Shown here: positions 1 to 64,000 of the stretch, in pieces
Layout of the letters: each line of letters begins with the position of its first letter
Position numbering within the stretch: position 1 is the stretch's first letter
Position numbers and translations under genes: made by a program
The notes under the pieces: model-generated
What the model was told of the DNA's origin: nothing
What the model saw: only the letters and a program-made list of their open reading frames with translations
Databases searched by the model: none
Assembly: GCA_002269645.1 (NCBI GenBank)
Contig: NIVC01001520.1
Span: 62,001-126,000, forward strand
Length of the DNA stretch: 64,000 nt
Source of the DNA: Macrostomum lignano
Taxonomy: Eukaryota
Reading direction: 5' to 3'

Positions 1-1828
1 TCCCAACCTGAAATCTAAGAATCCCAATCAGAAATCTAAGAATCCCAATCAGAAATCTAAGAATCCCAATCAGAAATCTAAGAATCCCAATCTGAAATCT
101 AAGAATCCCAGTCAGAAATCTAAGAATCCCAGTCAGAAATCTAAGAATCCCAGTCAGAAATCTAAGAATCCGAATCAGAAATCTAAGAATCCCAATCAGA
201 AATCTAAGAATCCCAACCTGAAATCTAAGAATCCCAATCAGAAATCGAAGAATCCCAATCAGAAATCTAAGAATCCCAATCTGAAATCTAAGAATCCGAA
301 TCAGAAATCTAAGAATCCCAGTCAGAAATCTAAGAATCCGAATCAGAAATCTAAGAATCCCAGTCAGAAATCTAAGAATCCCAATCAGAAATCTAAGAAT
401 CCCAATCAGAAATCTAAGAATCCCAACCTGAAATCTAAGAATCCCAATCCGAAATCGAAGAATCCCAATCAGAAATCTAAGAATCCCAATCAGAAGTCTA
501 AGAATCCCAGTCAGAAGTCTAAGAATCCCAGTCAGAAATCTAAGAATCCCAGTCAGAAATCTAAGAATCCCAATCCGAAATCGAAGAATCCCAATCAGAA
601 ATCTAAGAATCCCAATCAGAAATCTAAGAATCCCAATCAGAAATCTAAGAATCCCAATCTGAAATCTAAGAATCCCAGTCAGAAATCTAAGAATCCCAGT
701 CAGAAATCTAAGAATCCGAATCAGAAATCTAAGAATCCCAATCAGAAATCTAAGAATCCAAATCAGAAATCTAAGAATCCCAATCAGAAATCTAAGAATC
801 CCAACCTGAAATCTAAGAATCCCAACCTGAAATCTAAGAATCCCAATCAGAAATCTAAGAATCCAAATCAGAAATCTAAGAATCCCAATCTGAAATCTAA
901 GAATCCCAGTCAGAAATCTAAGAATCCCAGTCAGAAATCTAAGAATCCCAGTCAGAAATCTAAGAATCCGAATCAGAAATCTAAGAATCCCAATCAGAAA
1001 TCTAAGAATCCCAACCTGAAATCTAAGAATCCCAACCTGAAATCTAAGAATCCCAATCAGAAATCGAAGAATCCCAATCAGAAATCTAAGAATCCCAATC
1101 TGAAATCTAAGAATCCGAATCAGAAATCTAAGAATCCCAGTCAGAAATCTAAGAATCCGAATCAGAAATCTAAGAATCCGAATCAGAAATCTAAGAATCC
1201 CAATCAGAAATCTAAGAATCCCAACCTGAAATCTAAGAATCCCAATCAGAAATCGAAGAATCCCAATCAGAAATCTAAGAATCCCAATCTGAAATCTAAG
1301 AATCCGAATCAGAAATCTAAGAATCCCAGTCAGAAATCTAAGAATCCGAATCAGAAATCTAAGAATCCCAATCAGAAATCTAAGAATCCCAATCAGAAAT
1401 CTAAGAATCCCAATCAGAAATCTAAGAATCCCAACCTGAAATCTAAGAATCCCAATCCGAAATCGAAGAATCCCAATCAGAAATCTAAGAATCCCAATCA
1501 GAAGTCTAAGAATCCCAGTCAGAAGTCTAAGAATCCGAATCAGAAATCTAAGAATCCCAGTCAGAAATCTAAGAATCCGAATCAGAAATCTAAGAATCCC
1601 AATCAGAAATCTAAGAATCCCAATCAGAAATCTAAGAATCCCAATCAGAAATCTAAGAATCCCAACCTGAAATCTAAGAATCCCAATCCGAAATCGAAGA
1701 ATCCCAATCAGAAATCTAAGAATCCCAATCAGAAGTCTAAGAATCCCAGTCAGAAGTCTAAGAATCCCAGTCAGAAATCTAAGAATCCCAGTCAGAAATC
1801 TAAGAATCCCAGTCAGAAATCTAAGAAT
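1..1828. repeat. 21-bp minisatellite (CAGAAATCTAAGAATCCCAAT)n, intronic in XPR1
   Basis: TCCCAA recurs at 1, 22, 43, 64 and onward. The array runs off the left window edge and ends about 45 nt before the acceptor at 1873-1874. Confidence 0.97.
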
Positions 1829-1874
1829 CTCAAAATCTAAAGCGAACAGTCTAAATCCACATTCGTATTTGCAG

Positions 1875-4800
1875 TTCCGCATATTCGCTGCCCCGTTTCG
1901 TCCGGTGGCATTCTCAGATTTCTGGCTGGCCGATCAGCTGAATAGCATGTCAGTATTTTTTATTGACTCGGCCTATGGAGTCTGCTACTATGCCAGCGGC
2001 GCCGTCCGTTGGAGCGGTGGCGCTTCCGGTGTGGCTGCATCCACTTCCGCCGCCGGGAATGCTACTGTGACGGCCAGCTTTGCTGGTGTGTGACTCGATT
2101 GGAACTGCACTTGAGGGGGCATAGTGGAATAGGCTTGCATATTATTTGATACGCTGGCATATGATTTGATAGGGTTGCATATGATTTGATAGGGTTGCAT
2201 ATGATTTGGTAGGGTTGCATATGATTTGATAGGGTTACATATGATTTGATAGGGTTAAATATGATTTGATAGGGTTGCATATGATTTGATAGGGTTGCAT
2301 ATGATTTGATAGGGTTGCATATGATTTGATAGGGTTAAATATGATTTGATAGGCTGGCATATGGGTTGATAGGGTGGCATATGATTTGATAGGGTGGCAT
2401 ATGATTTGATAGGGTTACATATGATTTGATAGGGTTAAATATGATTTGATAGGGTTGCATATGATTTGATAGGGTTGCATATGATTTGATAGGGTTGCAT
2501 ATGATTTGATAGGGTTAAATATGATTTGATAGGCTGGCATATGGGTTGATAGGGTGGCATATGATTTGATAGGGTGGCATATGATTTGATAGGGTTGCAT
2601 ATGATTTGATAGGGTTGCATATGATTTGATAGGGTGGCATATGATTTGATAGGGTTGCATATGATTTGATAGGGTTGCATATGATTTGATAGGGTTGCAT
2701 ATGATTTGATAGGGTTGAATATGATTTGATAGGGTTGCATATGATTTGATAGGGTTACATATGATTTGATAGGGTTGCATATGATTTGATAGGGTTGAAT
2801 ATGATTTGATAGGGTTGCATATGATTTGATAGGGTTGCATATGATTTGATAGGGTTAAATATGATTTGATAGGGTGGCATATGATTTGATAGGGTTGCAT
2901 ATGATTTGATAGGGTTGCATATGATTTGATAGGGTTAAATATGATTTGATAGGGTTAAATATGATTTGATAGGGTTGCATATGATTTGATAGGGTTAAAT
3001 ATGATTTGATAGGGTTGCATATGATTTGATAGGGTTAAATATGATTTGATAGGGTTAAATATGATTTGATAGGGTTGCATATGATTTGATAGGGTTAAAT
3101 ATGATTTGATAGGGTTGCATATGATTTGATAGGGTGGCATATGATTTGATAGGGTTGAATATGATTTGATAGGGTTGCATATGATTTGATAGGCTGGCAT
3201 ATGATTTGATAGGGTTGAATATGATTTGATAGGGTGGCATATGATTTGATGGAATCTGATATGATTTAGTAATGTGACATAACTAAATGTATTCGGTCAA
3301 GTTAACAAATTCTAAAATAGGTTGCCACGCAGTTATATCAGATTCCAGCTTTATCCCTAACGCCTTCCTTTTATCCTCATCGCCCCCCCCGCGCTTAGTG
3401 GAATGCTCCGGCCTGGCTTACGGCCTCGCGCCACTGTTTGGCTGCCTGCCAGCCTGGTTCCGCTTTGCTCAGTGCCTTCGCCGTTACTGGGACATGCCTG
3501 AGAGGCACGCGTTCCCTCACCTGGTCAATGCCGGCAAGTACAGCATGACCTTCTTTGCCACTGCGGGCGCAGTTGCGCATCATGCTACTGGAAGTAAGAT
3601 AATGCGATTTTTATAACTTCCATCCATCCATCCATCCATCCATCCATCCATCCATCCATCCATCCATCCATCCATCCATCCATCCATCCATCCATCCATC
3701 CATCCATCCATCCATCCATCCATCCATCCATCCATCCATCCATCCATCCATCCATCCATCCATCCATCCATCCATCCATCCATCCATCCATCCATCCATC
3801 CATCCATCCATCCATCCATCCATCCATCCATCCATCCATCCATCCATCCATCCATCCATCCATCCATCCATTCATCCATCCATCCATCCATCCATCCATC
3901 CATCCATCCATCCATCCATCCATCCATCCATCCATCCATCCATCCATCCATCCATCCATCCATCCATCCATCCATCCATTCATTCATTTATCCATCCATC
4001 CATTCATCCATCCATCCATCCATCCATCCATCCATCCATCCATCCATCCATCCATCCATCCATCCATCCATTCATTCATTCATTCATTCATCCATCCATC
4101 CATCCATCCATCCATTCATCCATCCATCCATCCATCCATCCATCCATCCATCTATCCTTCCTTTCTTCCAAGGATATCTCCAACGCGCCATAAATAACTT
4201 GAGCATATTTTCCACTCCCACAGACTGGATCGCTCTGACAGTTCACATCTGTCTGTTCCTGCTAGCAGCGGCCTACGGCTACACCTGGGACATTCTAATG
4301 GACTGGGGCCTGTTGTACCGGCCTAAAGAGGGCCAATTGTTGCGCGAAGATCTAGTTTATAGTAGAACATGGGTATATTATGCTGCTATGATTGAAAATT
4401 TACTGTTGCGACTTTCTGGTTTAGCTGCTATCGCTTCTAGGTCCTATTTAACCGAGGGTCATCATCAGGTTGGTGATTTTACTTTCTATCAGCTTTTTTA
4501 GGTACATTACATGGGTGTTGGGCTAGCGGGTCTGATATTGACTCTGTAGGGAAATAATTCTTCAGATGTACATTCTAAGGCTGACGGGGCTCTTATTGAT
4601 TCGCGGGAGAGAGTGAGAGAAGTCTTTAGACGTACATTCTAGGGGTGACGGGACTGTTTTGATTCGCAGGAGAAAGTGAGAGAAGTCTTCAGATGTACAT
4701 TCTAGGGGTGAAGGGGCTGTTATTGATTCGCGGACAGAGAGAGAGAGAGAAGTCTTCAGATGTACATTCTAGGGGTGACGGGACTGTTATTGATTTGCGG

Positions 4801-5424
4801 GAGAGAAAAAAGTCTTCAGATGTACATTCTAGGGGTGACGGGTCTGTTAGCGATTGGAAGAGAAATTTTAGAATTTATATATATGAGTTATTCGCGAGGG
4901 CGAACTCGTACTGTACTTGTATGTATTTTCCATGGATGTTGGTTGGGGCTGCTTGTCGAGTGAGCTTTCATGAGCATCGGTGTACATCCTGTACATTTAA
5001 TTTGAAACTGGACGCTGCACAGTGCTTGTATATGTTTTTCCAGGTACTGATGAGCGGCTTAGCTCTATTGGAGGTGTTTCGCCGGTTTATCTGGAACTAT
5101 TTCCGCTTAGAGAACGAGCACCTGAATAATTGCGGCCAATTCCGAGCTGTCCGCGACATCAACATCAAACCGGTGGACGTGCCGATGGACGCGGATCCCG
5201 GATTCAATGGCAGCAACTGCGGCGGCGGAGGTGGCGCAGGCGGCGGTGGCGACGGCGACGGGAGAGATGGCAACGCCACTGATGCAGTCGAAGTCGGCGA
5301 CGAAGACTTGGAGGCCATTGTGCCGAAGCGATACGCTCCACATCTGTACAGGGCGTCGATGAAGAGGCGCGAGCAGCAACAGCAGCAGCAGCAACAGCAG
5401 CAGCAGCAACAGCAGCAGCAGCAA

Positions 5425-5456
<32 letters not shown>

Positions 5457-5688
5457 TCAGCAGCAACAACAGGAGCAGCAATTGTTTCGCAGCATACGCA
5501 GCATCTGCAGCGGCAGCAGCGGCACCCGCGGCGGTAGCGGCAGCGGACGATGGCGCAGGGTTGGAGAAGACTCGGAATCGATTCCAGAACAGCAGCAGCA
5601 ATCGAATGCTTCGCCGTCTCGTTTTGCCAATCTGTCAATGGCTGACGCATTTCTCATAGCTGACAAAGCTGACGAATTCAATGTTTAA
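1875..5688 (+). CDS. XPR1: XPR1/SYG1-type phosphate exporter, EXS domain, last four coding exons (5' part outside window)
   Basis: Exons 1875-2085, 3399-3593, 4173-4468, 5044-5688, with GT-AG sites and compatible phases (1,1,0). Motifs [37 protein letters not shown] and [30 protein letters not shown] match the EXS family as I recall it. Confidence 0.95.
2140..3260. repeat. 20-bp minisatellite (CATATGATTTGATAGGGTTG)n in XPR1 intron
   Basis: Exact 20-nt period visible as aligned columns in the 60-nt lines. Confidence 0.97.
3618..4152. repeat. (CATC)n tetranucleotide microsatellite in XPR1 intron
   Basis: About 530 nt of CATC with occasional CATT, ending just before the polypyrimidine tract and AG at 4171-4172. 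Confidence 0.98.
4555..4850. repeat. Degenerate ~64-bp tandem repeat, about 5 copies, in XPR1 intron
   Basis: AGATGTACATTCTAGGGGTGACGGG...GAGAAGTCTTC recurs near 4564, 4630, 4691, 4758 and 4818. Confidence 0.85.
5374..5481 (+). repeat. Coding CAG/CAA repeat giving polyQ in the XPR1 C-terminal tail
   Basis: 27 Q, H, 5 Q, E, 2 Q. CAA is interspersed every fifth codon. Confidence 0.95.
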
Positions 5689-6199
5689 CAGCTGGATAAC
5701 AGATTTCTTGAATTGCTTTGCAATTAAACAGCCTGCATTCAACGGTCCATGCGATGAAGATATGCTAATTAGGCCTAAAGCCAGTGGGTTCTAGAAAGAC
5801 ATTATCTTGACAAGATTAGTTTCTTATTACCTAATTATCAACTCTTACCTACAGCTGCAGCAACCTTTCTGACCAGTACTAAAAACAACTGGAAACCCCT
5901 CACCTGTTTGCCCGGGATGATTAATCTGTTAATTAGTTTTGCCCGCTAGTCGAATCTGTTTTTTTTGTTTATATTGACATTGTTTATTTTTTTCTGTTCT
6001 TTTTTCACGCTTCAGTGCTTTCTCGTAGTTTCTTCTGTTAAAATTTATAGCAATGATATTTTATTAGTGGCTTGTTATAAACTTGTTATTCTGACTTTGT
6101 TGCATTTCTTTCAAACTTTTGTAGCTTTGATGAGTAGTCGTGATTCTTTTATTAGAGTTTTTTACTTTTAACGCATGAATGAACATCTTGTAGATTTGT

Positions 6200-6480
6200 T
6201 TTGCCTAAATAGGTTTGCAATGCGCGCTAAAATAGGTTTGTAATTGGCGCCAAAAAAGGTTTGTGATTAGCGCTAAAACACATTTGGGATTTTAGGCGCG
6301 AAAAAAGTTTTATCATTAGCGACTTGCTTTTTTGATAAACCAAAACAGACTAGGTCGGATATCTTAGCGCCTAAAATAGGTTTGTCTTCGGCGCTTAGAC
6401 ATGCACTGTGATTGGTGTAATAAATTAGGTTTATTACCATACATAGGCGCCAATATTAAGTAGGTATTTAGCGTCATATT
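6200..6480. repeat. Highly degenerate ~25-bp repeat (GGCGCTAAAATAGGTTTG-like)
   Basis: Recurrent GCGC/GCGCT followed by AAAATAGGTTTG variants. Possibly the subterminal repeats of an old element. Confidence 0.45.
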
Positions 6481-6999
6481 GTTTCTCCCGCCCGACAGCT
6501 TTAGAACAATTTTTTTAATTGACTTTCTATTTGTCCCTTGCTTGACAGAGAGATCAATATTGTATTTAATATATTTTACTTCTGTTAACTTCTTTACTGT
6601 AGGGTCAACAGGTGTAAAAATGATTTTTTTGTTTTTTTAGTATTAGAAAAATGCATTTCCCTTGAGTTACTTAATGTACTCGTAGTTAAGTTTAGATTTT
6701 GTTTCATTACTCTTGTAAGTAGTGTACATGTAAAATTGTTAACTGATTTTAATTGAATTTTCTGCCTGCTCAAATACTGACTGAGTATATTGTGCAATTC
6801 AGTGTTATCTGTTATCTGTAAATAATAAACAGCCTCTAGGCTTCCCGGGTCACCCAATGCACCTCATTAATAGTGATCAAACCAGAACTTGCCTGCAATG
6901 GAAGTCTTGAGGCTGCCTTCAGTCTTCTGCCTTTATTTAATAAGACTTACAATTTTAGCATCATACAAACCATTTTTAGTATATAGGAATTCATGCGAG

Positions 7000-9930
7000 A
7001 ATTCTCTATGCTGAGGAATAGTTCTCATGCTGTGGGAGACTTTCTATGCTATGGGAGAATTTTTTCATGCTGTGGGAGAATTTCTATGCTGGGGGAGAAT
7101 TTCTACATGTATATTGTGGGAGAATTTCTATACTGTGGGAGAATTTCTAGGCTGTGGGAGAATTTCTACATGTATATTGTGGGAGAATTTCTATACTGTG
7201 GGAGAATTTCTATGCTGTGGGAGAATTTCTATATCGTGGGAGAATTTCTATGCTGTGGGAGAATTTCTAGGCTGTGGGAGAATTTCTATATCGTGGGAGA
7301 ATTTCTATGCTGTGGGAGAATTTCTATATCGTGGGAGAATTTCTATGCTGTGGGAGAATTTCTATTTTGTGGGAGAATTTCTATGCTGTGGGAGAATTTC
7401 TATGCTGTGGGTGAATTTCTATGCTGTGGGAGAATTTCTAGGCTGTGGGAGAATTTCTATGCTGTGGGAGAATTTCTATGCTGTGGGAGAATTTCTATGC
7501 TATGGGAGAATTTCTATGCTGTGGGAGAATTTCTATGCTGTGGGAGAGTTTCTATGCTGTGGGAGAATTTCTATGCTGTGGGAGAGTTTCTATGCTGTGG
7601 GAGAATTTCTATGCTATGGGAGAATTTCTATGCTGTGGGAGAGTTTCTATGCTGTGGGAGAGTTTCTATATTGTGGGAGAATTTCTATGCTGTGGGAGAA
7701 TTTCGATATTGTAGAAGAATTTCTATATTGTAGAAGAATTTCTATATTGTGGGAGAATTTCTATGCTGTGGGAGAATTTCTATGCTATGGGAGAATTTCT
7801 ATGCTGTGGGAGAATTTCTATATTGTAGAAGAATTTCTATATTGTGGGAGAATTTCTATGCTGTGGGAGAATTTCTAGGCTGTGGGAGAATTTCTATATG
7901 TATATTGTGGGAGAATTTCTATGCTGTGGGGGAATTTCTATGCTGTGGGAGAATTTCTATGCTGTGGGAGAATTTCTAGGCTGTGGGAGAATTTCTATAT
8001 TGTGGGAGAATTTCTATGCTGTGGGAGAATTTCTATATTGTAGAAGAATTTCTATATTGTGGGAGAATTTCTATACTGTGGGAGAATTTCTAGGCTGTGG
8101 GAGAATTTCTAGGCTGTGGGAGAATTTCTATGCTATGGGAGAATTTCTATGCTGTGGGAGAATTTCTATATTGTGGGAGAATTTCTATATTGTGGGAGAA
8201 TTTCTATGCTGTGGGAGAATTTCTGTATTGTAGGAGAATTTCTATATTGTAGAAGAATTTCTAAATTGTGGGAGAATTTCTATACTGCGGGAGAATTTCT
8301 AGGCTGTGGGAGAATTTCTAGGCTGTGGGAGAATTTCTATGCTATGGGAGAATTTCTATATTGTGGGAGAATTTCTATACTGTGGGAGAATTTCTAGGCT
8401 GTGGGAGAATTTCTATGCTATGGGAGAATTTCTATGCTGTGGGAGAATTTCTATATTGTGGGAGAATTTCTATATTGTGGGAGAATTTCTATGCTGTGGG
8501 AGAATTTCTATGCTGTGGGAGAATTTCTATATTGTAGGAGAATTTCTATATTGTAGAAGAATTTCTATATTGTAGAAGAATTTCTATATTGTGGGAGAAT
8601 TTCTATACTGTGGGAGAATTTCTAGGCTGTGGGAGAATTTCTATGCTATGGGAGAATTTCTATGCTGTGGGAGAATTTCTATATTGTAGAAGAATTTCTA
8701 TATTGTGGGAGAATTTCTATGCTGTGGGAGAATTTCTAGGCTGTGGGAGAATTTCTATATGTATATTGTGGGAGAATTTCTATATTGTAGAAGAATTTCT
8801 ATATTGTGGGAGAATTTCTATGCTGTGGGAGAATTTCTATGCTGTGGGAGAATTTCTATGCTGTGGGAGAATTTCTAGGCTGTGGGAGAATTTCTATATT
8901 GTGGGAGAATTTCTATGCTGTGGGAGAATTTCTATATTGTAGGAGAATTTCTATATTGTAGAAGAATTTCTATATTGTAGAAGAATTTCTATATTGTGGG
9001 AGAATTTCTATACTGTGGGAGAATTTCTAGGCTGTGGGAGAATTTCTACATGTATATTGTGGGAGAATTTCTATACTGTGGGAGAATTTCTATGCTGTGG
9101 GAGAATTTCTATGCTGTGGGAGAATTTCTAGGCTGTGGGAGAATTTCTATGCTGTGGGAGAATTTCTATTTTGTGGGAGAATTTCTATGCTGTGGGAGAA
9201 TTTCTATGCTGTGGGAGAATTTCTATGCTGTGGGTGAATTTCTACATGTATATTGTGGGAGAATTTCTATACTGTGGGAGAATTTCTATAATGTGGGAGA
9301 ATTTCTATGCTGTGGGAGAGTTTCTATTTTGTGGGAGAATTTCTATGCTGTGGGAGAATTTCTATGCTGTGGGAGAATTTCTATGCTGTGGGTGAATTTC
9401 TATAATGTGGGAGAATTTCTATGCTGTGGGAGAATTTCTATTTTGTGGGAGAATTTCTATGCTGTGGGAGAATTTCTATGCTGTGGGAGAATTTCTATGC
9501 TGTGGGTGAATTTCTACATGTATATTGTGGGAGAATTTCTATACTGTGGGAGAATTTCTAGGCTGTGGGAGAATTTCTACATGTATATTGTGGGAGAATT
9601 TCTATACTGTGGGAGAATTTCTATAATGTGGGAGAATTTCTATGCTGTGGGAGAATTTCTAGGCTGTGGGAGAATTTCTACATGTATATTGTGGGAGAAT
9701 TTCTATACTGTGGGAGAATTTCTATATCGTGGGAGAATTTCTATGCTGTGGGAGAATTTCTATGCTGTGGGAGAATTTCTATGCTGTGGGAGAATTTCTA
9801 TGCTGTGGGAGAATTTCTATATCGTGGGAGAATTTCTATGCCGTGGAAGAATTTCTATGCTGTGGAGAATTTCTATGCTATGGGAGAATTTCTATATCGT
9901 GGGAGAATTTCTATGCTGGAGAGAATTTCT
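7000..9930. repeat. 19-bp minisatellite (GGGAGAATTTCTATGCTGT)n, about 2.9 kb, intergenic
   Basis: Direct reading. Variant units include an 8-nt ATGTATAT-type insertion. Confidence 0.97.
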
Positions 9931-10409
9931 GATTCTGGCCCTGAACCCGAAGAGAAACGAAAGAGATCATTGTGTAAATTCGAGTTTGTGATCAAGTGCC
10001 ATTTGAAATTTATGAAACCGTGATGACGTAGTGAACCCCCCCCCTCCAAGGCAGCCAAAATTGAAAGTTCCGAGTTGATAAAAATAGACTCGAGTAATTC
10101 TGGAATTGCCTTTTTACACAATTACTAGCTACTGTTGGAACTTTATATTTTTGTGCCTGAAGGCATTACCTGACAGTGCTACATCTTATCTATATCGTCA
10201 CTACCTAGTGACCTGCAAGATTACAAGCAGACGCGTGTCGAATATTTTAATCTATAGTAAACACAAACTCCACGGGATTCCCTCCTAACTCGGAACGGGA
10301 ACTGTGTGCCTCGTTATAAAATTGGACCCTTCCAGAAGCTCGCTATGTAAGATTGTATCTTTTCTGCCACCAACTGAAGCAAACTTCGTCTCTTGGTGCT
10401 GCGTCAATC

Positions 10410-10907
10410 ATGCGATTTCAATGCTCGATTCCGTATTTACTGCTAGTTGGCCTTGCTCTGCTGCATCGGACCAGAGCCAGCGCCATTCCCACCTACCTGT
10501 GGCCAACCAGCAGACCGGTGCTGGAGTCCCGCATCCTCACTAGTAATCAGTTTGACAAGGCTAATCTGGAAGCTTTCCGTCAGGCTATTTTGATGACGGA
10601 GCCGTTCTATCCGCGACAGGACGATCGACTCGAGGGAGTTGCGGCGCCCTTCGCCGCCTGTCGTCCGCTGGACCCTCCGTCGGTGCGCGTGGAGTCGAAT
10701 CTGCCACCCAGCTGGGAGTCGATCCGGTCCTGCGTAGCGGCCAGCTCGCTCAGCGGCTACCTGTGGAGTCGCATTCGGTGCGAGCCGGCGGCGACTGGAC
10801 TCAAACTGGAGTTGAGACTGCGCGAGTCGCGATGGCCTGCTGAGCGCAGCTACCAGCTGGAGCTGCAAAGGGATTTCAGCTGGGCCTGCCGTGCCGTAAG
10901 ACGCTAG
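10410..10907 (+). CDS. Orphan single-exon putative secreted protein, 165 aa
   Basis: ATG at 10410 opens MRFQCSIPYLLLVGLALLHRTRASA, which looks like a signal peptide. GC-rich coding-like composition in AT-rich flanks, TATAAAA near 10316, AATAAA near 11295. No family recognised. Confidence 0.7.
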   Translation: MRFQCSIPYLLLVGLALLHRTRASAIPTYLWPTSRPVLESRILTSNQFDKANLEAFRQAILMTEPFYPRQDDRLEGVAAPFAACRPLDPPSVRVESNLPPSWESIRSCVAASSLSGYLWSRIRCEPAATGLKLELRLRESRWPAERSYQLELQRDFSWACRAVRR

Positions 10908-11944
10908 CGCTTGACATGCGCAATACCAGATCAAATAGTAGATCGTTGGCAGTTGAGATAGAAAGTTCTCAGTGTTCTTTTGTCTTTTTTATCTTGTGCT
11001 AAGAAAGCTGAAAAATTCCTCTTCTCATTAAAGCGCAGCCCATTCACAATCGTATCTCTCTCCATGGTGCCCCGCTGCTAAGCGTACTTTTTGGTATTAC
11101 ACTTGTACATTGCGTTTTCATTTATATCAGTTTCTTACATGCCCTGCAAATGCCACTTTTTAAACATATCGCCTTAATGCTGTATACAGAGCTCGCTTAT
11201 AAATAAGCATGTCGCTCTCTGATAGCTGACTGGCCCGCCCTGTTTTTTGCTTTAACTTTGTACATTGCTCTCATCTTATCTCAAGCTTATCTCAAATAAA
11301 ATCAAAGACTGTGCACATTTGATATTAAATTTACATTTTTAAAGTGGGTTTAATAATTCCTGTCGTGGTAATAACTGTTATGAGCTTTCCTAACTACTTG
11401 GTCACTCTTCTACACATATCAAACATGGCATACTGGCCCAGGCTGCATAAGCGCGGAGTGTCATAAGCTCATGTTTATCATAAGCATGCTGTGCAACGCT
11501 GTTGGTTATCTACAATTTGGCTGTACGCATCTATCGCGTAACTGTTGCAACAGTTTAGAAAACTAATTACCATTATCCATATTGAGCTTTGTTGACTGAA
11601 GAGTGCTCAACTTACTGTCTTTGTCACCTGACTGGATCCCGCATGTCTGTATCAGGCGTGGCAATGACTCAGACTGGGCCCCACCTGTACGATGGCAGCC
11701 AAGGAGTTCATATAGACCACAACATGGAGATAAGGTACTACTCCAAGTTCTATTGCGCTAGGTATTTATGCACCCGCATGAATTATATACAGCATTCAAA
11801 ATTGTCTGAGTCATTGATACAACTGGTTCATTTATTTAACATTTATTCAATTGAGTTAGTCTTTGTATCACAGCAATATAGCAATCGTACGCTCGCATTA
11901 TTAGGGATCGTTTAAAATTGTTTTAACAATTAAAAACCCTAATA

Positions 11945-12190
11945 TTAGTGGAGGTATACGCAAGGGATCCAAGGGGTTTGAGGGGGTCAGCTGACCTCCC
12001 TGAAAAAATCAGGGGATCATGAGCCACCAATGGAAATTTGAGACAAAACTAAAATTCAACTGTTTTCTATATGAAAAAAATATTGGAGGAGGGACAGCAT
12101 AACTTTACTCAATGGCGAATCCGGGAGGGCGTCAAAGGGGGGTCAGCTGACCACTTTGACCCCCGGGAAAAAACCCATGATCCGTCGATT
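11945..12190. mobile_element. Degenerate remnants of short non-autonomous elements (hAT/Tip100-like MITE)
   Basis: Two GGGGTCAGCTGACC cores and a CAATGGCGAATCCGGG start resembling CAGTGGCGGATCCAGG-type termini. No clean TSD found. Confidence 0.3.
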
Positions 12191-12429
12191 CGAAAGACAT
12201 CAGGCCGGTGTCCAACTTGCGTGTATATTCACTCGCGTAGCACCTATCACATCCACAATTGACAGGTGAACTCTCGTGATCATCTGCACATTTCTGGGAC
12301 ACTTCAGCAAACAGTGACTTCCACTTCTTCGGCGACCGATGCTGCTTCCAGTGAAGTGGCTGGTCGTGTCGTCAAAGAAGATGAAGATCGTCTCTATTAG
12401 CGTGCTAGACGTCTAGGGTAATGGGGTGC

Positions 12430-12672
12430 GACAGGGGTGTCTATCGATTGGGACAGGGGTGCCTATACATGTAAATTGGGACAGGCGGGTCTATAGATTG
12501 GGACAGGGGTGCCTATCGATTGGGACAGGTGCCTATAGATTGGGACAGGTGCCTATAGATTGGGACAGGGGTGTCTTTAGATTAGGACAGGGGTGCCTAT
12601 AGATTGGGATAGGGGTGCCTATAGATTGGGATAGGGGTGTCTTTAGATTAGGGCAGGGGTGCCTATAGATTG
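12430..12672. repeat. ~22-bp minisatellite (GGGACAGGGGTGCCTATAGATT)n
   Basis: About 11 imperfect copies. Confidence 0.9.
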
Positions 12673-13081
12673 TCTATAGAAAGTCACCGGTGAAAAAGTT
12701 ACCGATGGGAAGGCCCACATATCTAGAAGGAATTTAATTTAGCTGTAATTCGCACGATTTGCGAGCAAGTAGAGCCCTTCTGCTTTAGTTGTCTATTTGA
12801 TGGGGAATATCGAGTAATTACCTCAGAAAAAAGAAAACAGTAAGTCACAAGAATTTGTTAAAGCATTCGATAAAGAGTTCGTTACAAGTCAGCAAAAATG
12901 ATTTTACTCATAGCTTCAATTCCAGCTTCCCCTCCATTGGCGATTGAGTTTTCCTGATGTCAGCCAATGTGAGAGAGAGGCGCTAAAGAGAGGCGCTCGC
13001 GCTTCTGAAGAAGGCATAAATTTGAGTCGTTCAGTAATAATAATGCTCAGCTGAGTTCTGAGTATAGAGTCAATTGCAAGA

Positions 13082-13744
13082 ATGTCTTCTTCAGTGTCGT
13101 CATCGACCGCTTCGCACTCAACTCATTATGGTTGGCGTCAGCGCGTCGCTTCGCCGAGCTACTTCGCTTTCAACGCTCGCGCCCTTCTAGCGCTGTCAAT
13201 CTGTCTCATAACGCTGGAGAGTTTCCAGTACCTGCACTGCTGTCTAGCCCGCCTGCGTTGCATTCTTATGTACACAGATGCCTTCTCTTCGGCGCTTCAC
13301 GGATGCGCTCTGCTTGTTGGGCTGTACATCATTTTGCCCAGCTTGCTCAGTCTATTCGCCTCTTCGGACAGCGGGGCCGCCGATCTGCCTCGGCGTCTTC
13401 AAGCGGTTGCTGCCAGCGCCGTTGCGTCTGTTGTTGGCGCCGCTCTGACCCTACTGCTGCTAGCCTGCTCCACAGTTGAGGTGGCGCAATATTCTCACTT
13501 TTTCGTCGCCGCCGCTTCGTACAGGGAGCGTGCGCATGTCAGCATCAACCTGGTCGCCTGTCTGTTTGGAATCGCCTTTGCCGGCGTGGCCCTCGCGTTC
13601 CTGGTCATGCAAGCTAAGGTTGCCACTGACGGTGTGTTGGCCGTCTATCGAAAGCGGCAGACCGCAGCGCCACAGCATCTTCAGCTGCTGGAGTCGCAGG
13701 CAGATCTGCCTGCTGACAATCGTGGAAGCTCCGATGTAAACTAG
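13082..13744 (+). CDS. Orphan single-exon multi-pass membrane protein, 220 aa, about 4 TM segments
   Basis: ATG-initiated GC-rich ORF with four hydrophobic stretches (ALLALSICLITL, ALHGCALLVGLYIILPSLLSL, SVVGAALTLLLLACS, LVACLFGIAFAGVALAFLVM). AATAAA about 45 nt after the stop. Confidence 0.75.
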   Translation: MSSSVSSSTASHSTHYGWRQRVASPSYFAFNARALLALSICLITLESFQYLHCCLARLRCILMYTDAFSSALHGCALLVGLYIILPSLLSLFASSDSGAADLPRRLQAVAASAVASVVGAALTLLLLACSTVEVAQYSHFFVAAASYRERAHVSINLVACLFGIAFAGVALAFLVMQAKVATDGVLAVYRKRQTAAPQHLQLLESQADLPADNRGSSDVN

Positions 13745-14144
13745 AATAGAAATATACAGTAGTTTACTTTAATTATATATATGGTGTAAAATAAATCTTA
13801 TGTACAAACAAAAAACAAGGATTTGTCCAATTTTTTGGTCTTTTGTCTTCAACTCGGTATTCGATTATTTTGCAGGAAAATTTTAGGTGAGTTTTTGCAA
13901 GAATTTAGATGGCAATAGGGAAGTTATAGAGGTACAGTAAATGCATTTTAAATGTTCGTACAATAACATGTACAATTAATGTTTCATAATTTTCTGAGTT
14001 TTAGCCTTTCAATATATCGCTAATGAAAATTGCTGCATGTACTTCTTGCAGCTGTAATCGACTTCGGAGTATTTTTATATATGTAAGAAGACTAGTGTAT
14101 GTCCAAGCCGATGATCGTTCTTTTACTTATTTTTTCTTTGAATA

Positions 14145-14889
14145 TAGCTTTTTGCAGCCCATTTGGGCTTACGCGCATTGAATTTTATCCAAGATACGTT
14201 TGCCAATGTAATGGACTTTTGTCTATGGTAGCAAGGCTGGCACAGCGGCATTTAATTTGGTCCAACAAGCATCAATTTGATCCATTTAGTTCATTTGCAG
14301 CTCAGTCCCAGAATTGTGGACCATATGCTAGGCTGTTGAACGAATGTCATTGGCTTGTGATCGAAGCACTCGACGGAGGTAAACACCCAAAGGACATTGC
14401 AAGGTTGCTGAATGTAAAAGAAAAGGTGGCTTACAGCATCCAGCAGTGCGTTGAAACTCTGCCGGCAGAGATTGCCTGCGAAAGGGTGGCAATCGCCAAG
14501 GAAAGTTGCTCGAGAGCCTCAGGTCCAACTGCTACTCGATGCAGTTGAGACGAACCCTTTGTTGACGTTTCAGAAAATGCAGCAGAAGTTGAGGGAACAG
14601 CTCCAGTTGGTTATCAGATTTCGACTATCAGCAGAGCTCTGGAAAAGCAACTGAAAACTTTTGGTAGAGACGCTGACATTCCAGCGGTGCGCAACAACCT
14701 GCAGACGGTTGAGAGAAGGCAAGAGTTTGTCCAATGGCTCACGAGTGTTTGGACCAAATGGATGCTTTTTGGACCAAATTAAATGCCGCTGCGCCAGCCT
14801 TGCTACCTAGACAAAAGCTCTGTTCCATTGGCAAACGTATCTTGGATTAAATTAAATGCGCGTAAGCCCAAATGGGCAGCAAAATGCTA
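14145..14889 (+). mobile_element. Internally deleted IS630-Tc1-mariner element with ~140-bp TIRs and TA duplication
   Basis: 14145-14285 is the near-perfect reverse complement of 14748-14889, flanked as aaTA...TAtt. The interior encodes a frameshifted HTH-type transposase N-terminus (GGKHPKDIARLLNV, ETNPLLTFQKMQQKL, TISRAL, RNNLQTVERRQEFVQWL). No DDE domain. Confidence 0.9.
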
Positions 14890-15233
14890 TATTACCAGCT
14901 GTCCGTTGTGCAAAGCTCATGCCTTACATGTACATCACAGGTAAGTAAACAAGGATCCACATTAACAAAAAACGCATAGAAATTTTTTAAGGATAAAATA
15001 ATTAAATTACTTTAACATCCTAAGAGTCTTTTGAGCTTAGGAATTTTATTTAAACATAAAATTTGTTTTTTATGCAAAAATTGTTTTTGATGACTTTTGA
15101 AATTAGAAAAAGCCTTTTTTGTTCGATTGTGTCATGGTATAATCTAATGACCCATGCAAGCAAACTGAAGGTTTAGTGAACAACATCGTTTTATTAACAT
15201 CAAAGAGAAGGTTTACCATCCGGAAGCTGTATA

Positions 15234-18200
15234 ATGGCAACCAACGATACAGCGAAGACAGACAACACGGAGACGAAGGCTGAAAAGAAGGTTGTAGGTA
15301 AGTCAAGAAATTTACTTAATCGAGGCTCAAACCTAGTGCTAGTACCAGTACTAGGCCTAGTAGAAGCTTACAGTAGCCCATATTGATTATACGTGGTTAT
15401 CGATGTAATATTATTGAAACATTTTATAACTAAATGTTTTTACATGTAACAGACAGATGGATAATATTTGCCTTTAATAATATTAATTAATAGACCTCGA
15501 CCCAATTAAATAGCATAGGTCTAGGCTAGTGTAGACTAGTCTAGGCGTAATATAGTAAGCTAAGCTAAAAGGTCGGCGATCCTACAGTTTTCCGCTTTTA
15601 ATTTTTTTTCAAAAAATTACAGCAAGCACAGCAGGAATAAGAAATGACGATAAACTTATATAATAGTCACTCATGATAGTCACAACAGTTAACATGGATA
15701 ATAATGGCGTATCCAATACAACATGTTCCTGAATTGGCGCTCTTGAAATAGCCGGCGCCATAAAAACTCTTGGAGGTACGTCTCGAACAGGCCATTTGCA
15801 GTACTATGCATCGCCCAGTACTTGGCCTTGCGGGTACAGCCGAAATCATCATATTCAAAATTGTCATATGATGATGACGACTTGAACAAATCTCGAAGAC
15901 TTAAACATTTAAATATGATGACTTTGACCAAAGGCAAGGGTGTATTAATTTTGGATTTTTCTACCTTCAGGCAAAAATCCCTTGCATATGCACCCGTAAT
16001 TTTTATATTAACTGTGTCAATTAATGCTGATTCACCCCTGATTGCTGCATCAGCAATCAGGGTCGGCGTTGTGTTCGCGCGAATTAATCCAAAGAAATTG
16101 TGCAGACGAATCATAATGAAATTTTCTTTCTCCTGCTTATTCCAACAGCCGGGTTCTCAAGTCTAATAAATCTAATAAAACTATAAAATAAAACTAACAA
16201 GTCTAAAGTGCGCAAAACTAATAAATAAATTTGAACTAAACTGTTGAACGCAAAAGGAAAAAGACACGAAAAAGAAAAAGGAAAAGGGGGTTGAAAATTA
16301 GGTGGCACATCAAGGCAATATAAATATTAAAAAAAGGAGGTTACAATCAATGGGTGGGGGTGCCGCTGGATACACTGGACCAAAAATCCCATGCGTGGAG
16401 ACTACCGATGGAATGGCTCACAAACATGCAAGCAACAAAATTAAAACAAAAGTTTTGACCAAGATTTGACCAAGACCTACTTTTCTAACCAAAGGAAGAA
16501 CAGAACAATTTCTGGAACCTCCAGTCAATAGAAATGTGACAAAAATTGAACAATGAGCGGACAAAAATTAAACGTTTGTAGCAGTTTTCCTTTTAAATGA
16601 GTTATTAAAGTAATAGTTATTAGTTCAAATATCAATTAAGTGGCACCCGACTGCCACACATGACTACTGAGAATACACTGTAAATTGTTTTAATTTGTTG
16701 GCAAACAAGAACACGCTGCCGCCATGAGCTAAGATCCTTGCGCAGCCAATGCAATACAATATGACAATTTAGTGAATGCAGCATTGTCCAATACTAAGAT
16801 GATGACGATTTAGATAATTTAGTTGTTTTTCTTGTAAGCCGCAGATGACGATCTCGAATATGACGACTTCGGCTGGAACCAGAGTGATTAATGGTCGCAT
16901 GATTGGCCAGTTGATTATAGGTAGCCTACTGGTCAGTGATCACTCGGAAAAGCCGAAAAATAATTAAAAGTGGGAAACTATAGGATTGCCAAAAGGTCTA
17001 CGTACTACTACTGGCTGCTAGACCTAAAATTAGGCCTATATGTAGCCTTATTAAATTTATCCATTTTTTGTTTTATGACATGTTTAGTCTAGACATAGGC
17101 CTAGGGCAATTGTCAACATCAAGTTCCATCTATTAAATTATTTTGACTCTAGAAATGTACTATACAAACTATTTTAAGTACAAATAAATACTTTTAAGAG
17201 ACTTAAGCCTGATTAAGCACTAATTCTATGCTTCAGAACTTGTTATAATGTATCTGACACCAAAAAGCTGCAATAGGGTCTATGGCCAAAATGTTAACAA
17301 GTGAATGAGTCTTGACAGAAACAAATAAAAAGTATTATTGTCTATGGTCAAACTGCCAACAAACAGCAGAAGCTTTGCATGCTATAGACATAGTAATAGG
17401 AAATCCATAATAGGATATTCCCAAATGGGTTCATTGGGTTTAGTTGATGCAACAATTCCTCTAAATATATTTCAAATAAGGCTTATAAAGTCCCATGCAT
17501 GGTGTGCAGCATAGCCTTACTAAATTTAAGACTTTACATTTATTTATTTGTTATTTGTCTACTTGTTAAAGATCATTGATGTTTAAACTTGACTATAGGG
17601 CCATTCCATATAATTATAGTCATAACACGACAGGCTATTTTTACTTATAAAATGAAATCTAATCATAGAATATACTAAACCAATATTTTCAATGGAAGAT
17701 TATTTTGTCAAAAGTATTTTTACATAGTTTAAAATAGATATCATCAATAGTATAAATGCTATTAAACCTTGAATGGCACTTATGGTGGTAACAAAAGGTA
17801 AAAGTCTTATAACATTTATTATTTTTGATATTTTGCAACAAATTTTTTAAATTTGACTAAGAACATCTTAAGAAATCATACTCATTTATTAGAATATGTA
17901 AACTCATAAAGGCAACAAAGATACAAAAGAAAAGGCAGCCTTATGGTCGTAACATTATGGTTGTAACATATTTTTTGTCAATTCAATAACTTTGAGTTAC
18001 CAATATATTAAAAATGTAAAATAGTATATGATGGCTAATGCTTTTATTTGATTATGCAAGTACTATAATTTTATCTATAGTTTGTTTCAACATTCCAAAG
18101 CTTTTTATTTGTTTTCAAGAGGTACACAAATTTAATGATATCTTTTGCTTAGAAAAATGTCCAAATTTTTACAAAAATTGCTTTTTGCCAATTGATAACA

Positions 18201-21200
18201 TACTAATCCAACATTTTACCATTCATTTATTCTTAGATTGTATATATTACACAAAAACATTTGGCAAAAAAATTGGCTGATAAGGCAATGGCAAGCCAAA
18301 TGTTCTGGCCATAGACTATTGCAGCTTTTCAGTGTCAGATACATTATAACAAGTTTTGAAGCATAGAATTAGTTCTTAATCAGGCTTAAGAACTAATTAA
18401 ATTATATTGCATTAAATTGTGCCAAATTAAAAGTATTTATTTATACTTAAAATAGATTGTATAGTATTTTTCTAGAGTCAAAATAATTTAACAAACAAAA
18501 GTTGACAATTGCCAGACATAGTTACATGAAAAGATATCCAACTAGAAAAAATGCCATATCTATATATCATGCTGTAGCCTTCTATAACAGCTTATAATAT
18601 GACATTTTATTGCCAATAAAACATGGCATTTTCTGCACTTTAAAATCTCTAAGCTATAGTATAGTAGGCCCTATTAAAAAATAAAAATATATTTTAGGCC
18701 CTAGTACATAGGTTGGCAATCTTTTTCCACTTGAGGGCCAGATAAGGTTTTCAGTTCAAGACCACGGGCCCATAGTCAGGATCATGGCATGCCTATGCTG
18801 GAATAAATCCTATCAAAAAAGTTTGATGTGCCATGCGCTAGAAAAAATCTTATCAAAAAAGTTTGCTTGTGCCATGCACTAGAACTATTCTTATCAAAAA
18901 GGTTTGCTGGTGCTATATATTGAAACTTTAAAAAAATACAAAAATCAATAATTTCCATTTGAAAAATACCAGTAAAACTTGTATTTGAATCTGTTTCATA
19001 GAAAATGCAATGTTAATGTAAATTAATTAACAAGCTATCAATACACTGGCAAACAAAAAGTGCTAATAACAAGAAATTATACATGTTAATTTTCTGTTAG
19101 AGAAAATATTGTCTTGTTGGAAGTTTTTTTCTTGTATCAAATTGTGCCAATTTTTTGTTTTGCACCTTATTGTGCCAGATTTTTCCCCTTGCCTACTTTT
19201 GCACCAGTGTGGCGCAGGTCCAACCCCTTTTTGTGTCGGAATTTTCCATGAAAAAGGCCATCTTCTTGACTATGGCCATGGGCCACAGGTTGCCCCCCAG
19301 AATCTGCCCCCCCCCCCCTAAGTCTTTACCCTCCAACCCTCCAGAATCAATTTCCTGGGTCTTTACTATACATGCGCAACCTTAGTATTCATCTGGTTGT
19401 TTCTATTGGCAACATACACATAAGTTGCTATTGGCTAAGAGCAGTCATGTGACTACTATTCCGTCTAATAGCAATCTACTTGTATATGTTGCCAATAGAA
19501 ACAGCTGGGTGAATCCCTAGGTTGTGCCTAAGCATGGTCTTTACCCTCCAGAATCTGCCCCTTCCCTCGGTCTTTACCCTCTAGAATATGCCCCCTAGGT
19601 CTTTACCCTCTAGAATCTGCCCCCCCCCTGGGTCTTTACCCTCTAGAATCCACCTCTGGGTCTTTACTTACATTACTAAATTTGTACTCCCATTGTTGGC
19701 CTACCACCACCTCACTTTCCTTTGCTGCCAGTTCTCCTATTTCTATTCTATTCGAAAGTTTGAACTAATGTGCTGTCTATCTAGAGTTTATAAACAGCCA
19801 CTTACACAATCAGTTTGTCTCATTACTAATTTGTTATTAAAGTTGGCAACTGAGGAAAGAAATTCCCCATTTTTATTGTACAAAACTTTTGTGGGAGAAA
19901 CAATGAAGTTACAATAAAGGTGCGGGCCAGATTATAATATTTAAGATTAAGGAAGTTCATAGCTGCATAGAAAGTCTTTGCGGGCAGGAGGTTGCCGACC
20001 CCTGCCCTAGTATTTCTTTAGGCTTAGCAATATTTTACTTTGCATGTTTAATTATTTTCTTAGAATTTGCAATTCAAATGAGCATAGAGTAATAAGGCTT
20101 GGAAGATTTGTCTTAGACATATCTAACTATTAGTTGGATAGATATTAGATAGGCCTAGACTTAATCAGGATTCGGTGGTTAGGCCTAGTCAATATAAGGC
20201 AAATGCAATAGACTCATAGGCTTAGTAGCCTAACTCAAGCAATCATGCAACTCAATTATCTTAGTGTATCACTAAAACTATGGCTGGCTACCCATTTGTA
20301 CCTACAATCTATAACCATTGTTTATTGTTGCTTTTTTATCTATAAGTCCATTTATTCTCTAATTTAAGGCCTAGTCAGCTAGATAACTATTGTAACTCAT
20401 CATTCTTTATTGAATCTATATTCATCAATAAACTGAATTGAAACTATAAAGCTTAGTTTTCAAAGAAAATAATGAAATATCCAAAAGTAAAATATTGCTG
20501 GTTCTCTTAATGCCTCTAACAAAAAACAATGTGTGCAAAATAGTTAATATTTTTAATCATTTTAAATTAGAACGTGTTACTTGTAATGATCTTTCTCAAT
20601 AGTGTGATTTATTCTTATGCTTTATCCTTATTTCCTCCTTTATTTCAATGGAAGCCATAGCTGCAGCCTCTAAAAGTGATTTAATCATGAACAAACAATA
20701 GAGTAAGATAAATGCATATCTATATATATATTCAAGTATATCCAATTCAATAGGAAACTTTTTAACTTTTTTGATAATATATAATCAAACTACTGCTTCT
20801 TGTGCCCCTCCTATGATAACTTTGTAGTACCCAGGTTCATTAGTATTGGCAATATTAGAAGTTTCATTGTTAGCTATATTGTATACATTGTGCAACCTCT
20901 CAAAAAGCAATTTTAGCTATCAAAATCTGTGCTACCATAAGTAACAATTGTTACACTGCACAACCCCTCATATCAAAGGCAAACTACTTAGTGATGTCCA
21001 TAAATTTCTGCAACATTTATAGGTGAGAGGCTGAGCAGTGTAAAGAGTAAGGTAGAGGTGTTTGTATTGAGCAGTTTTCAGTGCATTCCACTATTCCACT
21101 TTTTTCAATCTGGCATTCTAAGTTTGGACCCAGAGTGAATGATTAGTTTCATACACTATATATGTGCCTAATAGTGAAATGCATTGCCTATTAAAACGCA

Positions 21201-21471
21201 GCCACAAAGGTCACTGGCACAGTGAAGTGGTTCAACGTGAAAAACGGCTATGGTTTTGTCAACCGAGACGACACTAAAGAGGACATCTTCGTCCACCAGT
21301 CCGCCATTGTGAAGAACAATCCGCGCAAATTTCAACGCAGCGTTGGCGACGGCGAACAAGTGGAATTTGATGTAGTGCAAGGCGACAAAGGCCTGGAGGC
21401 GGCTAATGTTACTGGACCAGGTGGTACCGCTGTCAAAGGCAGCGAGTACGCTGCTGACAGGCAGAGCAACC

Positions 21472-21513
<42 letters not shown>

Positions 21514-24180
21514 GTGGTCGCGGGGGCGGCGGTTACCGGTCTGGCGGCGGTGGCGGCGGCGGCGATCAGGTACTTCTAATACGAGTGTATTAATAGATTT
21601 GCTTGGAATTCCGTATATTTTATATTTAACCTATATTTCTATCTTTTTTGCTTCGACAAAATCTGTCTCCCATGCATTATTCTCCTCATCACCCCATCCA
21701 CCTGTCTCCCATATTCCTCCTTATCACCCCATCCACCTGTCTCCCATATTCCTCCTTATCACCCCATCCACCTGTCTCCCATATTCCTCCTCATCACCCC
21801 ATCCACCTGTCTCCCATATTCCTCCTCATCACCCCATCCACCTGTCTCCCATATTCTCCTCATTACCTCCATCCACCTGTCTCCCATATTCTCCTCATCA
21901 CCCCATCCACCTGTCTCCCATATTCCTCCTCATCACCCCATCCACCTGTCTCCCATATTCCTCCTCATCACCCCATCCATCTGTCTCCCATATTCTCCTC
22001 ATCACCCCATCCACCTGTCTCCCATATTCCTCCTTATCACCCCATCCACCTGTCTCCCATATTCCTCCTCATCACCCCATCCACCTGTCTCCCATATTCC
22101 TCCTCATCACCCCATCCACCTGTCTCCCATATTCTCCTCATTACCTCCATCCACCTGTCTCCCATATTCTCCTCATCACCCCATCCACCTGTCTCCTATA
22201 TTCTCCTCATCACCCCATCCACCTGTCTCCCATATTCCTCCTCATCACCCCATCCACCTGTCTCCTATATTCTCCTCGTCATCCCATCCACCTGTCTCCC
22301 ATATTCCTCCTCATCACCCCATCCACCTGTCTCCCATATTCCTTCTCATCACCCCATCCACCTGTCTCCCATATTCCTCCTTATCACCCCATCCACCTGT
22401 CTCCCATATTCCTCCTCATCACCCCATCCACCTGTCTCCCATATTCCTCCTCATCACCCCATCCACCTGTCTCCCATATTCTCCTCATTACCTCCATCCA
22501 CCTGTCTCCCATATTCTCCTCATCACCCCATCCACCTGTCTCCTATATTCTCCTCATCACCCCATCCACCTGTCTCCCATATTCCTCCTCATCACCCCAT
22601 CCACCTGTCTCCTATATTCTCCTCGTCATCCCATCCACCTGTCTCCCATATTCCTCCTCATCACCCCATCCACCTGTCTCCCATATTCCTTCTCATCACC
22701 CCATCCACCTGTCTCCCATATTCTCCTCATTACCTCCATCCACCTGTCTCCCATATTCCTCCTCATCACCCCATCCACCTGTCTCCTATATTCTCCTCAT
22801 CACCCCATCCACCTGTCTCCCATATTCCTCATCACCCCATCCATCTGTCTCCCATATTCTCCTCATCACCCCATCCACCTGTCTCCCATATTCTCTTAGA
22901 TTTCCATCATTACTCAGTTAGCTGTCTTCTATATTCACTTATTAGGTTAGAGTTTAGTTTATGTTAGGGCTAGTAGTCAGAATCGTGGCAGTCAAATTGT
23001 TGGAAGTGAGATAGCTAGCAGTCGAATTACCGGCAGTCAGCTGTACCCCGCTCAGTCCCATGCGCAAGTGAAGCTGTCAATCAGCAATTCCCCTCTGGTC
23101 ATGCGCAAGTGAAGCTGTCAATCAGCAATTCCCCTCCGGCCATGCGCAAGTGAAGCTATCAATCAGCAATTCCCCTCCGGCCATGCGCAACAGGACGGTG
23201 ACGGTTTTACTGAAGCTCCGGCTAGCCGCGGCGGTCGCGGCGGCTTCCGCGGTGGTCGCGGTGGCGGACGAGGCGGCGGACGAGGCGGTGGCGGTGGCAG
23301 CGACGGCTATTACTTCACGCCAAGGCGCTTTGACGGTCCCTCTGGTGGCGGCGGCGGTGGCAGGGGCCGCGGTGGAACTGGCCGCGGTCAGGGCGAGCGA
23401 CGTCGCGGTGGAGGCAACAAAGAGGTGAGCTGCTTGGATTTTCGGCTCACTGAATTCCGGTCTCTTCGGGATCCCATCCATGATTAAGGGTAGCAGGATC
23501 CTATCAGAGGATCTGTGAGGATTGCAGGATCTCATCGAAGGGTCTGTGAGGATTGCAGGGTCCCATCGAAGGGTCTGTGAGGATTGCAGGATCCCATCAA
23601 AGGGTCTGAGGATTGCAGGATCCCATCGAAGGGTCTGTGAGGATTGCAGGATCCCATCAAAGGGTCTGTGAGGATTGCAGGATCCCATCAAAGGGTCTGT
23701 GAGGATTGCAGGGTCCCATCGAAGGGTCTGTGAGGATTGCAGGATCCCATCAAAGGGTCTGTGAGGATTGCAGGGTCCCATCAAAGGGTCTGTGAGGATT
23801 GCAGGATCCCATCAAAGGGTCTGTGAGAATTGCAGGGTCCCATCAAAGGGTCTGTGAGGATTGCAGGGTCCCATCGAAGGGTCTGTGAGGATTGCAGGGT
23901 CCCATCAAAGGGTCTGTGAGGATTGCAGGGTCCCATCAAAGGGTCTGTGAGGATTGCAGGGTCCCATCAAAGGGTCTGTGAGGATTGCAGGGTCTCATCA
24001 AAGGGTCTGTGAGGATTGCAGGGTCCCATCAAAGGGTCTGTGAGGATTGCAGGGTCCCATCAAAGGGTCTGTGAGGATTGCAGGGTCCCATCAAAGGGTC
24101 TGTGAGGATTGCAGGGTCCCATCAAAGGGTCTGTGAGGATTGCAGGGTCCCATCAATTCCAATTTCAGGCCGCCGAGTAA
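15234..24180 (+). CDS. YBX1: Y-box binding protein (cold-shock domain plus RGG tail)
   Basis: Exons 15234-15297 ([21 protein letters not shown]), 21202-21569 ([36 protein letters not shown]...), 23194-23424 (RGG-rich) and 24169-24180 (AAE-stop). Phases 1,0,0 are consistent. The KKVV|A intron position and terminal AE match what I recall of YBX1. The symbol indicates family, not proven orthology. Confidence 0.92.
15575..16990 (-). mobile_element. Non-autonomous Merlin (IS1595-like) DNA transposon in Y-box intron 1
   Basis: TIRs 15575-15610 and 16955-16990 (GGCGATCCTACAG / GGCAATCCTATAG, 31/36 identical), with an exact 8-bp TSD AAAAGGTC on both sides. Carries a transposase C-terminal remnant. 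Confidence 0.9.
15689..15835 (-). pseudogene. Merlin transposase 3' remnant
   Basis: [47 protein letters not shown] matches the YLxEFxWRR...I...YP C-terminal signature of Merlin/IS1595 transposases. Confidence 0.8.
17105..18513. mobile_element. Long-TIR non-autonomous element, probably Merlin-type, in Y-box intron 1
   Basis: About 17105-17295 is the imperfect reverse complement of about 18308-18513, with termini GGCAATTGTC/GACAATTGCC. AGACATAG occurs directly right of the element and 6 nt left of the left TIR (candidate 8-bp TSD). Confidence 0.75.
18707..20004. mobile_element. Non-autonomous hAT element in Y-box intron 1
   Basis: Right TIR GGTTGCCGACCCCTG (19990-20004) and left TIR CATAGGTTGGCAATC (11/15 match), with exact 8-bp TSD CCCTAGTA on both sides and subterminal GGGCCAGAT motifs. 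Confidence 0.88.
21660..22890. repeat. 34-35-bp pyrimidine-rich minisatellite (CCCCATCCACCTGTCTCCCATATTCCTCCTCATCA)n, Y-box intron 2
   Basis: Direct reading. Source of the spurious 440-aa ORFs in the track. Confidence 0.97.
23059..23190. repeat. 41-bp tandem repeat, about 3 copies, abutting the Y-box exon 3 acceptor
   Basis: CATGCGCAAGTGAAGCTGTCAATCAGCAATTCCCCTC recurs. The last partial copy CATGCGCAACAG forms the splice acceptor. Confidence 0.9.
23500..24155. repeat. 31-bp minisatellite (GGGTCTGTGAGGATTGCAGGGTCCCATCAAA)n, Y-box intron 3
   Basis: Direct reading. Confidence 0.97.
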
Positions 24181-25454
24181 GGATAAATGGATTTGATATT
24201 GAATGATGCAAACACAGGCAGCGAGACTCGTGCAGCGGTGGATTGCGGTGTGCGGTAGACAAGCAGACATGGCGGAGCGAAATCGCTTTTCCGAAGTTTC
24301 CTAATTACCGCTTTAACCATCATTACGTAACATTATTATTATTATTATTGTATTGCCATCGCTCACCCTGCTCACTCTCACTCAAAGTCAACACGCAAGA
24401 TTGCTAAAAGTATAATCAATCCAACTGATATACGAAGTCTGCTTTTCTTCTAGCAGGTCTGTTGAAAACTTTTTAAGTTTTGGTAAATATCTGGCCGGAT
24501 GTCAGGCGGTTATATACCTCGTATTGACAGCATCATGGATTCTGTTTTGATCTTTTAATGAGCTTTGGTTACAGTATAATAATTGTTTGACAAATTTGGA
24601 ATGCATAGTTGAATAAATTGTCAGCTTCGTCTTATTCGTTTCTTATGTACTGTAGTTTTTTACTAAGAAGGAATATTCTATTGTTTTAGCTAGATATTAA
24701 AAAAGAAAAAAATATTCTCAGACGTTATATCGGGTGCTTATATTTTATCTAATATAGCCTATCTGCAGTACTGGTACTAAAGATTTATTGCGTTTTTTGC
24801 TTGCTTGTTTTTTTTGTTTTTTTTCTGCTATGCATCAGTTTGCATTGGCCACACGTTTTTGTTTTAATCAGGTTTATTTTTTAATTAAAAAATAAGAGGA
24901 TGAAAACGCATGTAGAATTAATTTGGTGTGGTGTCATTATCAAATTAGTTCAGAATTTTTTTAATCGTGTTTTTACGAGCGTAAATTTAAATTAAAATGC
25001 TCATGCGCGTTCTTTTCTACTATCAGTAGGATTATTACATAAGCTTTAATTTATTTCCTAACTGCAGTTTTTCTGTCTATGTGTTTCGTTCTACATTTTT
25101 CTTCTCTAACTTTGCTAAACTCGAACGATGATTTAAAGCGTGGTTTCGGCTAACTCTATTTAAATCCCTGGTTTCTCTTAAACCCCCGTAATGCGCTTAC
25201 CATTTTCATCATTTTGACAGCTTGTCTGACGATTAATCAAGTAGAATTGAGAAAGCTGAGAGTTTGTTAAAACCGCTGCACCCTGCCGATATGTTTCGAT
25301 GTAGATTGAATTGAGATGAAATACACAGGCTGCTGTGTAGGGCTATTGGCCATATTAATTTTTGTGGCATTTTTAGCTCGTGTGTTAGGCTCGCTTTTTG
25401 AACAGAAAAAACTTAAACGGGTTCGCCTTCTCTTTGTTTCAATTCACTCCTTTG

Positions 25455-27610
25455 GGACTCGGCACTAATCCTCTCAACTGAGACTCGGCACTAATCCTCT
25501 CAACTGAGACTCGGCACTAATCCTCTCAACTGAGACTCGGCACTAATCCTCTCAACTGAGACTCGGCACGAATCCTCAACTGAGACTGGGCACTAATCCT
25601 CTCAACTGAGACTCGGCACAAATCCTCTCAACTGAGACTCGGCACTAATCCTCTCAACTGAGACTCGGCACTAATCCTCTCAACTGAGACTCGGCACAAA
25701 TCCTCTCAACTGAGACTCGGCACTAATCCTCTCAACTGAGACTCGGCACTAATCCTCTCAACTGAGACTCGGCACTAATCCTCTCAACTGAGACTCGGCA
25801 CGAATCCTCAACTGAGACTGGGCACTAATCCTCTCAACTGAGACTGGGCACTAATCCTCTCAACTGAGACTGGGCACTAATCCTCTCAACTGAGACTGGG
25901 CACGAATCCCCTCAACTGAGACTGGGCACTAATCCTCTCAACTGAGACTCGGCACTAATCCTCTCAACTGAGACTGGGCACGAATCCCCTCAACTGAGAC
26001 TCGGCACTAATCCTCTCAACTGAGACTGGGCACTGATCCTCGGCACTAATCCTCTCAACTGAGACTGGGCACTAATCCTTTCAACTGAGACTGGGCACTA
26101 ATCCTCTCAACTGAGACTGGGCACTAATCCTCTCAACTGAGACTCGGCACTAATCCTCTCAACTGAGACTCGGCACGAATCCTCAACTGAGACTCGGCAC
26201 GAATCCTCAACTGAGACTGGGCACTAATCCTCTCAACTGAGACTGGGCACTAATCCTCTCAACTGAGACTGGGCACTAATCCTCTCAACTGAGACTGGGC
26301 ACGAATCCCCTCAACTGAGACTCGGCACTAATCCTCTCAACTGAGACTCGGCACTAATCCTCTCAACTGAGACTGGGCACGAATCCCCTCAACTGAGACT
26401 CGGCACTAATCCTCTCAACTGAGACTGGGCACTAATCCTCGGCACTAATCCTCTCAACTGAGACTGGGCACTAATCCTTTCAACTGAGACTGGGCACTAA
26501 TCCTCTCAACTGAGACTGGGCACTAATCCTCTCAACTGAGACTGGGCACTAATCCTTTCAACTGAGACTGGGCACTAATCCTCTCAACTGAGACTGGGCA
26601 CTAATCCCCTCAACTGAGACTGGGCACTAATCCTCTCAACTGAGACTCGGCACTAATCCTCTCAACTGAGACTGGGCACTAATCCTCGGCACTAATCCTC
26701 TCAACTGAGACTCGGCACTAATCCTCTCAACTGAGACTGGGCACTAATCCTCTCAACTGAGACTGGGCACTAATCCTTTCAACTGAGACTGGGCACTAAT
26801 CCTCTCAACTGAGACTGGGCACTAATCCTCTCAACTGAGACTCGGCACTAATCCTCTCAACTGAGACTGGGCACTAATCCTCTCAACTGAGACTGGGCAT
26901 TAATCCCTTCCACTGAGACTGGGCACTAATCCTCTCAACTGAGACTGGGCACTAATCCTCTCAACTGAGACTGGGCACTAATCCTCTCAACTGAGACTGG
27001 GCACTAATCCTCTCAACTGATACTGGGCACTAATCCTCTCAACTGAGAATGGGCACTAATCCTCTCAACTGAGACTGGGCACTAATCCTCTCAACTGAGA
27101 CTCGGCACTAATCCTCTCAACTGAGACTCGGCACTAATCCTCTCAACTGAGACTGGGCACTAATCCTCTCAACTGAGACTGGGCACTAATCCTCTCAACT
27201 GAGACTGGGCACTAATCCTCTCAACTGAGACTGGGCACTAATCCTCTCAACTGAGACTGGGCACTAATCCTCTCAACTGAGACTGGGCACTAATCCTCTC
27301 AACTGAGACTGGGCACTAATCCTCTCAACTGAGACTGGGCACTAATCCTCTCAACTGAGACTGGGCACTAATCCTCTCAACTGAGACTGGGCACTAATCC
27401 TCTCAACTGAGACTGGGCACTAATCCTCTCAACTGAGACTCGGCACTAATCCTCTCAACTGAGACTGGGCACTAATCCTCTCAACTGAGACTGGGCACTA
27501 ATCCTCTCAACTGAGACTGGGCACTAATCCTCTCAACTGAGACTCGGCACTAATCCTCTCAACTGAGACTCGGCACTAATCCTCTCAACTGAGACTCGGC
27601 ATTAATCCCT
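25455..27610. repeat. 26-bp minisatellite (GGCACTAATCCTCTCAACTGAGACTC/G)n, intergenic
   Basis: About 2.1 kb, with recurring truncated variant units near 26030, 26430 and 26680. Confidence 0.97.
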
Positions 27611-28021
27611 TCCAATTGAAAGTCAATAGGGGAGAAGAATACAGGTGTTACTTCAGTATAAAATAATATCTTGGATACAAAAGTTTCTTAATATAAGGTG
27701 TTCGGCCCACAAAATTTTAGATCGTCAAATTGTTGATCGGGCCTTATATTGAGCTGAGCCATCGATATGAATTCATGTGTGCGATGAAGCTTGATAAACT
27801 TAGAACTACGAGGATGTCTTTAATAGCAAGATACAGCGAGTTCGTAGCCGCAGACTTGGATAAACATTTTTGTACGTGGCTTTGAACAGTAAATTTCGCC
27901 AATTTAATCGAATTCAAAAAGGTTCACTATGCACCGCTCGAGAGCAAATACAGAGATAAATATAAGGTAAATATAATTCTTAAAATTTATATTGGAATAT
28001 TCGAATTCAAACCGGACTCGC

Positions 28022-31000
28022 TCACTCGTCGCAGTAGATATCCGCGTATGTTTCGGCCTGTCAGATTAATATTTGTGGTTGGCGAGAGTATATACTTTTA
28101 AATTCGGTTTCTGGTACAATCTTTATGTAATTATCAATCATGCTCCCAGCACACTTGTCGTATTTTGGAGAGTTTAGAGAGCACTGCTCCATCAGTTACT
28201 GTAACTGTTATACTGCACTCAAAGTCGTGCATGTACATCCTTTACAACCCCCGTATTACTCAGCAATTTTCCAATAAGCATTCATACTTCTTGTACAGCC
28301 GCAGGCTATACAATCTATAGACACCAGAAACTTGTGGCTATTTATGCCGCCATTGTACATCTACTATACAATCAAAAGTCCTACGAGCTATACGAATCGG
28401 ATTGTACAGACATCACAGTTCTTATACAAATCGGACTCAAGGACTACTTGAGTACGTTACTTTAGTCGTCCTTGATCGGACTGTACAGGGACGTCACAGT
28501 CCTTGTATGTACGGATCGGCACCCATAATTCCAAGAACAGATGCCTGAAGTTTATGATACATGTAGCTCATACAACTGCTCCTAGCTCACCATCGCGGTG
28601 GTCGAAGGCTCTGCAGCGACTGTGGTTGAACAGCCTGAGGCTTTTAGCCTCACTGGCTGTTCGTACTCCATGGGATTCTGCTGCCCTGATGCTGGTCGAT
28701 TACGAAGGATCTGCAATAATTATGTTTCAAATTATCTTAGCTATGCGATAGACTCGGGTGTTATAATGATATAAATATTGTAGGAACGCCTTCGGTGAGA
28801 TCCTTTCGCAACCAGCGGTAATTGAGGCTGAGCATTCTAAAGTAAAGCGCGCCAACACTGCACGCAGGCACGCTATCATAATACACACGCTCACACAGGC
28901 TGCACAGCGGCTCTGACTTTCCAACCATCAGTAGGTCACTCTCTGTGCCTTAGAGCAATTGCCCTTAAGGGTGTGAACCGCATGAAAAGTCGCGAGAGTC
29001 GCACGCCTTTGCCGCTGAGCTGCTCCTGCAGCCGGCTGGGGCAATTCACAAGCTCGAAATTTTATTTTATAAACTAAATCGATAAAATTGTCCAGTTTTG
29101 AGCTAGCGGAAATGACTAGGAAAGCTTCTTGAATCGGCTATACTTATAATTGTTAAGCAGGTCCTTCCGAGTATCTACGCTCTAAAGTTTAAATATCTCA
29201 CCTTTAAGGCTCCAAAGCTTGCAATGATAATGAGCGACACAGTTACTACTAGGGCGATCACTGCGACAAGAAATTGTGTGCCTATCGGCTGTTTCACTGG
29301 ATGGAGTGGCTGCTCTGAAATGAAATCATCATGGTTTTCAACTTCAGTTATTTACAACTACATGCAGCTATATAGTGTTTAGTTAGAATCAGCAGTAGAG
29401 TTGTAAAAGGAGTAACCCCTCAGAATCGACATGTGCCATGTACAAGCAACACTCGACCCCCCTCCCCCAGTCAGCAAAGAGGCAAGCAGTCGTGTCTATT
29501 TGCTGGCCCATGAGCACGCTCACGCGCATATAGATACGAGGGCACACGCTCACTTTGGGTGTACAGTGGCCCTGACTTTGCCATCGTCCGGTATGTACAC
29601 ACTCTCTTGCCCCGTGATTTAGTCCTCATCGGTGTACATCCCATAGAAAAGAGATGAGAGGTTGAAGGAGAGAAGAGATGAGAGAAAATGATAAATAGCT
29701 AGAGGCGGGAGGGAGAAGGGTAGAGAGAAGAGAACAGATGAGGGAAGAGACAAACTTGAGCAGGCCGGGTTGCTATCGTGAAGTTTCAAAAAGGACCCGA
29801 GGACCGGATTGAGAGGTTTTGCGTGCCGACACCTGCTGTAGGGCTTACTTTGCCCTCGAGTTGATCCCATACCATCATCTAGAACCTATTTCTTACCAGC
29901 TGCAGTTACATGCACGAAAGCCACCAGCTCAGAAAAGTGTTCTCCATCCCGACACATGTAGCTGCCAGAATCTTGTTGATTAGCCGAGCTAATGTCGGCT
30001 CGGCCTAGCGGGTTGCAGGTGCCGTTAGGCAGGCAGAGCTGCAGGCCCTGCACTCCGGATCTGTGGCCGCAGGATTTTCTGCAGTCAACTGAGAAATTTG
30101 ATTTTGCTGGTACGCTGCGGTTCAGCGACAGCTCGGCTGCGGGAGCTTTTGAATGCAATAGCGGCGATTTACCTTGACTGCTTTAGAATTTTAATCATCA
30201 GTGATTTCTCAACTGGCTTTCAAGGTTTTAGAGCTTAATTCCAGGCATTTTCTTGCGTTCTAAAAGCTTTTGAAGGTCTTAAGAAGCATCTACTGTCTTA
30301 GTATGTACAACTTTTGATGTCTCAAAGTAGCTCCCAATGTCCTGAAGTATAAATAGAATCTTCCAATGTCCTAAAAGTCGCTTTTGGTCCTACATCTTGT
30401 TATATAACTTCCTATATGTCTGTAATTTTCTACTTTCTGGGGTCTTTTGGTAACTTCGAAGCGGCAATGGAGTGAGCTTTTAACTACCTTTTAACGTTTC
30501 CAAGTGGCACACATGTATTCGTATAGATGTATTGAATACATGTACGAGCGTATTTGTCCTTCAGAGATCTAATTGACCCTCTGTTGTGGTTTCAACAGTC
30601 TCCCAGTCTACTATATGCATGTTATTTTGGTTCTTTGGAAAATGGTGCTGCTTCAGAATCGCAGTCCAAGATCTCTCGAAACCTTACCTTCGACAGATCG
30701 CAACTGCACGCGAAGATCAGAGAAGCCCATTGGGGTATCATTTTGTTTTAGCAGAACCAGAAATCGCGCCTCAAAAAATGGTGTAAAAATGCGTCTTACA
30801 TGCATTAATATTCATATCCAGATAAGCTAAAATGCGAGCTTGTGAAACTCACGTGATGAGGACTCTGAGTGCAGTCGGTGGTCCAGTTTGTACCCGCCCT
30901 CCGGTCGGTAGTTTGTGCGAGATTGCAGCGCAGTTTAAATCTCGTTCGAAAAAAATTATAAATTATTTTCGGGTCTGCTGTGCAGTGGTCAGAGCCAAAG

Positions 31001-33129
31001 TCTAACTGGCTGGCGGCTGAGATCCACACCTCGATGTCGTCTTTAAGTTTGCGGTCTAAAAAATTAAAACAATTCAACAGTCCAGGCTGACTTTTGAGGT
31101 CACGCAATTAATATACTTAGTTGTAGCCATCATTGCAGCTTTGCAGTTACTGTATAGTGAGTCACCACAGTCAGTGAGTCACCGCAGTCAGAGAGTCACC
31201 ACAGTCAATGAGTCACCGCAGTCAGTGAGTCACCGTAGTCAGTGAGTCACCACAGTCAGTGAGTCACTGCAGTCAGTGAGTCACCACAGTCAGTGAGTCA
31301 CCGCAGTCAATGAGTCACCGCAGTCAGTGAGTCACCACAGTCAGTGAGCCACCGCAGTCAGTGAGTCACCGCAGTCAGTGAGTCACCACAGTCAGTGAGT
31401 CACCGCAGTCAGTGAGTCACCACAGTCAGTGAGTCACCGCAGTCAGTGAGTCACCGCAGTCAGTGAGTCACCGCAGTCAGTGAGTCACCACAGTCAGTGA
31501 GTCACCGCAGTCAGCAGTGAGTCACCACAGTCAATGAGTCACCGCAGTTAGTGAGTCACTGCAGTCAGTGAGTCACCGCAGTCAGTGGTCACCGCAGTCA
31601 ATGAGTCACCGCAGTCAATGAGTCACCGCAGTCAGCAGTGAGTCACCACAGTCAGTGAATCACCACAGCCAGTGAGTTAATGCACTTATTCACCACACAC
31701 ACCAGAATTGTCTACAGCTCACCTCCCTCACTGCTGCAGGACACAATAGTAACGGACGCCAGTGGCAGAGGCTTCACAAACTTTACAACAAACCAATGAA
31801 GATTTTCGGAGTTGACAGACGTGCGAAAGTATCTAGTGGAGCCTATGGCAACAGACTCGGCTGTGGAGTTTCTATTGTTAAAGCAGGAAGCCGAAGGATC
31901 ACTCGAGGTCTGCCAACTTGCCTCCATGTAACGCTTGCGAACTGGCAACTCGCCTGTAGAGGCAATTGTGAAATTACAGATATACGAGATGTGAGAGACA
32001 CTGTATATATCGATATATGTGAGTGAGAGACACATTAGAGATGTGAGAGACACAGCAGAGATGTGAGAGACACAGCAGAGATGTGAGAGACACAGCAGAG
32101 ATGTGAGAGACACAGCAGAGATGTGAGAGACACAGCAGAGATGTGAGAGACACAGCAGAAATGTGAGAGACACAGCAGAGATGTGAGAGACACAGCAGAG
32201 ATGTGAGAGACACAGCAGAGATGTGAGAGACACAGCAGAGATGTGAGAGACACAGCAGAGATGTGAGAGACACAGCAGAGATGTGAGAGACACAGCAGAA
32301 ATGTGAGAGACACAGCAGAGATGTGAGAGACACAGCAGAGATGTGAGAGACACAGCAGAGATGTGAGAGACACAGCAGAGATGTGAGAGACACAGCAGAA
32401 ATGTGAGAGACACAGCAGAGATGTGAGAGACACAGCAGAGATGTGAGAGACACAGCAGAGATGTGAGAGACACATTAGAGATGTGAGAGACACAGCAGAG
32501 ATGTGAGAGACACAGCAGAGATGTGAGAGACACAGCAGAGATGTGAGAGACACAGCAGAGATGTGAGAGACACAGCAGAGATGTGAGAGACACATTAGAG
32601 ATGTGAGAGACACAGCAGAGATGTGAGAGACACAGCAGAGATGTGAGAGACACAGCAGAGATGTGAGAGACACAGCAGAGATGTGAGAGACACAGCAGAG
32701 ATGTGTCGACAGAACCAGACCGTCTACAAGAACGCCAAAGCTGCTTGGCACGGCACGGTACAGTAGTGCCTAGGCGCGTAGCCAGGATTCACATCAGGGG
32801 GGGGGGGCAGAGACATAAATCCATCTCCGATGGAAGCGATGGAAGCAAAACACAAAGGCAGTAAAAAATATCCCCCTTCCAGGGGGGACATGTCCCCAGT
32901 GTCCCCTTGCCTACGCCCCTGCAGCGCCCTTTTACTTTTACCTATAGTTAGTTAAAGCGACATTTCGTACGTGTGTAATTTGAATTCTCCAGACGACTAC
33001 ACTCGGATTAGTTCTTGAAGTTAAGTGGAAGTTCATATACTTACAGTTGTCGGTATAGCGTCCAAAACAGGAAGCAACCGCTAGAATCAGACAACTAGCG
33101 GCTGAAATGTGATTAGTTAGCAATCGCAT
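28022..33129 (-). CDS. Orphan type-I membrane receptor: signal peptide, fucolectin/discoidin-like domain, Ig-like domain, TM, cytoplasmic tail
   Basis: Proposed exons: 33045-33129 (signal peptide), 31723-31953, 30853-31055, 30688-30769, 29897-30172 (DSGSYMC Ig motif), 29202-29314 (TM FLVAVIALVVTVSLIIIASFGAL), 28591-28710 and tentatively 28022-28057. Phases 1,1,0,1,1,0,0 are all compatible. Two acceptors (GAG, AAG) are weak and the last exon is speculative. Confidence 0.62.
31155..31680. repeat. 17-bp minisatellite (GTCAGTGAGTCACCGCA)n, intronic
   Basis: Direct reading. Confidence 0.95.
31985..32705. repeat. 20-bp minisatellite (GATGTGAGAGACACAGCAGA)n, intronic
   Basis: Direct reading. Confidence 0.97.
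32771..32921. mobile_element. ~150-bp MITE-like element (CAGGGGCGTAG-type termini)
   Basis: Left TAGGCGCGTAGCC versus reverse complement of right GCCTACGCCCCTG (10/13). Internal G-runs and GGGGACATGTCCCC palindrome. TSD not convincing. Confidence 0.5.
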
Positions 33130-33963
33130 TATAGCGTCGGAATTGCTAGCTACATGAAAAATTCAGTCAGATCGGACCTCGGATAGAACATCTAGTTGGA
33201 TTTATATAGTTTCAAACAGCTTTATGTTTACATTATGAGTAAATCATCATGCTTGAAGTAATTTGCTGTCATCTTGCTTAAGACACGAGACAAAATTTCA
33301 TAAAAACAAGTTTTGTATTGCTTTTGTGGTAGGGGTTACTTCTGTCTTCAAGAATAATTCCCTCAGCTGTCACATCAAGTTGTTTCAGGGGTTTCGCTTC
33401 TCACTGTAATAATATCTTACTGCTAGTGCTAGAGTTATTAATTTCATGTACTTTTATATAGGTAGCGCATGAATGTACTTAATGCCTGTATACTTAATGT
33501 ATATCTACTGGTAGCGTATTTATTTTATATTGGTAGCGTACGTATCTACTTCTGGCCTGAGCGGTCCTACGGTCTATACCCTATCCTATATTCCCTATTT
33601 TACTCCTTTAAGGGGTATTCTCTCAGTCCTGGGCGTTCCCGGGATCAGAGGGTCACAGCTTACTTGCTGGATATTCTGCCCTTAAGGCGGGTTTCTCAGA
33701 CTCTGAGTCTGGACTACTCTACCCTCTGGTAGGTGGTCTGCCTTCTAAGGCGATTTTCTAGATTCTAAATCTTTTTCTCTAACGGGTTCTCGTTCTCTAA
33801 GAACGGATTGAATTCTCCCAATCTTGGGGCTATTCCTACATGTTTTAAGTCATATATCTACTACTTGAAATCGAATAAAGCTAGAAGACTTCCTGAGCCT
33901 GGGATTGATTTTGTCTCCAAGCTCAAAGCTAAAAAGCTCAAAGGCAAGAAAACAATTTATTTG

Positions 33964-34351
33964 GGGTCTCCCTAAAACACGCCCCGCACCGCCCTGCAGC
34001 GCTACACATTAAAACAAATTGGACTATAACTGAAGACACTTGAAAATGCGTTTTCTGTTAAGCTTTAAAGTTTTTATTAAATTAAGTTTTTTTACTATGA
34101 AATATAAAATTCGGTAAATAATAAGTGATATTATTAATAATATTAATAAAAATAAAAAATAATAAAAAAATAATTTAATAATGAAAACGAGAATATAAAA
34201 AATAACAACAAAATTTATAATAATAATTAAAGATATTTATTCCATTACTCGTACAACAAATATTTTTCTTTGCAATCAAATACTGCGTTGACAAAAAATG
34301 TTATAATGTGTAGCGGTTCGGGGCGGGGCGGTGCGTGTTTTAGGGAGACCC
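33964..34351. mobile_element. Mutator-like (MULE) MITE, 388 bp
   Basis: ~47-bp imperfect TIRs GGGTCTCCCTAAAACACG..., exact 9-bp TSD ATTTATTTG on both sides, AT-rich interior. Superfamily inferred from TSD length and G-start TIR. Confidence 0.85.
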
Positions 34352-36203
34352 ATTTATTTGACTTTATAATATTTTTCTCATTATTTATAACAAAATTTGT
34401 TTAAAAAATTATATAACAAAGTGATTATATATACAATATACAGATTATATAAAATATTTATAATATTCGTACAGAATATTAGCGACTGGCGTAATAATAA
34501 TTAGCGTAATAAAATGGCGTAACTTTTTAAAACATAATATTTATAGAAAACTTGACTTACTAAATGAATGACAGATGAAGGCGCAATTAGAAATTCGGTT
34601 TGAGGGAGGGATTAAGGGGGTCCCGTGTTGATGAGGACCCTGATTGGGGGAGATTGGAGGCGGAGGCCAGACGCCGGAGGGCCTGTGCTCTGTCGAAAAT
34701 TCGCTTGGCTTGAATTTTTTACTTATCCTAATCTGCCACAACACAAGTTACATTAGCTAGATCCTAAAATAAATGCAAGATCCTAGTCTTAGAAGACAGT
34801 TCTTATAGAAATTTAGTATATTCTGATAATTATATACTTACATACATGTAGGTCAGCTGGCAGTTTATGTTATATATCATGTGATAATAATCATTAGTTA
34901 ATTTTTAATTGCCCAACACTATCTATATTAATTAATAATATTAGGTAGCCTACTCTACTGCAGTGAGATTTTAAAAGTTGTCTTTAAATTGAATAATTTT
35001 TCTATTCTATTTCATTATTTGATAAATCTCATTTGCCCAACTAAGCCTCTATATAAATCAAAAGACACAACTTTTGAAAAAAAATTGGTCAAGTAATAAG
35101 AATTAAAACTTTTTTGTGTTTATAAATTTTAACATTTTTGTCAAAATTTTAAGTATTTCTTATAGACCTAGTAGCCTAGGTATATCTACTTATACAAAAT
35201 ATTGGTTAAGAGCCAAAAATTTCCCAATTTTTTGGTTCAATTGTTAAAGATATAAAGCCCTTATTTTTCCTATGAAAGCCAAATATATATTTATAACAAA
35301 TTGTTAATTTTGTAATATATATTTTTTTCAATTTCAATTTTATTTTTTCTTTTAGTTAGGCCTAGGCCTAATTCAAATTTTGCCTTTTATGCATATACTC
35401 ATAGGCAAGTCATATGACTCTCATAGTCATAGAAATCCTTAACTATATATATTCAAAATTTAGACAAGGCCTAAAAAAGTTATGATATATCTAAGCAATA
35501 GCTATAAAAGAAAACATTTATAGCTTGCCTAGTAAGGCAATAAATGACATAAACAGCTAAATTAGAGGCCAAATAAGCATAGATTTTTGGTCAAGCTGAG
35601 TATCAAGTTGAGACTTGATGCTTATGTTGAATTGTCAAGAAAAGTTGCGCAAGTAATCAGCACATTTTTATGTAGCATTTTCTATAGTCACACTGTCATA
35701 GTGTCATTTTATACAAAGATTTATATGAATATATTGTATCAAACAATTTCAGGACATTTTATGCAATGTCAGATCAAAAGAAAAGTACAGACTTAATTAT
35801 GAACTTATATAAAGAAATGAAAAATGAGTTACTAGTACAATTGTTAAACAAACACCATGCTAAAATTTCATTGCCATACTGATATTTCCTGCATTGAAGG
35901 GCATATTTACCCCATATTATCTATATATAGACCCATTAAAAATAATCAACTTCTCAACTGAGTAAAAATTCTTGACTTGAAGAAATTGTTGATCTTGTTG
36001 CAGACTGCACTATAATATTGGTTGGATCTTTAAAAATTGATATAGAGCATACAAAATAAATAAAATATCTTATTATAAGATGCATTAGGTGAAGCTACTA
36101 TTCAATGATTTTCTTAAAAGTACTTATGCACACTGATGTTCTATTCTATTAACTATTGCTCAGAATAGGCCTACTACTTATTTCTGCACTGCTGTATCAA
36201 CCA

Positions 36204-41070
<4,867 letters not shown>

Positions 41071-41766
41071 GACCCATCCGTTTTGGGCATCAATTTTTAA
41101 GAAATGCAGCCTACTCACGTGACTTAATTAACTGTCGTATTGATCGGTTTGAATCAATGGTTTTAAAAAGCCTGTTTGAAGTACAGTACAAGTAAAACAC
41201 TCTATCGGCTTCTGTGCCTGCTTAAATAGTTCCTTCTTATTTTCTAATTGTTGTTGTCGTCTTTCTCTGTGTTGTTTGTACATCTCAATCCTAATTTATT
41301 AGAGTACATGTCTGTGTGTAAAAAGTGAGGATAATATTTTTTTGTACAATTGCGCCCTGATTATTTACAAAAACTTGCGCTACTGTAAGTAGTTGATTAG
41401 ATGATATTTTGCACCGAAACTCACTGAATTTGACAGCCTAGCTATTAAAATTGGTTTTATTAAAAAAATAATTTTATCAATCCTGTCCAGTGCCACTTAT
41501 GTCCCGCCTCTTTTTACACGACTTTAATTCTGTAGCTTTCATATCAATTCATATATCAGAAACACAAGGACACAAATAAATAGCCTGCATACTTTTTTCT
41601 TCGGTTTGTTCTCTATAGACAGAGACATTTTTAACAACATTATATTACTATTTATTACTATTAATCGAACTTGTTGGTTCCAGTGATAGTTATTATTATT
41701 GTTTTCTTGTTTATAACACGAGGCGATGCACATTTATACACAGAGGCGAACAAACTAGAAGTGACA

Positions 41767-44700
41767 TTAGGTGGGCGTGGCCACCTTCTCAGCTACGAGA
41801 TCCAGCAGTTTAGCAGTGCGCAGTCGCCAGTTGCTGGGCACTTTGCTAACGAGCACCACAGCTCGCCGTGCCTGGGCTCGGCCGCTTCGCACAGGGCGGC
41901 CACGCGTCTCTGCTGGTCCTCGGTGCCGTGCTGCAGTTCAAATCGGCGCCAGTTGGCCCAGGCGTCGCCGAAGTCGCTGTCCAGCTTCACAGCCCGCTGG
42001 AACCAATCTCGGGCTTTGTTAATCTGCCGCTCGCACCAGAACAGCCGGCCAACCGCCAGCAGCACGTGCGGATCGTGCTCGCATTTCTTAGTAGCGTCGA
42101 CCGATTTCGCTCTCCGCTGCGGCCTGGCCTCCATGAAGATGGCTTCAGCCCATAGCTGGCCGGCTGTGGGGCACTGCTGCAGAGCGCGGGACATTGTGGC
42201 CGCGGCCATCTGTGGCTGTCCGGACTTCAGTTCGGTGCGGACGGCTTCCAGCCAGAGCTGCGGCACGCGGGGATTGTTGACTCGGGCCCGTTCCAGGATA
42301 CTGCGCGCTCGGGTCGCCTGGCCCTAGTTCGTGTGTTTTCAAGGAAGGGGTTGAAAGTTTTTTCAGAAGAAAAAAATACTCGCTGCGGCTTACTCTTAGT
42401 AGATTAAGAGAAATAACATTTAAGGGGGAGAAAAGAGGGTGGATAATTGACAAAGAATTATTTTGAATGTAAGGAACTGGATTCCCAGCTAACTGAAATC
42501 TCTAAGGAACTGGATTCACAGCTAACTGGAATCTCTAAGGAACTGGATTCCCAGCTAACTGGAATCTCTAAGGAACTGGATTCACAGCTAACTGGAATCT
42601 CTAAGGAACTGGATTCCCAGCTAACTGGAATCTCTAAGGAACTGGATTCACAGCTAACTGGAATCTCTAAGGAACTGGATTCCCAGCTAACTGGTATCTC
42701 TAAGGAACTGGATTTCCAGCTAACTGGAATCTCTAAGGAACTGGATTTCCAGCTAACTGGAATCTCTAAGGAACTGGATTCCCAGCTAACTGGAATCTCT
42801 AAGGAACTGGATTTCCAGCTAACTGGTATCTCTAAGGAACTGGATTCCCAGCTAACTGGAATCTCTAAGGAACTGGATTTCCAGCTAACTGGAATCTCTA
42901 AGGAACTGGATTCCCAGCTAACTGGAATCTCTAAGAAACTGGATTTCCAGCTAACTGGAATCTCTAAGGAACTGGATTCCCAGCTAACTGGAATCTCTAA
43001 GGAACTGGATTCACAGCTAACTGGAATCTCTAAGGAACTGGATTCACAGCTAACTGGTATCTCTAAGGAACTGGATTCCCAGCTAACTGGAATCTCTAAG
43101 GAACTGGATTCCCAGCTAACTGGAATCTCTAAGGAACTGGATTCCCAGCTAACTGGAATCTCTAAGGAACTGGATTCACAGCTAACTGGAATCTACATGT
43201 ACGAAGGCCGATTAACATTGAAATCGAACAGGATTTCTTAAACCTAACGATAATAAAATAAAGTCGGGAGCTCACCTGGCCCATCTCCAGCCTAGCCAGC
43301 AGCAGCCAGAGCGGCACTGACTGACGGCATCGCTGAATGCCTTCATTATAAGCGGCCCGAGCGGCCTCAACGTTGCCCTCCTGTTCGGCAATCTGTCCCA
43401 GCATCATCCACATCTTGTCAAATTGCGGATAAGCGCGCAGGCCTTCGTTTAGAAGCGCTTTAGCCTGCTCCAGTTCGCCCAGACACCACTCCAGCCTAGC
43501 CGATTTCATCCACACCCTAGCCGTTGAGGCTTGATTTCGCGCCCGCAGCAGCAGCTTGCGCGCTCGTTCAAAATCGTTATTCTCGCTCTCCAGCCGAACG
43601 GCGGCTAGCCAGATCTCCTCGGAATTTGGATTGGCTTTGAACGCGTTGGCTAGAATATAGCGAGCTCCGGGTATGTCGTCGGCTAGCCACTTGGACTTGG
43701 CGCCCATCAACCAGAGAGCTTCGGCGGTAGGGCATTTACTAACAGCATTGACTAGCAGCGATTCCAGAGCCTCTCTGGTGCCGTGGTTCTTTTCAAAATG
43801 AGCCGCCGCCAGCCAGACAGACTTCTTAGCCGGGAAAGCGGCAATGAGTTTGGCGTACACAGCCCTGGCGCATTCGAACGCCTCTCTGGCTGTGAAGCCT
43901 TCCGCATCCGTTAGCCACTGTCGCTTCCTATCAGGCTCGTCAATGCCGTGGCCAACCACAGTGCGAACAATGGCCCTGGCCGTTTCCATGGAGCCGCTAG
44001 ATTCGCACTCTTCCGCATCTTTTAGCCACAAGTCGCGATTGATTTCAACGCCGGCCACCTGCAGTGCGGCCACGGCGCGATCGATAATTTTGCCAACCAT
44101 TGGCAGATTCTTGTGAGCCTCTTCTAGCTTGGCAGCGGTGATCCAGATCAGCCTGTCAGTCGGCACATTGTCTCTGGCCTGGTTCAGCACGCTTCTAGCC
44201 GTCTCGTAGGTCTCGAGTTTGGCCAGGGCTAGCCAGAGGTCCACACTAGTTGGACAGCATTCAACTGCACGGCGTAGCATCACCCGGGCGTCCTCGGGCT
44301 CTTCGAGTTCAACGGCCAGCTTCCACAGTCGAACAGAGCTGGGCACCTGTTCGAGTGCTTTGCGGAATACTCGACGCTTGCGCTTGGGCTCGGATTCCAG
44401 CTCGGCGGCGCGGACCCACAGCCGGACAGACTGGGGCAAATGATTGATGCCCTGGGCCACCACCGCTCTGGCTTGGTCAGCCGGGATCAGGCGGGACGCT
44501 TCCATCCAGATGTCCTCGGATCTGGGCGGCGGGTAAGAGGGGGTGACTTGGAGTTTTTGTTAATTAATAAGCCGCCACAGCTAGCAAGCCTAATTAAATA
44601 GAGAATGATACTCTCTTTCTCTTAGAGAGGCACTTATTGGACAGTTTGCCACCCATTGGACAGTTTGTCACCCATTGCACATTTTGTCACCCATTGCACC

Positions 44701-46316
44701 AGTTTGTCACCCATTGCACATTTTGTCACCCATTGCACCAGTTTGTCACCCATATTGCACAGTTTGTCACACACTGCACGGTTTGGCACCCATTGGACAG
44801 TTTGGCACTCATTGGACAGTTTGGCACTCATTGGACAGTTTGGCACTTATTGGACAGTTTGCCACCCATTGGACAGTTTGTCACCCATTGCACATTTTGT
44901 CACCCATTGCACCAGTTTGTCACACACTGCACAGTTTGGCACCCATTGGACAGTTTGGCACTCATTGGACAGTTTGGCACTTATTGGACAGTTTGCCACC
45001 CATTGGACAGTTTGTCACCCATTGCACATTTTGTCACCCATTGCACCAGTTTGTCACACACTACACAGTTTGGCACCCATTGGACAGTTTGGCACTCATT
45101 GGACAGTTTGGCACTCATTGGACAGTTTGTCACTCATTGGACAGTTTGGAACCCATTGGACAGTTTGGCACTCATTGGACAGTTTGGCACTCATTTCACA
45201 GTTTGGCACTCATTGGACAGTTTGGCACTCATTGGACCAGTTTGGCACTCATCGGACTCACTTAGCGCCTATTTGGTGCAAAAGTCAGTAGTAATGTCTG
45301 TCTCCTTTTCAATCCCAATCTCACCTGGGACACTCCTCAGCGCCGCGCATAATCAGATTCCTAGCCTCCTGCATCTTTCCAGTGAGCTCCTCCAGCCTAG
45401 CTGAGGCAATCCAAGCAGGCGGATGCTTCAAATTGCTTTCTCGCACAGATTTCAACAGCAGGCGGGCCTTTTTAACATCGTTAATATCGGCGCCGTGCTG
45501 CGGTATAACGGAATTGAGATCGGTCAGGTAGCCCATAGGGTCAACCACAGTCTGGCCAGTGACAGAGTCGGCAGCCTGAGTCAGTTTAATATCCATTAGC
45601 GAAGTCCGGGCCTGACCAATCTTTTTCATATCGATATCGGCGCCGCCGGCGCTGCTGGTGCTGGCGCCGCCCCATGGTGTTGCTATGCCGCCTTGCAGCT
45701 GCTCGCGCAGGTCCACCTGGGCGGTGGTCTGGCCGGCGGACAGGCCCTTAGCCAGCAGGCTGTCCGGCGCCGGGGTGAACTTCTCAGCTCGGGGATTTCT
45801 CTGCCGTTTATTCCGAGCATCGCCAACCTCCGGCAGCGACAGCCACTCGTCCTCGGACACCAGCGCCAGGTCGCGCTTTAAATCGACAAACTGTTGCTGA
45901 ATTTTCGGTCGCTCCTTGCGAAATTTTTCCATCTCTTCGCGAAACCGGCGCTCCCGGTGCTCCCTGCGGCGCTCGTCCATTCGATCGTCTACGCTCGAGT
46001 AGATCCGGTCCGCTTCCTCGTCGTCCTTCTCATACGGATCCCTGGTGCACAGGGAGCCGCCGTAGCCGCTGAACTCGTCGTAGTTGGCGTCGTTAAGATT
46101 CTCGTCTTCGCCTTTCTCGTCGTCGTCGTGCGCCGGCTTTTTAGGCGGCGGCATGTGCCGCTCGTCAGGGGCGTCGTCGGCCTCGCGGGCCGGCCCAATG
46201 TCCGACCGGGTGGTGAAGCCGGTGGCGCCGCGGCCAACTCCGGGCACGTAGCCGGGCGGCGCCGGCATGCCGATGAATTCGCGCCGCTTGCGCGACACCA
46301 AAGACTGGGGAGCGGA
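41767..46316 (-). CDS. PRPF6: Pre-mRNA processing factor 6 (U5-102K, HAT repeats); no genomic ATG at the predicted start and an apparent 1-nt frameshift near the C-terminus
   Basis: Exons 45325-46316, 43276-44521, 41767-42323, phases 2,0. Motifs [49 protein letters not shown] and EPRHGELWC. About 930 aa once the frameshift at about 41853 is corrected. Confidence 0.95.
42470..43195. repeat. 33-bp minisatellite (AAGGAACTGGATTCCCAGCTAACTGGAATCTCT)n, PRPF6 intron 2
   Basis: Direct reading. The period is a multiple of 3, hence the spurious 264-aa ORF. Confidence 0.97.
44636..45250. repeat. ~19-bp minisatellite (CCCATTGGACAGTTTGGCA and variants), PRPF6 intron 1
   Basis: Direct reading, mixed variant units. 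Confidence 0.94.
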
Positions 46317-46331
46317 CTGGAAGAGTTGGGG
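46317..46331 (-). promoter_or_regulatory. 3' splice acceptor (CCCCAACTCTTCCAG) at the PRPF6 5' end; candidate trans-splice site
   Basis: Pyrimidine tract plus CAG directly before TCC GCT CCC CAG TCT TTG GTG TCG CGC AAG, in phase 0 with the PRPF6 frame. No in-frame ATG back to the TAA at 46395-46397. Confidence 0.6.
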
Positions 46332-46509
46332 TCGGTGCGGTCTGGGCTGCGACTTTTGCGCTCGGATAGGATGCTGGTATATGCATGAGCTTCTTTATCA
46401 GCTAACATGAACTTCTGCATCACCTAATATGAGATTCTGTATGGTTCTGCAAACTGTTTTATCTCAAGGACCAGATAAAGAATTCAGATCATGGCTGTGA
46501 GCCAGATAA

Positions 46510-46690
46510 GAAAGGAAAGGCGAGAGAAATAGAAGATTAGAGATAAGAGACAGAGGAGAAGAGAGGAGATGGGAGATAGAATTAGAGAAGAGATAAGAGA
46601 GGAGGTGAGAGAAGGGAGAGGAAAGAGGAGAGGAGAGGAGAGGAGAGAAGAGGGGCGAGAGGAGAGTGAAGAGATGAGAGGAAAGAAGGA
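46510..46690. repeat. Purine-rich (GA/GGAGA) low-complexity tract between INTS2 and PRPF6
   Basis: Direct reading. Confidence 0.85.
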
Positions 46691-47344
46691 TTGCTATTGT
46701 GAAGTTTCGAAGGATCCGATGGTCTTCTATGAGCTTCTAAGGATGAGCTTCTAAAAACAATAAAGTGCACCTCCTGCCAGCCAAGAGTGGCCGCAAAGGG
46801 CTCACTCGGGATGTACAGTGACTCGCTCATCATCATCAGGTATGTACACTCCGCTTTCTGGGCTCGTGCAGTTCCAATGTGTGCATAACCAAGCTTTGAA
46901 TTACAGAATAGAAACTAATAACACCGCATCTATGAATATAACACAATCTAAAACCCTAACTGCCAGTGTCCAGTGGTTTAAACAAACAAAAAATAACAGA
47001 AAAGTCGGCGATGCTGCTTACAGTAGCATGATTGCAGCTGAGTGTATTTTTCTTCCTAAAGAAAAAATAAGAAACGATTTAACCACAAACTTTAGTATAT
47101 GAAGTAGCGCTGAACAGGTAAGTAATTTGATGTACGACAGTATGTGTTAGTACGGGCGGGTAATTGGCGACATCATGCTGTACACATATCGAGGATTAAT
47201 TCGCCCATGGCAACAGGTAACTGTAGTATGTGTTCAATTGATAATTTTGGCTATAAAATGCATTGAAAACTTACACTCGTACTAACAAGAGCAGAATTGT
47301 CAGTAAAGTATAAGATAAAGTAAACAGGGAGGGTAGGAGCAGTC

Positions 47345-47870
47345 TACTGAGGATCAGACAGAGGGCAGCAGCGGTCTACTGAGGATCAGGCAGAGGGCAG
47401 CAGCGGTCTACTGAGGATCAGACAGAGGGCAGCAGCGGTCTACTGAAGGATCAGAGGGTAGCAGCGATCTACTGAAGGGTCAGAGGGTAGCAGCGATCTA
47501 CTGAAGGGTCAGAGGGCAGCAGCGGTTTACTGAAGGATCAGAGGGCAGCAGCGGTCTACTGAAGGATCAGAGGGCAGCAGCGGTCTACTGAAGGATCAGA
47601 GGGCAGCAGCGGTCTACTGAAGGGTCAGAGGGCAGCAGCGGTTTACTGAAGGATCAGAGGGCAGCAGCGGTCTACTGAAGGATCAGAGGGCAGCAGCGGT
47701 CTACTGAAGGGTCAGAGGGCAGCAGCGGTCTACTGAAGAATCAGAGGGCAGCAGCGGTCTACTGAAGAATCAGAGGGCAGCAGCGATCAACTGAAGGATC
47801 AGAGGGCAGCAGCGGTCTACTGAAGAATCAGAGGGCAGCAGCGATCAACTGAAGGATCAGATGGCAGCAG
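47345..47870. repeat. 29-bp minisatellite (TCAGAGGGCAGCAGCGGTCTACTGAAGGA)n just downstream of the INTS2 stop
   Basis: Direct reading. Starts about 70 nt after the INTS2 stop, so it may lie in the 3' UTR. Confidence 0.95.
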
Positions 47871-47939
47871 CGGGCTACTGGAGAAACAGGGGGTGTGGCC
47901 TGTGCACGCCTGCCGTACTTCAGTCCCCGCAGATCAGTG

Positions 47940-50900
47940 TCACTCCGGTGAAAAGTACAGAGTCCTGGGCACCAGGGTTCGCCGTACAATAGCATCCAGG
48001 GTAGACTCGGCCAGAACATAGCACAGCTGATACCGCTGGGGCAGGGTCAGGCTCTGTAGATCGCGACGATAGCGAGCCACGGTTTCCGGGGGCAGTCGAA
48101 ATTCTACGGGCACCGGCGATTTCAGCGTTGCCAAGGTGACGCGACACTGGTACATTAGGCCGAGCAAGTATTGAGAAGCTGGCCTAGCCAGTTTGGGGAA
48201 CGCTTTGCACATGTTGAGCACCGCTGCCATGCATTGAATGGCAAAATCAGCCTTTTCATCCAACGAGTGAACCTGGGAATTGGCGATTGCAAAAGTATTG
48301 GTTGTGATATCGTGACACGATGAACTTTGCAATAGGTTGCATGCACTGAAGTGTTGACTCACAAGCAGTGGAGATTGTTATTGACCGGCTTAGAGATTTG
48401 TTTGGTTTTGTATTCAACCCCCACCCCATGCGCGCGATTGAATCTGTCTGCACCCACCACCTCATTACTAATCAAAATAAATATTGTCAGCCTAGCTCTC
48501 AAGCGAGCACTTTTTACTCCTGCAATTCCACACTTCTGCCTCGGTTAACAAAGTTATCACATTGGTGTAAAGAAGAAATTCTGTGGGCAGCTCATAGCTG
48601 GGGTGTGGCTGGTTTGGGTGGCCAGATCATGGAAGAGTAATAGCTGGTTTGGGTGGCCAGATCATGGAAGGGTCATAGCTGGTTTGAGTGGCCAGATCAT
48701 GGAAGAGTAATAGCTGGTTTGGGTGGCCAGATCATGGAAGAGTAATAGCTGGTTTGGGTGGCCAGATCATGGAAGGGTCATAGCTGGTTTGAGTGGCCAG
48801 ATCATGGAAGAGTAATAGCTGGTTTGAGTGGCCAGATCATGGAAGAGTCATAGCTGGTTTGGGTGGCCAGATCATGGAAGAGTAATAGCTGGTTTGGGTG
48901 GCCAGATCATGGAAGGGTCATAGCTGGTTTGAGTGGCCAGATCATGGAAGAGTAATAGCTGGTTTGGGTGGCCAGATCATGGAAGAGTAATAGCTGGTTT
49001 GGGTGGCCAGATCATGGAAGAATCATAGCTGGTTTGGGTGGCCAGATCATGGAAGAGTCATAGCTGGTTTGGGTGGCCAGATCAGGAAGGGTCATAGCTG
49101 GTTTGGGTGGCCAGATCATGGAAGAATCATAGCTGGTTTGGGTGGCCAGATCATGAAAGGGTCATAGCTGGTTTGGGTGGCCAGATCATGGAAGGGTCAT
49201 AGCTGGTTTGGGTGGCCAGATCATGAAAGGGTCATAGCTGGTTTGGGTGGCCAGATCATGGAAGAATCATAGCTGGTTTGAGTGGCCAGATCATGGAAGG
49301 GTCATAGCTGGTTTGGGTGGCCAGATCATGAAAGGGTCATAGCTGGTTTGGGTGGCCAGATCATGAAGGGTCATAGCTGGTTTGGGTGGCCAGATCAGGA
49401 AGGGTCATAGCTGGTTTGGGTGGCCAGATCATGGAAGAATCATAGCTGGTTTGGGTGGCCAGATCATGAAAGGGTCATAGCTGGTTTGGGTGGCCAGATC
49501 ATGGAAGGGTCATAGCTGGTTTGGGTGGCCAGATCATGAAAGGGTCATAGCTGGTTTGGGTGGCCAGATCATGGAAGAATCATAGCTGGTTTGAGTGGCC
49601 AGATCATGGAAGGGTCATAGCTGGTTTGGGTGGCCAGATCATGAAAGGGTCATAGCTGGTTTGGGTGGCCAGATCATGAAGGGTCATAGCTGGTTTGGGT
49701 GGCCAGATTATGAAGCAATTCATCTGTATTTACCTGATTAGACAGCACAGTAAGGCTCTCTAGTACGGTAGCCGCCTTATCCAGCGCAGCCTGAATTCTG
49801 TACTGGCCAGCCAGAAATCCCATTAGATTGATATTGAAAATCCTAGCAGCCGGATCGGCATTAAAAGCCAAATGGTCCAGTATGAAATCCAGGCAAATAT
49901 GCATGGATGGTATGGCGCAGGCGGTGAATGGAACCAGCCGGAGCGGATAGCACTGCCAGTGAACCACCTGGCACAGGGCTCGCTCCCGATCCGATATGAA
50001 CAACGAATGAACAAAGGTGGCCAGAATACGACGAACGTGTCTGGGCGAGTCCAGGCATCGCTCCAGCAGTAGCTGAACTGTGCAAGCGGCCTGAGTAGCT
50101 AGCAGGCTCCGACGGAGCGGCTGACAAGGCGAGCCTTTGTCCGGGTGCTGCTGCTGCAGCTGCTGTTGCTGAAGCATCTGCTGCTGGTGAAGCTGCTCCA
50201 CCTGATGCCGGCCATCTAGACAGGCCAGAGCAATCTGCCGCTCCCAGTAGGACTCGGAGGCGCGCAGTGATAGTTCAATGATTCGAAGGCAGAGCTCTAG
50301 CAGGGCCGGCTGGCGATAGGCGCAGTCTGGCAGTGCGGCGACAACCTGCGGGCCAGAGGCGTCTCAAAGTCACTTGCGTAGCCCCAGAGTCGGTGCATGT
50401 AACACAGATAAAATAGGAAAGAAAAGACTTTGGACGATTCTAAAACGACAAGGTGTCACGGAAAAAGCCGCCAAAAAGTCGGCAAAGAGTCGCTTAAGAG
50501 TCAATCTGAGGCGGTTTATTGTCTGCGACTCTGAAACGACTCTGGGTGCTGTAGAGTCGTATCGGAAACGGTTTATTGTCTGCGACTCTGAAATGACTCT
50601 GGCGCTTTAGATTTGTATCTGAGGCGGTTTATTGTCTGCGACTCTGAAACGACTCTGGCGCTGTAGAGACGTATCTGATGCGGTTTTATTGGAAAGCTAA
50701 GCGCTAACACAACGACTTTTGGGTGACTTTTTCGCTACTATTTTGCGATTCTACAACTCACGTGAATTTCATTTCAGTTGTTTGAGTCGTTAAAATTCGC
50801 AGAGTTGCCCCAAGAGTCACTAGTGAGGTATTTGCAATGACTCTTTAGCGATTTTGGTCACGTTAAAGTTTTCAACGGGATAGACAATAAAGCCAATCAA

Positions 50901-53900
50901 GCTGACGTTCTGTAAGCCTTAGATGACTGATGACGCATCGGGGGCTGAGACCTCAGCCGTAAACACGTTTGATCATTGGTTCGATTCCGTGCGCGGCCAC
51001 ATTCATTTGGGGCCCGTGTGCACGAAAATTAGCCTGGGGTTGTTCGTGCGATTCACAGCCATGATGGCCAACCCCCAAGGCACAGAGTGTGTACATTGCC
51101 TTGCGATTAGAAAGTCATGAGTGCGTGCCTGAGTACAGTATTGGCGCGCTTGCATGTGCTCAGGAGTCAGCGGAATGGGCAGAATTGCCTCAGCGCTGGT
51201 TGTATGACGATGTCGCCGAAATGGTTGCGCCAGGATTCCTCTAATCCACCTGAGAATATTTATTCATTTTTATACACATGTGACTGACTCAGCAACCTTT
51301 CAGTCCTACCTGTTCAACAGGATCTTTCTCGATGGTCTCCTCGCTGAGGGACACGCCACGCAGGGCTGACAGCGTAGCCAAAGCCAGCCGACGCGGCATC
51401 AGCTGGTAGAGCCGCAGCCACAGCGGTTTTAGCCGCTCCTGCACCAGCTGACTAGCCGGCCCGTCCAATCCGGTTGAAGCCTTAAGCAGCCGGACCAGCC
51501 AATCAGCGTAGGGTATCAGACAGTCGGCCTTGCGATTGGCTAGCCAGTTTAGCCGGGTCATAATCCCGGCCAGGGCGTGTCCACCGGAGGCCAGCTCGGC
51601 GGCGCTGCAGCCGACAAAATCTGTTGGACGAGGCGGCGGCGAGCCAGGCGGCGGCAGCAGCTGGACTGGGCGAAGGTCGTCCGGGCAGCTGTCCTGAGAC
51701 AGGGCCAGCTCGTCCTGCGGGCAGTGAATAGATATTCTATATCAATATATTGTGCTTAGACTGCAATACCAATATCAGTATAGTACCGAATGACCGGAAG
51801 GGGCAGTCACCGAATGACCGGATGGGGGCAGTCACCGAATGACAAGATGGGGGCAGTCACCGAATGACCGGATGGGGGCAGTCACCGAATGACCGGATGG
51901 GGGCAGTCACCGTATGACTGAAAGGGGTCAGTCACCGAATGACCGGAAGGGGGCAGTCACCGAATGACTGAAAGGGGGCAGTCACCGAATGACCGGATGG
52001 GGGCAGTCACCGAATGACCGGATGGGGGCAGTCACCGAATGACCGGATGGGGGCAGTCACCGAATGACCGGATGGGGGCAGTCACTGAATGACAAGATGG
52101 GGGCAGTCACCGAATGACAAGATGGGGGCAGTCACCGAATGACAAGATGGGGGCAGTCACCGAATGACCGGATGGGGGCAGTCACCGAATGACCGGAAGG
52201 GGGCAGTCACCGAATGACCGGATGGGGGCAGTCACCGAATGACCGGATGGGGGCAGTCACCGAATGACCGGATGGGGGCAGTCACCGAATGACCGGATGG
52301 GGGCAGTCACCGAATGACCGGATGGGGGCAGTCACCGAATGACCGGATGGGGGCAGTCACCGAATGACCGGATGGGGGCAGTCACCGAATGACCGGATGG
52401 GGGCAGTCACCGAATGACCGGATGGGGGCAGTCACCGAATGACCGGATGGGGGCAGTCACCGAATGACGGGAAGGGGTAACGGTGCTACCAAAGGACTAG
52501 GGGTATATTCAGTATTACTCAGCGCATTACCTGAATAGGCAGTTCAGTTAGCAGCAGATGCGGCATACGCAGAACAAGCAGCCGCACCAGCAGCGGATAG
52601 AGCACCCTATAGTGTTCGGGCCTTCGCTGGCAATGCCTGACCAGATAACCGACAGGAATTCGCGACAGCAGATTGCTATCGTAGCGATGCACAGATCGGC
52701 CTGACCGAGAGATCTCTAGCCTAGAATCGAACAGGCAATCAACGTAGCACAGTACATAGTACAGCATCAATAGTTGCGGAGTTAAATCTCGTTCAATAGT
52801 AGACATTTCGAGCTCGTTCTCGCCTTCGTTGTCAAAGCAACGAAGGGGCGCGCAGGCGGCTGCCGGACCGCAGGCGGAGGGCGTGTAGAATGCTAGAATA
52901 TCGGTCTGCCTGATGACCTCGTAGGCTGGGGCGCTCCATTTGTCGTGCGGTTGTACGAGAGATTTGGCGAACGCCTCGATTAGGATTGGCATGACCGTGT
53001 TGAGCGGAGCGCGGCACTCTTTGATCTGGCGCAGCACCCAGCCAGTGACGTCAGCCTAGGAATGCAACGAAGCGAAGTCTTTGAAGTCGATAAATAAGCA
53101 CTCCAAAATCTCACCAAACTAAGCACTCAATCGATATCTCACCAAACTAAGCACTCAATCGATATCTCACCAAACTAAGCACTCAATCGATATCTCACCA
53201 AACTAAGCTCTCAATCGATATCTCACCAAAATAAGCACTCTCAATACAGATCCCACCAAACTAAGCACTCTCAATCGAAATCTCAACAAACTAAGCACTC
53301 TCAATCGAAATCTCACCAAACTAAGGTCGCCATTAAAAATCTCACACATCAGATTTTATTCCCTAGTTTAAAAGGCCTATAAGTTTAATACCATGAACAC
53401 AGAGCAAAAATTTACCTTATACTTAGCAAACGAACGCATCTGCAGCAGCTGTAGCACGCAATGCGCAGGCAGATGACCTTCAGTTGTTGACGTCAGGCCG
53501 GGCGTCACTTCAACTCGAACAGCGTGCGCTGCGGCGGCCGGCTCGGGCAGCAGGTCAGTAAGGAACACTTTCACGAGAGACGGCGCCAGCTGTACAAGAT
53601 GATGCTGCTGCTGCTGTTGAAGCTGTTGATGAGTAGAGGGCAGATGCGGCTGCTGCTGCTGTGCGGCTCGTTTGGCAGCCTGACGAAGGCCCAGTAGGCC
53701 GTCTAGAAATTCGCAGGCCTGGCCCTGCTGTCTGGAGTGCAGATGGCTGGCGCAGAGGAGCAGCACCTCCTGTTTGGTTTATAACAAATAGGTAGCCGAT
53801 TAACTTCAATGACACATTCATTTGGGGCTCTTGGCCCCTCGTTTCTTAGTAAAACATTTTGGGGGGGGGTTGGGCTTGAGCTAATATGCATTATAAAAGT

Positions 53901-56900
53901 ATATCAATATCCTATTTCTTGTCTTTTTTACAAATAAAGAAATCAATGGAGCATTTCTTTACTAAACATAACAATTAGAAAAAAAAACAATCGCTTTTTT
54001 GTCTTTTGAAACTCTCAATAGCAATCGGGCCCGGTCAAGGTTTGTGTCTTATCTCAGGTCTTATCTCTATTCTTTCCTCTCTTCCCTGTCCTTTTTCTCT
54101 CCTCTTCTCTTCTCTCCCCCCTATTATTTCCTCTTTCACTTCTTCCCTCCTCATCTGCGTTACTTTGAGCACTCTTTCCTCTCCCCCTTTTTCTTCCCTC
54201 TTCCTCTTTTATCTCCTCTCTTCTCTGTTATTTCTGCTCTATCCTCTCCCCCCCTCTTCTCACATCCCATCTTTCATCTCATCCCTCCTTAAATCTCCTC
54301 TATCGCCTCTTTTCTCTTCAGGCAGTTCGACGGGCCGAAAAATGCTTGATTTTCTTCCTACTGTTTGAATGGTCCTATAGTTCTGTAAGAAAACTTCATG
54401 CACTTCATGCAGTCACGTGACTAACAAGAATGAATGGCACAGTTCGATTATTTAAGCCAATAAGCTACAACAGACCTTGTACCGACAGTCGGGCCGGCCG
54501 GGCTCCCGAACCAGCCGGCGTAGCCAGGCCAACAGTCTGGCCTGTTGGGTATCGTTAAACGCTGTATAAGCTATCAGAGCAAAGGCTACGCACACAGCCG
54601 TTAATCCGCCAGTTGCATCCGGCCCAGCCGATGTCAACAGTTCGGCGAGGGCGGCCAGCTCCGATTCGGTCAAAGCCGGTTGAGTTGGCGCGTGGCAGTG
54701 CAGTACAGCGTAAAGCTTCACTAGCTGACTGGCTAGGATGACAGCCGCAGGCGAGGAGGCGATAGCACTAGCCGATGCAACCGAGCGCAACTCGGCCAGT
54801 AGATCTGGTCGACAAGCGGCTAGGAATGCCGGACCAGGCGATGTTGGAGACTGTTGCCGTTGCTGCTGCTGCTGTCGTCCGCCAGACGCGGCGGCTGTGA
54901 CGGCCGCTAGAAACCAGGCCCGCGTGTCTGGCGACTCGTGCATCAATAAGCGACGCAGAGCGGCTGGCCTAGCGGCTGGCGGAGTAGCCCGGGTCAGCAG
55001 GCCGGCCAGCAGGTCCGGATAGCGCCGCTCTGAGGCGCACATCTCGGCTAGCCAAGCGGACTGGCCGGGATCCAACTCGGCCAGGCTGAGGGCCCAACGG
55101 ATTGGCCGGCCGGGACCGCAGGCCAGCAGCTGACGGACGAGGCTGCGCCAGGCGGCCGGCTGCAGAGCGGCCAAGTGTTGAAGTAGGCGACGGCCTCGGC
55201 GCAAGCGTAGAAGGCCGGGCAGAAGGCGGCGGGGCGGCAGGAGGTCCGGCAGGCGATGATTGACAGCGACTAGGGTGGCCAGGCAGTGGTGGAACAGCAG
55301 CTCGGAGTCGGCCAGCTCGGTGGCCGCCGGGCTGTCATTGCTGTCTGAGCTGTTGTCGTCGGCTGGCGACGTAGCAACGGCGACGGCAGAGTTGAAGGCG
55401 TCGAAGCCGCGAGCTTCCGCGGTGCGAACGGCCACTAGGATGTCTCTGTAGTGTTTTTGAAGGAATTGAATTTGGAAGCTGAACTGAAAAACTGAGTACA
55501 TTTAGTGTGTGCCCATTTTCCTAAGAAAATTATAAAATTAGGGCCGATTTTGGCATGATTAAAACGATAAACAATGAAGATTAGCAAGGATAACCAAGGC
55601 TGATTAGCAAGGATAATCAATGGAGATTGGCAAGGATAATCAATGGAGATTGGCAAGGATAATCAATGGAGATTGGCAAGGATAATCAATGGAGATTGGC
55701 AAGGATAATCAATGATGATTGGCAAGGATAATCAAGGCCGATTGGCAAGGATAATCCATGATGATTGGCAAGGATAATCAAGACCGATTGGCAAGGATAA
55801 TCAAGGATGATTGGCAAGGATAATCAAGGCCGATTGGCAAGGATAATCAATGATGATTGGGAAGGATAATCAATGACGATTGGCAAGGATAATCAATGAT
55901 GATTGGGAAGGATAATCAATGACGATTGGCAAGGATAATCAATGACGATTGGCAAGGATAATCAATGACGATTGGCAAGGATAATCAATGATGATTGGGA
56001 AGGATAATCAAGGATGATTGGCAAGGATAATCAATGGAGATTGGCAAGGATAATCAATGACGATTGGGAAGGATAATCAAGGATGATTCGGAAGGATAAT
56101 CAAGGATGATTGGCAAGGATAATCAAGGATGATTCGGAAGGATAATCAATAATGATTGGCAAGGATAATCAAGGATGATTGGCAAGGATAATCAAGGATG
56201 ATTCGGAAGGATAATCAAGGATGATTGGCAAGGATAATCAAGGATGATTGGGAAGGATAATCAAGGATGATTGGCAAGGATAATCAAGGATGATTGGGAA
56301 GGATAATCAAGGATGATTGGCAAGGATAATCAAGGATGATTGGCAAGGATAATCAAGGATGATTGGGAAGGATAATCAAGGATGATTGGGAAGGATAATC
56401 AAGGATGATTGGCAAGGATAATCAAGGATGATTGGGAAGGATAATCAAGGATGATTGGGAAGGATAATCAAGGATGATTAAGAAGGATAATCAAGGATGA
56501 TTGGCAAGGATAATCAAGGATGATTGGCAAGGATAATCAAGGATGATTGGCAAGGATAATCAATGATGATTGGGAAGGATAATCAATGACGATTGGCAAG
56601 GATAATCAATGACGATTGGCAAGGATAATCAAGGATGATTGGGAAGGATAATCAAGGATGATTGGCAAGGATAATCAATGGAGATTGGCAAGGATAATCA
56701 ATGACGATTGGGAAGGATAATCAAGGATGATTCGGAAGGATAATCAAGGATGATTGGCAAGGATAATCAATGGAGATTGGCAAGGATAATCAAGGATGAT
56801 TCGGAAGGATAATCAATAATGATTGGCAAGGATAATCAAGGATGATTGGCAAGGATAATCAAGGATGATTCGGAAGGATAATCAAGGATGATTGGCAAGG

Positions 56901-58616
56901 ATAATCAAGGATGATTGGGAAGGATAATCAAGGATGATTGGCAAGGATAATCAAGGATGATTGGCAAGGATAATCAAGGATGATTGGCAAAGATAATCAA
57001 GGATGATTGGCAAGGATAATCAAGGATGATTGGCAAAGATAATCAAGGATGATTGGGAAGGATAATCAAGGATGATTGGCAAGGATAATCAAGGATGATT
57101 GGCAAGGATAATCAAGGATGATTGGGAAGGATAATCAAGGATGATTGGCAAGGATAATCAAGGATGATTGGCAAGGATAATCAAGGATGATTGGGAAGGA
57201 TAATCAAGGATGATTGGGAAGGATAATCAAGGATGATTGGGAAGGATAATCAAGGATGATTGGGAAGGATAATCAATGATGATTGGGAAGGATAATCAAG
57301 GATGATTGGGAAGGATAATCAAGGATGATTGGGAAGGATAATCAAGGATGATTGGCAAGGATAATCAAGGATGATTGGCAAGGATAATCAAGGATGATTG
57401 GCAAGGATAATCAAGGATGATTGGGAAGGATAATCAAGGATGATTGGCAAGGATAATCAAGGATGATTGGGAAGGATAATCAAGGATGATTGGAAGGATA
57501 ATCAAGGATGATTGGGAAGGATAATCAAGGATGATTGGCAAGGATAATCAAGGATGATTGGCAAGGATAATCAATGATGATTGGCAAGGATAATCAAGGA
57601 TGATTGGGAAGGATAATCAAGGATGATTGGGAAGGATAATCAAGGATGATTGGCAAGGATAATCAAGGATGATTGGCAAGGATAATCAAGGATGATTGGC
57701 AAGGATAATCAAGGATGATTGGGAAGGATAATCAAGGATGATTGGGAAGGATAATCAAGGATGATTGGGAAGGATAATTAATGATGATTGGGAAGGATAA
57801 TCAAGGATGATTGGGAAGGATAATCAAGGATGATTGGGAAGGATAATCAAGGATGATTGGCAAGGATAATCAAGGATGATTGGCAAGGATAATCAATGGA
57901 GATTGGCAAGGATAATCAATGGCGATTAGCAAGGATAATCAAAGACGATTGACAAGGATAATTAATGGAGATTGGCAAGGATAACCAATGGCAAGGATAG
58001 TAAGGGTTGATTATTCAAATATAATCGAGACAACTTCGAAAAAAGAATATTTTAATAGTTTTGAAGAATAAAAAACACTAACAAAAATTGTCAAAAATAT
58101 CAATGAGCATGTAAAATAACAACGCGAATCGCCTCACCGAAGCAACATCCTGGCCTGCTGGTCCGGCCGGTCGCAGGATTCGAACTCGCCACTGGACGCG
58201 GCTGACGGCCAGACCACGGAGACGAAATCGCCAATCAGGCCGCACTTATCGACAACCCGCCGCTCCAGGTCCACCTTAGCGTCGTGCCCGATGGCATCAA
58301 ATTCTACGCTATAATGCAAGGAATTGGCATAGTCAAGCACGTGACCGAAATGTAAGCTATTCGCTTCCGGTTGGCAGGCTGCCAATAGTTCGGCCAGATC
58401 TAGCCGGTCCCGATGCCAGGATAGCAGCGGCGCCAAGGCCAGCAGCTCAGATTCGGACCAACTCGCAACTAGACGGCCGCACCGAACAGCTCGATAGAGT
58501 TTGGCAAAGTTGCAGTCTTCGTCGCCGCCGCTAGCCGAATTGAAATTGCTATTGTAATAACTGCCAGCACTGTGCGGTTGCCGGTTCGCTTCGCAACCAT
58601 TCGAAGATGGCTGCAT
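47940..58616 (-). CDS. INTS2: Integrator complex subunit 2
   Basis: Exons 58138-58616, 54476-55445, 53416-53769, 52531-53055, 51310-51714, 49734-50345, 47940-48272, phases 2,0,0,0,0,0, totalling 1225 aa. Recognisable blocks LTPQLLMLYYVL, LWLRLYQLMPRRL, HLPAHCVLQLL and IPSMHICLDFI. Confidence 0.9.
48595..49710. repeat. 35-bp minisatellite (ATAGCTGGTTTGGGTGGCCAGATCATGGAAGGGTC)n, INTS2 intron 6
   Basis: Direct reading. Confidence 0.97.
50505..50690. repeat. ~56-bp tandem repeat, 3-4 copies, INTS2 intron 5
   Basis: CGGTTTATTGTCTGCGACTCTGAAA at 50512, 50569 and 50625, partial at 50681. Confidence 0.88.
51787..52470. repeat. 25-bp minisatellite (GGGGGCAGTCACCGAATGACCGGAT)n, INTS2 intron 4
   Basis: Direct reading. 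Confidence 0.97.
53105..53325. repeat. 29-31-bp minisatellite (TCTCACCAAACTAAGCACTCAATCGATA-like), INTS2 intron 3
   Basis: About 7 copies. Confidence 0.92.
54060..54320. repeat. CT-rich low-complexity tract, INTS2 intron 2
   Basis: Direct reading. Confidence 0.8.
55585..57990. repeat. 23-bp minisatellite (CAAGGATAATCAAGGATGATTGG)n, about 2.4 kb, INTS2 intron 1
   Basis: Direct reading. The unit is itself a near-dimer of CAAGGATRAT. Confidence 0.97.
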
Positions 58617-58717
58617 AATAATTGCCCGCTGTAACAAAAGAAAAGAGCCGAATGCCTTTTTTACATTCTGTAGATGGTTTTACATCAGAGTGCACTTCCC
58701 TTATCAAACAGTTGGAA

Positions 58718-58895
58718 ATACCTATTCGGATAAATGGGGAACTCCCCTGTCATCAAAGATAACAGCTACCTATTCGGATAAATGGGGAATTCCCCTGTCA
58801 TCAAAGATAACAGCTACCTATTCGGATAAATGAGGAATTCCCCTATCATCAAAGATAACAGCTACCTATTCGGATAAATGGGGGATTCCCCTATC
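58718..58895. repeat. 48-bp tandem repeat, 3-4 copies, in the NAA50-INTS2 spacer
   Basis: TACCTATTCGGATAAATGGGGAATTCCCCTGTCATCAAAGATAACAGC repeated. Each unit contains a GGGGAATTCCCC palindrome or a variant of it. Confidence 0.9.
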
Positions 58896-59169
58896 ATTCT
58901 AAATACCCTCTAAAGAATCGAGAACCCCCAGAAGGAAGCAAATATCAAGTCAAAATGTAACCAAAACTCGTACTATAATAAAAGCCTATGTATTATAAAG
59001 GCTTAAGTATTATTAATTAGGTTAATATATTGTACTTAAAGGACCATTCAAAATAACTGGATGACAAAGGTTTATAAAAAGCAGATTAAGCGCAGTTACA
59101 ATATAAATAGTCTAATTTAATAGTAGTCCATATATAATTAACTAACAGAGACGTAAATCAACGAAGGCT

Positions 59170-61340
59170 TCAACTGCGCAATAGATTCTTCTGCAGCACG
59201 TAGGCGTCCGGTGGCACAATTCGCTTATAATAGTTATACGCCGTATCGACAATTTCAAAGCCGAATTTCTTATAGAACGCCAGAGCGCCTTCGTTGCTAG
59301 TCTGCACGTGCAAAAATATATTGTCAATATTTTTATCTCGCGAACATATTTCGAACACGTATTCTAATAATTTAGTGCCGACGCCCAGCTCCCGGTAGGG
59401 CGCCAGGCAGCCCAGCGTCATGATGTACAGCCGGCGCTGCCCAGCCTCCGATTGGATGCGGCAGCAGACTGCGCCGACAACGATATCGTTGAAGTAGGCC
59501 AGTCGGCCCAGTTCGCCGTTCTCCAAAATGTCGTCGTAGAACTTGTCGGTGTAGGAAACTGGGAACACAACCTGGGTTTGAGTGTTGGAATTTGCTCAAG
59601 TTTCTCATTACCATGGTAACAAGATTCTGCTGATAATTAGCTAAAGCACTCGGAAATATTGATTATCCAGGCACTCGGCAATATTAATGATTATCCATGC
59701 ACTCAGCAATTTTAATGATTATCCAGGCACTCGGCAATATTAATGATTATCCAGGCACTCGGCAATTTTAATGATTATCCATGCACTTGGCAATTTTAAT
59801 GATTATCTAGGCACTCAGCAATTTTAATGATTATCCAGGCACTCGGCAATATAATTGATTATCCATGCACTCGGCAATTTTAATGATTATCCATGCACTC
59901 GGCAATTTTAATGATTATCCAGGCACTTGGCAATTTTAATGATTATCTAGGCACTCAGCAATTTTAATGATTATCTAGGCACTTGGCAATTTTAATGATT
60001 ATCCAGGCACTCGGCAATTTTAATGATTATCCAGGCACTCGGCAATTTTAATGATTATTTAGGAACTCGGCAATTTTAATGATTATTCAGGCACTCGGCA
60101 ATATTAATGATTATCCAGGCACTCGGCAATTTTAATGATTATCCAGGCACTCGGCAATTTTAATGATTATCCAGGAACTCGGCAATCTTAATGATTATCC
60201 AGGCACTCGGCAATCTTAATGATTATCCAGGCACTTGGCAATCTTAATGATTATCCAGGCACTCGGCAATCTTAATGATTATTTAGGAACTCGGCAATTT
60301 TAATGATTATCTAGGCACTTGGCAATCTTAATGATTATCCAGGCACTTGGCAATCTTAATGATTATCCAGGCACTCAGCAATCTTAATGATTATTTAGGA
60401 ACTTGGCAATTTTAATGATTATCTAGGCACTCAGCAATTTTAATGATTATCCAGGCACTCGGCAATATTAATGATTATCCAGGAACTCGGCAATCTTAAT
60501 GATTATCCAGGCACTCGGCAATCTTAATGATTATCCAGGCACTCGGCAATATTAATGATTATCCAGGCACTCGGCAATCTTAATGATTATCCAGGAACTC
60601 GGCAATCTTAATGATTATCCAGGCACTCGGCAATCTTAATGATTATCCAGGCACTTGGCAATCTTAATGATTATCCAGGCACTCGGCAATCTTAATGATT
60701 ATTTAGGAACTCGGCAATTTTAATGATTATCTAGGCACTTGGCAATCTTAATGATTATCCAGGCACTTGGCAATCTTAATGATTATCCAGGCACTCGGCA
60801 ATCTTAATGATTATTTAGGAACTCGGCAATTTTAATGATTATCTAGGCACTCAGCAATTTTAATGATTATCCAGGCACTCGGCAATCTTAATGATTATCC
60901 AGGCACTCGGCAATCTTAATGATTATCCAGGCACTCGGCAATTTTAATGATTATCCAGGCACTCAGCAATCTTAATGATTATCCAGGCACTCGGCAATCT
61001 TAATGATTATCCAGGCACTCGGCAATTTTAATGATTATCCAGGCACTCAGCAATCTTAATGATTATTTGGGCACTCGGCAATTTTAATGATTTTATCCGA
61101 GCACTTGACAATCTGATTATTCAGGCGCTCTTAAATCTGAATGATTATCCAAGCACTCGGTAGCATTCAAAGCATTTAACCTACCTGGTTGATAATTCTC
61201 AACTGCCTAATATTGTGCTGAGTGATGTCACCCAGTTCGATGCGACTGTCACTAGGCAGCTTGGATTGTTTGCAAGAATTGACATTAGCAGTGTTTTGTT
61301 CAATAGAAACTGCTTCATCAGAGTGAACTACTGATACCAT
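59170..61340 (-). CDS. NAA50: N-alpha-acetyltransferase 50 (NatE catalytic subunit, GNAT)
   Basis: Exons 61185-61340 (MVSVVHS...SRIELGDITQHNIRQLRIINQ) and 59170-59571 (VVFPVSYTDKFY, AYFNDIVVGAVCCR, LYIMTLGCLAPYR, LHVQTSN, NYYKRI), joined in phase 0. Confidence 0.95.
59660..61160. repeat. 28-bp minisatellite (TGATTATCCAGGCACTCGGCAATTTTAA)n, NAA50 intron
   Basis: Direct reading. Higher-order block duplication between about 60175 and 60595. Confidence 0.97.
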
Positions 61341-62888
61341 TGAGTTAGCTTTATCATCAACATATTATAGTTAAATATTTTTTATAAGCTATTGTAGGCA
61401 AATGGTCTAGGAATCTATATTGACAGATTCAATCATTACTATTGGGCCTAATATATAGAAATCATATAAAAGAGCTTCAATTCCAAATGAGATGTCAAAA
61501 TAAGCCAATTAGATCATTAATGTATATAAAATAAATCTTATATATTAAAAACAATTAGGAGCTATTAATTAATATATTATATTTAGCCTGTGTACGCCCT
61601 AACATTTATTGTACTTATTATAATATTTTTTAATTTTGTAAATATTTTTATATTTTTAATGAAGTAAAAACAAAATTAAAAACCCCTACAAATAAAAAAT
61701 GTTAACTTGTTTTTATCTTAATTAAGGAAAATTGATCATTTTAAATAGTTATAGTCATTGATAATTATTATCAAAATCGTCATAGAAATAAATGAATTTA
61801 GCTTTTTAAGTTCTCTTATCTATTGATTTTTTTGTAATTTTTACTATTTTAACCAATTCCTTTAATTCCCCTTTCCTTTTATAATAGAAAGTATTGGGAA
61901 AGTTACCATGAAAATGTAACTTCCAGTTAAGTACCTTTTAGTTTCAAGGAAAGTTATTTCTAGTACTTTTTCTAGTACCAATGCTTTTTAAAAAATAACT
62001 TATGGTACTTCCATCACTGGTCCTTTCTAATTTTAAAGAACTACCAATTACAAAGTGCTTAAACATTTCTTTGTTAATAAACATGTGTTGGTCTAGAGTT
62101 AAACATGTGGTTATTGTTAAACTAAATAAAATAGTTATTTTTGCATCGAAAATTTGAATGATTTAATAAAAACTTTTAGAAAATAATGATTTGCAATATA
62201 TCAACATGCTACATTTGTGATTTGCAAAAAAAGATTTGGAGGCCAATTTTCTAATGTTGATTCTGACTGTTTAGAAGTATATATAGAGATAATTTTTGGT
62301 CAATAGGTATGTCAATATGTAGAATGTAGGTATGTAGAATATTTCAGCTAACTTAGTTTATGTGGGTCATTCTTGTAGCTTTACAAATGCTTTTACTACA
62401 GCACTTATAGTAGTATAAGCATACTTTTATACTGCTAACTCATTTAGAATCAAAGATAATCTTCTAGCAGCCTTTAAAATAACAGTTAATAATTAAGAAA
62501 AAGGTTAGGATAGCTACCAGTATAGTAAATGGCTACAATTTGATAGATAGACAAATGCATAAGACATTAAATAATTTGATTAATGCCTTTTACAATAGAA
62601 AATTATAAGTATAGCCTCAAAGGAGAAGAGTAAACAGTCATAAAACATTCTTAGAATATATGCACTTGTCCTGTACAAACATTGAAATTAAGAAATACCC
62701 TCCAAAAATTTCCTACAAATCATAAGTATAGCATTATAATATAGCCCTATTGCTAGTGGCCCTTATTAGAAAACTTGCAAGGAATTGTTAAGCAATGATT
62801 TTAATTCTTTAAATTCTCTTGTTTTTATATTAGTTAGATTTAACAAAAAAATTTATAAACACAAATCAAATAAAGAACAAAATGAGAA

Positions 62889-63287
62889 GGCAGCTGTTAT
62901 TTGTTTGGTTACTGGATGAATAGCAATGTGGTTATTTGTCTAGTTATTGGATAATGACCATGCTTTCCTATTCATCCGGTTAATACTAGACAAATAGGCA
63001 TTTTGTTATTTGTACGGTTAAATTGATAATGCTAAAATATCTATTTCACAGAAACTACAAGGGTAAATATTCCTAGACTACAGACTTCTTACTCATATCT
63101 TGATTATTATGTTGTTATACACCAATATTGCGTGTGTCTTATATACCAAATTATGCCAAATCAAATACATTGCTTTGTTTACACTACTGATACAAAAAAA
63201 TAATCAGTATATGAGAAAGGTCTTTTCTTATATACTGATTAATATTTTCTTAATTAGGCCTAGTCTAGTCGACAAATAACAATTGCC
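62889..63287. mobile_element. 399-bp MITE with GGCA-start TIRs and 9-bp TSD, probably Merlin-type
   Basis: Left GGCAGCTGTTATTTGT versus reverse complement of right GGCAATTGTTATTTGT (14/16), with exact TSD AAATGAGAA on both sides. Confidence 0.8.
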
Positions 63288-64000
63288 AAATGAGAATAGG
63301 CCTACTTATTAATCATAGAAAATTTAATTGAATGCCATTTTTAGGGCTGCAAAGTTAAGTGTATAGTGCATCAAAGCCTGAAGATATTGCCTATCTTCAG
63401 CTAAAAAAATGTTCATTATTATATTATATTGGATTTGCATTTTACACGTAGGCCTACTTTTTATGCTAAAACTTACTTATTTTATAACTTACTTCTGCTA
63501 AAACTTACTAAACTTAAGGCCTACTTACTTAAAAAGCCTATATTTTTGGGTGCCATATTTTTTTAAAAAGCCATTTCTATAAAAAATATAACATTGTTTG
63601 ATATGCTCATGGTTATGGCTATTATCCTGACCTAATAATAAATGAAAGCCACATAAATATTTTTAAAGTTTTTTTCTTTATCTATGAATTATTTTTGCTT
63701 TTCTTTCTAGTTTATAATATATTGTTTTTATTTATTCTTTGTAATAAAAGTTATTCATTTGGCAAATGATTTGCAAAAAACTATTCTTTATAAGTTTATA
63801 CAAATTTGCTTTTTATAGGCCTAGGCCAAAAAAATATTATTTATTAAAGGTGAACTTTACTTGCATGATTTTCTTACATAGATCTCTGCAATTTATGCCC
63901 CGGACTCGGACTATAAATTGCATTTTTTATCTTAGGCCTAGGCCTATGCTCAAAAAATACTAGGGCCTAAGATTAAGAAACCTTAGTCCTTATCTCAGTA

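What the first reader, a model, noticed from the sequence alone, without database searches (positions are those of the whole stretch)
41767..61340. Candidate three-gene operon NAA50 - INTS2 - PRPF6
Seen: three conserved housekeeping genes lie head-to-tail on the minus strand. The NAA50 stop is only about 540 nt from a strong acceptor (CTTTTCTTTTGTTACAG, 58629) placed 12 nt before the INTS2 ATG, so an SL AUG would again be in frame (MRAIIMQP). INTS2 to PRPF6 is about 1.6 kb, of which roughly 0.7 kb is repeat, and PRPF6 also begins at an acceptor. Established: trans-splicing animals resolve polycistronic transcripts this way. Inference: one upstream promoter drives an operon coupling an snRNA 3'-processing subunit with a U5 snRNP factor.
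Basis: partly seen in the sequence, partly recalled or inferred. Interest (0 to 1): 0.7.

Follow-up and report, generated by a model that had tools for sequence, protein, structure and literature searches.

The report
Likely flatworm operon: NAA50, INTS2, PRPF6
Three housekeeping genes lie head-to-tail in a stretch of Macrostomum lignano (flatworm) DNA and fit that species' published definition of a trans-splicing operon, a common and already described arrangement there, but co-transcription is not shown.

Summary
The window is Macrostomum lignano: a UniProt INTS2 fragment of that species is 290/291 identical.

In this species one spliced leader (SL) ending in ATG is added to about 30% of genes. 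About 15% of genes are already classed as operon members.

Both downstream genes start at acceptors matching the published trans-splice motif [T/C]TNCAG, and both are in frame with the SL AUG. PRPF6 has no genomic start codon ahead of its conserved N-terminus, so the SL most likely supplies it. A UniProt INTS2 model starts at the first base after the INTS2 acceptor, and another fuses NAA50 to INTS2 through that acceptor.

After removing tandem repeats the spacers are at most 322 and 893 nt, under the published 1 kb cut-off. Only NAA50 has a long AT-rich, TATA-bearing upstream region.

Co-transcription and single-promoter control are not shown; no reads could be reached. The INTS2-PRPF6 link is the weaker one, and in the cestode Rodentolepis nana INTS2 is not the gene upstream of PRPF6.

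Verdict: a plausible new member of a known kind, of low interest. I put the full three-gene operon at about 0.45.

The parts
61341..64000 (-). AT-rich upstream region of NAA50 and candidate shared promoter. It has GC 0.26, no minisatellite and no YTNCAG acceptor in the first 1,060 nt. A TATAAAA box sits at 61386-61380, 46 nt before the ATG.
61185..61340 (-). NAA50 exon 1. It has its own ATG at 61340 and the donor CAG|gtaggt. The first 30 residues are not conserved with human NAA50.
59572..61184 (-). NAA50 intron (1,613 nt), 89% of it a 28-bp minisatellite (59660-61092).
59170..59571 (-). NAA50 exon 2, with stop TGA at 59172-59170.
58629..59169 (-). Spacer 1 (541 nt, GC 0.35). It has ATTAAA at 59121-59116 and no AATAAA. 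A GTTAGT donor at 59146 is the one used by the chimeric UniProt model. It holds 219 nt of tandem repeat, mostly a 48-bp repeat x3.7 (58719-58897) with a GGGGAATTCCCC-like core. It has no GT[AG]AG donor. It ends in the acceptor ttacag (58634-58629).
58138..58628 (-). INTS2 exon 1. Its first base, 58628, is the putative SL trans-splice junction, and its own ATG is at 58616. The SL AUG would be in frame (MRAIIMQP).
47940..55445 (-). INTS2 exons 2-7: 55445-54476, 53769-53416, 53055-52531, 51714-51310, 50345-49734 and 48272-47940 (stop TGA 47942-47940). The whole protein is 1,225 aa. Each intron is mostly its own private minisatellite.
46317..47939 (-). Spacer 2 (1,623 nt, GC 0.48). It holds 730 nt of tandem repeat, mainly a 29-bp minisatellite (47359-47880) and a CT-rich repeat (46539-46690). 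It has no AATAAA or ATTAAA and no TATA box. It has three GT[AG]AG donors, but none closes an ATG-bearing in-phase exon. It ends in the acceptor ttccag (46322-46317).
45325..46316 (-). PRPF6 exon 1. Its first base, 46316, is the putative SL junction; an alternative in-frame acceptor gives a start at 46304. There is no genomic ATG before the conserved [16 protein letters not shown], so the start codon is inferred to come from the SL.
41767..44521 (-). PRPF6 exons 2 (44521-43276) and 3 (42317-41767). The introns carry a 19-bp and a 33-bp minisatellite. A 1-nt frameshift at about 41851-41852 makes the as-is frame stop at 41795-41793, whereas the conserved frame stops at TAA 41769-41767.
41651..41656 (-). 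First canonical AATAAA after PRPF6, about 110 nt past the stop. It is the likely 3' end of the cluster. The next gene, OSTalpha/TMEM184-like on the plus strand, ends at 39926 and is convergent with PRPF6.

Best explanation
This is a Macrostomum lignano gene cluster of the species' known SL trans-splicing operon type.

Inferred mechanism: RNA polymerase II starts in the AT-rich, TATA-bearing region upstream of NAA50 and transcribes NAA50, INTS2 and PRPF6 as one precursor. NAA50 keeps its own capped 5' end and its own ATG. The precursor is cut into mRNAs by 3' end formation of the upstream gene. The 35-nt spliced leader, which ends in AUG, is then added at ttacag|C (58629|58628) for INTS2 and at ttccag|T (46317|46316) for PRPF6.

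For PRPF6 the SL supplies the initiator methionine ([17 protein letters not shown]...). For INTS2 the SL AUG is in frame, 4 codons ahead of the gene's own ATG.

Shown here: gene identities, order and strand; acceptor positions, motif and frame; the absence of a PRPF6 genomic start codon; spacer lengths and repeat content. Inferred: actual SL addition, a single promoter and a polycistronic precursor.

My sub-estimates are: INTS2 trans-spliced 0.8; PRPF6 trans-spliced 0.85; NAA50-INTS2 co-transcribed 0.65-0.7; INTS2-PRPF6 co-transcribed 0.45-0.5.
For: Species: UniProt A0A1I8JCD1 of M. lignano is 290/291 identical to INTS2 exons 4-5 of the window.

Literature: the M. lignano SL ends in ATG. About 30% of genes are trans-spliced and 15% (10,458) are in operons, and 18% of operons start with a non-trans-spliced gene. 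The trans-splice acceptor motif is [T/C]TNCAG. The operon rule is a repeat-subtracted same-strand distance under 1 kb, with a mode near 100 bp (PMC8629364). About 7% of assembled transcripts are multi-gene precursors (PMC5730564).

Window: both candidate acceptors match the motif, against 1 of 9 internal acceptors, and both are in frame with the SL AUG. The PRPF6 frame is open and conserved upstream of the first internal Met, with no ATG back to the preceding stop. No in-phase ATG-bearing upstream exon with a usable donor exists in spacer 2.

UniProt models: A0A1I8HA52 begins, without Met, exactly at 58628. A0A1I8FDS6 joins the NAA50 3' UTR (donor at 59146) to that same acceptor.

Spacers: the non-repeat parts are 322 nt and 893 nt measured from the stop codons, so true intergenic distances are shorter. 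Spacer 1 has no GT[AG]AG donor and spacer 2 has no TATA box.

Composition: the only AT-rich block of 800 nt or more (GC at most 0.31) near the cluster lies upstream of NAA50. The longest other such blocks in the window lie upstream of the CSD and OSTalpha genes.
Against: No RNA evidence could be reached, so SL junctions, poly(A) sites and read-through are unobserved.

Spacer 2 is long (1,623 nt; 893 nt non-repeat), near the valley of the published distance distribution and far from its roughly 100 bp mode. It has room for a promoter.

About 60% of trans-spliced M. lignano genes are not in operons.

Spacer 1 carries a four-copy repeat with kappaB-like palindromes and GATA motifs. These could be transcription-factor sites of an internal promoter.

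The two UniProt models come from an error-prone early assembly and may be ab initio predictions rather than transcript-based.

No INTS2-PRPF6 chimeric model exists. The INTS2-PRPF6 linkage is absent in Rodentolepis nana.
Confidence: 0.45

Rival explanations
1. There are two transcription units. NAA50 and INTS2 form a two-gene operon. PRPF6 is transcribed from its own promoter inside the 1.6 kb spacer, and its outron is removed by SL trans-splicing, which still supplies the AUG.
For: Spacer 2 is three times longer than spacer 1. Its 893 nt of non-repeat sequence lies close to the 1 kb cut-off, not near the 100 bp mode. Most trans-spliced genes in this species are monocistronic. A chimeric UniProt model exists for NAA50-INTS2 but none for INTS2-PRPF6.
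Against: Spacer 2 has no TATA box and no AT-rich promoter-like block. It has no canonical AATAAA or ATTAAA, so the INTS2 3' UTR may run through much of it and leave a short true intergenic gap. By the published rule the pair would still be classed as an operon.
Confidence: 0.25
2. There are three independent genes that merely lie in the same orientation. INTS2 and PRPF6 each have a promoter in the spacer upstream and are monocistronic SL-trans-spliced genes.
For: Same-strand triplets arise by chance one time in four. About 60% of trans-spliced genes are outside operons. The 48-bp repeat in spacer 1 carries GGGGAATTCCCC-like palindromes and GATA motifs 90-270 nt upstream of the INTS2 acceptor, which could be a small promoter. 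Gene order is not conserved in the cestode checked.
Against: Spacer 1 leaves about 250 nt or less of non-repeat sequence between the likely NAA50 poly(A) site and the INTS2 acceptor. A UniProt model joins NAA50 and INTS2 in one transcript-like structure. Only NAA50 has the long AT-rich upstream block.
Confidence: 0.2
3. There is no trans-splicing at these sites. The acceptors at 58629 and 46317 are ordinary cis-acceptors fed by unrecognised upstream 5' exons. One candidate is the GTTAGT donor in the NAA50 3' UTR, which would give a read-through NAA50-INTS2 mRNA.
For: The chimeric model A0A1I8FDS6 uses a cis intron, 59146 to 58629. Flatworm acceptors are often shared between cis- and trans-splicing (PMC12582326). 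Spacer 2 contains three GT[AG]AG donors.
Against: No ATG-bearing open exon in spacer 2 ends in phase at a usable donor, so PRPF6 would still lack a start codon. Both sites match the trans-splice motif. A0A1I8HA52 starts exactly at the INTS2 acceptor with nothing upstream.
Confidence: 0.07

Closest known systems
Macrostomum lignano SL trans-splicing operons (Ustyantsev and Berezikov 2021, PMC8629364) and the 'transcriptional units' of Wudarski et al. 2017 (PMC5730564)
   Same: Same species. Same-strand neighbours. Downstream genes start at [T/C]TNCAG acceptors. Repeat-rich spacers fall under 1 kb after repeat subtraction. The first gene apparently is not trans-spliced, as in 18% of published operons. 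The genes are conserved housekeeping genes, the class enriched among trans-spliced genes. Three-gene operons make up 18% of the published set.
   Different: SL reads and poly(A) reads for this locus were not available here, so membership rests on sequence features. Spacer 2 lies at the long end of the accepted range. I found no published mention of this particular trio.
Caenorhabditis elegans SL2-type operons
   Same: A polycistronic precursor is resolved by coupling 3' end formation with SL addition. Operons hold two to eight genes, mostly housekeeping.
   Different: The C. elegans intercistronic distance is about 100 nt, and a specialised SL2 marks downstream genes. Here the spacers are 541 and 1,623 nt and repeat-laden, and M. 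lignano has a single SL.
Polycistrons of parasitic flatworms, for example the cytochrome b-c1 subunit 7 / enolase pair (Calvelo et al. 2025, PMC12582326)
   Same: The SL has a 3' AUG. Operon candidates are defined by strand, distance (200-1,000 bp) and an SL acceptor on the second gene. Chimeric gene models are taken as a sign of polycistronic precursors.
   Different: This gene trio does not appear in that paper's held supplementary files. In Rodentolepis nana the gene upstream of PRPF6 is a gamma-tubulin complex protein, not INTS2.
Flatworm SL 3'-terminal AUG used as initiator methionine (Cheng et al. 2006, cited in PMC12582326)
   Same: PRPF6 exon 1 has no genomic ATG before its conserved N-terminus. 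The SL AUG falls in frame directly before it, giving [17 protein letters not shown], close to MSVQTLVTKKRKEFIG of Schistosoma.
   Different: This is not shown at the RNA or protein level here. For INTS2 the SL AUG is in frame but not needed, because the gene has its own ATG 12 nt downstream.

Membership tests
M. lignano SL operon (operational definition of PMC8629364) | Immediately adjacent genes in the same orientation, not interrupted by an opposite-strand gene | tested here: met
   NAA50, INTS2 and PRPF6 are all on the minus strand. No conserved ORF, tRNA or Rfam RNA lies in the spacers.
M. lignano SL operon (operational definition of PMC8629364) | The downstream gene is SL trans-spliced, shown by SL-containing reads at its 5' acceptor | tested here: inconclusive
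   No reads were available. Indirect evidence: both acceptors match the YTNCAG motif and are in frame with the SL AUG; PRPF6 lacks a genomic ATG; UniProt model A0A1I8HA52 starts at 58628.
M. lignano SL operon (operational definition of PMC8629364) | Intergenic distance under 1 kb after subtracting repeats | tested here: met
   The distances are at most 322 nt (spacer 1) and at most 893 nt (spacer 2), measured from stop codon to acceptor after removing TRF arrays. 3' UTRs would shorten both further.
M. lignano SL operon (operational definition of PMC8629364) | One promoter and a polycistronic precursor RNA | not testable with these tools
   Only soft hints exist: a single AT-rich, TATA-bearing block upstream of NAA50 and a chimeric NAA50-INTS2 UniProt model.
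C. elegans-type SL2 operon | Intercistronic region of about 100 nt | tested here: not met
   The stop-to-acceptor distances are 541 and 1,623 nt.
C. elegans-type SL2 operon | A specialised second SL used for downstream genes | not testable with these tools
   The literature reports a single SL in M. lignano. No SL RNA gene lies in the window.
SL 3'-AUG as initiator methionine (flatworms) | The SL ends in AUG | tested here: met
   The published M. lignano SL is CGGTCTCTTACTGCGAAGACTCAATTTATTGCATG.
SL 3'-AUG as initiator methionine (flatworms) | The acceptor is in frame with the ORF and no genomic in-frame ATG lies upstream of the conserved N-terminus | tested here: met
   For PRPF6 the frame is open with no ATG from 46394 to the first internal Met, and [16 protein letters not shown] aligns with homologue N-termini. 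For INTS2 the acceptor is in frame but the gene has its own ATG.
SL 3'-AUG as initiator methionine (flatworms) | An mRNA or N-terminal peptide showing use of the SL AUG | not testable with these tools
   No transcript or proteome data could be reached.
NAA50 (NatE catalytic subunit) | GNAT fold with full-length similarity to NAA50 rather than to other NATs | tested here: met
   Pfam Acetyltransf_1 matches at 3e-17. Human NAA50 matches at E 2.7e-72 over residues 5-156, while the next NAT families score 1e-11 or worse.
INTS2 (Integrator subunit 2) | Match to PF14750 and to human INTS2 along its length | tested here: met
   Three exons hit PF14750 (E 2e-14, 2e-33, 5e-33) and 7cun_B matches at E 4e-56. 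Exon 1 alone gives no Pfam hit, but it is contiguous with INTS2 in UniProt model A0A1I8HA52.
PRPF6 / Prp1 | PRP1_N domain followed by HAT/TPR repeats, with similarity to PRPF6 end to end | tested here: met
   PF06424 matches at 2.3e-54 over its full length. TPR/HAT families are present. The C-terminus aligns to human PRPF6 residues 760-937 at E 8e-94.

The most novel reading that the evidence does not exclude
The cluster could be a self-referential trans-splicing module. An Integrator subunit acts in 3' processing of Sm-class snRNAs (and, from my recollection of nematode work, possibly of the SL RNA itself). A tri-snRNP protein is needed for every splicing event. Both would be made from SL-trans-spliced mRNAs of one operon. 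PRPF6 would depend entirely on the SL for its start codon, so SL supply and spliceosome capacity would feed back on each other.
Probability: 0.1. Interest if true: 0.45.

Novelty: new member of a known kind. Interest (0 to 1): 0.2.

Why it matters
The finding has modest importance. Operons resolved by SL trans-splicing are already catalogued genome-wide in M. lignano, so this adds at most one more example, possibly one already present in the public genome browser.

It has three practical uses:
- M. lignano can be made transgenic, so this is a clean locus for testing whether repeat-filled spacers of 0.5-1.6 kb really lack promoters.
- PRPF6 is a clear case where an essential gene has no genomic start codon, which explains why genome-only annotation misses or truncates it.
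- The chimeric and mis-named UniProt entries at this locus show how operons corrupt automated gene models.

Tried and rejected
1. I looked for close relatives and their contigs to test synteny. The INTS2, PRPF6 and NAA50 searches returned only M. lignano UniProt entries without contigs. Look-ups of P0001, P0123, P0125 and a window ORF found nothing on record. A spliced NAA50 protein was not accepted for look-up, and I did not try it by another route.

2. Synteny in other flatworms gave a negative result. Upstream of Rodentolepis nana PRPF6 lies a gamma-tubulin complex gene. Nothing lies within 10 kb in Schistosoma margrebowiei.

3. The supplementary files held for four papers (three M. lignano papers and one on parasitic flatworms) contain no row for PRPF6, INTS2 or NAA50. 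A fifth paper has no held supplementary files. Wasik et al. 2015 is not held.

4. There is no SL RNA gene in the window, no Rfam family or tRNA, and no dispersed repeat shared between the spacers and the rest of the window.

5. I rejected a cis-spliced ATG-bearing first exon for PRPF6 inside spacer 2. None is in phase with a usable donor.

6. I rejected an SL acceptor in front of NAA50. There is no YTNCAG within 1 kb upstream, and the only in-frame AG inside exon 1 is a poor AAG.

7. The alternative INTS2 exon 2 acceptor at 55478 was dropped in favour of 55445, which the UniProt model uses.

8. The Y-box (CSD) gene at 21.2 kb begins at an acceptor that is out of frame with an SL AUG, so that exon is internal and is not a second example.


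Full report
**What is there**

The minus strand between 61340 and 41767 carries three conserved genes in a row.

- NAA50 has two exons, 61340-61185 and 59571-59170. Pfam finds a GNAT domain. The spliced protein matches human NAA50 at E 2.7e-72 over residues 5-156, across the exon junction.
- INTS2 has seven exons and encodes 1,225 aa: 58616-58138, 55445-54476, 53769-53416, 53055-52531, 51714-51310, 50345-49734 and 48272-47940. Three exons hit Pfam PF14750. The model matches human INTS2 (7cun_B) at E 4e-56, out to chain residue 1140 of 1204.
- PRPF6 has three exons: 46316-45325, 44521-43276 and 42317-41767. It has a full PRP1_N domain (E 2e-54) plus HAT/TPR repeats, and its C-terminus aligns to human PRPF6 residues 760-937.

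Donors are GT[AG]AG-like and acceptors are mostly CAG. The spacers contain no other conserved ORF, tRNA or Rfam RNA. The NAA50 stop lies 541 nt from the acceptor at 58629. The INTS2 ATG follows 12 nt later. The INTS2 stop lies 1,623 nt from the acceptor at 46317, and 730 nt of that spacer is tandem repeat.

**Which organism**

The only close INTS2 relative among 5.8 billion protein clusters is UniProt A0A1I8JCD1 of Macrostomum lignano. It is identical at 290 of 291 aligned residues. Three more M. lignano entries match at about 99%. The window is therefore M. lignano, a free-living flatworm.

- A single 35-nt SL, CGGTCTCTTACTGCGAAGACTCAATTTATTGCATG, is added to about 30% of genes.
- The top enriched motif at trans-splice acceptors is [T/C]TNCAG.
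- 10,458 genes (15%) are assigned to operons, 18% of which begin with a non-trans-spliced gene.
- The operon rule is same-strand neighbours, a trans-spliced downstream gene, and an intergenic distance under 1 kb after subtracting repeats. The mode is about 100 bp (PMC8629364).
- About 7% of assembled transcripts are precursors with several trans-splice sites (PMC5730564).
- All reported flatworm SLs end in ATG, which can act as a start codon (PMC12582326, citing Cheng et al. 2006).

**Evidence that the two downstream genes are trans-spliced**

Both candidate acceptors, ttacag|C at 58629|58628 and ttccag|T at 46317|46316, match the published motif. Only 1 of the 9 internal acceptors of these genes does. 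Joined to the SL, both read in frame: MRAIIMQPSS... for INTS2 and [24 protein letters not shown]... for PRPF6.

The PRPF6 case is the strongest.
- The reading frame is open from 46394, but it contains no ATG before the Met of GMPAPP.
- The codons upstream of that Met are conserved. [16 protein letters not shown] aligns in register with MSVQTLVTKKRKEFIG of Schistosoma, MISKKRREFIG of Rodentolepis and MSSLISKKKKAFLG.
- Within the 1.6 kb spacer, no ATG-bearing open exon ends in phase at a usable donor.
- The start codon therefore most likely comes from the SL. Initiation at a near-cognate codon cannot be excluded.

For INTS2 there is indirect database support. UniProt model A0A1I8HA52 begins, without a methionine, with RAIIMQPS, which maps to 58628, the first base after the AG. 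Model A0A1I8FDS6 is a NAA50-INTS2 chimera. It runs from NAA50 exon 2 past the stop codon to a GTTAGT donor at 59146, then joins the same acceptor. Calvelo et al. treat such chimeras as signs of polycistronic precursors. However, these models come from an early, indel-prone assembly and could be ab initio predictions, so I count them as supportive, not decisive.

**Evidence on co-transcription**

By the published rule both pairs qualify. The non-repeat part of spacer 1 is 322 nt and that of spacer 2 is 893 nt. Both are measured from stop codons, so the true transcript-to-transcript gaps are shorter.

Spacer 1 has ATTAAA 49 nt after the NAA50 stop and no GT[AG]AG donor. Spacer 2 has no AATAAA or ATTAAA and no TATA box, so the INTS2 3' UTR may extend through the 29-bp minisatellite and well into the spacer.

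Upstream of NAA50 lie 2.66 kb of GC 0.26 sequence without minisatellites. This stretch has no YTNCAG acceptor in its first kilobase, and it has a TATAAAA box 46 nt before the ATG. Long AT-rich blocks of this kind occur in the window mainly upstream of gene starts, at 17.3-19.2 kb before the CSD gene, 33.8-36.2 kb before the OSTalpha-like gene and 61.2-64 kb before NAA50. None precedes INTS2 or PRPF6. Downstream, PRPF6 is followed by AATAAA and then by a convergent gene. The cluster therefore looks like one unit with one promoter-like flank. This is a soft, within-window argument.

**Evidence against**

- No reads, caps or poly(A) sites could be examined.
- Spacer 2 is long and lies near the valley of the published distance distribution.
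- Most trans-spliced genes in this species are monocistronic.
- Spacer 1 holds four copies of a 48-bp unit with GGGGAATTCCCC-like palindromes and GATA motifs that could be transcription-factor sites.
- No INTS2-PRPF6 chimeric model exists.
- The linkage is not ancient. In Rodentolepis nana the gene upstream of PRPF6 encodes a gamma-tubulin complex protein. In Schistosoma margrebowiei nothing lies within 10 kb.
- The suggested functional coupling of Integrator with the U5 snRNP factor is thus unsupported. Animal operons generally group housekeeping genes without tight functional logic (established knowledge).

**Verdict**

My estimates are:
- INTS2 trans-spliced: 0.8
- PRPF6 trans-spliced, with an SL-donated AUG: 0.85 for trans-splicing
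- NAA50-INTS2 co-transcribed: 0.65-0.7
- All three genes in one operon: about 0.45
- NAA50-INTS2 operon plus an independent PRPF6: 0.25
- Three independent genes: 0.2
- No trans-splicing at all: 0.07

In novelty it is a new member of a known kind, and it may already be present in the public Mlig_3_7 annotation, which I could not query. Interest is low (0.2). The most appealing detail is that an essential spliceosome protein appears to need trans-splicing to obtain its own start codon.

Noticed in passing
window 41840-41860 (minus strand): PRPF6 has an apparent 1-nt deletion at about 41851-41852. The as-is frame ends ...[25 protein letters not shown] at 41793. The shifted frame reads [27 protein letters not shown] and aligns with human PRPF6 to residue 937 of 941. 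This is either an assembly error or a damaged copy in this polyploid genome.
   Followed up: yes
window 42318-61184, all introns of the three genes: Most introns are largely filled by their own private minisatellite, with units of 19-35 bp and 7-105 copies. In 7 of 9 introns this covers 61-90% of the length. The 2.66 kb upstream of NAA50 has essentially none. The literature says tandem and simple repeats make up 15% of the genome, but I found no description of this one-array-per-intron pattern.
   Followed up: partly
window 58719-58897 (minus strand): A 48-bp repeat (3.7 copies) in the NAA50-INTS2 spacer carries a GGGGAATTCCCC-type palindrome (kappaB-like) and two GATA motifs per unit, 90-270 nt upstream of the INTS2 acceptor. 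It could be a transcription-factor site array or just another minisatellite.
   Followed up: no
UniProt entries matching window 47940-59571: The M. lignano UniProt models at this locus are fragmentary or mis-named. A0A1I8HA52 ('RAP domain-containing') and A0A1I8I9R0 ('Ras-GAP domain-containing') are INTS2 pieces. A0A1I8FDS6 ('NatE') is a frame-wandering NAA50-INTS2 chimera. A0A1I8JCD1 skips 28 conserved residues of exon 4. No model covering the PRPF6 N-terminus was found.
   Followed up: partly
window 61250-61340 (minus strand): NAA50 has a 30-residue N-terminal extension (MVSVVHSDEAVSIEQNTANVNSCKQSKLPS) with no counterpart in human NAA50, encoded by AT-rich sequence. The true start could lie elsewhere, but no good acceptor or other in-frame ATG was found.
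   Followed up: partly
window 3287-5688 (+), 21222-21593 (+), 36156-39926 (+): Other genes in the window are an EXS/XPR1-like gene, a cold-shock-domain (Y-box) gene with a Gly-rich tail, and an OSTalpha/TMEM184-like gene that is convergent with PRPF6. All have minisatellite-filled introns. Two larger ORFs at 10353-10907 and 13082-13744 (+) have no Pfam match.
   Followed up: partly
window 59141-59146 (minus strand): A GTTAGT donor 23 nt after the NAA50 stop codon could splice to the INTS2 acceptor, removing a 518-nt intron. That would give a mature bicistronic NAA50-INTS2 mRNA as a minor isoform. It is known only from a UniProt gene model.
   Followed up: partly

Follow-up and report, generated by a model that had tools for sequence, protein, structure and literature searches.

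A PRPF6 copy of Macrostomum lignano that may take its start codon from a trans-spliced leader

Where does translation begin in a gene whose conserved reading frame opens without a start codon? The question is raised by PRPF6 in the 64-kb stretch of DNA analysed here (the window). An earlier reading of this DNA, based on its letters only, held that the PRPF6 frame has no ATG from the upstream stop to the Met of GMPAP. Our own reading of the minus-strand frame confirmed this: two in-frame stops close the frame upstream (TGA at 46400-46398 and TAA at 46397-46395; minus strand, as are all gene features given below), and the first genomic in-frame ATG, the Met of GMPAP (46266..46268), lies 16 codons inside the conserved N-terminus. 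From the sequence, we infer a splice and an initiation event by which this copy of PRPF6 probably takes its AUG from a leader joined in trans at 46317|46316.

The PRPF6 locus and its copies

The window encodes PAA66923.1 exactly and is contained exactly in contig NIVC01001520.1 of the Mlig_3_7 assembly of Macrostomum lignano, the contig that carries this protein. Its PRPF6 copy, on the minus strand, corresponds to Mlig032204.g1 (g1 hereafter). A search with the full-length protein gave a 99% match to M. lignano PRPF6 and matches of 61-67% to PRPF6 of many other animals, with 65-67% identity to many metazoan PRPF6 over 98% of the length. Together with this similarity, the families listed for the g1 product, PF06424 (PRP1_N) and TPR/HAT, identify it as a PRPF6 orthologue. 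This is the domain set of PRPF6/Prp6, a protein of U5 and of the U4/U6.U5 tri-snRNP with PRP1_N and HAT/TPR repeats. Compared with the known PRPF6/Prp6 proteins, that of g1 is ordinary and would differ only in how its start codon is supplied.

Coding exon 1 (45325..46316) opens with the codon TCC (Ser), where the leader is proposed to join and where the 5'-partial PAA66923.1 begins. It is followed by coding exon 2 (43276..44521) and by the annotated exon 3 (41793..42323), and the annotated protein has 922 aa. Exon 3 starts at tandem acceptors 6 nt apart, at 42323 and 42317 (CTAG|GGCCAG|GCG). The annotated upstream acceptor adds Gly-Gln to the product that we derived from the window and gives LEMGQGQATR; the downstream one gives LEMGQATR, which aligns more closely with other species.

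At 90% identity, the protein falls in a cluster of three NCBI proteins from the Mlig_3_7 annotation, BOX15_Mlig032204 g1, g2 and g3, all three flagged 'partial'. The paralogous loci lie on NIVC01003110.1 (g2) and NIVC01003520.1 (g3), in a species described as a hidden polyploid (PMC10468722, PMC8629364).

The acceptor and the sequence upstream of it

The candidate acceptor closes a pyrimidine-rich tract (CCCCAACTCTTCCAG, 46317..46331), with its AG at 46318-46317 and TTCCAG as its last six bases. The sequence-only reading had placed a phase-0 acceptor six codons upstream of SRKRR. The acceptor is there, TTCCAG|TCC ending at 46317 and the exon starting at 46316 in phase 0, but the distance is seven codons (SAPQSLV). 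Despite the miscount, the 17-letter peptide predicted from it was right, and it matches the conserved N-terminus of flatworm PRPF6 (MSVQSLVTKKRKEFIG). The motif [T/C]TNCAG is reported as enriched at the trans-splice acceptors of M. lignano (PMC8629364). The sequence TTCCAG|TCC at 46317|46316 fits this motif, and 46316 is the only phase-0 position with it in a scan from 150 nt upstream to 45 nt downstream. Given its frequency in the window (0.0026 per position for [TC]TNCAG), the 27 open codons together would be expected to have about 0.07 phase-0 hits by chance, and the single codon aligned with the Met of the orthologues 0.003.

A second phase-0 AG, unmentioned in the earlier reading, is found 12 nt downstream of the first (TCCGCTCCCCAG|TCT, 46305..46306) and would start the exon at 46304. 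Its six bases, CCCCAG, do not fit [T/C]TNCAG, whereas those of the first acceptor, TTCCAG, do. A leader AUG joined at 46304 would yield an 11-letter start, and this in-frame acceptor could be the site actually used. The older protein models based on the ML2 assembly begin SLVS. We considered them as support for the second acceptor and set them aside as ambiguous, since they may mark where a protein-to-genome alignment began.

Just upstream of the first acceptor, at 46384-46439, a 22-nt unit is repeated 2.5 times and includes the in-frame stops; g3 has one unit fewer. Long and regular tandem repeats also fill the spacer and the introns of the region (47359-47880, 44634-45404, 42447-43241 and 38087-39565). 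Apart from the unit at 47359-47880 they give long repetitive ORFs, and their copy number varies among the three paralogous loci.

Upstream of PRPF6 on the same strand is INTS2, whose last coding exon (47940..48362) ends in a stop at 47940-47942. The interval from this stop to PRPF6 (46317..47939), presumably an outron or intergenic spacer, includes a 29-nt unit repeated 17.8 times (47359-47880) and a CT-rich tract (46539-46690); neither AATAAA nor ATTAAA occurs in it. The acceptor could in principle serve cis-splicing, with the ATG supplied by an unrecognised upstream exon. Such an exon is highly unlikely, however. The sequence-only reading had found no ATG-containing exon nearby, and this held: nine stretches running from an ATG to a phase-0 GT occur in the 1.62 kb, none of them with a GT[AG]AG donor. 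The annotation agreed, no cis-spliced upstream exon being present in any of the three copies, and the next sequence upstream is already the 3' end of INTS2.

The proximity of INTS2 is also relevant to the origin of the pre-mRNA. NAA50, INTS2 and PRPF6 are three conserved genes arranged head to tail on the minus strand. Same-strand genes of M. lignano have been called as operons when less than 1 kb apart after repeat subtraction and both trans-spliced (PMC8629364). The 1.62 kb from the INTS2 stop to 46316 comes down to about 0.9 kb once about 0.7 kb of repeats and low-complexity sequence is subtracted. Judging from this arrangement, the three genes may form one polycistronic unit, a plausible origin for the pre-mRNA. 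Between NAA50, an N-acetyltransferase gene (59170-61340), and the INTS2 acceptor downstream of it there is about 0.56 kb. A strong acceptor that matches the motif (TTTTGTTACAG|CGG, exon start 58628) precedes the first coding exon of INTS2 (in 58600-58640). Joining the leader at this acceptor would put its AUG in frame and place MRAII ahead of the ATG of INTS2 itself, which follows 12 nt downstream.

The leader, the N-terminus and the annotated mRNA ends

The sequence-only reading took it as established that flatworm leaders end in AUG. This is borne out for M. lignano, for which a single 35-nt leader ending in ATG is described (PMC8629364). It reads CGGTCTCTTACTGCGAAGACTCAATTTATTGCATG, and its 3' part, TTATTGCATG, is followed in the SL RNA gene by the donor GTAAG (PMC8629364). 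Some 30-39% of M. lignano genes are reported as trans-spliced, with conserved genes over-represented (PMC8629364, PMC5730564), and the terminal ATG of the leader is considered probably a start codon (PMC10468722). Cheng et al. (2006) demonstrated, in Schistosoma mansoni, that the AUG ending the leader serves as the initiator Met (summary in PMC9851317). According to that summary, the leader AUG lies in frame in 28% of S. mansoni's trans-spliced transcripts, and over 40 cDNAs need it. The same role is restated in PMC12582326 and PMC5832876. ORFs started in this way have been termed 'slORFs' (PMC9851317), and a dedicated tool, slORFfinder, exists for them.

At the level of sequence, g1 combines the features of a leader-AUG mRNA: an AUG-ending leader, an acceptor at the edge of the coding sequence, an in-frame junction and no upstream genomic ATG. 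The CAG that g1 carries at the start-codon bases of its sister copies would form, with the pyrimidine tract upstream of it, a consensus phase-0 trans-splice acceptor. Trans-splicing at 46317|46316 of a pre-mRNA that is perhaps the tail of a NAA50-INTS2-PRPF6 polycistron would join the 35-nt leader, whose last three bases are AUG. This AUG would then act as the initiator and restore a Met at the ancestral position, giving the 17-letter N-terminus. In common with the slORF mRNAs of Schistosoma (Cheng, Cohen, Ndegwa & Davis 2006, J Biol Chem 281:733), g1 has an AUG-ending leader and an acceptor in phase 0 with a conserved ORF, and its conserved N-terminal residues are not preceded by any genomic in-frame ATG. 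It differs from them in belonging to a free-living macrostomid and in having sister copies with a genomic ATG at the same three bases; moreover, junction and initiation were demonstrated there, whereas here they are read from the genome. The studies of trans-splicing and operons in M. lignano (Wudarski 2017, PMC5730564; Ustyantsev & Berezikov 2021, PMC8629364) concern the same genome, leader and acceptor motif. As a conserved housekeeping gene, PRPF6 belongs to a class that they report as enriched among trans-spliced genes. Their available text neither analyses the leader AUG as a start codon nor mentions PRPF6.

Several searches for traces of the leader or of this gene were negative. Neither an SL RNA gene nor the leader occurs within the 64-kb window, with up to 3 mismatches in 16 nt allowed, and the supplementary tables of PMC5816591, PMC8629364 and PMC12582326 have no Mlig032204 or PRPF6 entries. 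A protein database query in which the translated leader (VSYCEDSIYCM) preceded the N-terminus returned no M. lignano fragment, its best match being at 76% and its matches apparently limited to proteins near the query length. Likewise, a query with the N-terminal exon gave no M. lignano match, the species being matched by the full-length query only.

Comparison with orthologues shows where the ancestral Met stood. PRPF6 proteins of other flatworms (trematodes and cestodes) and of molluscs begin MSVQSLV or MSQSLI. The N-terminus is MSVQTLVTKKRKEFIG in Schistosoma, MSVQSLVTKKRKEFIG in Clonorchis, MSVQALVTKKRKEFIG in Calicophoron and MSQSLISKKR(R/K)EFLG in Spirometra and Mesocestoides, and a transcript-derived outgroup protein (P0122) has MSVQSLVSKKKKTFIG. 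The modal spacing before the G(M/L)PAP residue is 16 residues among the scorable full-length orthologues, and a leader Met at 46316 gives 17. By this alignment, the leader AUG would coincide with the ancestral Met to within one inserted residue. The start of PRPF6 is a genomic ATG in both Clonorchis sinensis and Schistosoma rodhaini. In each of these genomes an acceptor-like AG occurs just upstream of the ATG, ttttaccag|cATG in C. sinensis (L004 2990-3003) and aatag|gtgaaaATG in S. rodhaini (L005 2990-3003); in the latter, a leader AUG would be in frame.

Instead, the GMPAP Met inside the frame, or a near-cognate UUG or GUG of SLV, could start translation, with or without trans-splicing. The context of the leader AUG is weak, with U at -3 and U at +4, whereas the internal ATG has a purine, G, at -3, so that leaky scanning is possible; some database models of other species also begin at the GMPAP Met. 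We nevertheless regard such a start as very unlikely. The 16 residues upstream of this Met are conserved across flatworms, other animals and the three copies, and the models that begin there are shorter than the full-length orthologues of ~930 aa. Furthermore, an mRNA spliced to the leader has the leader AUG, in frame, ahead of the internal one.

The annotation indicates, indirectly, where the mRNA begins. The proteins annotated for g1, g2 and g3 all begin SAPQSLVS, at the codon right after the CAG or ATG triplet (46316 in g1). In the Mlig_3_7 annotation, a partial CDS appears to start from whichever in-frame codon comes first in the transcript model. The neighbouring solute-transporter gene fits this behaviour, as its 'partial' CDS begins QPMGHE, two codons ahead of its own ATG and without an AG in front. 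A PRPF6 model extending upstream would lengthen the ORF toward the stop 27 codons away, which places the model 5' end within 2 nt of 46316. Longer models of g2 and g3 would include their ATG and be called complete, so that these models must also end at the SAPQ codon. According to PMC5730564, the TBONE pipeline cut transcripts exactly at peaks of leader-trimmed reads, and cutting the mRNA end at a leader site would leave a 5'-partial protein that begins at SAPQ. Therefore, the annotated 5' ends are the best available, albeit indirect, sign of reads that join the leader to TCCGCT. Multi-mapping of reads among three near-identical copies blurs which copy is spliced. If the ATG of g2 and g3 is real, leader-trimmed g1 reads too short to reach the distinguishing marker, 41 nt downstream of the triplet (A at 46278, GAATTC, in g1 vs GAGTTC in g2 and g3), would map to all copies and account for the same cut in g2 and g3.

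ATG and CAG in the three copies

We compared the three loci by local alignments and exon by exon, outside the repeat-rich flanks. Both g2 and g3 read ...CCCCAACTCTTC-ATG-TCCGCTCCCCAG... where the window has ...CTCTTC-CAG-TCCGCT..., that is, TTC-ATG-TCC (9998-10000 in each of the two retrieved loci, L001 and L002) vs TTC-CAG-TCC in g1 (46319-46317). The difference amounts to two adjacent substitutions in otherwise near-identical sequence. Tandem-repeat changes in the introns aside, the block aligned around the gene start has no other clean multi-base substitution. Many variants are shared by g2 and g3 against g1, which makes g1 the more distant copy. The sequence-only reading concluded that this essential gene depends on trans-splicing. 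Since g2 and g3 carry a genomic ATG, as assembled only g1 needs the leader AUG, and the conclusion holds for that copy at most.

It is plausible, although we hold it tentatively, that the CAG of g1 and the ATG of g2 and g3 are both real, in which case a trans-splice acceptor arose on the very bases of the start codon, perhaps by way of ATG -> AAG -> CAG, where the intermediate AAG would already provide an AG. With more reserve, we consider possible that the CAG acceptor is real in all three copies and that the ATG of g2 and g3 is an artefact of the RNA-seq-based Pilon polishing of Mlig_3_7. Leader reads aligned end to end (...GCATG|TCC) would have overwritten cCAG with cATG, and every copy of the gene would then need the leader AUG, as the sequence-only reading proposed. 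This possibility is a version of the leader-AUG explanation and compatible with it. In both cases, g1 has the AG and lacks the ATG.

According to PMC5730564, the Pilon polishing of Mlig_3_7 drew on both RNA-seq and DNA reads, and that study aligned reads end to end with STAR. The base ahead of the triplet is C in both genome and leader, so two base changes suffice, and two adjacent substitutions amid near-identical sequence are what is found. In addition, the annotated CDSs of g2 and g3 start right after the triplet, even though ATG|TCC offers no AG for splicing. By our own estimate, a swap of codon for acceptor would also be likelier to date from the long branch preceding the genome duplication than from the short period that followed it. 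On the other hand, position -5, where the genome has T and the leader has G, is unchanged, when default mismatch limits should have let leader bases be written further upstream, and the same polishing left 1-nt exon deletions in g1 and g3 unrepaired. Besides, ATG at this place is the ancestral state in other flatworms, and g2 and g3 are sister copies, so that one real event in g1 explains the pattern.

A different account of the lost ATG is that g1 is a decaying duplicate which makes little or no functional protein, with g2 supplying PRPF6. Besides the change from ATG to CAG, a 1-nt deletion vs g2 in exon 3, between 41851 and 41850 (GG -> G; GCTCGGTTAGC -> GCTCGTTAGC), shifts the last ~20 codons of g1, and the species is a hidden polyploid with redundant copies. 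The frameshift could be a sign of decay rather than an assembly error. As a whole, however, decay is unlikely. Over 2708 coding nt, g1 and g2 differ by 12 substitutions, 11 synonymous and 1 non-synonymous (G713D), and under neutrality 12 substitutions would include no more than one non-synonymous change with a probability of about 7e-6. At position 713, the sole amino acid difference, it is g1 that keeps G, the residue of the outgroup P0122. The lost ATG, moreover, became a consensus acceptor and not a random triplet, and a deletion of GG to G is typical of PacBio undercalls, with a similar one, C5 to C4, in g3. The deletions in g1 and g3 look like homopolymer undercalls of a long-read (PacBio) assembly. 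That of g1 swaps the conserved 28-letter C-terminus for a 19-letter one; that of g3, a different 1-nt loss (L002, about 14169), shortens the annotated protein to 777 aa. The 11:1 synonymous excess places g1 under purifying selection, and translation must therefore begin upstream of the conserved 12-letter N-terminal segment.

Leader-supplied start codons are an accepted mechanism in flatworms, and the case of PRPF6 g1 leaves the general biology unchanged. Its value lies in part in annotation. Trimming of the leader, and of its ATG with it, is the reason why many deposited M. lignano proteins are 5'-partial; such models should gain the leader Met, and PRPF6 g1 is a clean and checkable case of this kind. 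The ATG/CAG difference either offers an uncommon look at an acceptor taking the place of a start codon, or warns that polishing with RNA-seq wrote leader bases into the reference genome at trans-splice sites. If both triplets are real, initiation was handed from genome to leader, among copies diverged by ~1.7% at synonymous sites, without moving the N-terminus by even one residue, and g1 would show dependence on the leader AUG in the very course of evolving. A core protein of the spliceosome may need a splicing reaction to get its own start codon.
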